Assembly (NCBI GenBank): GCA_024763185.1
Contig: JANTFY010000002.1
Coordinates: forward strand, 1-36,333
Direction of reading: 5' to 3'
Length of the DNA: 36,333 nt
DNA from: Gammaproteobacteria bacterium
Lineage (GTDB): Bacteria > Pseudomonadota > Gammaproteobacteria > GCA-001735895
Part shown: piece after piece, positions 1-36,333 of the stretch
Layout: each line of letters begins with the position of its first letter
Numbering within the stretch: the stretch's first letter is position 1
Made by a program: the position numbers and the translations under genes
The notes under the pieces: generated by a model
What the model saw: the letters and a program-made list of their open reading frames with translations, nothing else
Database searches by the model: none
What the model was told of the DNA's origin: nothing

Positions 1-58
1 GCGGCTCACGCTTGGGAGTTACTATGAGATTCCCGTTACTGTCAAACTACGGGTGCCT

Positions 59-75
59 CCCCAGCAAAGCTGGGG
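59..75. repeat. Perfect 7-bp stem, 3-nt loop hairpin (CCCCAGC aaa GCTGGGG) just 3' of the IS91-like transposase
   Basis: Read directly from the sequence. It lies 16 nt beyond the transposase stop on the minus strand. IS91/ISCR ends are known to carry stem-loops used in rolling-circle transposition. Confidence 0.4.
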
Positions 76-1079
76 GGTCTCCATTTTGTACTAGAAAAGC
101 CAACTTGAAGCTGGTGATGCGCGAGCGCCAGGTAGCAAATCCGGCGACAGTAACAATGCCCCCTTTTTGAAGAGATGCGCCAGTATTCGGTCTATGATTG
201 ACTGATCTTTAATACAGGCAATTATCCGGGCTTCGCCCCCGCACTTTGTGCAAATAGATACATCAATGTTGAAAACACGTTTGAGCATTTGCGCCCAGGT
301 CATTGCCTTGAGTCGCTTTTCTGGCATGCTGTCATCAATGGAATTTAGTGGACTTCCTTTTCCGCGTTTTGCCGGTGTCACATCTGCACGGAATTGTCTG
401 TTAGGCGCGAATACACCATGAAACCGTGTCAGATTCACCCTGGGCCTGGGTATGAGTGCAGCCAGTTTCGCGATGAAATCCATCGGCTCAAATATGACAT
501 GTGTGGTGCCGTCACTGTAGGGTGTTTTAAGCTGATAACGGATATTACCTGAAGATGTCAGAGAAATATGTCGTTCAGCGATAGCTGGCCTCGTGATATA
601 GCGACATAAATGCTCAAGCTTCTGCCGCTCCCAGACCTGAGTCGCCACCCGGGCGTGTAAACTGATTCCGGATTCTTTAGCCACCTGAGCAAACCGATCA
701 TCTTCATCCCAGGCAGGTATGGTTTGCAGGGTAAATACTTTCCGTCCTTGTTGCGGTCCCACGGTGATACGGTAACTAACCTTGCAACCGACTACCTGTT
801 GCATCGGGTCTTCATCAGCAGGCTCTAAATTTAAATAGCAATTCTCGGCTTAAGCATCCTGCGTCGCTCTACCTCCTGCATCCTTGCAGTCGTCATCGTC
901 CCGTTCGAGTATCCCTTCTCGCTCCAGAAATCCAGCCACCCGGCTGCTTAGCTTGTGGAGTAATTCTATCAATTCCTGTTGTTCCGGCTCGTTGATTCGC
1001 TTGAATCGCGTTTTACCGTATTGGTTCTTTATGAACACTCCGTCCAAAAACAGCATGTGGAAATGCACATTGAGATTAT

Positions 1080-1148
1080 TTCGGGCATCCTGCCCTCCAC
1101 CCCTACGGGGTCAGCCTTAGGCTGTTTAAAATCGTTTCCGACGATTTT
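1080..1148 (+). repeat. Copy B of a ~68-nt multi-hairpin repeat element, inserted in the transposase between QRFGSAL and NLNVHFH
   Basis: Sequence ttcgggcatcctgccctccacccctacggggtcagccttaggctgtttaaaatcgtttccgacgatttt. Four consecutive hairpins: GGGCA/TGCCC, CCCC/GGGG, CAGCC/GGCTG, AAAATCGT/ACGATTTT. About 78% identical to the reverse complement of 1467-1533 by my hand alignment. Confidence 0.85.
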
Positions 1149-1466
1149 ATCAAAGCACTGCCAAAACGTTGAATCAGCGTCACTGATCCGGTTTGCGCTG
1201 TTTTTCGGGTATAGCCGGATTTTTTGATCACATGGCCAGAAATTGCCCGATATACTATCCCAAGCGCTCTACTCATTAATTCCGGTCGGCTGGTAAAAAG
1301 AAACCGTAATTGAAATGGAAAACTTAATACCCTCGGCAATTGCTCCTGCATTGCCCTAATACATGCCATTCATGGCATTAACTGGCGTATGGATTGTTTT
1401 GGTAAAACCTCATTCACTAATAAAGCAGCACTTTCAGCCATACGCCTTACCCCGCAACTCGGGCAC

Positions 1467-1533
1467 AAAATCGTCTGGAGCGATTTTGAACAGTCGAAGA
1501 CTGGCCCAAAGGGCGGAGGGCTGGATGCCCGGA
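1467..1533 (-). repeat. Copy A of the same ~68-nt multi-hairpin element, opposite orientation, inserted between CKRRGF and CPSCG
   Basis: Reverse complement reads tccgggcatccagccctccgccctttgggccagtcttcgactgttcaaaatcgctccagacgatttt. The same four hairpins are kept (GGGC/GCCC, CCC/GGG, CAGTC/GACTG, AAAATCG/CGATTTT), with a compensatory change in the third stem relative to copy B. Confidence 0.85.
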
Positions 1534-1865
1534 GTAAAACCCTCTGCGCTTGCAGCTGAATGCGACCAGGTGCTCATGGTGGCAATGGGTGCATTGCACC
1601 CTCATGAATCCGTACTCCAATCGGCCACACTTGAGGAAGTCGTCAAACTCCTGTTGAACGTACAATGGCAATGCCTTGCCGTGACAGGTCATCATGTCCC
1701 TGAATTCTGGGTAATATCGTTCAACAATTTGATATAGAAGCGTCCTTTCAGGCTGATGACGCTGATAGAGTTGAGTTGGGGCTGATCCTTCCTTGATCGG
1801 TGCAGGTAACATGCGGCTCTCCTTTCCTTGGAGGGCCTTTTGTTCTCATAATATTCTCTATTAGA

Positions 1866-1888
1866 CTAATATTTCTGACCAATATTAG
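1866..1888 (+). promoter_or_regulatory. Candidate operator palindrome upstream of the phd-parE pair
   Basis: Perfect inverted repeat CTAATATT-N7-AATATTAG about 50 nt upstream of the antitoxin start. Type II TA operons are usually autoregulated at such palindromes. Confidence 0.35.
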
Positions 1889-1938
1889 CTAAGACAGCTC
1901 GAATCATTTAAAATGAACGAATCGAACGATATAAAACG

Positions 1939-2208
1939 GTGAATATTATGGATGCTCTTTCTGCCAACGAGGCCAAAACCCACTTCGGCGATATGCTCTT
2001 AAAGGCTCAGCGTGCGCCGATTCAGATTAACAAGAATGGCAAGCCGGTAGCCGTTGTGATCTCGGCAGAGGAGTACGAGAGCATCGAGGCATTGAAACTT
2101 CGGCTGTTACAATCCCGGCTCGCCCAGGCTCAGGCCGATATTGCCGCCAGCAATTTGATTGATGGTGAGGCGTTCTTTGATGAACTGGAATCGGGTAAAC
2201 ACGACTGA
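1939..2208 (+). CDS. Phd/YefM-family type II antitoxin
   Basis: 89 aa. The N-terminus (SANEAKTHFGDMLLKAQRAPIQINKNGKPVAVVISAEEYESIEALK) is typical of Phd/YefM. It lies directly upstream of a ParE-like toxin. The start may be GTG 1939 or ATG 1948. Confidence 0.85.
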   Translation: MNIMDALSANEAKTHFGDMLLKAQRAPIQINKNGKPVAVVISAEEYESIEALKLRLLQSRLAQAQADIAASNLIDGEAFFDELESGKHD

Positions 2209-2237
2209 CAATAAATATCCTGTCCAGGCCAAATTCC

Positions 2238-2546
2238 GTGCCAAACTACCGCCTAACACCGGACGCAAAAGCTGACCTTATCGAAATACGCGGTTACACC
2301 TTCGAGCAGTGGGGTGCCGATCAGTCCAGAAAATATTTGTCCGATCTGCGTCAGACCATTCGACTGCTAACCGAAACACCGTCCATTGGAAAAGCACGTC
2401 CTGATGTTGGAGCCAATGTAATGAGCTTTCCCCATGTCAGCCATGTCATTTACTACGTTATTCATAAAAAAGAGCTAGTGGTATTTGGTGTACTGCATAA
2501 ACGGATGGTGCCAGTCAAACACCTGATCGATCGGGACACGATTTAA
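2238..2546 (+). CDS. ParE/RelE-superfamily type II toxin (ParE-like)
   Basis: 102 aa with a GTG start, 29 nt after the antitoxin stop. Typical ParE pattern: YRLTPDAKADLIEIRGYTFEQWG ... VIYYVIHKKELVVFGVLHKRM. Confidence 0.8.
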   Translation: MPNYRLTPDAKADLIEIRGYTFEQWGADQSRKYLSDLRQTIRLLTETPSIGKARPDVGANVMSFPHVSHVIYYVIHKKELVVFGVLHKRMVPVKHLIDRDTI

Positions 2547-2729
2547 AACGAAAACTAACCCTATTAATTTCAAAAATAAAATGAATTCAATGGGGATTTT
2601 GTGGACTCTAAATGCTCAACCAATAACTCATGCAGCTTGCCATTCTCTCCCTTATCCATGGTTTCCTTTAAAACAGCGTGCCATTCATCCCTTTAATTTC
2701 AGATATCTCACTCAAATAATTACTCGCTA

Positions 2730-3220
2730 TGGTTTAGTTCTCCCCCGACGACCCGCAAGCAACCTCAGGGGCTTGGTGAGAGGGAAGGTTTTATTGCATT
2801 TACGGCATTGGGCCTAATAGTACTGCTCCTTTTCATTACTGACATTCACCAGATAAAACTTATTACGCTTGTCTCACTCGTCTTCGTGGTAATACTCAAA
2901 CAGATTTATATGATGATTTTTGCATTCCGGATTCGGACAACTGGCATAGGGTATGGAATGCGGAAGGCAACGATGAAAGGCTTTAAGCACACTGACATTG
3001 GAGTAGGCAATATGAGTCTGTTTACAGCGCTTGCACACATGCTTGATCACCCCGTCATTGATTTTGTTGTCATATGCGTATTTGGTGGCTGAATGTCCTT
3101 TTCAGACAGACCGAAATTATCATAGGCGGGGTTTCGACAGACATTGGCATCAATAGAGAAACCCGTCAGGCTTGGGCTCACCACAGACGGGATTTCGATG
3201 TGTTTCCGTACACTGCTCAT
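2730..3220 (-). pseudogene. Decayed Cys-rich (zinc-ribbon-like) ORF, possibly a transposase N-terminal remnant
   Basis: My own minus-strand translation from ATG 3220 gives MSSVRKHIEIPSVV...NVCRNPAYDNFGLSEKD, followed by a frameshift. It continues as ...VIKHVCKRCKQTHIAYSN...SCPNPECKNHHINLFEYYHEDE*DKRNKFYLVNVSNEKEQYY*AQCRKCNKTFPL..., with in-frame stops. The CxxC...CxxxxC...CxxC spacing resembles IS1/IS1595-type Zn fingers. No intact ORF remains. Confidence 0.3.
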
Positions 3221-3237
3221 AAGATTAGGGAAAAGTT

Positions 3238-3270
3238 AAGCCTTTCTTAGCGCGTAAAAAAGGCTTTTTT
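3238..3270 (+). terminator. Hairpin plus T-run (AAGCCTTT...AAAGGCTT TTTT), terminator-like, with no obvious plus-strand gene
   Basis: 8-bp stem followed by a T-run on the plus strand, read directly. Confidence 0.35.
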
Positions 3271-3405
3271 GATTTCTAACTATTAAACGCTTTTTGCGTA
3301 GGACTTCCATAATTTCTAGTTATTTCAATAGGATAGAGTCCTTTTATCTATCCCGTTGTTTTGTCGAAATTCCGTTTTTTTATCACAAAATTCCGAACGT
3401 CTATC

Positions 3406-3478
3406 AAAAACCCCCCCCCGAAAGCAGGGTCTTTTTTAATCCGATTACATCAATTGCTTCTTATAAACCAGAAGCAAT
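3406..3478 (-). terminator. 3' hairpin region of the cold-shock gene
   Basis: Perfect 9-bp stem ATTGCTTCT/AGAAGCAAT (3453-3478) lies 21 nt after the stop. Next comes a GC stem flanked by A- and T-runs around a C9 tract (3406-3437). Confidence 0.45.
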
Positions 3479-3498
3479 CAACGCGAATAGAAATTAAA

Positions 3499-3702
3499 CT
3501 ATTCAGCTGTAACGTTTGCAGCCTGCGGGCCTTTAGGTCCTGATTCAACGTCAAAATTGACCGTCTGGCCTTCATTCAACACTTTGAAACCTGAACCCTG
3601 GATCGCAGAATAATGGACAAAAACGTCCGCACTGCCATCAGAAGGAGAAATAAAGCCGAAGCCCTTGGATTCGTTAAACCACTTAACGGTACCTGTAGTC
3701 AT
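3499..3702 (-). CDS. CspA-family cold-shock protein
   Basis: 67 aa. [15 protein letters not shown] (RNP1) and VFVHYSAI (RNP2). About 240 nt of upstream non-coding leader, as is usual for csp genes. Confidence 0.95.
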
Positions 3703-3941
3703 GATAATTACCTTTAAAAAATGAAAATATAATCATGTGCATATCACAACAAGGTAATTACAGGAAAGACCGGGGTGGAACTTCTGGCAAACTTAATGGA
3801 CGTGCAACTGATTGTAAAAAACCAACGCTTAATTGAATCTGCCAGGCATCTACAATTAAGGGTCAGCGTGATACAGTATATACCAAATAATTCACATTTC
3901 ACCTTTTTTTAAGGTGACCGGCATGGCTGCATAAAACTCTA

Positions 3942-4298
3942 TCAATATTCGAACAGCAACAACTCAGACAAGTCCGGCTGCCATAAATACCGTTTCAAAT
4001 TCACTCGGTTATTCGACACAACAACACCCTCTTGCCATAACAGGTCTGCCTGTCGTCGAGCTTTTTCACCACCCGCCTTGAAAGCCAGTTGACCATTACT
4101 TTTAAGTACGCGGTGCCAGGGAATATGCAACTTATCTGGCGTATTCCTAAGCACTGAACCCACCAGGCGCGCCCTGCCTGGCAAACCAGCCAGATCGGCT
4201 ATCAAACCATAACTGGCGACTTTTCCAGGTGGGATTTTAAAAACCATAGAGCGGATTTGTTGGGCTTTTTGAGTATTTAATGACATTTGAATAAACAA
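3942..4298 (-). CDS. Alkyltransferase-like (ATL) protein, MGMT DNA-binding domain without the acceptor Cys
   Basis: 118 aa with the MGMT C-terminal domain pattern (VPPGKVASYGLIADLAG...). PWHRV stands in place of the catalytic PCHRV. Confidence 0.8.
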   Translation of the reverse strand: MFIQMSLNTQKAQQIRSMVFKIPPGKVASYGLIADLAGLPGRARLVGSVLRNTPDKLHIPWHRVLKSNGQLAFKAGGEKARRQADLLWQEGVVVSNNRVNLKRYLWQPDLSELLLFEY

Positions 4299-4368
4299 AG
4301 ATAAGAGCTTCGATTATATTATAGTGCTCCCTACGATTTCCCGTATTGACGGATACTGTGTAAAAGCC

Positions 4369-5166
4369 ATGAAATCATTCAGTCTCAAAGCCCTAAAGAT
4401 CATCCTTGCGGTACTCTTGATCAGTGCCTGTGCCACCAACATAGCCGGTCGAAAACAACTCATGTTGATCTCCGAGAACGAGGCCATTAAAGCCTCAAAA
4501 CAAGCTTATTCCCAGACACTTCAACCTTTCGCCGAAGAAGGCAAGTTGGACAGTGATCCAGCCCTTGTGATACGGGTCAATAACATCACCAACCGACTGG
4601 TGAAACAGGCAAAAGTTCTGCGCAAGGACAGTGCAAACTGGCAATGGAGCGTAAAAGTGATTGATGACCCAAATACGGTCAACGCCTGGTGCATGGCCGG
4701 CGGAAGAATGGCTATCTACACGGGTCTTATTGAAAAACTCGATGCAAGCGATGATGAAATTGCCCAGGTCATGGGGCATGAAATAGCGCATGCCCTGGCC
4801 AACCATTCAGCGGAACGCATATCCGTAGCCATGGCCAGTGACATGGCTTTAGGGATCTATCAAAGCAGTACCAATGCATCGGCAACTTCGACCGGGCTGG
4901 CCACGATTGCTGCGCAAGTGGCACTGAAACTGCCAAACAGTCGAACCTCTGAAAGTGAGGCGGATAAGATAGGCATAGAGCTTGCCGCCCGCGCCGGTTA
5001 TGATCCGCATGCCGCGGTCAGCTTGTGGAAGAAAATGGCAAAGGTCAGTGGGCATGGCGGTCTGGAATTTTTGAGTACCCATCCGGCACCCAAGAATCGC
5101 GAAAAAACCCTGAAAAACCTCATACCGAAAATGATGCCACTGTACCAGGCCGCGCGCGATAAATAA
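4369..5166 (+). CDS. M48-family Zn metallopeptidase, lipoprotein
   Basis: HEIAH (HExxH) motif, a downstream SESEADKIG (the family's distal Glu), and a lipobox LLISAC after the ATG at 4369. The track ORF begins at an upstream GTG (4324). Confidence 0.85.
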   Translation: MKSFSLKALKIILAVLLISACATNIAGRKQLMLISENEAIKASKQAYSQTLQPFAEEGKLDSDPALVIRVNNITNRLVKQAKVLRKDSANWQWSVKVIDDPNTVNAWCMAGGRMAIYTGLIEKLDASDDEIAQVMGHEIAHALANHSAERISVAMASDMALGIYQSSTNASATSTGLATIAAQVALKLPNSRTSESEADKIGIELAARAGYDPHAAVSLWKKMAKVSGHGGLEFLSTHPAPKNREKTLKNLIPKMMPLYQAARDK

Positions 5167-5170
5167 GGGT

Positions 5171-5992
<822 letters not shown>

Positions 5993-6083
5993 TTATTTCA
6001 AACCAATATTTTAAACCACAGAGCAGACGAAGGACACTGGGGTTTAAGCGCTACGGTTTGCAAAATTAAAACCTAGAAAACTC

Positions 6084-7202
6084 TCAGGGTTTCATGTCTT
6101 CAAAGAATTTTTTTACACCGTCCAGCCAGGAATGCTCATTGGGACTGTGCTTTTTGTTGGATTTACCCATCGACTCGCCGAGTTGTTCCAGAATAGCCTG
6201 TTGTTCTTTATTGAGTTTAACCGGCGTTTCAACCACAACGCGGCAAATCAAATCACCCACAGCACCACCGCGTACCGGTTTGACACCCTTGCCACGCATG
6301 CGAAACAACTTATGAGTTTGCGTACCGGCGGGTATTTTCAGGTTTAAACGTCCGTTCAGGCTGGGTACTTCTAATTCACCGCCTAATGCCGCGGTGACGA
6401 TATTGATCGGCACATCGCAGTAAAGATCGGCATTGTCGCGCTCAAAGATGGCATGCGGTTTGACCCGAATCTGCACATACAGGTCACCCGGGGGTGCACC
6501 ACGCTCGCCCATTTCACCTTCCCCACTCAAACGAATGCGGTCACCATTATCCACCCCGGCAGGTACGTCCACCGACAGCGACTTGTAATGTTTAACACGC
6601 CCTTCACCGTGGCAGGTATTACAGGGTTCCTTGATCACCTGGCCGGTTCCCCGACAGCTTGGGCAGGTTTGCTGTACCGAGAAAAATCCCTGTTGCATAC
6701 GCACCTGCCCATGTCCGGCACAGGTGGTACAGGTTTCTGGCGAGGTCCCCTTACGGGCACCGGTGCCTGCGCAATCGGTACAGGTTTTATGCGTGGGGAC
6801 TTTAATTTTAACCGTGGTACCGGCCACTGCATCTTCCAGTGTTAATTCAAGATTGTATTGCAGGTCTGCACCCTTGCGTACACGGGTGCCACCGCCACCA
6901 CTGAAAATATCTCCAAAGATATCACTGAAGGCATCGCCGAAACCGCCGCCACCAAATCCACCGCCGGCCTGCTGGTTGACACCGGCATGGCCAAACTGGT
7001 CATAGGCCGCGCGTTTTTGGGAATCCGACAACACTTCGTAGGCTTCCTTGGCTTCCTTGAATTTATGCTCGGTTTCCTCGTCGGCATCGGTATTACGATC
7101 CGGATGATACTTCATCGCCAGACGACGGAAGGCCTTTTTCAATTCAGCCTCGGAGGCCGATCTGCTAACACCCAGAACTTCGTAATAATCTCGTTGTGAC
7201 AT
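6084..7202 (-). CDS. dnaJ: Molecular chaperone DnaJ
   Basis: J domain with HPD, a G/F-rich region, and four CxxCxGxG repeats ([32 protein letters not shown]). Confidence 0.97.
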
Positions 7203-7259
7203 ATCGATGGATAAATATCAGTGGGCACAGGATTCTGTGCTTGAATTCTAAATATAAAT

Positions 7260-7287
7260 GCGGACGAGTGTTTACACACCCGTCCGC
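7260..7287 (-). terminator. Intercistronic hairpin between dnaK and dnaJ (partial terminator or attenuator)
   Basis: GCGGACG-N14-CGTCCGC stem, followed on the minus strand by ATTTATATTT. Confidence 0.45.
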
Positions 7288-7313
7288 GAACAGTTGTAGA
7301 TCAGTGGTTAAGC

Positions 7314-9245
7314 TTATTTTTTATCGTCGTCTTTGACTTCTTCAAATTCAGCATCAACCACGTCATCATCGGCTTTTCCGGCATTGGCATCGCTGGCATT
7401 TTGCGCTTCGCCTGCCGCTTCACCGGCATTGGCCGCGTAAGCTTTTTCGGCGAGCTTGCCTGAGGCTTCCGCGAGTGCCTTGGTCTTGGCTTCGATATCA
7501 TCCTTGTCACTGCCTTCCAGTGCCTTCTTAAGATCGGCCACGGCGCTTTCAATAGCGTCCTTGTCTGAGGCTTCAACCTGCTCACCCAGATCCTTCAACG
7601 ACTTTTCAGTCGCATGAATCATGGCTTCCGCCTGGTTACGAACCTCAACCAGTTCACGTACCTTGCGGTCTTCATCGGCATGCGCTTCGGCATCCTTGAT
7701 CATCTTATCGACTTCGTCATCGGACAGGCCGGAAGAAGCCTTGATCACGATCTTTTGCTCCTTGCCGGTTGCCTTGTCTTTGGCCGATACATGCAGAATA
7801 CCGTTGGCATCGATATCGAAAGTTACTTCGATTTGTGGAATACCACGCTGAGCCGGTGGAATATCCGACAGGTCAAAACGACCCAGTGATTTGTTAGCCG
7901 AGGCCACTTCACGCTCACCCTGCAGTACATGCACGGTTACCGCGGTCTGGTTATCTTCAGCCGTTGAGAAAGTTTGCGATGCCTTGGTCGGAATCGTGGT
8001 GTTTTTCTCGATCAGCTTGGTCATCACGCCACCCAGGGTTTCGATACCCAGAGACAGCGGGGTGACATCCAGCAGCAATACATCTTTTACATCACCAGAC
8101 AACACACCACCCTGGATTGCGGCACCGGTTGCAACCGCTTCATCAGGATTGACATCTCGGCGCGATTCCTTACCAAAGAAGTCTTTAACTACTTCCTGAA
8201 CCTTGGGCATACGGGTCTGACCACCTACCAGGATGACGTCATCGATTTCGGAAACCGATAAACCGGCATCGTCAAGAGCCACCTTCAAAGGATCGATGGT
8301 ACGTGCAATCAGGTCATCAACCAGCGATTCCAGCTTGGCACGGGTAATCTTCAGGGTCAGGTGCTTGGGGCCTGTGGCATCGGCGGTGATATAAGGCAGA
8401 TTGACGTCTGTCTGGGTTGCTGAAGACAGTTCGATCTTGGCTTTTTCTGCTGCCTCTTTCAGACGCTGCATGGCCAGGGGGTCACCGCGCAGGTCCATGC
8501 CCTGCTCTTTCTTGAATTCATCCGCCAGGTAATCAATCAGACGCAGGTCGAAATCTTCACCACCAAGGAAGGTATCACCATTGGTTGAAAGCACTTCAAA
8601 CTGGTGTTCGCCATCGATTTCTGCCACCTCGATAATGGATATATCAAAGGTACCACCACCCAGATCGTATACCGCCAGTTTCTTATCACCGGTTGCCTTG
8701 TCCATACCGTACGCAAGTGCCGCTGCGGTAGGCTCATTGATGATACGTTTAACTTCCAGACCGGCGATCTTGCCGGCATCCTTGGTTGCCTGTCGTTGAG
8801 AGTCATTGAAATAGGCCGGAACGGTAATGACAGCCTCGGTGACTTCTTCACCCAGGTATTCCTCGGCGGTTTTTTTCATTTTCTGAAGTACGCGGGCAGA
8901 CACTTCCGGTGGCGCCATTTTCTTGCCTTTGGCTTCAACCCAGGCATCGCCATTGTCAGCCTTCAAGATGGTGTATGGCACCAGCTCAATATCTTTTTGC
9001 ACCGCCGGTTCATCAAAATTACGACCGATCAATCGTTTAACCGCGAATAAAGTATCTTTAGGGTTGGTCACAGCCTGGCGTTTTGCAGACTGACCTACCA
9101 GCACTTCACCATCGTCTGTAAACGCCACGATGGAAGGTGTTGTGCGATCACCTTCACTGTTTTCGATGACCTTTGGTTTATCACCTTCCATCACGGATAC
9201 ACATGAGTTGGTGGTGCCCAGGTCAATACCGATAATTTTTCCCAT
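7314..9245 (-). CDS. dnaK: Molecular chaperone DnaK (Hsp70)
   Basis: 643 aa with canonical Hsp70 signatures ([29 protein letters not shown]). Confidence 0.99.
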
Positions 9246-9287
9246 AATAAAATCTCCGAATTTTTTAATAATTTAAACTTGTAACAA

Positions 9288-9316
9288 AAGTAGGGGCTTT
9301 TTCAGCGCTTTCAAGC
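9288..9316 (-). promoter_or_regulatory. Sigma-32 (RpoH)-type heat-shock promoter for dnaK
   Basis: The minus strand reads GCTTGAA-N13-CCCCTACTT, about 40 nt upstream of the dnaK ATG. The E. coli sigma-32 consensus is CTTGAA-N13-15-CCCCATNT. Confidence 0.6.
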
Positions 9317-9333
9317 CCGTGCGAGGTGTTTTT

Positions 9334-9930
9334 TTAAGTCGATTTTTGCTTGCTCACCACAACCATGGCCGGCCTGATCAAGCGATCATTTAACAGATAA
9401 CCTTTTTGCATTACGTTAAGTACCGTATTGGGTTCAGCCTCTTCGTCTTCCTGCATCGACATCGCCTGGTGATGTTCTGGATTGAATTTTTCACCCAGCG
9501 GATCGACCGGGGTAATACCATTTTTTTCCAGCGTTTTGATGAACATGTCCATGGTCATACTCATGCCTTCCCTGATCGAATCGAGACTGGCATTTTCGGC
9601 TTCTGTGGCCTGCATGCCCAGTTCCATACTGTCGGTAACCGGTAGCAAGGATTCAACAAAGCCCTTAACCGCGTATTTATGTGCATTTTCAATATCACGT
9701 TGAGCACGCTTGCGATTGTTTTCTATCTCCGCATTCAGCCGCATGATCTGTTCCCAGTAATCTTTGATCGTGGCCTGGGCCTTGGCCAGTTCAACGGACA
9801 GGTCCTCATCAGTGCCCTGCGAATCTGCTTGTACGGTTTCGTTGTCCGCACTTTCCTGAGCGAGGTTTTCCAGGTTTTCACTTTGTGCAGGATCCTGATC
9901 CTGCTGAGATTTCATCGATTCTGATGACAT
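9334..9930 (-). CDS. grpE: Nucleotide exchange factor GrpE
   Basis: 198 aa. Acidic N-terminus, coiled coil, and a conserved C-terminal GYxLxDRxIRPAxV motif. Confidence 0.95.
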   Translation of the reverse strand: MSSESMKSQQDQDPAQSENLENLAQESADNETVQADSQGTDEDLSVELAKAQATIKDYWEQIMRLNAEIENNRKRAQRDIENAHKYAVKGFVESLLPVTDSMELGMQATEAENASLDSIREGMSMTMDMFIKTLEKNGITPVDPLGEKFNPEHHQAMSMQEDEEAEPNTVLNVMQKGYLLNDRLIRPAMVVVSKQKST

Positions 9931-9973
9931 AAAAAAGGTCTCCGTAAAGAGGTCTGTTTAATTTCCGGGGTTT

Positions 9974-10002
9974 AAATGTGGGTTATTTCGAAGTATTCAA
10001 GG
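9974..10002 (-). promoter_or_regulatory. Sigma-32-type promoter for grpE, overlapping the 3' end of hrcA
   Basis: The minus strand reads CCTTGAA-N12/13-CCCACATTT, with the same spacing as the dnaK element. Confidence 0.5.
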
Positions 10003-11023
10003 CCGAAGTGAGTAATCGGGCGGTTAAATCCACGGCAGGGATCACTTTTTCATAGGCAATACGTGTCGGACCAATTACGCCCACTACGCCGATGACCTCG
10101 TTATTGACGCTATACGGCGCTCCAATCACCGCGCAATCGGATAACACGCTGTAACCGGATTCGCTGCCGATAAAGATTTCTACACCTTTGGCTTCTGAAC
10201 AGCCGTCAAGAATATGCAACAGGTCGCGCTTCTGGTTAAAGATTTCGAACAATTCACGCAAGGTCTTGATATCTGACAATTCGGCAAACTGTAACAGATT
10301 CGATTCGCCAGACATCAGTAACGCATCTTCGTCCGTCTCACCACACACCGCCCCCATCACTTCCAGCACCGATTCGGTAATTCGATTGACATCATCCCGA
10401 TGCTGTCTGATTTCAGCCAACAACTGGTTCTTGGCCTGTTTAAAATCATTGCCTATCAGGTAGTGACTCAACAGGCGTTCGATTTCGGTCAACTCCAGGT
10501 CACTATACTCGCGATCGGTCTGTATGACCTTGTTATGAACCTGATCGGCATTGACTACCAGTATTACCAGAATGCGCCGATCCGACAATTTCATGAACTC
10601 AATATGGCGAACCTTGACGTGGGCCTGTTTGGAAACACTGATCAGCCCCGTCAGGTGGGTCACCTGGGAAATCATGTTGGATGCGGTCTGTATCAGGTCG
10701 GTGGATGTCTTGTCCTCACTAAAAGCTTCATTCATCAAACGTTGTGCTGACTTTCCTAAATCCCTGACTTCCAATAAACTATCGATAAATAATCGGTACC
10801 CAGCCTGGGTCGGTATGCGTCCGGCTGATGTATGCGGAGAATCGACCAGGCCCATGTCTTCCAGTCGCGCCATGATATTGCGAATGGTTGCGGAACTGAC
10901 ATCGAGTCCTGAATGTTGCGCCAGGCTCTTGGAGCCTACGGGCTGACCATCGCTGGTATAGGACTGAATAAGATACCTGAGTAGTGTCTGGGCACGTTCG
11001 TCAAGATCGTAACTTTGTGTCAT
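9983..11023 (-). CDS. hrcA: Heat-inducible transcription repressor HrcA
   Basis: N-terminal winged-helix pattern ERAQTLLRYLIQSYTSDGQPVGSKSLA and a C-terminal GxIGPTRxxY motif. I chose the start at the internal ATG 11023 (MTQSYDLDER) by N-terminal length comparison; the track ORF extends to 11083. Confidence 0.9.
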   Translation of the reverse strand: MTQSYDLDERAQTLLRYLIQSYTSDGQPVGSKSLAQHSGLDVSSATIRNIMARLEDMGLVDSPHTSAGRIPTQAGYRLFIDSLLEVRDLGKSAQRLMNEAFSEDKTSTDLIQTASNMISQVTHLTGLISVSKQAHVKVRHIEFMKLSDRRILVILVVNADQVHNKVIQTDREYSDLELTEIERLLSHYLIGNDFKQAKNQLLAEIRQHRDDVNRITESVLEVMGAVCGETDEDALLMSGESNLLQFAELSDIKTLRELFEIFNQKRDLLHILDGCSEAKGVEIFIGSESGYSVLSDCAVIGAPYSVNNEVIGVVGVIGPTRIAYEKVIPAVDLTARLLTSALNTSK

Positions 11024-11097
11024 GGGTTTGTAATCGTAAATCGCGCTGCTTTCAAATCTGTAAATTGTAAACTGATAAACCATCCTGTAAATAGCTT

Positions 11098-11970
11098 ATG
11101 CTGAAGTCATCTTTTAACACCATCGGTTTAATTATACGCCAGCACAGCTCTGAGCATGGGGAGGCGATAGAGCAGATTTGCCATTCAATATCCAAACATG
11201 GTGAATTATTGATTCACCATCTGGATCAGGACATCGTACCTTCCTGTTATCCACCCTCACCCATTCGCCAAATCGGTGAACAGGCCGACCTGGTGGTATC
11301 TGTAGGTGGTGATGGTACATTACTGACCGCGGCCAGATATATGGTCGATTATGAAATTCCTCTGGTCGGTATCAACCTGGGCAGACTTGGATTTCTGGCC
11401 GATGTCACCATGGCTGAACTGGATCAGCATATCGCTTCAATCTTTAACGGGAACTACAGTGTCGAAAAACGTTTTCTGCTGGATGGTGAGATCCTGCTGG
11501 CGAACGCTGAGCAACAGACTCATCGAGCCCTGAATGACATTATTCTGCATAGCCACGAATCCATAAGCATGATCGAATTCGAAGTTTTTTCTGACGATCA
11601 ACTTATTAACAAACAACGTGCGGATGGCTTGATCGTGGCCACGCCAACGGGTTCTACGGCCTACGCCTTATCTGGAGGCGGCCCCATTCTTCATCCCGGG
11701 CTGGATACACTGGCTCTGGTCCCGATCTGCCCTCACACCCTGAGCAACCGCCCGATTGTATTACCTTCAGAACAGTGTATTGAAATTCGCCTGAGCAAAC
11801 CGGGAATGGAAGGTCGTTTGAGTTTTGACGGACAGACCCGGGGTATTCTGAACTTTGAGGATAAAATTAAAATAACCCGTCATCAGCGCGAAATCACACT
11901 GTTACACCCGGCCGATTATGATTACTTTCACATTTTACGAGCCAAACTCAACTGGAGTAACCAACCCTGA
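11098..11970 (+). CDS. nadK: NAD+ kinase
   Basis: GGDGTLL motif and the conserved ATPTGSTAYALSGGGPI segment. Lies divergent from hrcA-grpE, as in E. coli. Confidence 0.95.
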   Translation: MLKSSFNTIGLIIRQHSSEHGEAIEQICHSISKHGELLIHHLDQDIVPSCYPPSPIRQIGEQADLVVSVGGDGTLLTAARYMVDYEIPLVGINLGRLGFLADVTMAELDQHIASIFNGNYSVEKRFLLDGEILLANAEQQTHRALNDIILHSHESISMIEFEVFSDDQLINKQRADGLIVATPTGSTAYALSGGGPILHPGLDTLALVPICPHTLSNRPIVLPSEQCIEIRLSKPGMEGRLSFDGQTRGILNFEDKIKITRHQREITLLHPADYDYFHILRAKLNWSNQP

Positions 11971-13643
11971 TGCTGGATTCGATAGTCATTAACAATTTCA
12001 CCATTATCGATCGCAACCACATTGAGTTTAATCCCGGCATGACGGCCTTAACCGGTGAAACCGGTGCCGGTAAATCGATCTTACTGGATGCCATAAAACT
12101 GGTTCTGGGAGACCGCGCTGACAGTGACACGGTAAAAAGTGGTGCGGATAAAGCCGATATCACGGTGGGTTTTGATCTCACTTCACGTGAGCAGGCAAGG
12201 CATTGGTTAAAACAGAATGAACTGGACAATGACGGGGAATGTCTGATTCGGCGGGTTGTTCAGGCCAATGGACGCAGCAAGGCATTTATTAATGGCACCC
12301 CTGCGACGTTAAACCAACTAAAGATCCTGGGTGAAATGCTGGTGGATTTGCACGGCCAGCACGAACACCAGTCACTGCAAAAACCGCTCGTTCAACAGCA
12401 ATTGCTGGATGGCATGTTAGCGGACCAGGATCTGTTAACTGAAACCCGTTATCGCTTTGCCGAATGGAAACAATTGGCTGAACTGAAGGCCCAGGCGCTT
12501 GATCAATCTGCCGAGAAACAACAGCGTATCGATCTGTTAAAACTGTATACCCGTGAATTACAGGAGCTTGATTTAAAAGTCGGTGAGTTCCAGGACCTGC
12601 AGGACGAATACAACCGTTTATCCCATGCCGGCCAGATCATGCAGAGCATGTCTTCGATCATTGGCGATCTTTATGAACAGGAAGACTTTAATATCCAAAG
12701 CCGCTTATCGGCATGTTCATTGCTATTACAACAGCTCACCGAACTGGATTCCTCACTGGGTGAGCCGGACGAGTTGTTAAAAAATGCCCTGATACAAATT
12801 GAAGAAGCCGCATCGGAATTACGCAGCTATCACGACAACATTGATCTTGATCCTGCAAGACTGGACTGGTTAAACAACCGTATAAACGAGGCCCAGGGAT
12901 TGGCCAGAAAACATCAACTGGATGCTGATCAATTACCTGAATTCATGCAAAATCTGGAGCTGGAACTCGAACAGTTGCAGTTGAGTGAGCAGGATATTGA
13001 AAAAATCGATGAGCGCCTGAATGCTGCCGAACAGCAATATCTGTCAAGTGCACGCCAGCTATCGGACATGCGCAAGGAAACGGCGTTGAAATTGTCCGGG
13101 CAGATCAGTGCAGAAATGCAAACCCTGGGCATGCAGGGCGGACAATTTGAAATTCAGCTCACCCGCGATGAAAACCCGCAGCACTTCAGCCGCGATGGTG
13201 TCGACAAGATTGTTTTTCTGGTCAGTGCCAATCCCGGGCAGCCCCTGAAACCCATGAGCCGGGTTGCCTCGGGTGGAGAACTGTCTCGAATCAGTCTGGC
13301 CATACAGGTTATTTTAAGTGAGTCCAGCCTTATTCCGACCCTGATATTTGATGAAGTCGATAGTGGTATAGGTGGAGGTATTGCCGAGGTCGTCGGCCGT
13401 AAACTGCGCCAGATTGCCCTTAATCGCCAGGTTTTTTGTGTCACTCACCTGCCCCAGGTTGCATCGCAGGCGCATCATCACTACCAGGTCACGAAAACCA
13501 AAACGGATTCAACCACCACCACCGAGGTGGTAACGTTGGATCAGCAGCAACGCCTGGAAGAGATTGCCCGTATGCTTGGCGGTATGACCATCACCAACCA
13601 GACCCGTGCGCATGCCCAGGAAATGTTAGACAGTGTAGTCTGA
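11970..13643 (+). CDS. recN: DNA repair protein RecN
   Basis: 557 aa. Walker A GETGAGKS, a long central coiled coil, and a C-terminal SGGELSR signature with Walker B LIFDEVD. The start overlaps the nadK stop (TGATG). Confidence 0.97.
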   Translation: MLDSIVINNFTIIDRNHIEFNPGMTALTGETGAGKSILLDAIKLVLGDRADSDTVKSGADKADITVGFDLTSREQARHWLKQNELDNDGECLIRRVVQANGRSKAFINGTPATLNQLKILGEMLVDLHGQHEHQSLQKPLVQQQLLDGMLADQDLLTETRYRFAEWKQLAELKAQALDQSAEKQQRIDLLKLYTRELQELDLKVGEFQDLQDEYNRLSHAGQIMQSMSSIIGDLYEQEDFNIQSRLSACSLLLQQLTELDSSLGEPDELLKNALIQIEEAASELRSYHDNIDLDPARLDWLNNRINEAQGLARKHQLDADQLPEFMQNLELELEQLQLSEQDIEKIDERLNAAEQQYLSSARQLSDMRKETALKLSGQISAEMQTLGMQGGQFEIQLTRDENPQHFSRDGVDKIVFLVSANPGQPLKPMSRVASGGELSRISLAIQVILSESSLIPTLIFDEVDSGIGGGIAEVVGRKLRQIALNRQVFCVTHLPQVASQAHHHYQVTKTKTDSTTTTEVVTLDQQQRLEEIARMLGGMTITNQTRAHAQEMLDSVV

Positions 13644-13676
13644 TAACTGCCCCGCTAGTGCCTGAATTGTTTGCTA

Positions 13677-14078
13677 TTAATCTTCAAAGTGCCCGTATAA
13701 CACCATGGTATGATCAGTCACCTTGAAACCGTGCTCGCGGGCAATTTCCTTTTGTCTTTTTTCAATAACTTCGTCATAAAATTCGACCACTTTACCGGTT
13801 TTAACATCCACCAGATGATCATGATGTTCGCCATCGTTCAACTCAAAGATGGCATGCCCTCCTTCAAAATGATGTCTCGTCACCAGTCCGGCCGCTTCAA
13901 ATTGTGTCAAGACCCGGTATACCGTGGCCAGCGCAATTTCTTCACCCGCATCCAACAGCATTTTATAAATATCTTCCGCCTTGAGATGGCGTTCATTGTT
14001 GTTTTCCAGCAGATCCAGTATTTTCATCCTGGGTAATGTGACTTTTAAACCTGCTTTCTTTAATTCAGAAGTTTCCAT
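13677..14078 (-). CDS. fur: Ferric uptake regulator
   Basis: 133 aa with LKKAGLKVTLPRMKIL...HLKAEDIY...ATVYRVL...HHDHL. Confidence 0.95.
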   Translation of the reverse strand: METSELKKAGLKVTLPRMKILDLLENNNERHLKAEDIYKMLLDAGEEIALATVYRVLTQFEAAGLVTRHHFEGGHAIFELNDGEHHDHLVDVKTGKVVEFYDEVIEKRQKEIAREHGFKVTDHTMVLYGHFED

Positions 14079-14152
14079 AGCGATAGTTAGATTGCTGTTT
14101 ATGATGATGCCAGATAAACTCTGCGTGCTTTCAATAGAGAACCCAAACAGAC

Positions 14153-14458
14153 ATGCGTAAACTGGCTTTATTTTTTTCAGGATTTGTTATTATAACATTG
14201 CAGGCTTGTGTTTACCGCATGGATATTCCGCAAGGTAATGAAATTGATCCAGCCAGCCTGGATCAGTTAAAAATTGGCATGACCCGAAGCCAGGTTATTT
14301 ACCTGTTGGGGGATGCCGCCATCAATGATCACTATCATGCTAACCAGGCACATTACGTTTATTATCTATACAACGGCAAAGAAAAAACATCCGAAACAAA
14401 AACCTTGATCCTGACCTACCAGGACGACATTTTGACTAATATTGAAGGCTCAATGTAA
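14153..14458 (+). CDS. bamE: Outer membrane protein assembly factor BamE (SmpA/OmlA)
   Basis: 101 aa. Lipobox LQAC, then YRMDIPQGN...LKIGMTRSQV..LLG. Position is syntenic with E. coli recN-bamE. Confidence 0.9.
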   Translation: MRKLALFFSGFVIITLQACVYRMDIPQGNEIDPASLDQLKIGMTRSQVIYLLGDAAINDHYHANQAHYVYYLYNGKEKTSETKTLILTYQDDILTNIEGSM

Positions 14459-14472
14459 TCCCCAGCTCTGGA

Positions 14473-14811
14473 TTACTGTTCTTTTTCATCGTCCTGAGTT
14501 TCTTTACCACCACCTTTTTTGGTACGCAGGCCCTTGGCAGCGCGCTGCTTTCGTACTTCCTTGGGATCAGCGATTAAAGGACGATAAATTTCTATACGGT
14601 CACCATTTTCCATCTTATGATCGGGTCGCACCGCCTTACCGAATATACCTATATCACAAGCCTGTTTATCAATTTCAGGAAAGTACTGATCGATATCTGA
14701 CTGTATAACCGCTTCCCTGGGAGTGATGTCTGCTGGCACCGTGCTTTCCAGTATCATTTGGCGTTGTGGCGTTGCGTAGGCAATTTCAATCTGAATGGTC
14801 TCGTTTTGCAT
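14473..14811 (-). CDS. rnfH: RnfH/RatB (UPF0125) ubiquitin-fold protein
   Basis: 112 aa with IEIAYATPQRQ...GIFGK...L.DGDRIEIYRPL and a basic tail. Downstream of ratA, as in E. coli. Confidence 0.85.
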   Translation of the reverse strand: MQNETIQIEIAYATPQRQMILESTVPADITPREAVIQSDIDQYFPEIDKQACDIGIFGKAVRPDHKMENGDRIEIYRPLIADPKEVRKQRAAKGLRTKKGGGKETQDDEKEQ

Positions 14812-14814
14812 GAC

Positions 14815-15255
14815 TTATGGTTGATTTCTATAGAGTTGATGAGCGCGCTGGCAAAACGCATCCACCAGTGAGTTGGCAATCTGGGTAAAAAGCGGTCCAA
14901 TTAATGTACTGACGATGCGGTTGGAAAATTCAAAATCCAGTTTTAATTCTATCTTGCTGCCCTGTTCTGATAAATCGGTAAAACCCCAGTTTCCCTGTAG
15001 CACTTTAAAAGGTCCATTGACCAGGTTTATGTCTATGGATTTACCAGGTTGTAGCCGGTTTCGCGTGGTGAAACTGTGGTTGAGCCTGCCCTTTTTCATC
15101 GTTATAGAGGCTTCCATGGTGGTGTCTGATTGAGACAGTATTTCACTGTTGGCACACCAGGGTAAAAACTGAGGATAAGCTTCGACATCATTGACTATAT
15201 CGTACATCTGGTTGGCACTGTAGGGCATCAGTGCATGGCGGTAAATCGACGTCAT
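14815..15255 (-). CDS. ratA: SRPBCC/START-fold protein RatA (YfjG, Coq10-like)
   Basis: 146 aa with the pattern YSANQMYDIVNDVEAYPQFLPWC. Conserved ratA-rnfH pairing. Confidence 0.85.
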   Translation of the reverse strand: MTSIYRHALMPYSANQMYDIVNDVEAYPQFLPWCANSEILSQSDTTMEASITMKKGRLNHSFTTRNRLQPGKSIDINLVNGPFKVLQGNWGFTDLSEQGSKIELKLDFEFSNRIVSTLIGPLFTQIANSLVDAFCQRAHQLYRNQP

Positions 15256-16664
15256 TGGAAACGAATAAAACCCAGGGATGAAAGCAGGACAATAACCAAC
15301 AGAGTTGGGGCGATATAGCGAATCAATATGTTCCAGATTTCAAACAACTGTCTTTTTGACAAATCCAGTGCTTCGAAACTGGCAGAGCGAGGAATCACCC
15401 ACCCCACAAACAGGGCGAGAAACAGGGCCGCCAGTGGTTGCAGGAGATGACTGGAGATAAAAATAATCACATCGTGGAATCCGGCCTCATTAACTACCCG
15501 GTACGCTTCATCACCAAAATAAAGCGTCATGGTAAACCCGGTATCCTGCCACAGGCTGTAGGAAAAAATAGTCCCAAGGCCCAGCAACCAGACTAAAATA
15601 CCGAGCTGAATGGATGCCTTCAAGCGGCTGCATTTAAACTTCTCGCAATAATAAGTCAAAATGGCTTCCAGAATGGCAACAGCGGTGGTGATGGCCGCCA
15701 ACGTCAATAGCAGATAAAACAAGGCTCCAAATAAAGCCCCAAACTGGAACGATCCGAAAACAACGGGCAATACGCGAAAAGCCAGCTCATCTTCCAGCAC
15801 CGGTTCGAGATCAGCCGAAAACACCAGGGCGTTGATGGCCAGCCCGGTAAATATGGAAAATAAAAAATCAATCACAATTATCTGTGTCGCGGCATAACCA
15901 ATCGACACATCTTCGTCGAGATAGGCGCCATAGATCACCATTACACCCAACCCAAGTGCCAGCGTATAAAAAGCACGCTGCAGGGCCAATAATGGCATAT
16001 TGGCATCCACACGTGACCAGTCCGGATACAGGATATATTCAATGCTTTCGGTCATCCCGCTGGAATAGGACGCATAAATCAAGCCGATAACCAGCAATAA
16101 AAGCATCGCTGGCACCAACACGATGAATATTTTTTGCAGGCCGTTTTTTAAATCTCTTGCTCCGATGGCAATCATCAATAAAACAAACAAGGTATGCCAC
16201 AACATCATCGATTCAGAATCAGCCTGGAAATTTCTGAACAGCGCATTGACGCCATCCACGGTAGCGCCACTATAAACACCAAGGCCTGTTTTGAAAAAAT
16301 AGGCCAATGACCAGCCGGATACCACGCTGTAGGAAGACAGAATCAAAAAACCGGCAAACAGTGAAAAAATGCCGATGAATTTCCAGAAAATGGAAGCCTT
16401 GTATTGCGCAGCCGTTCTATCGAAAGCATCGACGATGTTACCCCGGCTCATGCGTCCCAGCATAAACTCACTCATTAACAACGGCAGGCCGAGTAACAGC
16501 AGAAACAAGGAATACAATAATAAAAATGCACCGCCGCCATTCTCTCCAGCCATCACCGGAAAAGTCAGGAAATCACGCAGACTGATCGTTGCACCGGCAG
16601 CAATCACCACAAAAGTGGAATGCCCGCGCCAGAAAAACAATGAATTTTTATTATTCGATGCCAT
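15252..16664 (-). CDS. Neurotransmitter:sodium symporter (NSS/SNF) family transporter, divergent TM1
   Basis: 470 aa, multi-TM. The N-terminal segment FPVMAGENGGGAFLLLY matches the NSS TM1-TM2 region. The stop overlaps the ratA start (ATGA). Confidence 0.8.
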   Translation of the reverse strand: MASNNKNSLFFWRGHSTFVVIAAGATISLRDFLTFPVMAGENGGGAFLLLYSLFLLLLGLPLLMSEFMLGRMSRGNIVDAFDRTAAQYKASIFWKFIGIFSLFAGFLILSSYSVVSGWSLAYFFKTGLGVYSGATVDGVNALFRNFQADSESMMLWHTLFVLLMIAIGARDLKNGLQKIFIVLVPAMLLLLVIGLIYASYSSGMTESIEYILYPDWSRVDANMPLLALQRAFYTLALGLGVMVIYGAYLDEDVSIGYAATQIIVIDFLFSIFTGLAINALVFSADLEPVLEDELAFRVLPVVFGSFQFGALFGALFYLLLTLAAITTAVAILEAILTYYCEKFKCSRLKASIQLGILVWLLGLGTIFSYSLWQDTGFTMTLYFGDEAYRVVNEAGFHDVIIFISSHLLQPLAALFLALFVGWVIPRSASFEALDLSKRQLFEIWNILIRYIAPTLLVIVLLSSLGFIRFQ

Positions 16665-16721
16665 AAATAAGCTTGTCAGACCGGGCAGATTATTATCCTG
16701 AACTAAGTTAAAGGAGTAAAC

Positions 16722-16760
16722 CCAAATAAAAAAGCCCCAACTAGTAATTAGTTAGGGCTT
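16722..16760 (-). terminator. Rho-independent terminator of tRNA-Ser
   Basis: The minus strand reads GCCCTAACTAATTACTAGTTGGGGC followed by TTTTTTATTT, immediately 3' of the tRNA. Confidence 0.7.
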
Positions 16761-16765
16761 AAGTA

Positions 16766-16853
16766 TGGCGGAGAGCGAGGGATTCGAACCCCCGGACGGT
16801 TTCCCGTCAACGGTTTTCAAGACCGCCGCTTTCGACCACTCAGCCAGCTCTCC
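16766..16853 (-). tRNA. tRNA-Ser (anticodon UGA), CCA encoded
   Basis: Folded by hand: acceptor GGAGAGC/GCTCTCC, anticodon arm GCGGT-CTTGAAA-ACCGT (anticodon TGA), long variable arm (TGACGGGAAACCGTC), T-loop GGTTCGAATCC, discriminator G plus CCA. 88 nt. Confidence 0.9.
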
Positions 16854-17193
16854 TGTTTTTTAAATTGTATGTCTGGATAACCAAAGTTTATTGTCTATTC
16901 AGCTATCTCAAGCGCTGTCGAAACCTTGTTTCGAGCATGTTATGCGTGTCCGAAGGCGCGCTATTATAAACATTTCCAGAATAGAGTCATCCATTTTTTC
17001 TGTTAGCGCAACATTGAAATATCAGCAATTGGGCTTATTTAATTTACTGTGCAAATGATATTCTTATTTTAAATAACTTAGTTTTTGTAAGTGTTTGTTT
17101 TTTAATCATGTTTTAATACTTGATATGCTAGTCTACGGAACCTAGAATAGCTTAAACGTGTCTTAGCACTATATTTACTTACAGGAGAACATA

Positions 17194-17856
17194 ATGCAAT
17201 TGAACACTACTATCGCACGCTCTGAAGCGTCGATTCTACAAACCAACAAGGTGATACGAAACACCTATATTCTGCTTTCCATGACACTGTTGTTCAGTGC
17301 CGTAACTGCAACAGTCGGTGTTCTCACCGGTGCTTCATTTGGCATGGCCCTGGGCGCTGACATTGTCGCAATTGTTATGTTGTGGTTTGTTTTACCCAAA
17401 ACGGCCAACTCGGCCTCGGGTATTCCAACCATTTTCGCCATTACCGGTTTACTCGGATATGGTCTGGGTCCGGTCCTAAGTCATTACCTGGCAGTGAACC
17501 CATCCATTGTAATGACTGCTTTAGGCGGTACCGGGGCCATTTTCCTGGCTTTGTCGGGTTATACACTGACCACCCGTAAAGATTTCAGTTTTATGGGCGG
17601 CTTTTTAATGGTCGGCCTTTTTGTTGTTCTAGGCGCGGCACTGTTAAATATCTTTTTCGCCTGGCCGGCACTTTTCCTGGCGGTCAATGCTGGCATCATT
17701 CTGGTCATGAGTGGCTTAATTTTGTACGAAACTTCTTCCATTATTCATGGTGGAGAGACCAATTATATTATGGCCACAGCCAGTTTGTTTCTGTCAATCT
17801 TAAACCTGTTCCAGGCCCTGTTACATCTTCTGGGTGCTTTTTCAGGCGATGATTAA
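17194..17856 (+). CDS. BAX inhibitor-1/YccA family membrane protein
   Basis: 220 aa with 7 predicted TM segments. N-terminal NKVIRNTYILLSMTLLFSAVTA is typical of YccA/BI-1. GGAG RBS 8 nt upstream. Confidence 0.85.
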   Translation: MQLNTTIARSEASILQTNKVIRNTYILLSMTLLFSAVTATVGVLTGASFGMALGADIVAIVMLWFVLPKTANSASGIPTIFAITGLLGYGLGPVLSHYLAVNPSIVMTALGGTGAIFLALSGYTLTTRKDFSFMGGFLMVGLFVVLGAALLNIFFAWPALFLAVNAGIILVMSGLILYETSSIIHGGETNYIMATASLFLSILNLFQALLHLLGAFSGDD

Positions 17857-17887
17857 ACGTCATTAATCAGACGAAACTTCATACCAT

Positions 17888-17916
17888 GGCCGCTTTTAAG
17901 AAGCGGCCTTTTTTAT
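17888..17916 (+). terminator. Rho-independent terminator after the YccA-like gene
   Basis: GGCCGCTT-ttaag-AAGCGGCC followed by TTTTTT. Confidence 0.8.
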
Positions 17917-17934
17917 TGTTACGGGGAACAAATT

Positions 17935-18117
17935 ATGGACTGGTTGAAAATAGTGTCCGCTTTAATGCTGGTGGCAATGATGTTTATGCTCTATCCCAGC
18001 CTTAAACATGCAACCAAAAACTCTCCTGATGCCAGCAAGGAAGATTGGCTGTCAGTCATTAAACCACTGGTGTTTGTGGTTGTTTTTGTTATCGCATTGA
18101 TCATTCTGGTGCGCTGA
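17935..18117 (+). CDS. Small two-TM membrane protein, unknown function
   Basis: 60 aa with two hydrophobic helices separated by a polar loop. GGGGAA lies about 7 nt upstream of the ATG. Confidence 0.45.
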   Translation: MDWLKIVSALMLVAMMFMLYPSLKHATKNSPDASKEDWLSVIKPLVFVVVFVIALIILVR

Positions 18118-18201
18118 ATGATGCCAAGGACAGCTCCCTAAGAAGACTAAGAAGCGAGTTTTTATTAACCCATTGGCCTTAGAAGCGGTTTTTGAATCAG
18201 T

Positions 18202-19701
18202 CTAGTCGAGCTTAATGGAAGGTGTGTTTAATTCCAGGGAAGTTGATTCTACCGATTTCAGGTCATCCAGTGCTTCCTTCCGCCCGGACGGATTAGCAAA
18301 ACTGTCATTCAACTTTTGTACAAAGTGCCCTGAATTCTCGATCACAGCCTGAATCTTTCGAGCGGTGCGCCGGCTCCACCCGACCGGTGAGGTATTGAAT
18401 ACACTCCTCCAGATACTGGTATTTTTATCAAAAGCCGTTACCAGATTACCTGGCATGTCAGAACGCGGTAAATGCCTGGATATGGTGGAAGCCCAGAATT
18501 GGCGTGTAAACAGATGCACGCCAAAAAATACGATAAAAACCAGCACTAGCGTTAAAACGCCGGTTAAAGGGTTTGCCTGATAAGAATCTATTAACGCGCT
18601 GGGTTTGAGGTAATGCCAGGCATCCTGCGTTGTAACCACGTAGGCAAATAAGCCAAGTAGCAGGCCGTAAATAACGGTATTACTGATCAATACGCGATTA
18701 CTCCACTTGCGAATAGCCTCTTTCAGGGCCGGTACCGCTTTGGTTTCTATATCATTGGCGGTTTTTTCAAGTGCTCCGATAATTCGGTAAGCCCTCTCAG
18801 TCTCAACCTGCTGCATGCGGTCATAAATCGCATCCAGGTCGGCATCTTTTTTGGTCTTAAAACGTTCCTGAAGTTTTCCATCACTGATATTGATGGCCGA
18901 GGCTTCATCATAGATCATGTAAAACTTTCCAGCCGTCAGCCCGCTTTGCGACAAAGCTCGTTGCCAGGCACCGACGACCTCTTCCGGATTATCTTCTTTA
19001 GCAGCCGTATCAATCTGATTAAGAATATATAAAAACTTGCTGGAGTCGGTTCGCTGAATGGTTTTAGTGACCAGGTGTTCCAGGGTATCCTTCATCGCAC
19101 CGGGCTCAGGATGACGGGCATCAAAAAACACCAAAACCAGGTCTGAAAGATCAATAATATGGTCGGTAATTCTCAGGGTTGAGTTGCGTTGGGCATCCGC
19201 GTCAAAACCGGGTGAATCGATTAGTATCTTGCCCTTGATAGGTTGTGTGGGACTGGTTTTTAGCTGCAGGTAGGCATTCACCCTTTCACCCTCTCCCGGA
19301 GCAACCTTTTCGATATCTTCACTGATATTAAAAAACGGAAATCGCGGGTCTGCATCAAGAGCCAAGCCGGGTAAAACCCGCGAGCTGTTATCATTGGTAT
19401 AACAAATCACCGTGAATTTATCATCAACAGCCTGATTGCCGGATGACTGTAGCTTTGTACCCAGAAAAGAATTGATAAAGGTGGATTTACCGGCGGAAAA
19501 GGTCCCCAATACAGAGATTAATGGCCACCAGGGTATCTGTGTGGCATAAGATTCATCCCGCGATATCAGGCCCATTCGATAGGCTATATTGTCCAGTTCC
19601 TTGAAACTTTTTACCGCCTCAATAAGGATTGGGTTTTCCTGCTTAAGGTGTTTTTCGAGATTTTTAAGACGGTTCTCTATCGCTTTCCTGGGGTAGAACA
19701 T
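18202..19701 (-). CDS. Membrane-anchored dynamin-like GTPase
   Basis: 499 aa. G1 GTFSAGKST, G3 DSPG, G4-like NQID. Two adjacent hydrophobic helices sit near residues 345-400 (VIYGLLLGLFAYVV, VLTLVLVFIVFFGVHLF). The start is 32 nt downstream of the preceding gene. Confidence 0.7.
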   Translation of the reverse strand: MFYPRKAIENRLKNLEKHLKQENPILIEAVKSFKELDNIAYRMGLISRDESYATQIPWWPLISVLGTFSAGKSTFINSFLGTKLQSSGNQAVDDKFTVICYTNDNSSRVLPGLALDADPRFPFFNISEDIEKVAPGEGERVNAYLQLKTSPTQPIKGKILIDSPGFDADAQRNSTLRITDHIIDLSDLVLVFFDARHPEPGAMKDTLEHLVTKTIQRTDSSKFLYILNQIDTAAKEDNPEEVVGAWQRALSQSGLTAGKFYMIYDEASAINISDGKLQERFKTKKDADLDAIYDRMQQVETERAYRIIGALEKTANDIETKAVPALKEAIRKWSNRVLISNTVIYGLLLGLFAYVVTTQDAWHYLKPSALIDSYQANPLTGVLTLVLVFIVFFGVHLFTRQFWASTISRHLPRSDMPGNLVTAFDKNTSIWRSVFNTSPVGWSRRTARKIQAVIENSGHFVQKLNDSFANPSGRKEALDDLKSVESTSLELNTPSIKLD

Positions 19702-19733
19702 AAACGGTGATATGATGGATTGTATGGATTTTG

Positions 19734-20180
19734 TTAGGGTATAAAACCGGTAAACATGCCCATCGGTTTGGATAAGTCACGCATATCACGGCGCATATAG
19801 TAGGTGGAAGCCGCCATTGAATTGGTGTTGTAGGTCATGGTAGCAACATTCTGCGTCATACTTTTGATATTGTTATCCATGTTGCCAATATTATTACCCA
19901 TTTTGACCATGGTGTGATCCATGGTTCTGACGGTATTAGTTAATTCATTCATATTTCTGTCAACTGATATCGTCAGAGTGGTGATCGTCAGACTCAGGTT
20001 GTGTACGTCGCGAGATAAGGTGTAAATCAGATAAAACCCATAAACCGCTAAAACAATGAAAGCAATCATCGAAGGATAAACAATCAATTCCCAGCGCTTG
20101 GCACTGTTTTCAAACGTATCGGCTAAACGCTCCATACATTCGTTATCAAGATTTATCTTGGGTTCAGATTTATTCATCAA
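19734..20180 (-). CDS. Single-pass membrane protein with a Met/Asn-rich heptad coiled coil, unknown family
   Basis: 148 aa. TM at about residues 31-55. After it, Met occupies the same heptad position seven consecutive times (residues 87, 94, 101, 108, 115, 122, 129). Confidence 0.6.
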   Translation of the reverse strand: MMNKSEPKINLDNECMERLADTFENSAKRWELIVYPSMIAFIVLAVYGFYLIYTLSRDVHNLSLTITTLTISVDRNMNELTNTVRTMDHTMVKMGNNIGNMDNNIKSMTQNVATMTYNTNSMAASTYYMRRDMRDLSKPMGMFTGFIP

Positions 20181-20383
20181 TATTCTCAGAGTAAATTTAT
20201 CGGATAAACTAATAACAGTGTTATATAACTAATAAAATTATACGTGAAAATGTAAAAATTATCGACCTCTTTATATTAACAATTGCTAATATATTAATGT
20301 GCATTAACCGATCAGCGTAATAGAAAGCCCAACTATTGCTTTGTTGGTTTTTATATAGAAAGGATGTGGCAGCCAGGTTTCGA

Positions 20384-20989
20384 TTATTGCATCAACTTTC
20401 TTTTAAGTTCTTCACCCAGTTCTCTGTTCATAGCCGTCACCGGTGAGACCAATTGTCGGGCATGCTCGTATTGATTGTTTTTAATTAACGCCATGGCTGC
20501 CTGATAGTAATGGCGGGCTGCATTCGGAAAATCATTCAACGCATAATAAATATTACCCAATTCTCCGAGGTAATCTGCATTATCTTTTTCTTTCTGTATC
20601 AATTGTTGATAACTGGCGATGGCTTTTTGATAGTCTTTATCCCAGTAAGCCTTACGAGCCTGAAAAAGTAATTCATCCTGCTCAATGATTACTTCTGAAA
20701 CCGTTGGTTGGCTCTCTATGAAAACTACTTCTTTTTGATCCGATACAGAAGTTTGTTGTTCTCTTGAAACAATGCTTTCGGGCTGACTTTCAACGGATTC
20801 ATTTTTGGCCGGTTGTGTTTGGTCTTTTTCAGGCTCAACAGTACGGCTTAGAGTTTTATCATCAAGATTTAATAACTGTTGATAAGCCTGTTCAAGCTGT
20901 AACTCTTCACGAAAGTAGTAACCTAAAATCATCAGGCTAACCAAAAATATTGAAAAGCTATGGATTAGCAACCAACGTCCGAAAGTCAT
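20384..20989 (-). CDS. Membrane-anchored TPR-repeat protein
   Basis: 201 aa. N-terminal TM (LLIHSFSIFLVSLMILGYY), an acidic/polar linker, and C-terminal TPR-like repeats (AYWDKDYQKAIASYQQLI, LGNIYYALNDFPNAARHYYQA). Starts 10 nt after the ParA-like gene. Confidence 0.65.
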   Translation of the reverse strand: MTFGRWLLIHSFSIFLVSLMILGYYFREELQLEQAYQQLLNLDDKTLSRTVEPEKDQTQPAKNESVESQPESIVSREQQTSVSDQKEVVFIESQPTVSEVIIEQDELLFQARKAYWDKDYQKAIASYQQLIQKEKDNADYLGELGNIYYALNDFPNAARHYYQAAMALIKNNQYEHARQLVSPVTAMNRELGEELKRKLMQ

Positions 20990-20999
20990 GACGGTTTTC

Positions 21000-21635
21000 T
21001 CACTTTTTTGCCGGGTAAAGCTGTTTGGCCAAGTTCAATACTTCCCTGGCTGCCTTACTGGTGGGTTGCATTTCAAAAACCGCCAGACCTTCACTGAAAG
21101 AACGTCGGTAAGCTGTTCTCTGGTAGAGACGCAAATCGATACGGTCGATATGTTTAAGGAAATTTAATGCCTCTTCTGCCTCGTCTGTTTCGCGAACGCC
21201 CCAATGCGTATCCGCGCGGTTGATAAATCCCAGGACTGGTGGCATTTTTTCAGCACTGCCGGACACTTCACGAATAATTTTCAGAAATCTCTGAGTAGAC
21301 CAGATATCAGCCTGACTTGGGGGTACGGGAGTTATAATTCGATCAGCCAGTTTCAATGCTTTTTTCATTGAATCGAAATCCGATGTACCAACATCAACGA
21401 TAACTTCGGTTTTTTTATTTTTCCAGGATTTTAAGGCCGATACATCGTCAAAAACTTCCAGATCAGGATCGTAGCCTTCCTCTTCCCTAATATCGACCAC
21501 GTCTGCCAGAGTTTTTTGGGGATCCAGGTCAAACAAGGTGATAGAACCCTGCTTAATTTTCAACCAGACTGCAAGGTTAAAAGCAACCGTGCTTTTTCCT
21601 GTGCCTCCTTTCAGGTTTCCGATAACAGTAATCAT
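21000..21635 (-). CDS. Orphan ParA/MinD-family ATPase (short form, no HTH)
   Basis: 211 aa. Deviant Walker A GNLKGGTGKST with the signature Lys, A' DLDPQ, and Walker B VIVDVG. Confidence 0.8.
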   Translation of the reverse strand: MITVIGNLKGGTGKSTVAFNLAVWLKIKQGSITLFDLDPQKTLADVVDIREEEGYDPDLEVFDDVSALKSWKNKKTEVIVDVGTSDFDSMKKALKLADRIITPVPPSQADIWSTQRFLKIIREVSGSAEKMPPVLGFINRADTHWGVRETDEAEEALNFLKHIDRIDLRLYQRTAYRRSFSEGLAVFEMQPTSKAAREVLNLAKQLYPAKK

Positions 21636-21740
21636 ACTTGGTGATGTCTTATGTCTTATTTATTATTGATGCATGAATTAATTTGTGAAAACGTGCATGA
21701 ATCGTTGCAGAGAAGATAGCAGCAAAACAGTATTTAGATA

Positions 21741-22493
21741 TTATTTCACCGCGTTAACTTTGTCGTTTTCAATTATTTTTTTTTCGTAACCTACCGGTAT
21801 AGTAAAGAGCTTATCAGGAATATTTTCAACCACTATATGTTTCAACTCCTGAGAATTTCCATTTGAAAAAGTTTCACGAATGCTGATTTTCAATTCTTTA
21901 TCAAACCATTGCAGACTTTCCTGTACTTCCCCATTGGACAGCTTGATTCGCTGCACCCACTTCTCTGTATCCCGGTTGTCTATTTTCTCACTGCCCAGCC
22001 ATTCCAGCTCGATGGATGTACCGTTAAATAAAGTATGTTTTACCGGTATCATTAATTCCGAATCGAGCCATAGATGCGAAATCAGTTCCTTATCTCCTTC
22101 GTGAGCAATAATCTTCCATTGAATAGCCTGGCGATTATTCAACTCCTGCTTCCCCAGATTTTCACATTTCAGGGCTTTATTACCTTCACAGGGTGAGTCA
22201 ACAGCACTTTCTATACCGATATTAATCTCTTCCAGCGACTTGTTCTCGTAACATAATTGCTGGTCGGTAAAACACATCAGGCTGATGTGCTTATTGGCAT
22301 CAAGTATTTGAATAACCGGCTCTCCATAATAAAAAAATTCCTTACGGATTCGCCCTGATGAGTAATAAAGCTGAGTTGAAATATCTGCCCGCCCCGGAGT
22401 GGACATGACAGCATTGGCGGAAAACTGGATAGCCTGAACAGGTGATGCAAAAAAACAGAGTTGTAACAACAGAATAAAGATAAAAGGCTTCAT
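21741..22493 (-). CDS. Secreted/periplasmic protein with two Cys pairs, unknown function (possibly a LolA-like beta fold)
   Basis: 250 aa. Signal peptide ...FFASPVQA|IQ. Cys pairs CFTDQQLC and CEGNKALKC. An alternating beta-strand-like pattern fills the rest. Starts 2 nt after the preceding gene. Confidence 0.6.
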   Translation of the reverse strand: MKPFIFILLLQLCFFASPVQAIQFSANAVMSTPGRADISTQLYYSSGRIRKEFFYYGEPVIQILDANKHISLMCFTDQQLCYENKSLEEINIGIESAVDSPCEGNKALKCENLGKQELNNRQAIQWKIIAHEGDKELISHLWLDSELMIPVKHTLFNGTSIELEWLGSEKIDNRDTEKWVQRIKLSNGEVQESLQWFDKELKISIRETFSNGNSQELKHIVVENIPDKLFTIPVGYEKKIIENDKVNAVK

Positions 22494-22495
22494 TT

Positions 22496-23137
22496 TTAGA
22501 ACATGTTGAACGGTGTGAATGGAAAATCAAGTTTGTCTTCACCACCTAATCCGGGCATGATGCCATTAAAAAATGGTCCCATCATTGCCGGGTTAGTGTC
22601 GCGGAAAATACCATCGGTATATTTGGACTGAAATTCATCCATGCCTCCAAAACCAGGCATGCCGGTACTACCCGGAGGATTATAATAATTAGGATGGCGT
22701 GGATAGATACCAGGGCTTGTACCATAACCAGCATTACCGGCAGGATACCTGCCTGACAAATCCCAGGGATTTGAAGAAATATCACTGGCAGGAGGAAGCG
22801 CTGGTGGCAGACGTCGTTCCGATTCCTGTTCAGCCCAGGGATTATATGGACCATTCACCTGACCATATTGTGGGAACCTGGGAGTATGCTCACGCACGAA
22901 GTTGTAGTGCGGAAAATTGTATCGCTGAGGTGGCTCGACTGTAGTACTTTCCGGTGAAAATTTCATGTTCTCCTGCATTTTAGAGTCCGCATGTTTGTTG
23001 CTCTGAACAGTACCCGACAAGGTTCCGGGAGCGGTCAACAGAATCGTTTTCGAAGCATCTTGTTCAGCGATATTTGCCTCGGCAAAAACTCCGGTGGGAA
23101 TCAACAAAAAAATGTTGATCATCAACTGTTTAATCAT
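22496..23137 (-). CDS. Secreted low-complexity Pro/Tyr/Asn/Gly/Met-rich protein 2
   Basis: I chose the start at the internal ATG 23137 (MIKQLMINIFLLIPTGVFA|EA signal peptide), 1 nt after the upstream stop. The longer track ORF (to 23302) would overlap the upstream gene. No Cys. Motifs FPQYGQ, YNPW, MPGFGG and IMPGLGG. Confidence 0.65.
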   Translation of the reverse strand: MIKQLMINIFLLIPTGVFAEANIAEQDASKTILLTAPGTLSGTVQSNKHADSKMQENMKFSPESTTVEPPQRYNFPHYNFVREHTPRFPQYGQVNGPYNPWAEQESERRLPPALPPASDISSNPWDLSGRYPAGNAGYGTSPGIYPRHPNYYNPPGSTGMPGFGGMDEFQSKYTDGIFRDTNPAMMGPFFNGIMPGLGGEDKLDFPFTPFNMF

Positions 23138-23138
23138 A

Positions 23139-23768
23139 CTAACGTCCGGAAAAGAATTGTTGCATCGGCATAACTGACCAGGGAGTCGGCATCGAGTTAT
23201 AAGGACTGTCCATTGAATTGTAACGGTTAGAGTAGTCGTACATATAGGGATTGACATAACCGCCCTGAGCATAAGGATATGGAGCTGTGGGCCACGTTCC
23301 ACCTTGATACGGCAATTGCCCCTGATGATATTGAGGAAACTGGGATTGTTGACCTATCGACCAGGGATTATTATAGGGAGGATAATTCGCTGCGGGGGGC
23401 ATATTTCTCGGGCCTGGTTCTAAGGCCTGAGTTTCATAACCCGCTGTAGGTGCGCCCTGAATAAAGCCCTGATCAGTCTCTGGTGGCATTTCGGCTTGTA
23501 AGCCTTTATCAGCACTACCAGGAAAGGACTGACTGCCCTTTTCAACAGTAGACTGAGTCTGTGTCTGCATAGAGTCCTGATGAATTAAATCTTCGGTAGG
23601 GAACTTATAGATCTGGGGTTGTTGTACCGAGTTTTTTTCCACGCTATTTATTATCACAGACGACTGGTAGGGTCCAGTAGGTGGTGGCACATATTCATTA
23701 GCAATTGCCAAAGGCGAAACCAGTAACAGCAAAGCTGTCAAACTCAATCCTACTGCATTCATTTTCAT
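23139..23768 (-). CDS. Secreted low-complexity Pro/Tyr/Asn/Gln/Met-rich protein 1
   Basis: 209 aa. Signal peptide ...VSPLAIA|NEY. No Cys. The C-terminal half reads PPYNNPWSIGQQSQFPQYHQGQLPYQGGTWPTAPYPYAQGGYVNPYMYDYSNRYNSMDSPYNSMPTPW. Starts 15 nt after the RND gene. Confidence 0.65.
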   Translation of the reverse strand: MKMNAVGLSLTALLLLVSPLAIANEYVPPPTGPYQSSVIINSVEKNSVQQPQIYKFPTEDLIHQDSMQTQTQSTVEKGSQSFPGSADKGLQAEMPPETDQGFIQGAPTAGYETQALEPGPRNMPPAANYPPYNNPWSIGQQSQFPQYHQGQLPYQGGTWPTAPYPYAQGGYVNPYMYDYSNRYNSMDSPYNSMPTPWSVMPMQQFFSGR

Positions 23769-23783
23769 AACAACCTCACAAAA

Positions 23784-26700
23784 CTAGTCATCATCAATAT
23801 CAGACTTTAAGCGAATGCCTCTTCGATGACCAGATTTTGATTTATCAGAAGTATTTTTAGTAGTGGATGATTTTTTCACCGACTTTTTCAGCGCTGGCTT
23901 CTTAGTTTCAGCGGTAGCTTTTGCTGCCTCTTTTTTGGCCGTTTTCTTTTTTACCACTTTTTTAGCGGCTGGCTTTATAACTGGTTTGGATGTTGTATCA
24001 TCCAGATTAACATCACCTGAATTTTCATTTTCTGACGGTTTATCTGCCACTTGATCAACCATTGGTGAATCCAAATCGACATCCGTATCTGCAGATTGTG
24101 TCTTCGTGGTTATCTCTTTTTTGGTTTCTGTCGCCACTTTTTGCTCGGACGTTGAATCCAATGCTGCCGCTTGTTCTTTTAACTGAGATGCTGCTGGCTG
24201 CGCGGGTTTAAGCGCGGCAGGCGGATTTTCTTTATGAGCGCTTTTACGCGTCAACAATCGAATCAGGCTTTTTGTCAATGCCACAATGAAGTCCCAAAAG
24301 GCAACCACCAGGGAGAGGATGACTATCCAGATAAAATTAATAGTTGCCGCCAGATAATCGATCAGGCCTTTTTCATCCTCTTCTTTTTTTGTCGGCTCAT
24401 ATTCTCCGGACAGAATCGGATCATGGGGTAAGTCCGCATATACCGCAGCGCCACTGGCATCGATGGTTTTTTCAGCAAATGCCTTGCGTACAGAGATTGC
24501 ACCCAGCGGAATAACCACCAGTGTCAAAACGGTGGAAACCAGTACACCGAAAGCCAGCGAAATAGCCATTCCTTTGAAGATCGGATCAAAAATGATGACA
24601 CCTGAACCACCCACCAGGGCCAGGGCTGTCACCACGATGGGCCGGGTCCTGGCCTTACAGGCCAACAATACCGAGTCAGTGACCGGCCGACCATCTTCGA
24701 TTTCATGCTTGGTGAAATCCACCAACAGAATCGAGTTACGTACGATAATACCGGCCAGTGCGATGAAGCCAATCATAGACGTAGCTGTAAATTCGGCCCC
24801 GAATAACCAGTGACCGGGAATGATACCCACCAATGTTAAGGGTATCGGCGCCATAATGACAGCCGGCAGGCTGAAATTACCGAATTCCATCACCACCAGC
24901 ATATAAATCAGAATAATCGCCGCGCCAAATGCCATACCCATATCTCTGAAAGTTTCATAGGTAACAGTCCATTCACCGGCCCATTCAAAACCCGATTGCG
25001 AATCCGATTCGGGAGGCGCCGTCCAGGTGCCCTTCAGCTCAATACCATCCGGCGAGGTATAATTCTCCAGGGAATCAATAACATCGAACATGCCATAAAT
25101 CGGGGCCCCCAGGCGCCCCTGGGTTTCACCGGTTACATATTCAACACGGCGCAAATCCTTATGGTAGATGACCTGTTCCTGGTCTATCTGATAGAAATCG
25201 CCCAACTCACCGAGTGGAACTGTTCCTCCAAATTGACTCGGGACAGGCATCTCTTTTAAACGAGGTAAATCAGCCCTGACTTCGATAGGCACCTGCATCA
25301 CAATAAAGGTAGGCTCGAGTTTGTAACCACTTTTCACGTCTCCCAGAATATAGTCGCCCAGGGACATTTGTAAGGTTCGGTTTATGGTGTCAACTGAAAT
25401 GCCACGCCTGACCGCTTTTTCGGTCTCTACTTCAAATCGCCAAACCTTGTAGGGATCGGCTATAAGCGTATCAACATCGGTGATGTTGGACGATTCAATG
25501 AATTTTTGCTCCAGATCCCTGGCAACCTGTCGTCGAATCTCGTCATCCGGTCCATACACCTCAGCTACCACGGACTGCAGCACAGGAGGCCCCGGCGGCA
25601 TCTCGACGACCTGTATCTTAACCAGGTCATTGCCTTCAATGACTTTCAATAATCGCGCTCTTGCATCTTCTGCTATTTGGTGGCTGCTGCGCTTACGATC
25701 CTTTTTATCAAGTAGCAACACCTGGATGTCCGCTTCCCAAGGTTGGGAACGCAGGTAATAATGGCGTACCAGACCGTTAAAATTAAATGGAGAAGCTGTT
25801 CCCACGTAGGTCTGTAAAGAAGTTACTTCTTCAATTTCCAGCAGGGTATTGGATAGTTCATTGACCACATTTGCCGTCAATGGCAGTGCGGTGCCTTCTT
25901 TCATGTTTACAACCACGTTGAATTCGGGTTTGTTATCCAGGGGTAACATCTTGACCGGCACACTCTTAGTGTAAAATAGGGATATACACAAAAAGAACAC
26001 CACAAACAGGCTGATTAAAAACAAACGTCCCTTGGTTTTGCTGGTAATCAGTGGGATCAGGGTTTTACGAAAAAGCTTACCCAACCATTCATTCTGGGTA
26101 TGCTCAGATTCCTCCATTTCCTTGAGTTTTTCCATGGAGGGTTTGATGCGCATGGCCAGCCACGGGGTAAACATAAAGGCGGCAAACACGGAGAATAGCA
26201 TGGCGAATGAACCCAATGCCGGGATTGGCTCCATATAAGGCCCCATCATACCGCGCACAAAACCCATGGGTAGTAGCGCCGCGATAACGGTCAGCGTCGC
26301 CAGAATGGTGGGATTACCCACTTCACGTACCGCATCAATAGCTATATCGGTATCGGTACTTTCATCAATTAACCATCGACGATAGATATTCTCGACAACC
26401 ACAATGGCATCATCGACCAGTATACCGATGGAGAATATCAAGGCGAAAAGACTGACACGATCAATGGTATAGCCGGTCAGCAACGCATAAAAAACGGTCA
26501 CCAGGATTACCACCGGAATAACAATCGCCACAACCAGTGCCGGTTCCCAGCGGAAGTTTAATGCTGCCCAGATCAACACGACCACGATGCCGGTAGCAAT
26601 AAACAGCTTAAGAATCAGTCCATTTACCTTGTCTTCGGCGGTTTTACCATAGTTACGTGTTATCTCAACGTGGATATCTTCAGGAATAACATTCCCCTTC

Positions 26701-27707
26701 ATACCTTCGACTTTAGCCAGGATATCCTCGGCTACCTTGACGCCATTGGAGCCTTTCTTCTTGGCAATCGCCACAGTAACGGCTGAAGCGGCATAGGCTT
26801 CTTCTTGGCCTTCAGCAAGTTGGGCGGGAGCGGTATAATAGTTAACGATTCGTGTGGTATCCGATGGAGCAGCCGTGACCTTGGCGATGTCCCGAACATA
26901 AACTGGGGAACCATCTTTGATGGTCACAACCAGGCTTTCCACGTCTCGCTCAGTTTTCAGGAAAGAACCTGAATAGACCTTTGAACTCTGGTCGCTCTGT
27001 TCAATACTGCCTAAACCCAGTTGGCTATTCGCGGTACGGATTGTCTGGGCGATCTGATCCAGACTTATGTCGTAACCCGACAATTTTTCCGGAAGTACTT
27101 CTATTTTTAACTGATCTGGACGCCCACCCACGACAAACCCCTGACTGGCATTTTCCACCGAACTGATATTTTGCAGAATATCCAAGCCTACCAAACGCAA
27201 TACAGAATCGTCATGATGGTTAGACCACAAGGTAATAGTCACCACCGGTACATCATCCACACCTTTCGGTTTTACCAGTGGTTGATCAACACCGGGAGGT
27301 ATTTTGTCCATGTTGGAAGAAATCTTGTCGTAGAGTTTGACCAGGGAATCCTCCAGAACCTCACCCACATCAAACTGGACAGTAACCATACCCTGGTCTC
27401 GCATGGCCGCGGCATAAACATGATCCACACCAGACATTTCACTCAGCATGCGCTGCAGCGGTTCGGTAGCCAGCGAGGCCACCTGTTGTGCCGAGGCACC
27501 CTTATAACTGACAAAAACATCGACCATCGGCACGGAAATCTGGGGATCTTCCTGACGTGGTGTCAGCATCACGCCCACCAAACCCAAGGCAAAGCAGGCT
27601 ACAAGTAAAAGAGGAGAAAGTGGTGAATGAATAAACGCTTTCGCCAGGCCACCGGCTATACCCAATGATTTGTTTTTTTGATTGTCGCTAGTAGGTTGAT
27701 TTGTCAT
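23784..27707 (-). CDS. RND-superfamily efflux permease (AcrB-like core) with a ~230-aa C-terminal extension
   Basis: 1307 aa. AcrB-type architecture: N-terminal TM, two large periplasmic loops and 12 TM segments. Then an extra ~30-residue hydrophobic segment and a Lys/Ala/Thr-rich disordered tail. Confidence 0.85.
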   Translation of the reverse strand: MTNQPTSDNQKNKSLGIAGGLAKAFIHSPLSPLLLVACFALGLVGVMLTPRQEDPQISVPMVDVFVSYKGASAQQVASLATEPLQRMLSEMSGVDHVYAAAMRDQGMVTVQFDVGEVLEDSLVKLYDKISSNMDKIPPGVDQPLVKPKGVDDVPVVTITLWSNHHDDSVLRLVGLDILQNISSVENASQGFVVGGRPDQLKIEVLPEKLSGYDISLDQIAQTIRTANSQLGLGSIEQSDQSSKVYSGSFLKTERDVESLVVTIKDGSPVYVRDIAKVTAAPSDTTRIVNYYTAPAQLAEGQEEAYAASAVTVAIAKKKGSNGVKVAEDILAKVEGMKGNVIPEDIHVEITRNYGKTAEDKVNGLILKLFIATGIVVVLIWAALNFRWEPALVVAIVIPVVILVTVFYALLTGYTIDRVSLFALIFSIGILVDDAIVVVENIYRRWLIDESTDTDIAIDAVREVGNPTILATLTVIAALLPMGFVRGMMGPYMEPIPALGSFAMLFSVFAAFMFTPWLAMRIKPSMEKLKEMEESEHTQNEWLGKLFRKTLIPLITSKTKGRLFLISLFVVFFLCISLFYTKSVPVKMLPLDNKPEFNVVVNMKEGTALPLTANVVNELSNTLLEIEEVTSLQTYVGTASPFNFNGLVRHYYLRSQPWEADIQVLLLDKKDRKRSSHQIAEDARARLLKVIEGNDLVKIQVVEMPPGPPVLQSVVAEVYGPDDEIRRQVARDLEQKFIESSNITDVDTLIADPYKVWRFEVETEKAVRRGISVDTINRTLQMSLGDYILGDVKSGYKLEPTFIVMQVPIEVRADLPRLKEMPVPSQFGGTVPLGELGDFYQIDQEQVIYHKDLRRVEYVTGETQGRLGAPIYGMFDVIDSLENYTSPDGIELKGTWTAPPESDSQSGFEWAGEWTVTYETFRDMGMAFGAAIILIYMLVVMEFGNFSLPAVIMAPIPLTLVGIIPGHWLFGAEFTATSMIGFIALAGIIVRNSILLVDFTKHEIEDGRPVTDSVLLACKARTRPIVVTALALVGGSGVIIFDPIFKGMAISLAFGVLVSTVLTLVVIPLGAISVRKAFAEKTIDASGAAVYADLPHDPILSGEYEPTKKEEDEKGLIDYLAATINFIWIVILSLVVAFWDFIVALTKSLIRLLTRKSAHKENPPAALKPAQPAASQLKEQAAALDSTSEQKVATETKKEITTKTQSADTDVDLDSPMVDQVADKPSENENSGDVNLDDTTSKPVIKPAAKKVVKKKTAKKEAAKATAETKKPALKKSVKKSSTTKNTSDKSKSGHRRGIRLKSDIDDD

Positions 27708-27761
27708 TGTAGAGTTACTAGTTGGTTATTGGTTAGATCTGTTAGCTCTGATGAGAGCAGA

Positions 27762-28931
27762 CTAACCATTAGAGCCGGATGAAATATTTTGTAGATCTGG
27801 TGACCAGCCGGATTTGATCGTTTTGGGTGGGTCACTGATTATGCGGTCACCGGTTTTGATGCCGGAAAGCACGGTGACTCTGGATTTATCATATTCCGAG
27901 CCCAGACGAACAATTTTCATTCGAGCTTTGTTTTCATCATCCAATATATAAACAATTGGTAGACTACCGCGGTAAATCACAGCATTTTTAGGAATCACTG
28001 GAACCGGCTTTTTAACGGAGGAAGTGTCATTGATGGTCACTTCCGCATACAGGCCCGGACCACCGGGAGAACCTTCAGGCAAATCAAATTTTACGGTAAC
28101 CGTATGTTTTTGTTGATCGGCGACTGGATATATTTGCGCCACCTTGGCCTTGGTATAAGTATTGTTAATGTCGAGCTTGACATCCACCAGGCTACCTTTG
28201 GTCAGGCCGAATATAAGTTTTGCGGGTACTTCAGCCTGAATTCTGAGGTATTGCGTATGGGCAAATTTCAATAAAGGTGTACCCGGTTGTACCGTATCAC
28301 CCTCTTCCACCATTTTTCGGACCAGTTTGCCATCAAATGGAGCGATGGCCCGAGCATCACGTAATTTGGCATCGAGTTCATCCAGAGCGGAGCGGGCAGC
28401 CAAAACTGCCGACTCGGCATTTTTAACCTGCGCACCGGATGAATATAAATCGCCATAGCGTTCGATATCTGAGTTGCCCACACCCATCGCGTTACCCATG
28501 TTCCGTGTAAAAACGTTGTCAAATAAATTGGGCAGGCCCATACCGGGCATTGTGGTCAGGCTTTCACTACGCGGGGAAATCAACTCTCGTGAATACTGTA
28601 CCCTGGCATTGCGTAAACTCGCTTCAGCATTGGCCAGTTGGGCCAGTGCAGCACGACGTTTCGCGACCAGATCATCGTCATCAATGGACAGTAACAGATT
28701 GTTTTTCTGGAAATAGTCGCCTTCAGAACCGGCAATATATTGAACCCTGCCTGGCACCTGGGCAGACAATGTGACTTCTTTATATGGAATTATCGTTCCA
28801 CCGATTTTTATACGGTTGCCAAATTCTGCGGCTTCAACAGTCATTAACTGCCACGCCTGAGGGGCTGAAGAAAATAACGTTAAAATCGTCCCCATTAACA
28901 GGGTAGATTTAAATGGATAATTTATATTCAT
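27762..28931 (-). CDS. RND periplasmic adaptor (membrane fusion protein, HlyD/AcrA family)
   Basis: 389 aa. Signal/anchor sequence, lipoyl-like half motifs (VTLSAQVPGRV ... IAPFDGKLV), an alpha-hairpin with a non-helical insert, and beta-barrel and MP domains. Lies directly upstream of the RND gene. Confidence 0.85.
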   Translation of the reverse strand: MNINYPFKSTLLMGTILTLFSSAPQAWQLMTVEAAEFGNRIKIGGTIIPYKEVTLSAQVPGRVQYIAGSEGDYFQKNNLLLSIDDDDLVAKRRAALAQLANAEASLRNARVQYSRELISPRSESLTTMPGMGLPNLFDNVFTRNMGNAMGVGNSDIERYGDLYSSGAQVKNAESAVLAARSALDELDAKLRDARAIAPFDGKLVRKMVEEGDTVQPGTPLLKFAHTQYLRIQAEVPAKLIFGLTKGSLVDVKLDINNTYTKAKVAQIYPVADQQKHTVTVKFDLPEGSPGGPGLYAEVTINDTSSVKKPVPVIPKNAVIYRGSLPIVYILDDENKARMKIVRLGSEYDKSRVTVLSGIKTGDRIISDPPKTIKSGWSPDLQNISSGSNG

Positions 28932-29563
28932 TGTTATATTACCAATATCAGCAAATCAGGCTTTTTTACCTGAGGTATTTATTTAACTGTGTAAGTAAAC
29001 TTTACAAAAAAGCTATATAGCCTTTATCGTCAATCATCGGCTTACGTATCTTCTACATAAAACCACCTTGCGTTAATGTGCGGTCATATTTGAGGACTGA
29101 TAGCTGATAGTTTTCAAGCAATTCAACCAGCATTTTCCTAGGATTGTAGTATTTCAATCCGGTTACAGATTTATGACACCTAAAATTTTCAAAAAACCTT
29201 CCTTGAAAAACTGAACCAAACTGAGTCCAGGTAAACTCTAGCTAACCCAGAAATCACGCATAAAATCCATGGTGCAAATAAACCAGCTGTTACCATAATA
29301 AGGAGCAGATAGAAGCAACACCTTGTTGGTAAAAACATGTTTTTATATTCTTGGGCTATATACGACCTTAAGAAAAACCCATTCTGAAGCAGTGAAGTCT
29401 ATCAAGAAATCACTATATTGGCACAATAAATTATGCCTGTTTTTTACAACGATCCTTCATTCAGTTAACCAAAAAACTTGCGTATATTAGCATTTGTTAA
29501 TATTTAATACAAGTTAATAAGCGGCAAGGTGCTTGCATCGGGACTTAGCAAGCTTTTTAGAAA

Positions 29564-30271
29564 TCAGTGCGATTTTGCACATAATATTAACTCGGCCAAG
29601 CGCAAATCCTGAGGATGGGTAATTTTAATATTACGACTGTCAGAATTGATTAAGCGGGGTTTGTATCCCGCCAGTTCCATGGCCGAGGCATCATCCGTTA
29701 TTTGCAGGTTATCGCCAATAACAGACTTGAGCGCATCGAGTATGATATTCAATGCAAAGGCCTGCGGGGTGAAAGCCCGCCAAAGGTGATCGCGTGGATG
29801 TGTTGATACAATAGACGAAAAATCATCAGACAATTTAAGCGTGTCCGCCACCGGCGTCGCCAGTATCGCGCCATTCGGATTTCCAGCCACGGCTTCAAGC
29901 AGATTATCAAGGTCTGTATGAGATACAAAGGGCCTGACAGCATCATGAATCAGTACGGTACAGTTTTCAATCTGCTGCTCGGCCAGCAACTGTAAGCCAT
30001 GGTAGACCGAATGGTGCCTTTCCTCTCCTCCTACGCAGAGTAACAGAGGTTTTTCGGATTTGTAGTTTAATCCCGGCCAGTAGTCATCCTCTTTATTGAG
30101 GATAAGCACGGCACCGTCAATCTTGTCATAGGACAGAAGACTATCCAGCGTCTGTTCGAGAATGGTTTTGGAACCCAGCGGCAGGTACTGTTTGGGACGA
30201 TCTGCCTGCATGCGCTGGCCGGTTCCGGTGGCCGGTATGACAGCCCAGTAGCTTGGCCGATCAGTCGGCAT
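29564..30271 (-). CDS. ispD: 2-C-methyl-D-erythritol 4-phosphate cytidylyltransferase
   Basis: The AVIPATGTGQRM motif (PAAGxGxRM type) and overall IspD pattern. ATG at 30271 chosen because the track ORF begins at an upstream TTG. Overlaps the ftsB stop by 11 nt. Confidence 0.9.
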   Translation of the reverse strand: MPTDRPSYWAVIPATGTGQRMQADRPKQYLPLGSKTILEQTLDSLLSYDKIDGAVLILNKEDDYWPGLNYKSEKPLLLCVGGEERHHSVYHGLQLLAEQQIENCTVLIHDAVRPFVSHTDLDNLLEAVAGNPNGAILATPVADTLKLSDDFSSIVSTHPRDHLWRAFTPQAFALNIILDALKSVIGDNLQITDDASAMELAGYKPRLINSDSRNIKITHPQDLRLAELILCAKSH

Positions 30272-30563
30272 CGGTTTTCTCAGCGGCGGATTGTGGGCCC
30301 ACAATCTGGAAAAAGGTTTCTCCTTTTTTAATCATGCCCAGATCGTTTCGGGCCTTTTCCTCATAGGCATCAAAGCCGTTTTGCAGATCGAGCACCTGGG
30401 CCTCTAGCTTACGGTTACGCTCTTCCAACTGCTTGAGTTTTTCTTTCTGCAATTCCAGCTCTCGTGATAACTGTACCACCTCGGACAGACTGCCATCACC
30501 AAACCACAGCCGGTATTGCAGCAGTATAAACATAACCACCAAAACAACGATCAACAGGCGCAT
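30261..30563 (-). CDS. ftsB: Cell division protein FtsB
   Basis: 100 aa. N-terminal TM, then the LQYRLWFGDGS motif and a leucine-zipper coiled coil. Conserved eno-ftsB-ispD order. Confidence 0.92.
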   Translation of the reverse strand: MRLLIVVLVVMFILLQYRLWFGDGSLSEVVQLSRELELQKEKLKQLEERNRKLEAQVLDLQNGFDAYEEKARNDLGMIKKGETFFQIVGPQSAAEKTDAD

Positions 30564-30584
30564 CCGTTTACCTGAAGCGGTTTT

Positions 30585-31865
<1,281 letters not shown>

Positions 31866-31893
31866 TTATTTCTCCAATATTCCTGCTTAATAA

Positions 31894-31922
31894 GTCACTT
31901 CAGGCTAGATGACTGAAGTGAC
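31894..31922 (-). terminator. Intercistronic 10-bp perfect hairpin between kdsA and eno (attenuator or processing site)
   Basis: GTCACTTCAG-N9-CTGAAGTGAC, read directly. No clean U-tract follows. Confidence 0.4.
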
Positions 31923-31937
31923 AAAACGATTAAAGGT

Positions 31938-32773
31938 TCACATGAGCCCCTGCTCATGAAAAGTGTTAGCTTTTACGGTCTGGTCGATTGTTTTCAAAAC
32001 CGCGAGTAAGGACTCGAGTTGATCCAGTGGCCAGGCATTCGGGCCATCGCTTAACGCTTGCTCCGGTTGTGGGTGGGTTTCCATAAACAGGCCCGAGACA
32101 CCCGCCGCCATGGCAGAACGCGCCAGTACCGGCACAAACTCACGTTGCCCACCTGACGAGGCACCCTGCCCGCCCGGCAGCTGCACCGAATGGGTAGCAT
32201 CAAACACAACCGGCACACCGGTATTACGCATAACCGCAAGCGAACGCATGTCCGATACCAGGTTATTGTAACCAAAACTGGCACCGCGCTCACACACCAT
32301 GATCTGCTGATTACCAACCTGCAGGGCTTTATCCGCCACGTTTTTCATATCCCACGGGGAAAGAAACTGGCCTTTCTTTATGTTTACCGGTAATCCCTGT
32401 CGAGCCACGTTCTGGATGAAATTGGTTTGACGGCATAAAAAAGCCGGGGTCTGTAATACATCCACCACGCTCGCCACTTCATCAAGCGGCGTGTCTTCAT
32501 GCACATCGGTCAACACCGGCACCGAAATCTCATCTTTGACTTTTTGCAGGATGTTTAATCCCTGCTCCATACCAGGACCACGGAAACTCTGGCTGCTGGA
32601 GCGGTTGGCCTTATCAAAGGATGATTTATAGATAAAGGGTATCGACAGGCGCAGGCATATGTCTTTAAGCGTTTGCGCCGTTTCCAGCGCCAATTGTTCA
32701 CTTTCGATGACACAGGGACCGGCAATCAGAAAAAACGGTCTGTCCAGGCCAATCTCGAAATCACACAGCTGCA

Positions 32774-32774
<1 letters not shown>
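31938..32774 (-). CDS. kdsA: 3-deoxy-8-phosphooctulonate (KDO-8-P) synthase
   Basis: The [11 protein letters not shown] start region plus [11 protein letters not shown]-type and [11 protein letters not shown] motifs. The ATG overlaps the pyrG stop (TGATG). Confidence 0.95.
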
Positions 32775-34450
<1,676 letters not shown>

Positions 34451-34576
34451 TTAGATTAACAGATGACAGGGTTTAAAACAATCGTTTACCCCGTGGCTTA
34501 TCGGTATTTTTCTCCGGCTTTGCTCTATATTTTTTCTGCTACACTCAACTAACACATTCAATTTTCAACTGCATGC

Positions 34577-35875
34577 ATGAAAGCTCTTATCATCGAAAAC
34601 AGTCGGTTGTATCGACAGTTACTGGATAATATCCTGGGACAACAGGGCTTTGAAAATGACATCACCGATGAAATATCTGTAGCCAAGGACCATCTGCATA
34701 ACAATGAATACGACATCATTTGCCTGAATGAAAATTTAAAGGATGGCTCCGGTATGGAATTAATCAGTTATTGCAAAAACCACCCGCAGTTAAAACACAT
34801 GCCCATCCTGTTATTTTCTTCCGATGATGACATACAGGACAAGTACGATCTGGAAGTCGAAGGTATTATCTACAAACACAATCTGCAACAGATATCAGAC
34901 CAGATTATCAACTTTCTGGAAACGCGCCTGGACCCGCTTTTCAGTGAAGGACGTATTCTGTTAATCGAGGATTCCGACAGTCTTGCTCAATTAATTCTCG
35001 GTGCACTGCAAACCACAGGTTACCGGGTTGAGCATTTCTTTTCTGCCGATAAGGCGTGGGAAGATTTTATCGATGAAGTGTCCTATGGTTCAGACCAACA
35101 GGCTTATGATCTCGTCATTACCGACATTAATGTGGAAGGTGAATTGAATGGCCTGCAACTGACCCACCTGATTCGCAACCTGGAAGATGCACGCGGCTTT
35201 ATCCCTATCATTGCCATCACCGCCCAGACGGATGCAGAACTGCGTCTTTCACTCTACCAGGCCGGGATCAGCGACTTTATACCCAAACCCATCCTGATCG
35301 ATGAAATGCTGGTTCGGGTCAGCAACCTGATCACCAACAAAAGGCTGCTGGACAAGGTACATGATCAACGCCGCGAACTGTATAACCTCGCAACCACCGA
35401 TAAACTGACGGGCTGCCATAACCGCCATAGCCTGATGGATTTTTCACAAAAGTTTATATCCCAGGCCATTCGCCACCATTATCCCATCTGCATCTTGGTC
35501 ATCGACCTGGACCATTTCAAGGCGATTAATGACACGCACGGGCATGCCACCGGTGATGATGTGTTACAGGCTACCGGACAATTGCTGAACAGCAGTTTTC
35601 GTGAAGGAGATATGGTCGCCCGCTTTGGTGGTGAAGAGTTCGTGGTGTTACTCAATCATTGCGCACAGTCGGATGGCCTGTTAATTGCCGAAAAGTTTCG
35701 TGCCGATCTTGAAGCGCTCAAACCGGTCAATCTCACGGTAACCGCCAGCATTGGACTGACCTGGCTTGAATCCAACCAACAACATGATTTTGAAGCTTTG
35801 TTTGCTGCAGCCGATAAGGGCGTATATGAAGCCAAGGAAAATGGTCGTAACCAGGTCAGGCAGGTCAGTCCCTAG
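34577..35875 (+). CDS. Response regulator: degenerate REC, canonical REC, then a GGDEF diguanylate cyclase
   Basis: 432 aa. REC1 has IIENS and ICLNEN where the acidic pocket and phospho-acceptor Asp are expected. REC2 has IEDSD, VITDINV, ITAQ and KP. The GGDEF domain has GGEEF with an RxxD I-site (REGD) 5 residues upstream. Confidence 0.85.
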   Translation: MKALIIENSRLYRQLLDNILGQQGFENDITDEISVAKDHLHNNEYDIICLNENLKDGSGMELISYCKNHPQLKHMPILLFSSDDDIQDKYDLEVEGIIYKHNLQQISDQIINFLETRLDPLFSEGRILLIEDSDSLAQLILGALQTTGYRVEHFFSADKAWEDFIDEVSYGSDQQAYDLVITDINVEGELNGLQLTHLIRNLEDARGFIPIIAITAQTDAELRLSLYQAGISDFIPKPILIDEMLVRVSNLITNKRLLDKVHDQRRELYNLATTDKLTGCHNRHSLMDFSQKFISQAIRHHYPICILVIDLDHFKAINDTHGHATGDDVLQATGQLLNSSFREGDMVARFGGEEFVVLLNHCAQSDGLLIAEKFRADLEALKPVNLTVTASIGLTWLESNQQHDFEALFAAADKGVYEAKENGRNQVRQVSP

Positions 35876-35884
35876 GGCCTGGTA

Positions 35885-36333
35885 TCATTTATTCGCAATA
35901 ATCACTGCGCGCAAGGGTGCTGGATAACCTTCCACCGTTAAATCCGGATTATCCGCATCAAGACACTTGGCCAGTGATTCAAACGGCATCCAATCGGTTG
36001 TTCTTTGCTCGTTTATAGTGGTTTGATTAATATCCACCGCGCGAATATTTTTAAAGCCCACCCGCTGTAACCAGTGTATCAACTCGTCAACCGCCGGCAA
36101 AAACCAGACATTATTCATGCGTGCATAACGCGGACCGGGCACCAGCACCTGGCCTTTTTCACCGTCGATAACCAGCGTTTCGAGACACAATTCTCCACCC
36201 GCTTTTAACAGCGACTTTAATTGCAGCAAATGTTCGAAGGGTGATTTTCGGTGGTATAAAACTCCCATGGAAAATACCGTATCAAACCATTGCATGTTTG
36301 ACGGCATATTTTGAATACCGATCGGCAACAGGA
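35885..36333 (-). CDS. cmoB: tRNA U34 carboxymethyltransferase CmoB, C-terminal part (N-terminus lies beyond the window)
   Basis: [20 protein letters not shown]...[10 protein letters not shown]-type pattern and C-terminal GYPAPxRAxxIA. The ORF runs off the window edge. Confidence 0.85.

Follow-up and report, generated by a model that had tools for sequence, protein, structure and literature searches.

The window, a stretch of 36,333 nucleotides from a gammaproteobacterial contig (assembly GCA_024763185.1, JANTFY010000002.1), derives from a hydrothermal-vent metagenome and is chromosomal, with dnaK, dnaJ, dapB, grpE, recN and fur nearby. Its minus strand carries, at positions 91-1812, a pseudogene of an IS91/ISCR-like rolling-circle transposase (Y2 HUH) that is recognized through fragmentary matches to the Pfam profiles Zn_Tnp_IS91 and Y2_Tnp. 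The transposase frame shifts twice. When four insertions of 73, 71, 48 and 48 nt are excised, a single open reading frame of 493 amino acids is obtained, in which Zn_Tnp_IS91 covers positions 1-89 of 90 and Y2_Tnp positions 1-181 of 183; the best NCBIfam match of this restored protein is to ISCR clade Ia, at 574 bits under a cutoff of 925. These four miniature insertions are the sole lesions that kill the transposase gene. A Phd/YefM antitoxin and ParE toxin pair (1939-2208 and 2238-2546) directly adjoins the dead IS91 element. The same region also holds a cspA thermoregulator 5' UTR (3448-3829, minus strand; 79.3 bits in Rfam) preceding a 67-residue ORF (3499-3702, minus strand) that resembles a cold-shock protein.

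The two longer insertions are copies of one element, here called E. Copy A (1077-1149, plus strand, 73 nt) lies antisense to the transposase at the GSAL/NLNVHFH junction, between codons 181 and 182 of the restored protein. It consists of a 5' tail, TATTTC (1077-1082), followed by hairpin 1 (1083-1095, GGGCA-TCC-TGCCC), hairpin 2 (1099-1111), hairpin 3 (1112-1124) and hairpin 4 (1127-1149). Copy B (1466-1536, minus strand, read from 1536 to 1466; 71 nt) runs in the transposase sense and separates KRRGF from CPSCG at codons 92/93; its tail TACTCC (1536-1531) is followed by hairpins 1 (1530-1518), 2 (1514-1504), 3 (1503-1491) and 4 (1488-1466). The initial annotation, made from these letters only, had recognized the existence of both segments but drew them at 1080-1148 and 1467-1533; the true ends lie a few bases further out, as cuts at 1077-1149 and 1466-1536 are the only ones tested that restore both protein motifs in frame. 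The spacer that separates the copies (1150-1465) accordingly measures 316 bp and not the 318 bp first given, and no joint corresponding to the inversion or deletion that such a geometry might support was found between the copies in four metagenome runs.

Insertion is shown by a 1.5-kb contig from a different study (X4), about 93% identical to the window, which skips 73 nt (from 1076 to 1150) and 71 nt (from 1464 to 1536) and thus provides precise empty sites at both positions. The placement of the joints in this contig is ambiguous by at most 1 nt (1 nt for the 71-nt skip). The motif pairs had been taken to be normally contiguous in IS91 transposases, and homologues at two further loci (L043 and L054) indeed run uninterrupted across both sites, as do the Pfam profiles. 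An alternative, that this transposase lineage encodes the segments natively or that the inverted repeat arose by chance, could draw on the fact that copy B is open in two of three frames and that in-frame copies of E occur in another IS lineage. However, segments of 71 and 73 nt put the reading frame out of register, the X4 contig and the homologues lack the segments and a covariance model of the family (R1) scores copy A at 82.6 bits and copy B at 87 bits, with E-values of about 1e-18 that are rough owing to a shortened calibration. The empty sites together with the restored ORF refute the alternative, whose probability we consider negligible; the reading of insertions into a dead IS91 gene holds.

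The two 48-nt insertions (M48) represent a second family of mini-elements, related to E in style. Copy 1 (845-892, plus strand) introduces an in-frame stop after QDA, has a 2-nt placement ambiguity and is skipped over 48 nt by the X4 contig. It contains TACCTCC and a CTGCA-TCCT-TGCAG module similar to the 5' module of E, and it is highly repeated, as judged from local depths of 553 in X1 and 2102 in X4 over baselines of 48 and 21, respectively. Copy 2 (1333-1380, plus strand) introduces an in-frame stop after LMP, forms two hairpins (fold z-score -3.5) and is likewise skipped over 48 nt by X4; its 5' part, TCGGCAATTGCTCCTGC, is common to L047 and L013. The M48 consensus is approximately TCGGCAATTGCTCCTGC..TCTACCTCC-TGCATCC(A)TGCA-GTCG, and relatives lie 100-400 nt from E copies in L047 and L042.

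Copy A aligns with the reverse complement of copy B at 56 identical columns out of 73 (77%), with two gap columns, in close agreement with the earlier hand alignment (roughly 78%, two gaps). On either strand, the minimum-free-energy fold of both copies gives the same four consecutive hairpins that had been proposed, with z-scores of -4.4 to -6.3 over the strands (copy A -6.0, copy B -5.0) and none of 200 shuffles folding as well. Both of the paired differences reported between the copies are present, namely CAGCC/GGCTG versus CAGTC/GACTG in hairpin 3 and CCCC/GGGG versus CCC/GGG in hairpin 2. The covariation that this implied proves massive in stems 3 and 4 once many copies are aligned. When 24 copies are aligned with plain MAFFT, standard pairs make up 98.1% of cells and 13 of 25 pairs vary on both sides (eight of nine in stem 4, five of seven in stem 3); the observed pairing was reached by none of 500 shuffles, and slid controls gave 37-49%. 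Across 102 distinct copies, 96% of cells are paired, with 384 double-sided changes. By pair type, 95.2% are Watson-Crick, with 16 G·T (0.7%) versus 36 A·C on the displayed strand. The loops are TNC on the displayed strand and hence GNA on the complement, the loop of hairpin 1 being TCC in 94 of 102 copies. C(GNA)G triloops, for example in d(GCGAAGC), form unusually stable DNA mini-hairpins. The GNA triloops and the near-absence of wobble pairs suggest that selection acts on the hairpins as DNA, in the complementary strand (E'), and not on a typical RNA fold.

The mobile-repeat reading of the initial annotation called for further copies, and a search for them gave more than 200 members elsewhere, in genomes as well as metagenomes. 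Across 185,579 species genomes, a scan with the 20-mer GGGCATCCNGCCCTCCNCCC returned at least 119 loci, about 100 of those listed showing the whole element, and a metagenome scan returned at least 120; the two scans together give at least about 240 loci, mostly from Gammaproteobacteria. The hosts among the matches listed include Dyella, Rhodanobacter, Dokdonella, Thioalkalivibrio, Nitrococcus, Chromatiales and Thiotrichales, while those outside the Gammaproteobacteria are, again among the matches listed, two Bdellovibrio MAGs. R1 detects 107 copies in 100 sources. Searched with this covariance model with filters off, the 36-kb window holds no third copy, in line with the first inspection. E is 65-80 nt long, usually 68-73, and has no coding capacity. 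Its consensus reads (T/G)ACTCC GGGCA-TCC-TGCCC TCC (G/A)CCC-TTC-GGG(C) C, then stem 3, TT and stem 4 with the loop TCCNG; the 5' module, (T/G)ACTCC-GGGCATCCTGCCC-TCC-(G/A)CCC, is conserved, whereas the downstream hairpins drift in sequence with perfect complementarity retained. Tandem E-E dimers occur at four loci (L006, L079, L055 and L025). A BLAST search of plasmid and phage collections with the consensus gave no match, a pattern scan of viral contigs found none, and the Rfam search recommended for the window copies matched no family, either at the gathering threshold or at E-values up to 10. A literature search with the conserved hairpin sequence likewise gave no match, and keyword searches turned up only background on RtT. 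In none of this literature did we find the family described as mobile and dispersed, its TTCG target noted or its colonization of IS91/ISCR genes reported.

The ends of E and its empty sites define its mode of insertion. There are no terminal inverted repeats, the 5' end TACTCCGGGC being unrelated to the reverse-complemented 3' end CAAAATCG.. in direct reading, and there is no target-site duplication at the X4 empty sites, where the codons rejoin exactly. Of 48 target contexts, a set without tRNA-linked copies and those nested in a Xanthomonadales repeat, 40 have T at -1, 35 have T at +1, 28 have C at +2 and 24 have G at +3, which gives WT^TCG(A) as the target of E. Read on the complement, this becomes (T/C)NGA^A, and the positions beyond the displayed -1 T are weak. 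Non-tRNA targets fall in predicted hairpin loops no more often than controls do (36% versus 36%); tRNA targets, by inspection, lie in tRNA loops. The orientation of E relative to local GC skew is biased overall (83 versus 50), due only to tRNA-linked copies; for non-tRNA copies it is 27 versus 27, with no bias by the 8-kb local skew, which is a weak proxy. As for a candidate transposase, clustering of the neighbouring genes around the genome-scan loci (about 15 kb or less) returned only syntenic tRNA-operon neighbourhoods.

IS91-family genes are hit repeatedly. Among the matches listed, 8 of 119 genome loci and 22 of 120 metagenome loci have E in or at such a gene (approximately 8 and 23 copies), and the sites of E in restored-protein numbering are 79, 92, 182, 296-302, 355-361, 364-372 and 434. 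This bears out the target preference that had been offered as one option for the two hits in a single gene. Site 92 (RGF^CP) is occupied in the window, L191 and L202; since a close relative of the window IS has this site empty, the hits are independent and site 92 is a hot spot. An empty site is also available in L054 for the insertion of L017 and L010, which lies upstream of the tnpA start. Several IS copies have been struck more than once, namely those of the window, L066 and L046 (two E copies each) and L158. At site 434 (KRVF^NID), an in-frame E of 72 nt encoding 24 amino acids (LLRASCPPPFGPAFRLFQIAPGDLV) is found in eight loci with differing transposases, identical in seven (L200, L214, L207, L238, L126, L129 and L229) and one base off in L124. 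It belongs to a widely distributed IS91/ISCR lineage with the right end ..GGGCGTTTGAAnTnCCTATAC, and the lineage apparently tolerates the insertion and passes it on. A near-identical E amid differing transposases implies that this E-bearing IS lineage spreads as a unit and inflates the copy counts. The IS91 enrichment is therefore partly inflated, yet the distinct combinations of site and lineage still amount to roughly a dozen events, which would be far above the expectation from the small genomic share of IS91 genes.

A second major setting is the tRNA gene, with approximately 35 genome and 22 metagenome copies among the matches listed lying within 300 nt of one. Here, E sits in the T-loop of partial tRNA duplicates (GGAT^TCGAACC; Tyr, Gln, Ser and others) and also in the anticodon loop and D-loop region of tRNA-Ser fragments. 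The tRNA-linked E is always in a partial duplicate, with an intact tRNA alongside where the locus extends far enough. Excision of E from tRNA-Ser-like fragments as if it were a tRNA intron produced only one marginal tRNA-Ala call (L067), and with an intact tRNA adjoining, this possibility was rejected. The tRNA-linked copies form tandem units in which a tRNA 3' end is followed by E, by CGAACC..GGTTCTCATCC and by the complement of the tRNA 3' end, giving a conserved fold-back (L036, L079, L031, L060, L092, L104, L091 and, in E. coli, L122:700-1240). The 178-bp tyrT repeats of E. coli are likewise built with E in a partial tRNA duplicate next to an intact tRNA. The Rfam RtT model (RF00391) scores the E copy of L060, a tRNA-Tyr locus, at 48.2 bits against a gathering threshold of 45, and R1 in turn finds the three E. 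coli rttR units (E-values of 5e-5 to 3e-4), placed exactly behind the tRNA 3' fragment. The tRNA-linked members of E are therefore what Rfam calls RtT, including the E. coli rttR/tyrT repeats. To our knowledge, accounts of RtT treat it as an RNA or a cis-regulatory part of tRNA operons and not as a dispersed mobile element. At L060:7185-7348, a sub-threshold Rfam match to sX4 of Xanthomonas (30 bits) extends over the tRNA and the start of the RtT-like unit, and some catalogued sRNAs may be tRNA-linked E units. The sole tRNA of the window, tRNA-Ser(UGA) (16766-16853, minus strand), has no E-bearing partial duplicate beside it; in other genomes such duplicates lie alongside tRNA-Ser(UGA).

The remaining contexts are other repeats and a few protein genes. 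Approximately 36 genome and 24 metagenome copies among the matches listed are nested in a larger palindromic repeat of Xanthomonadales, with the composite structure TCTCTTGGTTACTTCTCTT..E..CAAAGAGAAGTGAC (L009, L034, L041, L061, L082 and about 30 other loci), and the repeat and its nested E seem to amplify as a composite. In a Bdellovibrio MAG (L011), an E-like segment of 66 nt (22 amino acids) is inserted in frame in purH at 5855-5920, leaving an open ORF of 542 amino acids, and another of 72 nt (24 amino acids) in purL at 2590-2661, leaving an open ORF of 1068 amino acids. A census of open frames among interrupted genes is noisy in high-GC genomes, and the convincing hosts are IS91, purH and purL only.

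E is not the only small element in IS91-family genes. In L158, such a gene (11100-13117, minus strand) carries at least five mini-insertions: one E, two elements of 45/48 nt that encode MPQGTLS, a stop and C, and two of about 51 nt with xGCA-(A)GGA-TGCx hairpins. The locus also holds a truncated second IS copy of 100% identity (L158:2840-3510), whose start coincides with the edge of a mini-insertion, and a GGCATGGATGCC hairpin lies at the right end of the IS. It is tempting, although we hold it only tentatively and doubt it somewhat, to see in E and the 48-nt and ~51-nt elements of this kind a guild of hairpin-only mobile elements without duplication or a transposase of their own, which would colonize single-stranded DNA, chiefly that of rolling-circle IS91/ISCR transposons and tRNA gene loops, would act as natural inactivators of ISCR and would have left the rttR/tyrT repeats as a fossil of the E family.

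Among known systems, E resembles in its workings the small palindromic elements of the REP, PATE and RPE (Rickettsia palindromic element) types. It was initially labelled as MITE- or REP-like; a small mobile hairpin repeat it is, but neither a classical MITE nor a REP. Like MITEs it is small, non-coding, multi-copy and non-autonomous, but it lacks terminal inverted repeats and a target duplication. With the REP/REPIN elements (RAYT, Y1 HUH) and the IS200/IS605 PATEs it shares a hairpin-based design, the absence of duplication and a short tag by a hairpin. The tag of E is TACTCC followed by the GCATCC hairpin, whereas the GTAG/CGTC tag of REP/REPIN is absent, and REPs are extragenic palindromes of 20-40 nt with one or two hairpins, whereas E has four over about 70 nt and occurs inside genes. 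PATEs of the IS200/IS605 type insert 3' of a fixed tetra- or pentanucleotide; the corresponding site of E, (T/C)NGA^A on the complement, is weak in its outer positions. Elements of the IS200/IS605 type are also expected to show an orientation bias with respect to replication (towards the lagging-strand template). E differs from them in the lack of such a bias among non-tRNA copies and of a cognate transposase among its neighbours, and as its hairpin 4 begins at the very end of the element, an IS608-type guide sequence would have no space there. The RPEs are likewise small palindromic selfish elements inside protein genes, sometimes in frame, as E is in purH, purL and IS91 site 434. However, E has no sequence relation to them, lives in other hosts, is shorter and has a defined target, WT^TCG, and the window copies, which shift the frame, are not insertions of the in-frame RPE type. 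With RtT, E shares a common core comprising the TACTC tail, GCCC-TTC-GGG, the further hairpins and the T-loop site GGAT^TCGAACC of the duplicated tRNA 3' end. The window copies differ from RtT in having no tRNA context, their flanks being transposase codons, and in falling below the Rfam model: RtT gave no match between 1000 and 1620 at E-values up to 10 and none at the gathering threshold over the whole window.

The two window segments are independent insertions of this small non-autonomous element, made without duplication at WT^TCG(A), and the family is widespread in Gammaproteobacteria and includes RtT; a single-stranded DNA stage is probably involved, and we consider this explanation as a whole likely. 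Two other explanations deserve weight. Non-autonomous rolling-circle elements, such as one-ended IS91/ISCR derivatives or Helitron-like elements, also lack a duplication, have a hairpin near one end and are closely associated with Y2 transposase genes. E could be a hyperparasite mobilized in trans by the IS91/ISCR Y2 transposase and landing preferentially in cis, in the gene of its helper. The replicated enrichment in IS91-family genes at no fewer than seven sites is strong and speaks for this, as do the two to five mini-insertions within single IS copies. The truncated IS of L158 begins as if the mini-insertion were a terminator, and the hairpin at the right end of that IS resembles those of the mini-elements. 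In the IS91 model, the strand that carries the GNA loops of E copies in tnpA sense is the displaced strand, and about 20 of the 25 in-gene copies are in that sense. The ends of E, however, are unlike the oriIS of IS91. The IS copies of seven loci finish in a canonical oriIS-like right end (..GGCGTTTGAA..CCTATAC, ending in GGGCGTTTGAAnTnCCTATAC) to which nothing in E is similar, and E is not inserted directly 3' of GTTC or CTTG. Moreover, most copies of E belong to tRNA loci or are embedded in other repeats, and their 8-kb loci are free of IS91 genes. We regard mobilization by the Y2 transposase as unlikely, though less so than the next alternative; E as a mini-IS91 was rejected, the oriIS consensus being absent from it.

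The next alternative is that E chiefly functions as a structured RNA module like RtT, be it as an sRNA, as a signal for processing or termination, or as a sponge for a protein that binds GGA loops (for example, a CsrA decoy), and that the IS copies are accidental duplicates. The overlap of the tRNA-linked members with Rfam RtT is in its favour, and E. coli rttR RNA is released from the tyrT transcript by processing, as cited in two reports (PMC3318445; bioRxiv 10.1101/2024.07.17.603846). On the complement of E, the linker and the loops of hairpins 1 and 4 contain GGA, and the excess of A·C over G·T on the displayed strand means that wobble pairs are tolerated on the complement. Yet the G·T/U share of paired cells remains unlike that of typical RNA families, the window copies occur in both orientations within a dead gene and match no Rfam family, and the precise empty sites and the in-frame ORF members indicate insertion at the DNA level. 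A structured RNA, which the initial annotation had kept as an option, is thus disfavoured, and we judge it improbable.

For a mobile E that inserts as DNA, a route can be outlined. The element would probably move, or be maintained and homogenized, through a single-stranded DNA stage in which the complementary strand E' folds. Rolling-circle transposition may expose IS91/ISCR genes as single strands and so make them favoured targets, and heavily transcribed tRNA genes possibly expose single strands as well. The lack of hairpin-loop enrichment, the lack of GC-skew bias in non-tRNA copies and the absence of room for a guide sequence count against the single-stranded route, and the partial tRNA duplications and the GGTTCTCATCC fold-back are not accounted for by a mobile E.

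If this explanation is correct, E represents a widespread class of bacterial mobile elements with four hairpins, no inverted ends, no duplication and a TTCG-type target. The tRNA-linked members are already catalogued as RtT; dispersed mobility, the TTCG target and the colonization of IS91/ISCR genes are apparently new. The RtT/rttR repeats have been known since the 1970s, and an origin is now offered for them, namely insertion of E into the T-loop of a duplicated tRNA 3' end. IS91/ISCR transposases are important vehicles of resistance-gene capture, and their recurrent inactivation by mini-elements raises the question of whether single-stranded DNA intermediates serve as targets or whether the rolling-circle transposase itself is parasitized. 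Finally, the in-frame copies in purH, purL and the transposase indicate that E can add peptide segments to proteins.

Follow-up and report, generated by a model that had tools for sequence, protein, structure and literature searches.

A cluster of 9 genes, all on the minus strand, lies within the 36,333-nucleotide stretch of gammaproteobacterial DNA analyzed here (the window). In the direction of transcription it encodes a periplasmic adaptor (membrane fusion protein, MFP), an RND permease, 2 secreted low-complexity proteins (LC1 and LC2), a Cys-paired periplasmic protein (Cys4), a ParA-like ATPase, a TM-TPR protein, a Met-rich membrane protein (MetZ), and a membrane-anchored dynamin-like protein (DLP). 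Successive genes are separated by gaps of 54, 15, 1, 2, 105, 10, 203, and 32 nt; the 203-nt gap is 29% GC and the 105-nt gap 31% GC, against 45% for the cluster. The flanks are housekeeping genes: pyrG-kdsA-eno-ispD on one side, and Bax1-I/YccA, tRNA-Ser, and an SNF transporter on the other. The cluster contains no outer-membrane factor, TetR, or two-component gene. The observation made in the first-pass annotation, which described these genes, their gaps, and their domains, is confirmed. All 9 are real genes, since each has conserved homologues in many other loci.

Features of the 9-gene cluster, with positions counted from the first letter of the window
Feature	Position	Strand	Description
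MFP	27762-28931	-	Periplasmic adaptor, 389 aa; signal or anchor sequence, no lipobox Cys
Adaptor hairpin-tip insert	28437-28583	-	Residues 117-165, ...TMPGMGLPNLFDNVFTRNMGNAMG...
RND permease	23784-27707	-	1307 aa; complete ACR_tran core (residues 23-1068) plus 239-aa C-terminal tail
Extra hydrophobic segment of the pump	24252-24365	-	38 residues (1115-1152) after TM12; hairpin or in-plane helix
Disordered tail of the pump	23787-24251	-	Last 155 residues of the tail; Lys-rich, histone-H1-like composition
RRGIRLK motif	23805-23825	-	Invariant short linear motif near the pump C-terminus
LC1	23139-23768	-	Secreted Pro/Tyr/Gln-rich protein, 209 aa
PPPTGPY motif of LC1	23667-23687	-	Just after the signal peptide
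LC2	22496-23137	-	Secreted Pro/Gly/Asn/Tyr-rich protein, 213 aa; conserved islands LLTAPGT, QYGQ, NPW, GIYRDTNPA, and FPFxPFxMF at the C-terminus
Cys4	21741-22493	-	Periplasmic protein, 250 aa; predicted LolA-superfamily fold, DUF4412-like; 4 Cys invariant within its lineage
Promoter-like site	21662-21689	-	10 of 12 matches; 105-nt gap upstream of the ParA-like gene
ParA-like ATPase	21000-21635	-	ParA/MinD family, 211 aa
Deviant Walker A of the ATPase	21588-21611	-	KGGTGKST
TM-TPR protein	20384-20989	-	201 aa; N-terminal TM (MTFGRWLL...), acidic disordered linker
C-terminal TPR pair	20387-20692	-	
Promoter-like site	20237-20265	-	10 of 12 matches; 203-nt AT-rich gap upstream of MetZ
MetZ	19734-20180	-	Single-pass membrane protein, 148 aa; Met/Asn-rich coiled coil; conserved ends (SAKRWELIVYPS...TM; C-terminal RPMxxMxxFMP(W))
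DLP	18202-19701	-	Membrane-anchored dynamin-like GTPase, 499 aa; G3 DSPG, G4 NQID
G1 motif of DLP	19480-19506	-	GTFSAGKST
TM hairpin of DLP	18496-18693	-	Residues 337-402

The adaptor and permease belong to recognizable families but depart from them in specific places. The adaptor scores 181 bits against TIGR01730 (RND_mfp; cutoff 94.9), its nearest PDB entry is TriA/TriB 6vej, and it is conserved next to the RND gene in every cluster with enough sequence. The family profile aligns in 2 pieces that skip the hairpin tip, where residues 116-166 correspond to only TriA 102-120. This insert carries a GGMGxPNLFD motif, and the pattern GGMGxPxLFDxxFT is conserved in about 35 adaptors of the family. 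The permease matches Pfam ACR_tran (E 2.7e-131) yet falls below the NCBIfam cut-offs of every named subfamily; its nearest PDB entries are TriC, CmeB, and MexK at about 195 bits. Residues D432, D433, R990, and R1022 are invariant in 35 family members, and the pump looks active. A sequence and hydropathy scan revealed the extra hydrophobic segment after TM12, comparable to segments visible in the pumps of 2 homologous loci, L017 and L018 (loci retrieved for comparison carry the prefix L). Neither the topology of this segment nor that of the tail was determined. The whole 239-aa tail (residues 1069-1307) is 14.6% Lys, and its best Pfam match is HC2 histone H1-like at 18 bits, below threshold. 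A tail of variable sequence is present at every complete pump 3' end in the loci, measuring about 150-320 aa in the 25 loci where its length could be obtained. Near its end lies a short motif: R[RK]GI[RKQ]LK occurs 39 times in the six-frame translation of all loci, and every copy listed among complete ORFs (38) lies at a pump C-terminus. The remodeled hairpin tip and pump C-terminus, both proposed in the first-pass annotation, are real and are conserved signatures of the family.

LC1, LC2, and Cys4 have no significant Pfam or NCBIfam match. The motif PP[PA]xGPY of LC1 is found only in the ORF immediately downstream of the pump, in the window lineage and in L018, L039, L079, L098, and L100. Identity of LC1 to close relatives is only 31-42%, against 75-88% for neighboring genes; for LC1 and LC2 together, the comparison within the window lineage gave 31-51% against 70-88%, the pattern expected of structural coat proteins. 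The ATG start of LC2 is preferred to a longer GTG ORF (22496-23302) that overlaps LC1 and is not supported by the homologues, which start at MIKQL; the conserved islands come from an alignment of 13 homologues. The 4 Cys residues of Cys4 were identified in an alignment of its lineage. Its AF2 model has a mean pLDDT of 85.8, and the top Foldseek hits are LolA3 9tp6, NE2245 3buu, RseB, and EPDR1, with E about 1e-6 and TM about 0.4. No sequence match to any solved structure was found, but orthologues in L017 and L018 pass the DUF4412 threshold, and there are 266 representative clusters at E<=1e-10. A LolA-like fold typically binds hydrophobic ligands.

The ATPase matches Pfam CbiA, MipZ, and AAA_31, and scores 124 bits against NF041546, below its cutoff of 180. 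Its nearest PDB entries are McdA, Soj, and ParF, and it is 54-85% identical in the other clusters. The TM-TPR protein matches Pfam TPR_19 and TPR_2; family members keep the N-terminal RW(L/I)L-TM and the motif GELGN(I/V)Y, while the linker varies widely in length. MetZ has only a weak DUF948 match (30.7 bits, below threshold). Some members of its family alignment carry long Lys-rich N-terminal extensions, from which we infer an N-in topology with the coil in the periplasm. DLP scores 55 bits against Dynamin_N (threshold 27), and its nearest PDB entries are EHD4 and EHD2; AF2 helices at residues 310-460 have pLDDT 84-95, but the GTPase domain is poorly modeled. The promoter-like sites in the 2 larger gaps are consensus matches only, and the total number of such sites is not above the shuffled expectation. 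Met enrichment, claimed in the first-pass annotation for 4 of the proteins, holds for MetZ (10.8%) and is modest for LC1 and LC2 (4.7-4.8%); it does not hold for the adaptor as a whole (2.3%), only for its hairpin insert.

The first-pass annotation proposed a machine that exports or organizes a proteinaceous periplasmic or surface matrix or inclusion, positioned by ParA/TPR and accompanied by membrane remodeling, and it specified in advance that a failure of the 9 genes to be conserved together would overturn this reading. The opposite was found, and the interpretation is supported. The same gene set recurs in more than 30 loci. Of 32 loci with at least 9.5 kb upstream of the DLP gene, 27 carry RND and ParA, and most of these also carry MFP, MetZ, TPR, and DUF4412. 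The linkage is seen in at least 9 of 22 distinct downstream contexts and in 2 architectures: one collinear, the other with DLP divergent from p131-MFP-RND-LC-DUF4412-LC-ParA-(TPR)-MetZ. Sampling was anchored on DLP and Cys4, so the frequency of the pump or ParA without them was not measured. Four DLP loci (L062, L086, L092, and L094) lack the rest of the cluster, and one complete MAG has DUF4412-ParA-TPR-DUF302-MetZ-DLP without an adjacent pump. A further condition set beforehand, that profile searches might place the low-complexity or Met-rich proteins in characterized families with unrelated roles, was also examined, and no profile search did so. The 3 sub-blocks drawn in the first-pass annotation are nevertheless not the natural units, but are interleaved: DUF4412 travels with ParA when the pump is absent (L099), and in the divergent architecture MetZ lies in the pump-ParA operon rather than beside DLP.

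Sulfur-globule envelope proteins, offered in the first-pass annotation as a compositional analogy only, become a real link in the homologous clusters. Genes at or above the gathering score of 26.7 for Pfam SGP (sulfur globule protein; PF17228) lie at the LC2 position in 4 other lineages: L018 (46.0), L096 (44.6), L100 (29.5), and L079 (27.1). Weaker hits occur in L072 and in a second L100 gene, and a truncated L073 ORF matched only an SGP profile built for this analysis, not PF17228. SGP genes were found in only 4-6 of roughly 25 non-redundant clusters. The window itself has no SGP-family gene, LC2 shows no detectable homology to SGP (hhalign probability 1%), and no sulfur-oxidation gene lies in the 36 kb. 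All named carriers of the cluster are thiotrophs: Sedimenticola sp., Ca. Sedimenticola endophacoides, and Ca. Vondammii HM_W22, the Sclerolinum tubeworm endosymbiont (PMC10300362). For the Solemya velesiana gill symbiont, the evidence is limited to a 57%-identical DLP homologue, whose locus was not examined.

No paper in the library searched describes this combination of genes, though its parts resemble several systems. Like the tripartite HAE-1 RND efflux pumps (AcrAB-TolC, TriABC-OpmH, and MexJK), the cluster has an adjacent adaptor and 12-TM permease with the full ACR_tran architecture, including the TM4 Asp-Asp and TM11 Arg of the proton relay; TriC/TriAB and MexK/MexJ are the nearest solved structures. 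It differs in that its scores fall far below all NCBIfam subfamily cut-offs, no outer-membrane factor is encoded in any cluster, the adaptor hairpin tip has a conserved insert of about 45 aa, Arg replaces the TM10 Lys, the pump has its extra segment and long tail, and the genes are embedded with ParA, DLP, LolA-like, and secreted low-complexity genes. LC1 and LC2 share with SgpA/B/C/D of Allochromatium vinosum Sec export and a low-complexity composition rich in aromatic residues and Gly/Pro, but do not match PF17228 and are not detectably homologous to it. The sgp genes of A. vinosum are scattered single genes. None of the papers found in our literature search mentions dedicated assembly, loading, or positioning genes for globules.

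The ATPase is comparable to ParA/MinD cargo-positioning systems, such as McdAB for carboxysomes and ParF/ParG, in being a small ParA-type protein with a deviant Walker A. The candidate cargo protein, the pump, has a histone-H1-like Lys-rich tail as in PhaM and PhaF, the nucleoid tethers of PHB granules, and a basic short motif resembling ATPase-stimulating peptides. Here, however, the cargo would be an inner-membrane pump linked to a periplasmic structure, there is no ParB or McdB homologue, and the partner motif sits at the C-terminus of a transporter. DLP shares a Dynamin_N domain with G1, G3, and G4 motifs and a membrane anchor with bacterial dynamin-like proteins (BDLP, DynA, LeoABC/Eleos, and IniA/IniC of the iniBAC operon) and eukaryotic EHD ATPases; iniBAC also pairs DLPs with a Gly-rich low-complexity protein and has been linked to efflux-pump activity. 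DLP is much shorter, has a C-terminal TM hairpin, is a single copy rather than a pair, shows only weak sequence similarity (20-27 bits), and is fixed in a cluster with an RND pump and ParA. Cys4 matches LolA/LolB/RseB-superfamily structures in predicted fold, but it has no link to the LolCDE system, has conserved disulfide-forming Cys pairs, and is encoded between coat-like proteins and ParA.

Among alternative readings, the strongest, though still doubtful, is that the module is a functional unit whose cargo is not sulfur. It would export a lipid or another hydrophobic envelope component, as the RND transporters HpnN and MmpL do for lipids, with DLP repairing or remodeling the membrane, the low-complexity proteins forming a periplasmic matrix, and the embedded SGP genes being secondary recruits in some thiotrophs. 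The LolA-like fold is best known for carrying lipid and lipoprotein acyl chains, bacterial dynamin-like proteins act on membranes (similarity of DLP to LeoA/LeoBC and EHD is weak), accessory genes of unknown function (DUF302 and p131) appear in many clusters, the window lacks SGP, and the sulfur metabolism of its lineage was not verified here. Against this reading, SGP-family genes occupy the same slot in 4 to 6 separate lineages, which is unlikely to be chance, the named carriers are thiotrophs, and the pump is closer to the HAE-1 type than to the HpnN/MmpL type.

Soft-metal (Cu/Ag) efflux and periplasmic sequestration, an alternative raised in the first-pass annotation, is weakly supported and very unlikely. 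A Cus-like pump helped by Met-rich periplasmic proteins would fit the Met content of MetZ, LC1, LC2, and the adaptor insert, as well as the weak CzcB and CusB similarity of the adaptor. However, the pump scores 213.6 bits against the 701 cutoff of the CusA/CzcA family, lower than its score against multidrug-type models (415.7 bits); no CusF, CopC, PcoE, or SilE-like domain, outer-membrane factor, or metal-sensing regulator occurs in any cluster; and ParA, DLP, the LolA-like protein, and SGP genes have no place in a metal pump. Least likely are 3 unrelated operons (a pump operon, a ParA-TPR pair, and a MetZ-DLP pair) held together by lineage-specific synteny: the conserved flanks within the window's own lineage, which on their own cannot separate synteny from linkage, the promoter-like sites, the 4 solitary DLP loci, and the ParA-DLP block without a pump in L099 would allow it, but it is largely refuted by retention of the set through rearrangement, in 2 gene orders and at least 9 unrelated contexts; a pump tail and motif found in all 38 complete family pump C-termini and nowhere else in the loci also speak against it.

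We favor, with moderate confidence, the reading that the 9 genes form one conserved, undescribed envelope module, found in sulfur-oxidizing Gammaproteobacteria and related uncultured lineages, that most likely builds, loads, and positions a periplasmic hydrophobic inclusion, most probably elemental-sulfur globules. Our analysis demonstrates the co-conservation of the gene set, the conservation of its motifs, and the presence of SGP genes inside homologous clusters; the cargo, the direction of transport, the contact between ParA and the pump tail, and the membrane remodeling are inferences, and that contact was not assayed. No RND pump is known to carry sulfur, and SUP05 bacteria make sulfur globules without any dynamin (PMC6509183), so the module cannot be universal for globule formation. 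In this view, a proton-driven pump and its modified adaptor sit in the inner membrane and would hand a hydrophobic cargo (S0 or polysulfane) to the periplasm, where the LolA-like carrier Cys4 and Sec-exported low-complexity proteins would receive or coat it; these coat proteins would be LC1 and LC2 here and true SGP proteins in other lineages. On the cytoplasmic side, the Lys-rich tail and its RRGIRLK motif would couple the complex to the nucleoid-bound ParA-like ATPase, spacing and segregating the deposits much as McdAB does for carboxysomes or PhaM/PhaF for PHB granules. The TM-TPR protein may act as an adaptor, possibly binding the aromatic C-terminal peptides of MetZ and the LC proteins, and DLP, together with MetZ, would remodel the inner membrane around the inclusion. 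The 9-gene cluster, a real unit that stays together in many uncultured and symbiotic sulfur-oxidizing bacteria, is probably undescribed machinery for building or positioning periplasmic sulfur deposits.

All nine minus-strand ORFs that the first-pass annotation described are present with the boundaries and gaps that it reported, and its observation therefore holds. For LC2, the ATG at 23137 is the real start; the longer GTG ORF overlaps LC1, and the 13 homologues all begin at MIKQL or its equivalent. Pfam and NCBIfam searches confirm the domain calls: an RND adaptor, a complete ACR_tran permease core followed by 239 extra residues, a small ParA/MinD ATPase, a TM-TPR protein, a membrane protein (MetZ) with a weak DUF948 match, and a Dynamin_N GTPase (DLP). 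LC1, LC2, and the Cys-paired protein (Cys4) have no significant match. The earlier claim of Met enrichment in several of the proteins is only partly borne out, since enrichment is strong only in MetZ (10.8%), modest in LC1 and LC2, and local in the adaptor insert. The flanks are housekeeping genes, with pyrG-kdsA-eno-ispD on one side and Bax1-I/YccA, tRNA-Ser, and an SNF symporter on the other. The two larger gaps are AT-rich (29% and 31% GC), and each contains one of the two best sigma-70-like matches on the minus strand, so internal promoters are possible; in the promoter and terminator scan, however, totals are not above background, and only the positions of these two sites are suggestive. 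Features of the window and of homologous loci (labelled L plus a number) are collected below.

Positions of features in the window and in homologous loci
Sequence	Position	Strand	Feature
Window	1-36333		Appears to be a whole contig; the window-encoded proteins are recorded on a longest contig of exactly 36,333 bp
Window	91-1812	minus	Fragments of a Y2-type (IS91-like) transposase, split over four short ORFs; the 91-804 piece hits Pfam Y2_Tnp; looks like a decayed mobile element at the contig end
Window	1939-2208	plus	Phd/YefM antitoxin, forming a type II toxin-antitoxin pair with the next gene, beside the transposase remnant
Window	2238-2546	plus	ParE toxin of the same pair
Window	3448-3829	minus	Rfam cspA thermoregulator (79.3 bits against a threshold of 78), in a 3.5-kb stretch with no long ORF
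Window	3499-3702	minus	67-aa cold-shock protein gene overlapped by the thermoregulator
Window	19734-19760		C-terminal codons of MetZ
Window	22496-22530		C-terminal codons of LC2
Window	22496-23302		Longer GTG ORF at LC2
Window	23139-23170		C-terminal codons of LC1
Window	28932-29563		632-nt AT-rich gap with no trace of the p131 gene
L001	3181-3627		Divergent copy of p131 (33% identity) between ispD and the adaptor gene, in a close relative of the window
L008	3100-3513		Divergent copy of p131 (33% identity) between ispD and the adaptor gene, in a close relative of the window
L005	8693-9202		Second Met-rich coiled-coil membrane protein (169 aa, with repeated MS/KSM units) downstream of the Bax1-I gene in a relative; possible MetZ paralogue, not present in the window
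L006	1-8759		MAG of the window's lineage in which the adaptor gene and the 5' half of the pump gene are missing, replaced by an ECF sigma/anti-sigma pair, a subtilase, and an M24 peptidase; the 3' half of the pump, including RRGIRLK, and the rest of the cluster remain
L017	2447-3220		Distant DUF4412 orthologue of Cys4
L018	7367-8131		Distant DUF4412 orthologue of Cys4
L079	8714-9322		Example of the extra membrane-anchored DUF302 protein

The first-pass annotation had itself proposed that failure of the nine genes to travel together in other genomes would count against a single system, and we examined this directly. Cys4 has about 100 homologue clusters, all from gammaproteobacterial MAGs, and a genome scan anchored on it returned 15 loci that carry all nine genes but also the same flanks. 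This set alone does not separate linkage from lineage synteny, since enolase is 76-86% identical across it. The arrangement in L006, which falls in this lineage, is either a real rearrangement or an assembly chimera.

The DLP reaches further, with 56-62% identical homologues in several lineages, and their loci show the same gene set in unrelated contexts. In Ca. Vondammii HM_W22, the cluster lies among transposases, with the DLP divergent from p131-MFP-RND-LC-DUF4412-LC-ParA. In a GC-rich MAG, it lies between a sigma-54 activator and uvrC, in collinear order. It is also present in Sedimenticola sp. and Ca. Sedimenticola endophacoides; the Solemya velesiana gill symbiont has a DLP homologue, the locus of which was not examined. 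A metagenome scan with a DLP alignment added 80 loci, which were mapped with profiles and tblastn. Of 32 loci with at least 9.5 kb upstream of the DLP gene, 27 carry both the pump and ParA. There are 2 architectures: one is collinear, as in the window, and in the other MetZ sits at the far end of the pump-ParA operon. Clustering of downstream genes gives 22 distinct contexts, and pump linkage is visible in at least nine of them.

There are exceptions. Four loci have the DLP alone, with glmS, a large unannotated ORF that we take to be a PBP, and similar genes upstream, and one complete 2.6-Mb MAG (L099) has DUF4412-ParA-TPR-DUF302-MetZ-DLP without an adjacent pump. Every locus was found through the DLP or Cys4; no pump-anchored or ParA-anchored survey was run, so how often the pump or ParA occur without them was not examined. 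We conclude that the nine genes are a co-inherited module and that the three sub-blocks into which they had been divided are not its natural joints. The interpretation of the cluster as one undescribed system is thus supported, whereas its function and mechanism are inference.

Accessory genes accompany the module in other genomes. The 131-aa protein p131 is seen in many clusters, including close relatives of the window, but is absent from the window itself. From its sequence we had considered an SCP2-like lipid carrier; Pfam and a PDB profile search found nothing, and this identity was dropped. Many clusters (L026, L039, L079, L096, L099, L100, and L101) also carry a membrane-anchored DUF302 protein of about 200 aa between TPR and MetZ, or beyond ParA, that scores 47.7 bits against Pfam DUF302 and is absent from the window.

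The pump has the complete architecture of an RND permease: Pfam ACR_tran covers residues 23-1068 against profile positions 3-1015 of 1021 (E 2.7e-131). The nearest structures are TriC, CmeB, and MexK, at only about 195 bits, and the protein falls below every curated NCBIfam subfamily cut-off. The best score is NF033617 at 415.7 bits against a cutoff of 1250, and TIGR00915 scores 277.6 against 940. The proton relay of AcrB consists of TM4 Asp-Asp, TM10 Lys, and TM11 Arg (D407/D408/K940/R971); in 35 family members, the equivalents D432, D433, and R1022 are invariant, and the TM10 position holds an invariant Arg (R990) instead of Lys. The pump is therefore probably an active proton-driven transporter. 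After TM12 comes a 38-residue hydrophobic segment, followed by a Lys-rich, fast-evolving tail whose composition resembles histone H1 (HC2, 18 bits, below threshold). At every complete pump 3' end in the loci, the tail ends in RRGI[RKQ]LK plus a short acidic stretch. The motif occurs 39 times in the six-frame translation of all loci, and the 38 copies listed among complete ORFs are all at pump C-termini. An invariant heptapeptide inside a variable disordered tail is the signature of a docking site.

The adaptor gene lies 54 nt upstream of the pump gene, and its product scores 181 bits against TIGR01730 (RND_mfp; cutoff 94.9). The hairpin helices are conserved, but the alpha-hairpin is not the uninterrupted one that would dock tip-to-tip on an outer-membrane factor: a conserved insert of about 45 aa (residues 117-165), with the family-wide motif GGMGxPxLFDxxFT, sits at its tip, and both the family profiles and TriA align around it. 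No TolC-family outer-membrane factor is encoded in the window or in any of the more than 30 clusters examined; one could still be encoded elsewhere in the genome, so that the existence of a third partner is left undecided by these data.

LC1 and LC2 each combine a Sec signal peptide with a low-complexity mature protein rich in aromatic residues and Gly/Pro. LC1 is always the gene directly after the pump, and it carries PP[PA]xGPY close to the signal-peptide cleavage site, a motif found nowhere else in the loci. LC2 has several short conserved islands and an aromatic C-terminus, FPFxPFxMF. Both evolve far faster than their neighbors (31-51% against 70-88% identity). MetZ, LC1, LC2, and the LC proteins of other clusters all end in short aromatic and Met-rich peptides (FMPW, PFNMF, QQFFSGR, YWPHW, FPWGW), which may be a shared docking signal, for example for the TPR domain, although binding was not assayed. 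MetZ keeps the motif SA(K/R)RWE-TM and a C-terminal RPMxFMNxFMPW. In one clade (the MetZ genes of L039, L044, L057, L070, L073, and L098), it carries a Lys/Ala/Pro-rich N-terminal extension of 150-230 aa whose composition echoes the pump's tail; such Lys-rich extensions argue, by inference, for an N-in topology with the Met-rich coil in the periplasm.

Cys4 is predicted to adopt a LolA-like open beta-barrel fold. The AF2 model is confident (pLDDT 85.8), and forty PDB matches have E<=0.001, led by LolA3, NE2245, RseB, and EPDR1 (E about 1e-6), though TM-scores are only about 0.4. The window protein itself falls short of the Pfam DUF4412 gathering score (13 bits against 21.6), whereas its orthologues in L017 (25.1) and L018 (23.2) pass. 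Of the four Cys invariant in the window's lineage, only the second pair (C102/C110) appears, as judged by eye, to be kept in these distant orthologues, and the first pair (MCF..Q..CY) seems to be lineage-specific. The subfamily has 266 representative clusters at E<=1e-10.

The ParA-like ATPase has the deviant Walker A sequence KGGTGKST at residues 9-16 and scores above threshold against Pfam CbiA (46 bits), MipZ (43.6), and AAA_31 (38). It is closest to McdA, Soj, and ParF, but it does not belong to the curated ParA partition equivalog (NF041546, 124.4 bits against a cutoff of 180), and no ParB or centromere-like partner is nearby. Two candidates for a partner with an ATPase-stimulating basic peptide were observed, the invariant RRGI[RKQ]LK at the pump C-terminus and the conserved N-terminal RW(L/I)L of the downstream TM-TPR protein; no interaction was tested. 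The TM-TPR protein keeps RW(L/I)L-TM and a C-terminal TPR pair, joined by a linker that varies widely in length.

The DLP has a dynamin-type GTPase domain (Dynamin_N, 55.1 bits against 27) with the G1, G3, and G4 motifs GTFSAGKST, DSPG, and NQID, and EHD proteins are its nearest solved relatives. Its AF2 model, built from a 15-sequence alignment, shows two hydrophobic helices at residues 337-402, read as a TM hairpin, and long helices at 275-469 with pLDDT 84-95. Mean pLDDT is 59 and the GTPase domain is below 50, so the model does not settle whether a helical stalk or bundle and a membrane-binding element are present, and it was not used for a fold search. A PADLOC search showed only weak LeoA/LeoBC GTPase similarity.

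The link to sulfur globules comes from the homologous clusters. In the collinear cluster of L018, the gene in the LC2 position hits Pfam SGP ("Sulphur globule protein," PF17228) at 46.0 bits, against a threshold of 26.7. A profile built from cluster SGPs, followed by Pfam checks, found further hits above threshold in L096 (44.6), L100 (29.5), and L079 (27.1), and hits below threshold in L072 (17.7) and a second gene of L100 (11.4). A truncated ORF in L073 has no PF17228 hit and was matched only by our own SGP profile (E 1.9e-5). All lie immediately upstream of DUF4412 or ParA; those at or above threshold lie between the pump or LC genes and DUF4412/ParA. The loci that carry SGP genes fall into several different downstream-context groups. 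The named organisms in which the cluster itself was seen, Sedimenticola sp., Ca. Sedimenticola endophacoides, and Ca. Vondammii, are all sulfur-oxidising (for Ca. Vondammii, PMC10300362).

This link has clear limits. We considered whether LC1 and LC2 are divergent SGPs and rejected it: neither hits PF17228 even at E up to 5, and hhalign of the LC2 and LC1 families against five cluster SGPs gives probabilities of 1-2%. They are positional analogues only, and their presence on sulfur globules was not measured here. No sulfur gene lies in the 36-kb window, and one weak DsrE hit 7 kb from the cluster in L099 is not regarded as informative. In addition, SUP05 stores sulfur without any dynamin (PMC6509183). 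Nonetheless, SGP genes at or above threshold occupy the equivalent position in four homologous clusters.

Whereas the co-inheritance of the genes and the motifs and SGP hits described here are direct observations, the mechanism we consider most likely is inferred. In this view, a hydrophobic cargo, most plausibly S0 or polysulfane, is moved by the pump and its modified adaptor to a periplasmic deposit, which is received by the LolA-like protein and coated by SGP, LC1, and LC2. On the cytoplasmic side, the pump's H1-like tail and RRGIRLK motif would couple the complex to the nucleoid and to the ParA-like ATPase; this would space and segregate the deposits, by analogy with McdAB and PhaM/PhaF. 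The TPR protein may read the aromatic C-termini of MetZ and the LC proteins, and the DLP and MetZ would shape the membrane around the deposit. In its most far-reaching form, which we regard as tentative, the cluster is a dedicated organelle-type machine for periplasmic sulfur globules: a specialised RND pump loads S0 or polysulfane into a protein-coated globule through the adaptor and a LolA-like carrier, and the same pump is tethered across the inner membrane to the nucleoid and to ParA. In this way, a periplasmic inclusion would be spaced and inherited using the chromosome as a ruler, while a membrane dynamin shapes the surrounding membrane.

Among the alternatives, it is plausible that the cargo is a lipid or another hydrophobic compound rather than sulfur. 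Cu/Ag handling is weakly supported: the pump does not score as CusA/CzcA family (TIGR00914, 213.6 bits against a cutoff of 701.45, lower than its score against multidrug-type models), and no periplasmic metallochaperone, outer-membrane factor, or metal-responsive regulator is found among the nine products or in the homologous clusters. The reading of unrelated neighboring operons is largely refuted by the co-conservation, and anti-phage defence is rejected on the PADLOC result.

How sulfur bacteria deposit, enclose, position, and later mobilise stored elemental sulfur is a long-standing open question. In the papers found, only the coat proteins SgpA-D are described: the SgpD study names only these as globule proteins and, in the passages retrieved, mentions no assembly or positioning genes, and we found no description of a loading, assembly, or positioning machine. 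Searches of the literature on sulfur globules, dynamins, RND and efflux systems, ParA, Allochromatium, and Sedimenticola returned no paper, in the library searched, that links these components; a Thiomargarita preprint merely lists dynamin genes. The parts belong to known families, but the system as a whole has no described counterpart.

The module offers concrete candidates in organisms of ecological weight, including chemosynthetic symbionts of tubeworms and clams, Sedimenticola, and uncultured marine lineages. It would also be the first case of a ParA-type system positioning an inner-membrane transporter and, through it, a periplasmic structure, and the first of an RND pump carrying a nucleoid-type tail and a dedicated docking motif. 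Even if the cargo turns out not to be sulfur, a widely conserved unit combining an RND pump, ParA, a dynamin, a predicted LolA-like protein, and secreted disordered proteins is a new kind of envelope system.

What the first reader, a model, noticed from the sequence alone, without database searches (positions are those of the whole stretch)
22496..23768. Tandem genes for secreted, Cys-free, Pro/Tyr/Asn/Gln/Gly/Met-rich low-complexity proteins inside an RND operon
Both products have clear Sec signal peptides followed by ~190 residues almost devoid of aliphatic runs. They are dense in P, Y, N, Q, G and M (for example PYPYAQGGYVNPYMYDYSNRYNSMDSPYNSMPTPW and YPRHPNYYNPPGSTGMPGFGGMDEF). They share short motifs in swapped order: FPQYHQ and NNPW in protein 1, FPQYGQ and YNPW/SNPW in protein 2. 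This suggests divergent paralogues or convergent composition. Aromatic- and Pro-rich disordered proteins of this kind are typical of structural matrices, adhesives, phase-separating scaffolds and inclusion envelopes. They are not typical of efflux accessory proteins. Their position between the pump and a periplasmic protein is unusual.
Basis: seen in the sequence. Interest (0 to 1): 0.68.

Follow-up and report, generated by a model that had tools for sequence, protein, structure and literature searches.

The report
Secreted disordered proteins in sulfur-bacterium pump operon
Two real, conserved genes encode floppy, exported proteins belonging to a previously undescribed nine-gene cell-envelope machine of sulfur-oxidising bacteria, and in sister species the same operon slot also holds a canonical sulfur-globule protein gene, so they may help build or anchor periplasmic sulfur deposits.

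Summary
P1 (23139-23768, minus strand) and P2 (22496-23137, minus strand) are tightly packed genes for Sec-exported, Cys-free proteins. P+Y+N+Q+G+M make up 54% and 44% of them, against 24% in neighbouring proteins. Both are under purifying selection (dN/dS about 0.2), match no Pfam, NCBIfam or PDB family, and P2 is predicted disordered (AlphaFold pLDDT 49).

Invariant short motifs sit in otherwise fast-drifting sequence. P1/P2 are 28-55% identical between genomes whose neighbouring proteins are mostly 65-90% identical.

They always lie in one nine-gene cluster: a membrane-fusion adaptor with a hairpin-tip insert, an RND pump with a Lys-rich tail, P1, P2, a LolA-fold protein, ParA, an anchored TPR protein, a Met-rich DUF948-like protein, and a membrane dynamin-like GTPase. 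Versions of this cluster occur in Thiohalomonadaceae, Thiogranum, Sedimenticola, Chromatiaceae and Ca. Thiodiazotropha. In 13 sister genomes a Pfam SGP sulphur-globule-protein gene sits between P2 and the LolA-like gene.

Best reading (confidence about 0.4): P1/P2 are periplasmic linker or coat proteins tying a hydrophobic sulfur deposit to this machine.

The parts
23139..23768 (-). P1 gene: 209-aa secreted, Cys-free, disordered protein
   Evidence: ORF and translation. 15 word-search homologues and 53 in the exhaustive HMM search, all 129-243 aa and nearly all full-length matches. dN/dS about 0.2. No Pfam, NCBIfam or PDB match.
23700..23768 (-). P1 Sec signal peptide (MKMNAVGLSLTALLLLVSPLAIA | NE)
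   Evidence: Read from the sequence. The AxA-type site is conserved directly before the first invariant motif in all orthologues.
23643..23693 (-). P1 N-terminal motif YVPPPTGPYQSSVIINS (core PPxGP[YF])
   Evidence: Invariant columns Y26-P30, G32-Y34. The motif is almost exclusive to the ORF after the RND gene (46 of 48 occurrences).
23586..23612 (-). P1 motif IYKFPTEDL (Y.F.P..DL)
   Evidence: Y54, F56 and P57 are invariant.
23361..23372 (-). P1 NNPW motif
   Evidence: N134 (near-invariant), P135 and W136 (invariant). This is the only patch that aligns with P2.
23142..23195 (-). P1 C-terminal motif SMPTPWSVMPMQQFFSGR (MPxPW..MP..PFFsG)
   Evidence: M193, P194, P196, W197, F205 and F206 are invariant.
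22496..23137 (-). P2 gene: 213-aa secreted, Cys-free, disordered protein
   Evidence: AlphaFold mean pLDDT 49, pTM 0.15, no secondary structure beyond the signal peptide. dN/dS 0.07-0.3.
23081..23137 (-). P2 Sec signal peptide (MIKQLMINIFLLIPTGVFA | EA)
23012..23044 (-). P2 motif ILLTAPGTLSG (GT[LIV][STD]G)
   Evidence: Nearly invariant columns L33-T39 and G42.
22859..22876 (-). P2 motif FPQYGQ
   Evidence: P89, Q90 and Q93 invariant, F88, Y91 and G92 nearly so. The motif degenerates in the most distant core-clade subgroup, L010, L011, L024 and L026.
22763..22843 (-). P2 region holding two invariant NPW motifs (22835-22843 and 22763-22771)
   Evidence: N99-W101 and N123-W125 are invariant. Both are kept in every orthologue, including the distant subgroup.
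22586..22609 (-). P2 motif IFRDTNPA
   Evidence: R179, D180 and N182-A184 are invariant.
22499..22558 (-). P2 C-terminal motifs MPGLGG ... FPFTPFNMF-COOH, ending in an aromatic residue
   Evidence: P195, G196, P206-F213 invariant or nearly so. 19 of 20 orthologues end in F or W; L008 ends GMFK.
27762..28931 (-). Membrane-fusion (adaptor) protein of the pump. A conserved 45-aa insert lies at the alpha-hairpin tip (28434-28568, SESLTTMPGMGLPNLFDN...DLYSSG)
   Evidence: Pfam HlyD and TIGR01730 matches. The insert is conserved across 13 genomes and in Sedimenticola.
23784..27707 (-). RND permease (1307 aa) with a 240-aa C-terminal extension: an extra hydrophobic helix, a variable acidic/Pro stretch, a Lys-rich block and an invariant end RRGIRLKSDIDDD (23787-23825)
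   Evidence: ACR_tran E = 2.7e-131. Best PDB relatives are HAE1 pumps. Tail alignment. The tail is absent exactly where ParA is absent.
21741..22493 (-). P3: secreted 250-aa all-beta protein with four invariant Cys and a LolA-superfamily fold
   Evidence: 101 homologues. Alignment. AlphaFold pLDDT 85.5. Top Foldseek hits are LolA3, NE2245, EPDR1, RseB, LolA/LolB and LprG/LppX.
21000..21635 (-). ParA/MinD-type ATPase (211 aa)
   Evidence: Pfam CbiA/MipZ; NF041546 ParA_partition at 124 bits, below its cut-off.
20384..20989 (-). TPR protein with an N-terminal membrane anchor and a variable linker
   Evidence: Pfam TPR_19/16/2. Orthologue sequences. The periplasmic orientation of the TPR part is inferred from flanking charges.
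19734..20180 (-). DUF948-like membrane protein with a Met-rich C-terminal half (19734-19928)
   Evidence: Sub-threshold Pfam DUF948 match, 30.7 bits against a cut-off of 37.2. 15 Met in 148 residues.
18202..19701 (-). Dynamin-like GTPase (499 aa) with a transmembrane hairpin
   Evidence: Dynamin_N E = 1.2e-14. Nearest solved relatives are EHD ATPases. Weak LeoA/LeoBC hits. 320 genomes hold relatives.

Best explanation
P1 and P2 are Sec-exported, intrinsically disordered periplasmic proteins. They are the fast-evolving 'soft' subunits of a conserved envelope machine.

The machine is encoded by: a membrane-fusion adaptor with a hairpin-tip insert; an RND pump with a Lys-rich tail; P1; P2; a LolA-fold protein (P3); ParA; a membrane-anchored TPR protein; a Met-rich DUF948-like protein; and a membrane dynamin-like GTPase. 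Outside the unnamed clade of this window, every named genome that holds the machine or its dynamin belongs to a sulfur-oxidising, Chromatiales-type gammaproteobacterial group.

Proposed mechanism. The invariant short motifs dock onto the folded periplasmic parts. In P1 these are PPxGP[YF], Y.F.P..DL, NPW and MPxPW..PFF. In P2 they are GTLxG, FPQYGQ, two NPW, RDTNPA and MPGLG..FPFxPF-COOH. The likely partners are P3, the adaptor tip loops and the TPR domain. The Pro/aromatic/Met-rich spacers act as flexible tethers or a coat against a hydrophobic deposit, most likely zero-valent sulfur. P1/P2 would then link periplasmic sulfur globules, or their SGP envelope, to a pump/LolA-like module that moves hydrophobic sulfur. 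ParA, acting through the pump's cytoplasmic tail, and the dynamin would position and shape the site.

Shown: the genes are real, the products have signal peptides, P2 is predicted disordered, the motifs are conserved, synteny is strict, P3 has a LolA fold, an SGP gene sits in sister operons, and the pump tail co-occurs with ParA.

Inferred: which partners bind which motifs, the cargo, and the link to sulfur globules in this particular organism.
For: Genes real and constrained.

Exported and disordered: signal peptides in all 20 orthologue pairs. The composition lies on the disordered side of the charge-hydropathy boundary. P2 has AlphaFold pLDDT 49, whereas P3 reached 85.5 with the same method.

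Short-motif architecture: P1/P2 are 28-55% identical where neighbouring proteins are mostly 65-90% identical. The motifs survive even in a high-GC member (L023) whose spacers are re-coded to Ala/Pro/Gly. The motifs are specific to the slot.

Strict 1:1 synteny and very short or overlapping intergenic gaps in 20 core genomes.

Hydrophobic cargo: P3 has a LolA-superfamily fold. The pump is of the hydrophobe/amphiphile (HAE1) type and keeps charged residues at the proton-relay positions.

Precedent: a LolA-fold protein binding a periplasmic partner protein exists in RseB-RseA. The 3m4w entry is among the Foldseek hits.

Sulfur link: a Pfam SGP gene scores 37-46 bits (cut-off 26.7) between the P2-like and P3 genes in 13 distinct genomes, and 8 shuffled controls gave no hit. 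Every named taxon with the cluster or its dynamin is a sulfur oxidiser: Thiohalomonadaceae, Thiogranum, Sedimenticola, Chromatiaceae, Ca. Thiodiazotropha, Thiolapillus. In Allochromatium vinosum the sgpD gene lies next to hydrophobe/amphiphile exporter genes (PMC10386293).

Adaptor link: the adaptor tip insert MPGMGLPxLFDN resembles P2's MPGLG..FDFPF.
Against: P1/P2 are not themselves SGP-family members (hhalign probability below 1%; no Pfam hit).

The core clade that includes this window carries no SGP gene within the cluster. Nothing in the 36-kb window shows that this organism oxidises sulfur.

The taxonomic restriction could simply reflect vertical inheritance in one order and have nothing to do with sulfur.

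In A. vinosum the gene downstream of sgpD (Alvin_2516) does not respond to sulfide or thiosulfate as sgpD does, and sgpD appears to be its own transcription unit (PMC10386293).

No binding partner has been tested.

A global HMM of core-clade P1/P2 does not reach the sister-cluster proteins, so orthology there rests on slot position plus motifs.

Sedimenticola, Chromatiaceae and Thiodiazotropha use a different type of disordered protein, with [FWY]RP repeats, in this position.
Confidence: 0.4

Rival explanations
1. P1/P2 are generic accessory or adaptor subunits of an RND-based exporter of a lipid or other hydrophobic molecule, with no connection to sulfur. They tether the pump/adaptor complex and the LolA-like carrier across the periplasm. 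The SGP gene in sister operons is a passenger.
For: The architecture of an RND pump plus a LolA-fold periplasmic protein recalls mycobacterial MmpL7/LppX and LprG/Rv1410 lipid export (PMC8427324, PMC4709180; fold hits to LprG and LppX). The short-motif pattern, close gene packing and strict synteny fit this reading. No sulfur genes appear in the window.
Against: It does not explain why 13 genomes place an SGP gene inside the operon. It does not explain why every named carrier is a sulfur oxidiser. It gives no role to ParA or the dynamin.
Confidence: 0.25
2. P1/P2 are cargo, not subunits. After Sec export they are threaded unfolded through the adaptor/outer-membrane channel and form an extracellular or surface matrix or adhesive.
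For: They are Cys-free, unfolded and encoded directly after the pump. They have conserved C-terminal motifs and evolve fast, as surface proteins often do. The Pro/Tyr/Gly/Asn-rich composition fits.
Against: To my knowledge RND pumps are not known to move polypeptides of about 20 kDa. Five or more invariant motifs spread along each chain, including one right after the signal-peptidase site, argue for multivalent docking rather than a single export signal. No outer-membrane channel gene is in the cluster.
Confidence: 0.1
3. P1/P2 are sticker-and-spacer proteins that phase-separate into a periplasmic gel or condensate, nucleated on the adaptor tip loops, which concentrates or gates the machine's cargo.
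For: Aromatic residues are about 13% and sit in G/S/N/Q/P spacers with few charged or aliphatic residues. P2 is predicted disordered. The adaptor insert has similar MPGxG/F motifs.
Against: The high proline content and the sharply defined invariant motifs fit specific docking better than bulk condensation.
Confidence: 0.1
4. P1/P2 are periplasmic Cu(I)/Ag(I) sponges or chaperones like SilE or CusF, serving a metal-efflux RND pump.
For: Met content is moderately raised (4.1-4.3% against 2.5%). P1 in this window carries W-x-x-M-x-M, the spacing I recall (unchecked) for the CusF Cu(I) site. SilE is a disordered periplasmic protein encoded in an RND operon (PMC5008109).
Against: Paired M/H motifs number 0-5 per protein and are absent from more than half of the orthologues. 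His is rare. The pump scores far better on multidrug/HAE models than on the CusA/CzcA model (416 against 214 bits, where the CusA/CzcA cut-off is 701).
Confidence: 0.03
5. P1/P2 act on housekeeping envelope hubs. Their NPW motifs would dock onto TolB, as the colicin E9 TolB-binding epitope does. P2's aromatic C-terminus would address PDZ proteases or sensors of the DegS/DegP type.
For: Colicin E9 residues 26-67 contain ...SDGSGWSSENNPWGGG.... This lies in its disordered TolB-binding region, which I place at residues 32-47 from memory. P2 has SSNPWDLSG and P1 has YNNPWSIG. 19 of 20 P2 orthologues end in F or W.
Against: Only three residues are shared, and the DGSGW part of the TolB box is missing. 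This reading does not explain the dedicated operon partners.
Confidence: 0.05

Closest known systems
Sulfur globule proteins SgpA/B/C (Pfam PF17228 SGP) and SgpD of Allochromatium vinosum
   Same: All have a Sec signal peptide and a periplasmic destination. All have low-complexity, aromatic- and Pro-rich sequence with no enzymatic domain. An SGP gene shares the operon slot with P1/P2 homologues in 13 sister genomes. sgpD lies beside hydrophobe/amphiphile exporter genes (PMC10386293).
   Different: P1/P2 do not match the SGP profile. They are about 20 kDa rather than 11-13 kDa. They are Pro/Gln/Asn-rich with discrete invariant motifs rather than Gly/Tyr repeats. The paper describes the three envelope Sgps as 'extremely hydrophobic', which P1/P2 are not. 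sgp genes of A. vinosum are monocistronic, whereas P1/P2 are embedded in a pump operon.
SilE (with SilCBA) and CusF (with CusCBA)
   Same: These are small secreted periplasmic proteins encoded in RND efflux operons. SilE is intrinsically disordered (PMC5008109).
   Different: SilE works through arrays of HxxM/MxxH metal sites, and P1/P2 lack conserved sites of that kind. The pump here is not of the CusA/CzcA type.
Disordered translocation domain of colicin E9 (TolB-binding epitope)
   Same: It is a natively disordered Gly/Ser/Asn/Trp-rich chain in the periplasm that works through short docking epitopes, and it contains NNPW.
   Different: It is an imported toxin domain, not an endogenous operon product. 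Only NPW is shared; the DGSGW box is absent.
LolA-fold carriers working with RND or MFS transporters (LppX-MmpL7, LprG-Rv1410), and RseB-RseA
   Same: A LolA-superfamily periplasmic protein (P3) is encoded next to an RND pump. RseB shows that a LolA-fold protein can hold a periplasmic partner protein (RseA).
   Different: These comparisons concern P3, not P1/P2. No known system of this kind has dedicated disordered partner proteins, a ParA or a dynamin.
ParA/MinD-type positioning of cargo or envelope machines (McdA-McdB for carboxysomes, TadZ, BcsQ). From general knowledge, not tested here.
   Same: A small ParA-type ATPase sits in the operon. The pump's Lys-rich tail with the invariant end RRGIRLKSDIDDD is present only where ParA is present. 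It looks like a ParA-partner peptide.
   Different: The putative cargo here would be periplasmic and linked through a transporter. No ParB or McdB homologue is present.

Membership tests
Sulphur globule protein family (Pfam PF17228 SGP; SgpA/B/C) | Sequence matches the SGP profile above the gathering score | tested here: not met
   No Pfam hit for P1, P2 or any of their 28 aligned homologues, even at E = 1. hhalign against the SGP-type alignment A5 gives probability below 1%. The neighbouring gene in sister operons does match, at 37-46 bits against a cut-off of 26.7.
Sulphur globule protein family (Pfam PF17228 SGP; SgpA/B/C) | Sec signal peptide and periplasmic destination | tested here: met
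   Signal peptides with AxA-type sites occur in all 20 orthologue pairs.
Sulphur globule protein family (Pfam PF17228 SGP; SgpA/B/C) | Physically part of the envelope of sulfur globules | not testable with these tools
   This needs a globule proteome or fluorescent fusions, as was done for SgpD (PMC10386293).
Sulphur globule protein family (Pfam PF17228 SGP; SgpA/B/C) | Encoded by a sulfur-storing sulfur oxidiser | tested here: inconclusive
   Relatives of the cluster occur in Thiohalomonadaceae, Thiogranum, Sedimenticola, Chromatiaceae and Ca. Thiodiazotropha. The window organism is an unnamed MAG, and no sulfur genes lie in its 36 kb.
SilE / CusF-type periplasmic metal binders | Conserved arrays of Met/His metal-binding motifs (HxxM, MxxH, MxM) | tested here: not met
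   There are 0-5 such pairs per protein and none in more than half of the orthologues. His is 0-6 residues per protein.
SilE / CusF-type periplasmic metal binders | Partner pump of the heavy-metal (CusA/CzcA) RND family | tested here: not met
   The CusA/CzcA model TIGR00914 scores 214 bits against a cut-off of 701. The generic multidrug RND model scores 416. The best PDB relatives are HAE1 pumps.
Colicin-type TolB-binding epitope | TolB box DGSGW followed by ..NNPW | tested here: not met
   Only NPW is present. No [DE]G[ST]GW occurs in any orthologue. The colicin E9 sequence was verified.
Intrinsically disordered proteins acting through short linear motifs | No stable fold, and conservation confined to short motifs within fast-evolving spacers | tested here: met
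   P2 has pLDDT 49 and pTM 0.15. The composition lies on the disordered side. Motif and spacer pattern. Identity is 28-55% against mostly 65-90% for neighbours.
Components of an RND tripartite-pump operon | Co-oriented and tightly linked with the adaptor and RND genes, and conserved with them | tested here: met
   Gaps of 15, 1 and 2 nt. The same order in all 20 core genomes and in sister clusters.
LolA superfamily (applies to neighbour P3, not to P1/P2) | Open beta-barrel LolA-like fold | tested here: met
   AlphaFold pLDDT 85.5. Foldseek probability 1.0 to LolA3, NE2245, EPDR1, RseB and LolA, with modest TM scores of about 0.4. Pfam DUF4412 is only a weak hit.

The most novel reading that the evidence does not exclude
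The cluster encodes a previously unknown organelle-type machine for periplasmic sulfur globules. The RND pump and LolA-like carrier would load or unload hydrophobic zero-valent sulfur. P1/P2 would form a disordered, multivalent layer (possibly a condensate) that nucleates the globule and fastens it, with its SGP coat, to the adaptor tips. The pump's cytoplasmic Lys-rich tail would hand positional information from a nucleoid-bound ParA across the membrane, so that a periplasmic inclusion is spaced and inherited much as carboxysomes are. The membrane dynamin would shape the surrounding membrane.
Probability: 0.15. Interest if true: 0.9.

Novelty: new variant of a known kind. Interest (0 to 1): 0.7.

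Why it matters
How sulfur-oxidising bacteria nucleate, coat, position and re-mobilise periplasmic sulfur globules is largely unknown beyond the Sgp coat proteins. This cluster is present in cultured Sedimenticola, in lucinid-clam symbionts (Ca. Thiodiazotropha), in Chromatiaceae MAGs (the purple sulfur bacteria family) and in uncultured marine lineages. In some genomes it is physically linked to an SGP gene.

That gives a concrete, genetically testable candidate machine. It would also be the first RND pump operon I know of with dedicated disordered periplasmic subunits, and the first with a ParA-linked cytoplasmic tail. This widens what RND systems are thought to do.

Even if the sulfur link fails, P1 and P2 define two new families of periplasmic motif-bearing disordered proteins.

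Tried and rejected
- Known families. Pfam, NCBIfam, PADLOC and PDB sequence or profile searches of P1/P2 and their alignments found nothing.
- Paralogy of P1 and P2. Only a 12-column NPW patch aligns, so this is rejected as unsupported.
- FPQY as a shared motif. It is not conserved in P1.
- Metal-sponge idea. Met/His pair motifs are not conserved and the pump is not of the heavy-metal type.
- Anti-phage defence. Only weak LeoA/LeoBC hits for the dynamin.
- Riboswitch or leader upstream of the adaptor gene. No Rfam match, and little conservation of the 630-nt spacer.
- Promoter and terminator scans. Promoter-like counts were no higher than in shuffled sequence and no terminator-like site helped delimit the operon. 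The best promoter-like sites lie upstream of ParA and of the DUF948-like gene.
- AlphaFold model of a P3-linker-P2 fusion.
- Global HMMs of core-clade P1/P2. They do not reach the sister-cluster proteins, so slot position plus motif specificity was used instead.
- Early strand error. An early scan that looked at one strand only wrongly suggested that Sedimenticola-type genomes hold the dynamin alone. A six-frame check corrected this.
- Literature. Searches for this gene combination, or for an RND/dynamin link to sulfur globules, found no description.
- Organism. It could not be named: exact-sequence look-ups returned single-member clusters with no name, and relatives are labelled only 'Gammaproteobacteria bacterium'.
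Full report
**What is there.** On the minus strand the window carries a run of closely spaced genes:
- a membrane-fusion adaptor (27762-28931);
- an RND permease of 1307 aa (23784-27707);
- P1 (23139-23768, 209 aa);
- P2 (22496-23137, 213 aa);
- a 250-aa secreted protein, P3 (21741-22493);
- a ParA-type ATPase (21000-21635);
- a TPR protein with an N-terminal membrane anchor (20384-20989);
- a DUF948-like membrane protein (19734-20180);
- a 499-aa dynamin-like GTPase with a transmembrane hairpin (18202-19701).

P1 starts 15 nt after the pump's stop codon. P2's ATG lies 1 nt after the P1 stop, and P3's ATG lies 2 nt after the P2 stop. The longer GTG-initiated ORF that a mechanical scan reports for P2 is an upstream extension that overlaps P1. 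No orthologue has it.

Both proteins begin with a typical Sec signal peptide ending in an AxA-type site. After that come about 190 residues with no Cys. P+Y+N+Q+G+M make up 53.8% (P1) and 44.3% (P2), against 24.0% in 26 other proteins of the window. I+L+V+C make up 9% against 25%.

This is not chance and these are not spurious ORFs.
- Each protein has a small set of homologues: 15 and 13 in a 5.8-billion-protein word search. An exhaustive HMM search of 1.84 billion representatives with the P1 profile found 53, all 129-243 aa and nearly all matched end to end.
- Twenty distinct genomes keep both ORFs intact with signal peptides.
- dN/dS is 0.16-0.24 for the pairs with the lowest dS.
- Strongly conserved columns exceed every one of 20 composition-preserving shuffles.
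- None of the 40 mature orthologues has a Cys.

**How they evolve.** Between genomes in which the adaptor, pump, P3, ParA, DUF948-like protein and dynamin are mostly 65-90% identical to the window's copies (the TPR protein is 32-63%), P1 and P2 are only 28-55% identical. Conservation is concentrated in short motifs:
- P1: YVPPPxGPYQSSV directly after the signal-peptidase site, then Y.F.P..DL, NPW, a Tyr-rich patch, and a C-terminal MPxPW..MP..PFFsG.
- P2: (AP)GT[LIV][STD]G, F[PR]Q[YF]GQ, two NPW motifs, YRDTNPA, MPG[LF]G, and a C-terminal FPFxPF.MF or FPFMPW. 19 of 20 orthologues end in F or W.

A high-GC member (L023) has re-coded its spacers towards Ala/Pro/Gly but keeps the motifs. AlphaFold gives P2 a mean pLDDT of 49 and pTM of 0.15, with no secondary structure beyond the signal peptide. 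The same method gave 85.5 for P3. This is the signature of intrinsically disordered proteins that work through short linear motifs.

A profile comparison of P1 with P2 aligns just the NPW patch. Paralogy is therefore not supported.

**The surroundings.**
- P3 has four invariant Cys and a confidently predicted all-beta structure. Its best PDB matches are LolA3, the LolA-superfamily protein NE2245, EPDR1, RseB, LolA/LolB and LprG/LppX. It is a hydrophobic-ligand carrier fold, located in the periplasm.
- The pump is a distant HAE1-type RND protein that keeps charged residues at the proton-relay positions.
- The pump has a 240-aa C-terminal extension: an extra hydrophobic helix, a variable acidic/Pro stretch, a Lys-rich block and an invariant last peptide, RRGIRLK[SPT]D[IL]DD[EDK].
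- The adaptor's alpha-hairpin tip carries a conserved 45-residue insert...MPGMG[LM]PxLFDNxFTRN...DLYSSG. Its MPGxG and aromatic motif resembles P2's MPGLG..FDFPF.
- The DUF948-like protein has 15 Met in 148 residues.
- The dynamin's nearest solved relatives are EHD ATPases.

**Distribution.** A search seeded with P3 found about 100 protein clusters and about 15 species-level genomes. All are unnamed gammaproteobacterial MAGs, all have the same nine genes, and the cluster usually sits at the same chromosomal site after ispD.

A scan seeded with the dynamin widened the picture to 320 genomes. Thiohalomonadaceae, Thiogranum and related MAGs have the whole cluster at deep divergence: pump 54-58% identical, P3 26-32%. 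Sedimenticola (including cultured S. selenatireducens, S. thiotaurini and S. hydrogenitrophicus), Chromatiaceae MAGs and Ca. Thiodiazotropha have the dynamin transcribed divergently from adaptor, pump, a disordered protein, P3, another disordered protein and ParA. In these genomes the adaptor insert and the RRGIRLK tail are the same.

Every named carrier is a sulfur oxidiser. The secreted disordered proteins are always present but are the most plastic part. The PPxGPY/NPW/FPFxPF type is found in the window clade and in the Thiohalomonadaceae-type clusters. A different type, with [FWY]RP repeats, is found in Sedimenticola, Chromatiaceae and Thiodiazotropha.

Global HMMs do not bridge to the sister clusters. 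However, PP.GP[YF] is almost exclusive to the ORF after the pump gene (46 of 48 occurrences in 1.78 million residues), and FPF.PF is exclusive to the P2 slot (24 of 24).

**The sulfur clue.** In 13 distinct sister genomes a third secreted gene lies between the P2-like gene and P3. Its product (WWGPWNNNGWG...GDGDFSMSFSGKGRG.GYGYG...) matches Pfam PF17228 'Sulphur globule protein' at 37-46 bits (cut-off 26.7; E = 1e-9 to 1e-11), beginning exactly at the mature N-terminus in three of the four scanned. Eight shuffled versions gave no hit, so the match is not just composition.

P1 and P2 themselves are not SGP members. In Allochromatium vinosum, sgpD lies beside hydrophobe/amphiphile exporter genes, but the gene downstream of it does not respond to sulfide or thiosulfate as sgpD does (PMC10386293).

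**A second comparative clue.** In the three complete loci whose pump lacks the long tail (L104, L107, L117; fewer than 50 residues after the last core helix), ParA is absent and P3 is followed directly by the TPR gene. All loci with ParA have a tail of at least 230 residues. The tail and ParA therefore belong together.

**Most likely mechanism (confidence about 0.4).** P1 and P2 are periplasmic, multivalent linker or coat proteins. Their motifs dock onto the folded periplasmic parts: P3, the six adaptor tip loops, and the probably periplasmic TPR domain. Their aromatic/Met/Pro-rich spacers face a hydrophobic deposit, most plausibly zero-valent sulfur. The pump and LolA-like carrier would move that hydrophobic material. 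ParA, through the pump's tail, and the dynamin would position and shape the site.
- Shown: genes real, products carry signal peptides, P2 predicted disordered, motif architecture, synteny, LolA fold, SGP co-location, tail-ParA co-occurrence.
- Inferred: the partners, the cargo, and the sulfur connection for this particular organism. Its 36-kb contig holds only housekeeping genes.

**Rivals.**
- A generic hydrophobe or lipid exporter with disordered adaptor subunits and no sulfur link (0.25).
- P1/P2 as exported cargo forming a matrix or adhesive (0.1).
- A periplasmic condensate (0.1).
- Tol-Pal or PDZ decoys acting through NPW and the aromatic C-terminus (0.05). Colicin E9's disordered N-terminal region, where its TolB-binding epitope lies, does contain NNPW, but the DGSGW box is absent here.
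- A SilE/CusF-like metal sponge (0.03). Met/His motifs are not conserved and the pump is not of the heavy-metal type.

**Novelty.** No library family, solved structure or paper in the searched collection describes P1, P2 or this gene combination. Orthologues that carry a name are labelled 'hypothetical protein'. I rate it a new variant of a known kind: secreted low-complexity proteins associated with periplasmic sulfur storage and with RND operons. There is a real chance that the whole cluster is a new kind of machine. Homologous clusters in cultured Sedimenticola make the question experimentally tractable.

Noticed in passing
window 23784-24500 (minus strand; C-terminal 240 aa of the RND pump): The pump has an unusual extension after its last core helix: LPxDPILxG, an extra hydrophobic helix of about 27 aa, a variable acidic/Pro stretch (long PE repeats in L014), a Lys-rich block and an invariant last peptide RRGIRLKSDIDDD. 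The tail is missing exactly in the loci that lack ParA (L104, L107, L117). It looks like a ParA-partner peptide.
   Followed up: partly
window 28434-28568 (minus strand; adaptor residues 122-166): A conserved 45-aa Met/Gly/Pro/Phe-rich insert lies at the tip of the adaptor's alpha-hairpin, where adaptors normally meet the outer-membrane channel. It is conserved out to Sedimenticola. No outer-membrane channel gene is in the cluster.
   Followed up: partly
window 19734-19928 (minus strand; DUF948-like protein C-terminal half): This region is strikingly Met-rich (15 Met in 148 residues), with Met recurring at short intervals and an ending of PMGMFTGFIP. From the flanking charges it probably faces the periplasm.
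   Followed up: no
window 18202-19701 (minus strand): The membrane-anchored dynamin-like GTPase has EHD ATPases as its nearest solved relatives (E = 1.4e-5) and gives weak LeoA/LeoBC hits. Relatives at 54-61% identity occur in 320 species genomes; all the named ones among the 80 listed are sulfur oxidisers.
   Followed up: partly
L045, L054, L080, L090, L096, L104, L107, L108, L110, L111, L112, L117, L118 (between the P2-like gene and P3): A Pfam SGP sulphur-globule-protein gene is embedded in the orthologous operon. L105 and L115 carry tandem SGP-like genes outside the cluster. In L114 an SGP-like gene lies upstream of a distantly related adaptor/RND pair.
   Followed up: yes
L044 503-1414 and 2334-2768; L053 571-1503 and 2525-3136; L095 435-1634; L081 1835-3456 (minus strand): Sedimenticola, Chromatiaceae and Ca. 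Thiodiazotropha carry a different type of secreted disordered protein in the equivalent positions. These are rich in P/Y/R/Q/M and have many [FWY]RP repeats.
   Followed up: partly
L107 5003-5794; L117 5088-5819: In ParA-less variants of the cluster, one disordered protein has a lipoprotein-type signal (..LVSGC / ..VVGC), an NPW motif and a Gly/Tyr/Trp/Pro-rich C-terminus ending in W.
   Followed up: no
L055 6410-7255: This Thiohalomonadaceae MAG has P1-like and P2-like genes but no detectable P3 or SGP gene between the pump and ParA.
   Followed up: no
window 91-804 (minus strand): An ORF matches the Y2_Tnp putative transposase family near the contig edge, in an otherwise housekeeping neighbourhood.
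   Followed up: no
window 3448-3829 (minus strand): There is an Rfam cspA thermoregulator match just above its gathering score (79.3 against 78 bits).
   Followed up: no
window 17935-18117 (plus strand): A 60-aa ORF with two hydrophobic segments lies next to the Bax1-I family gene. A 60-aa gene is called at the same position in L001 and L003.
   Followed up: no
window 28932-29563: A 630-nt spacer separates ispD from the adaptor gene (up to 1.3 kb in L002 and L004). It has no Rfam match. Only the last 75 nt or so and a short AT-rich patch near 29480-29511 are conserved between loci.
   Followed up: partly
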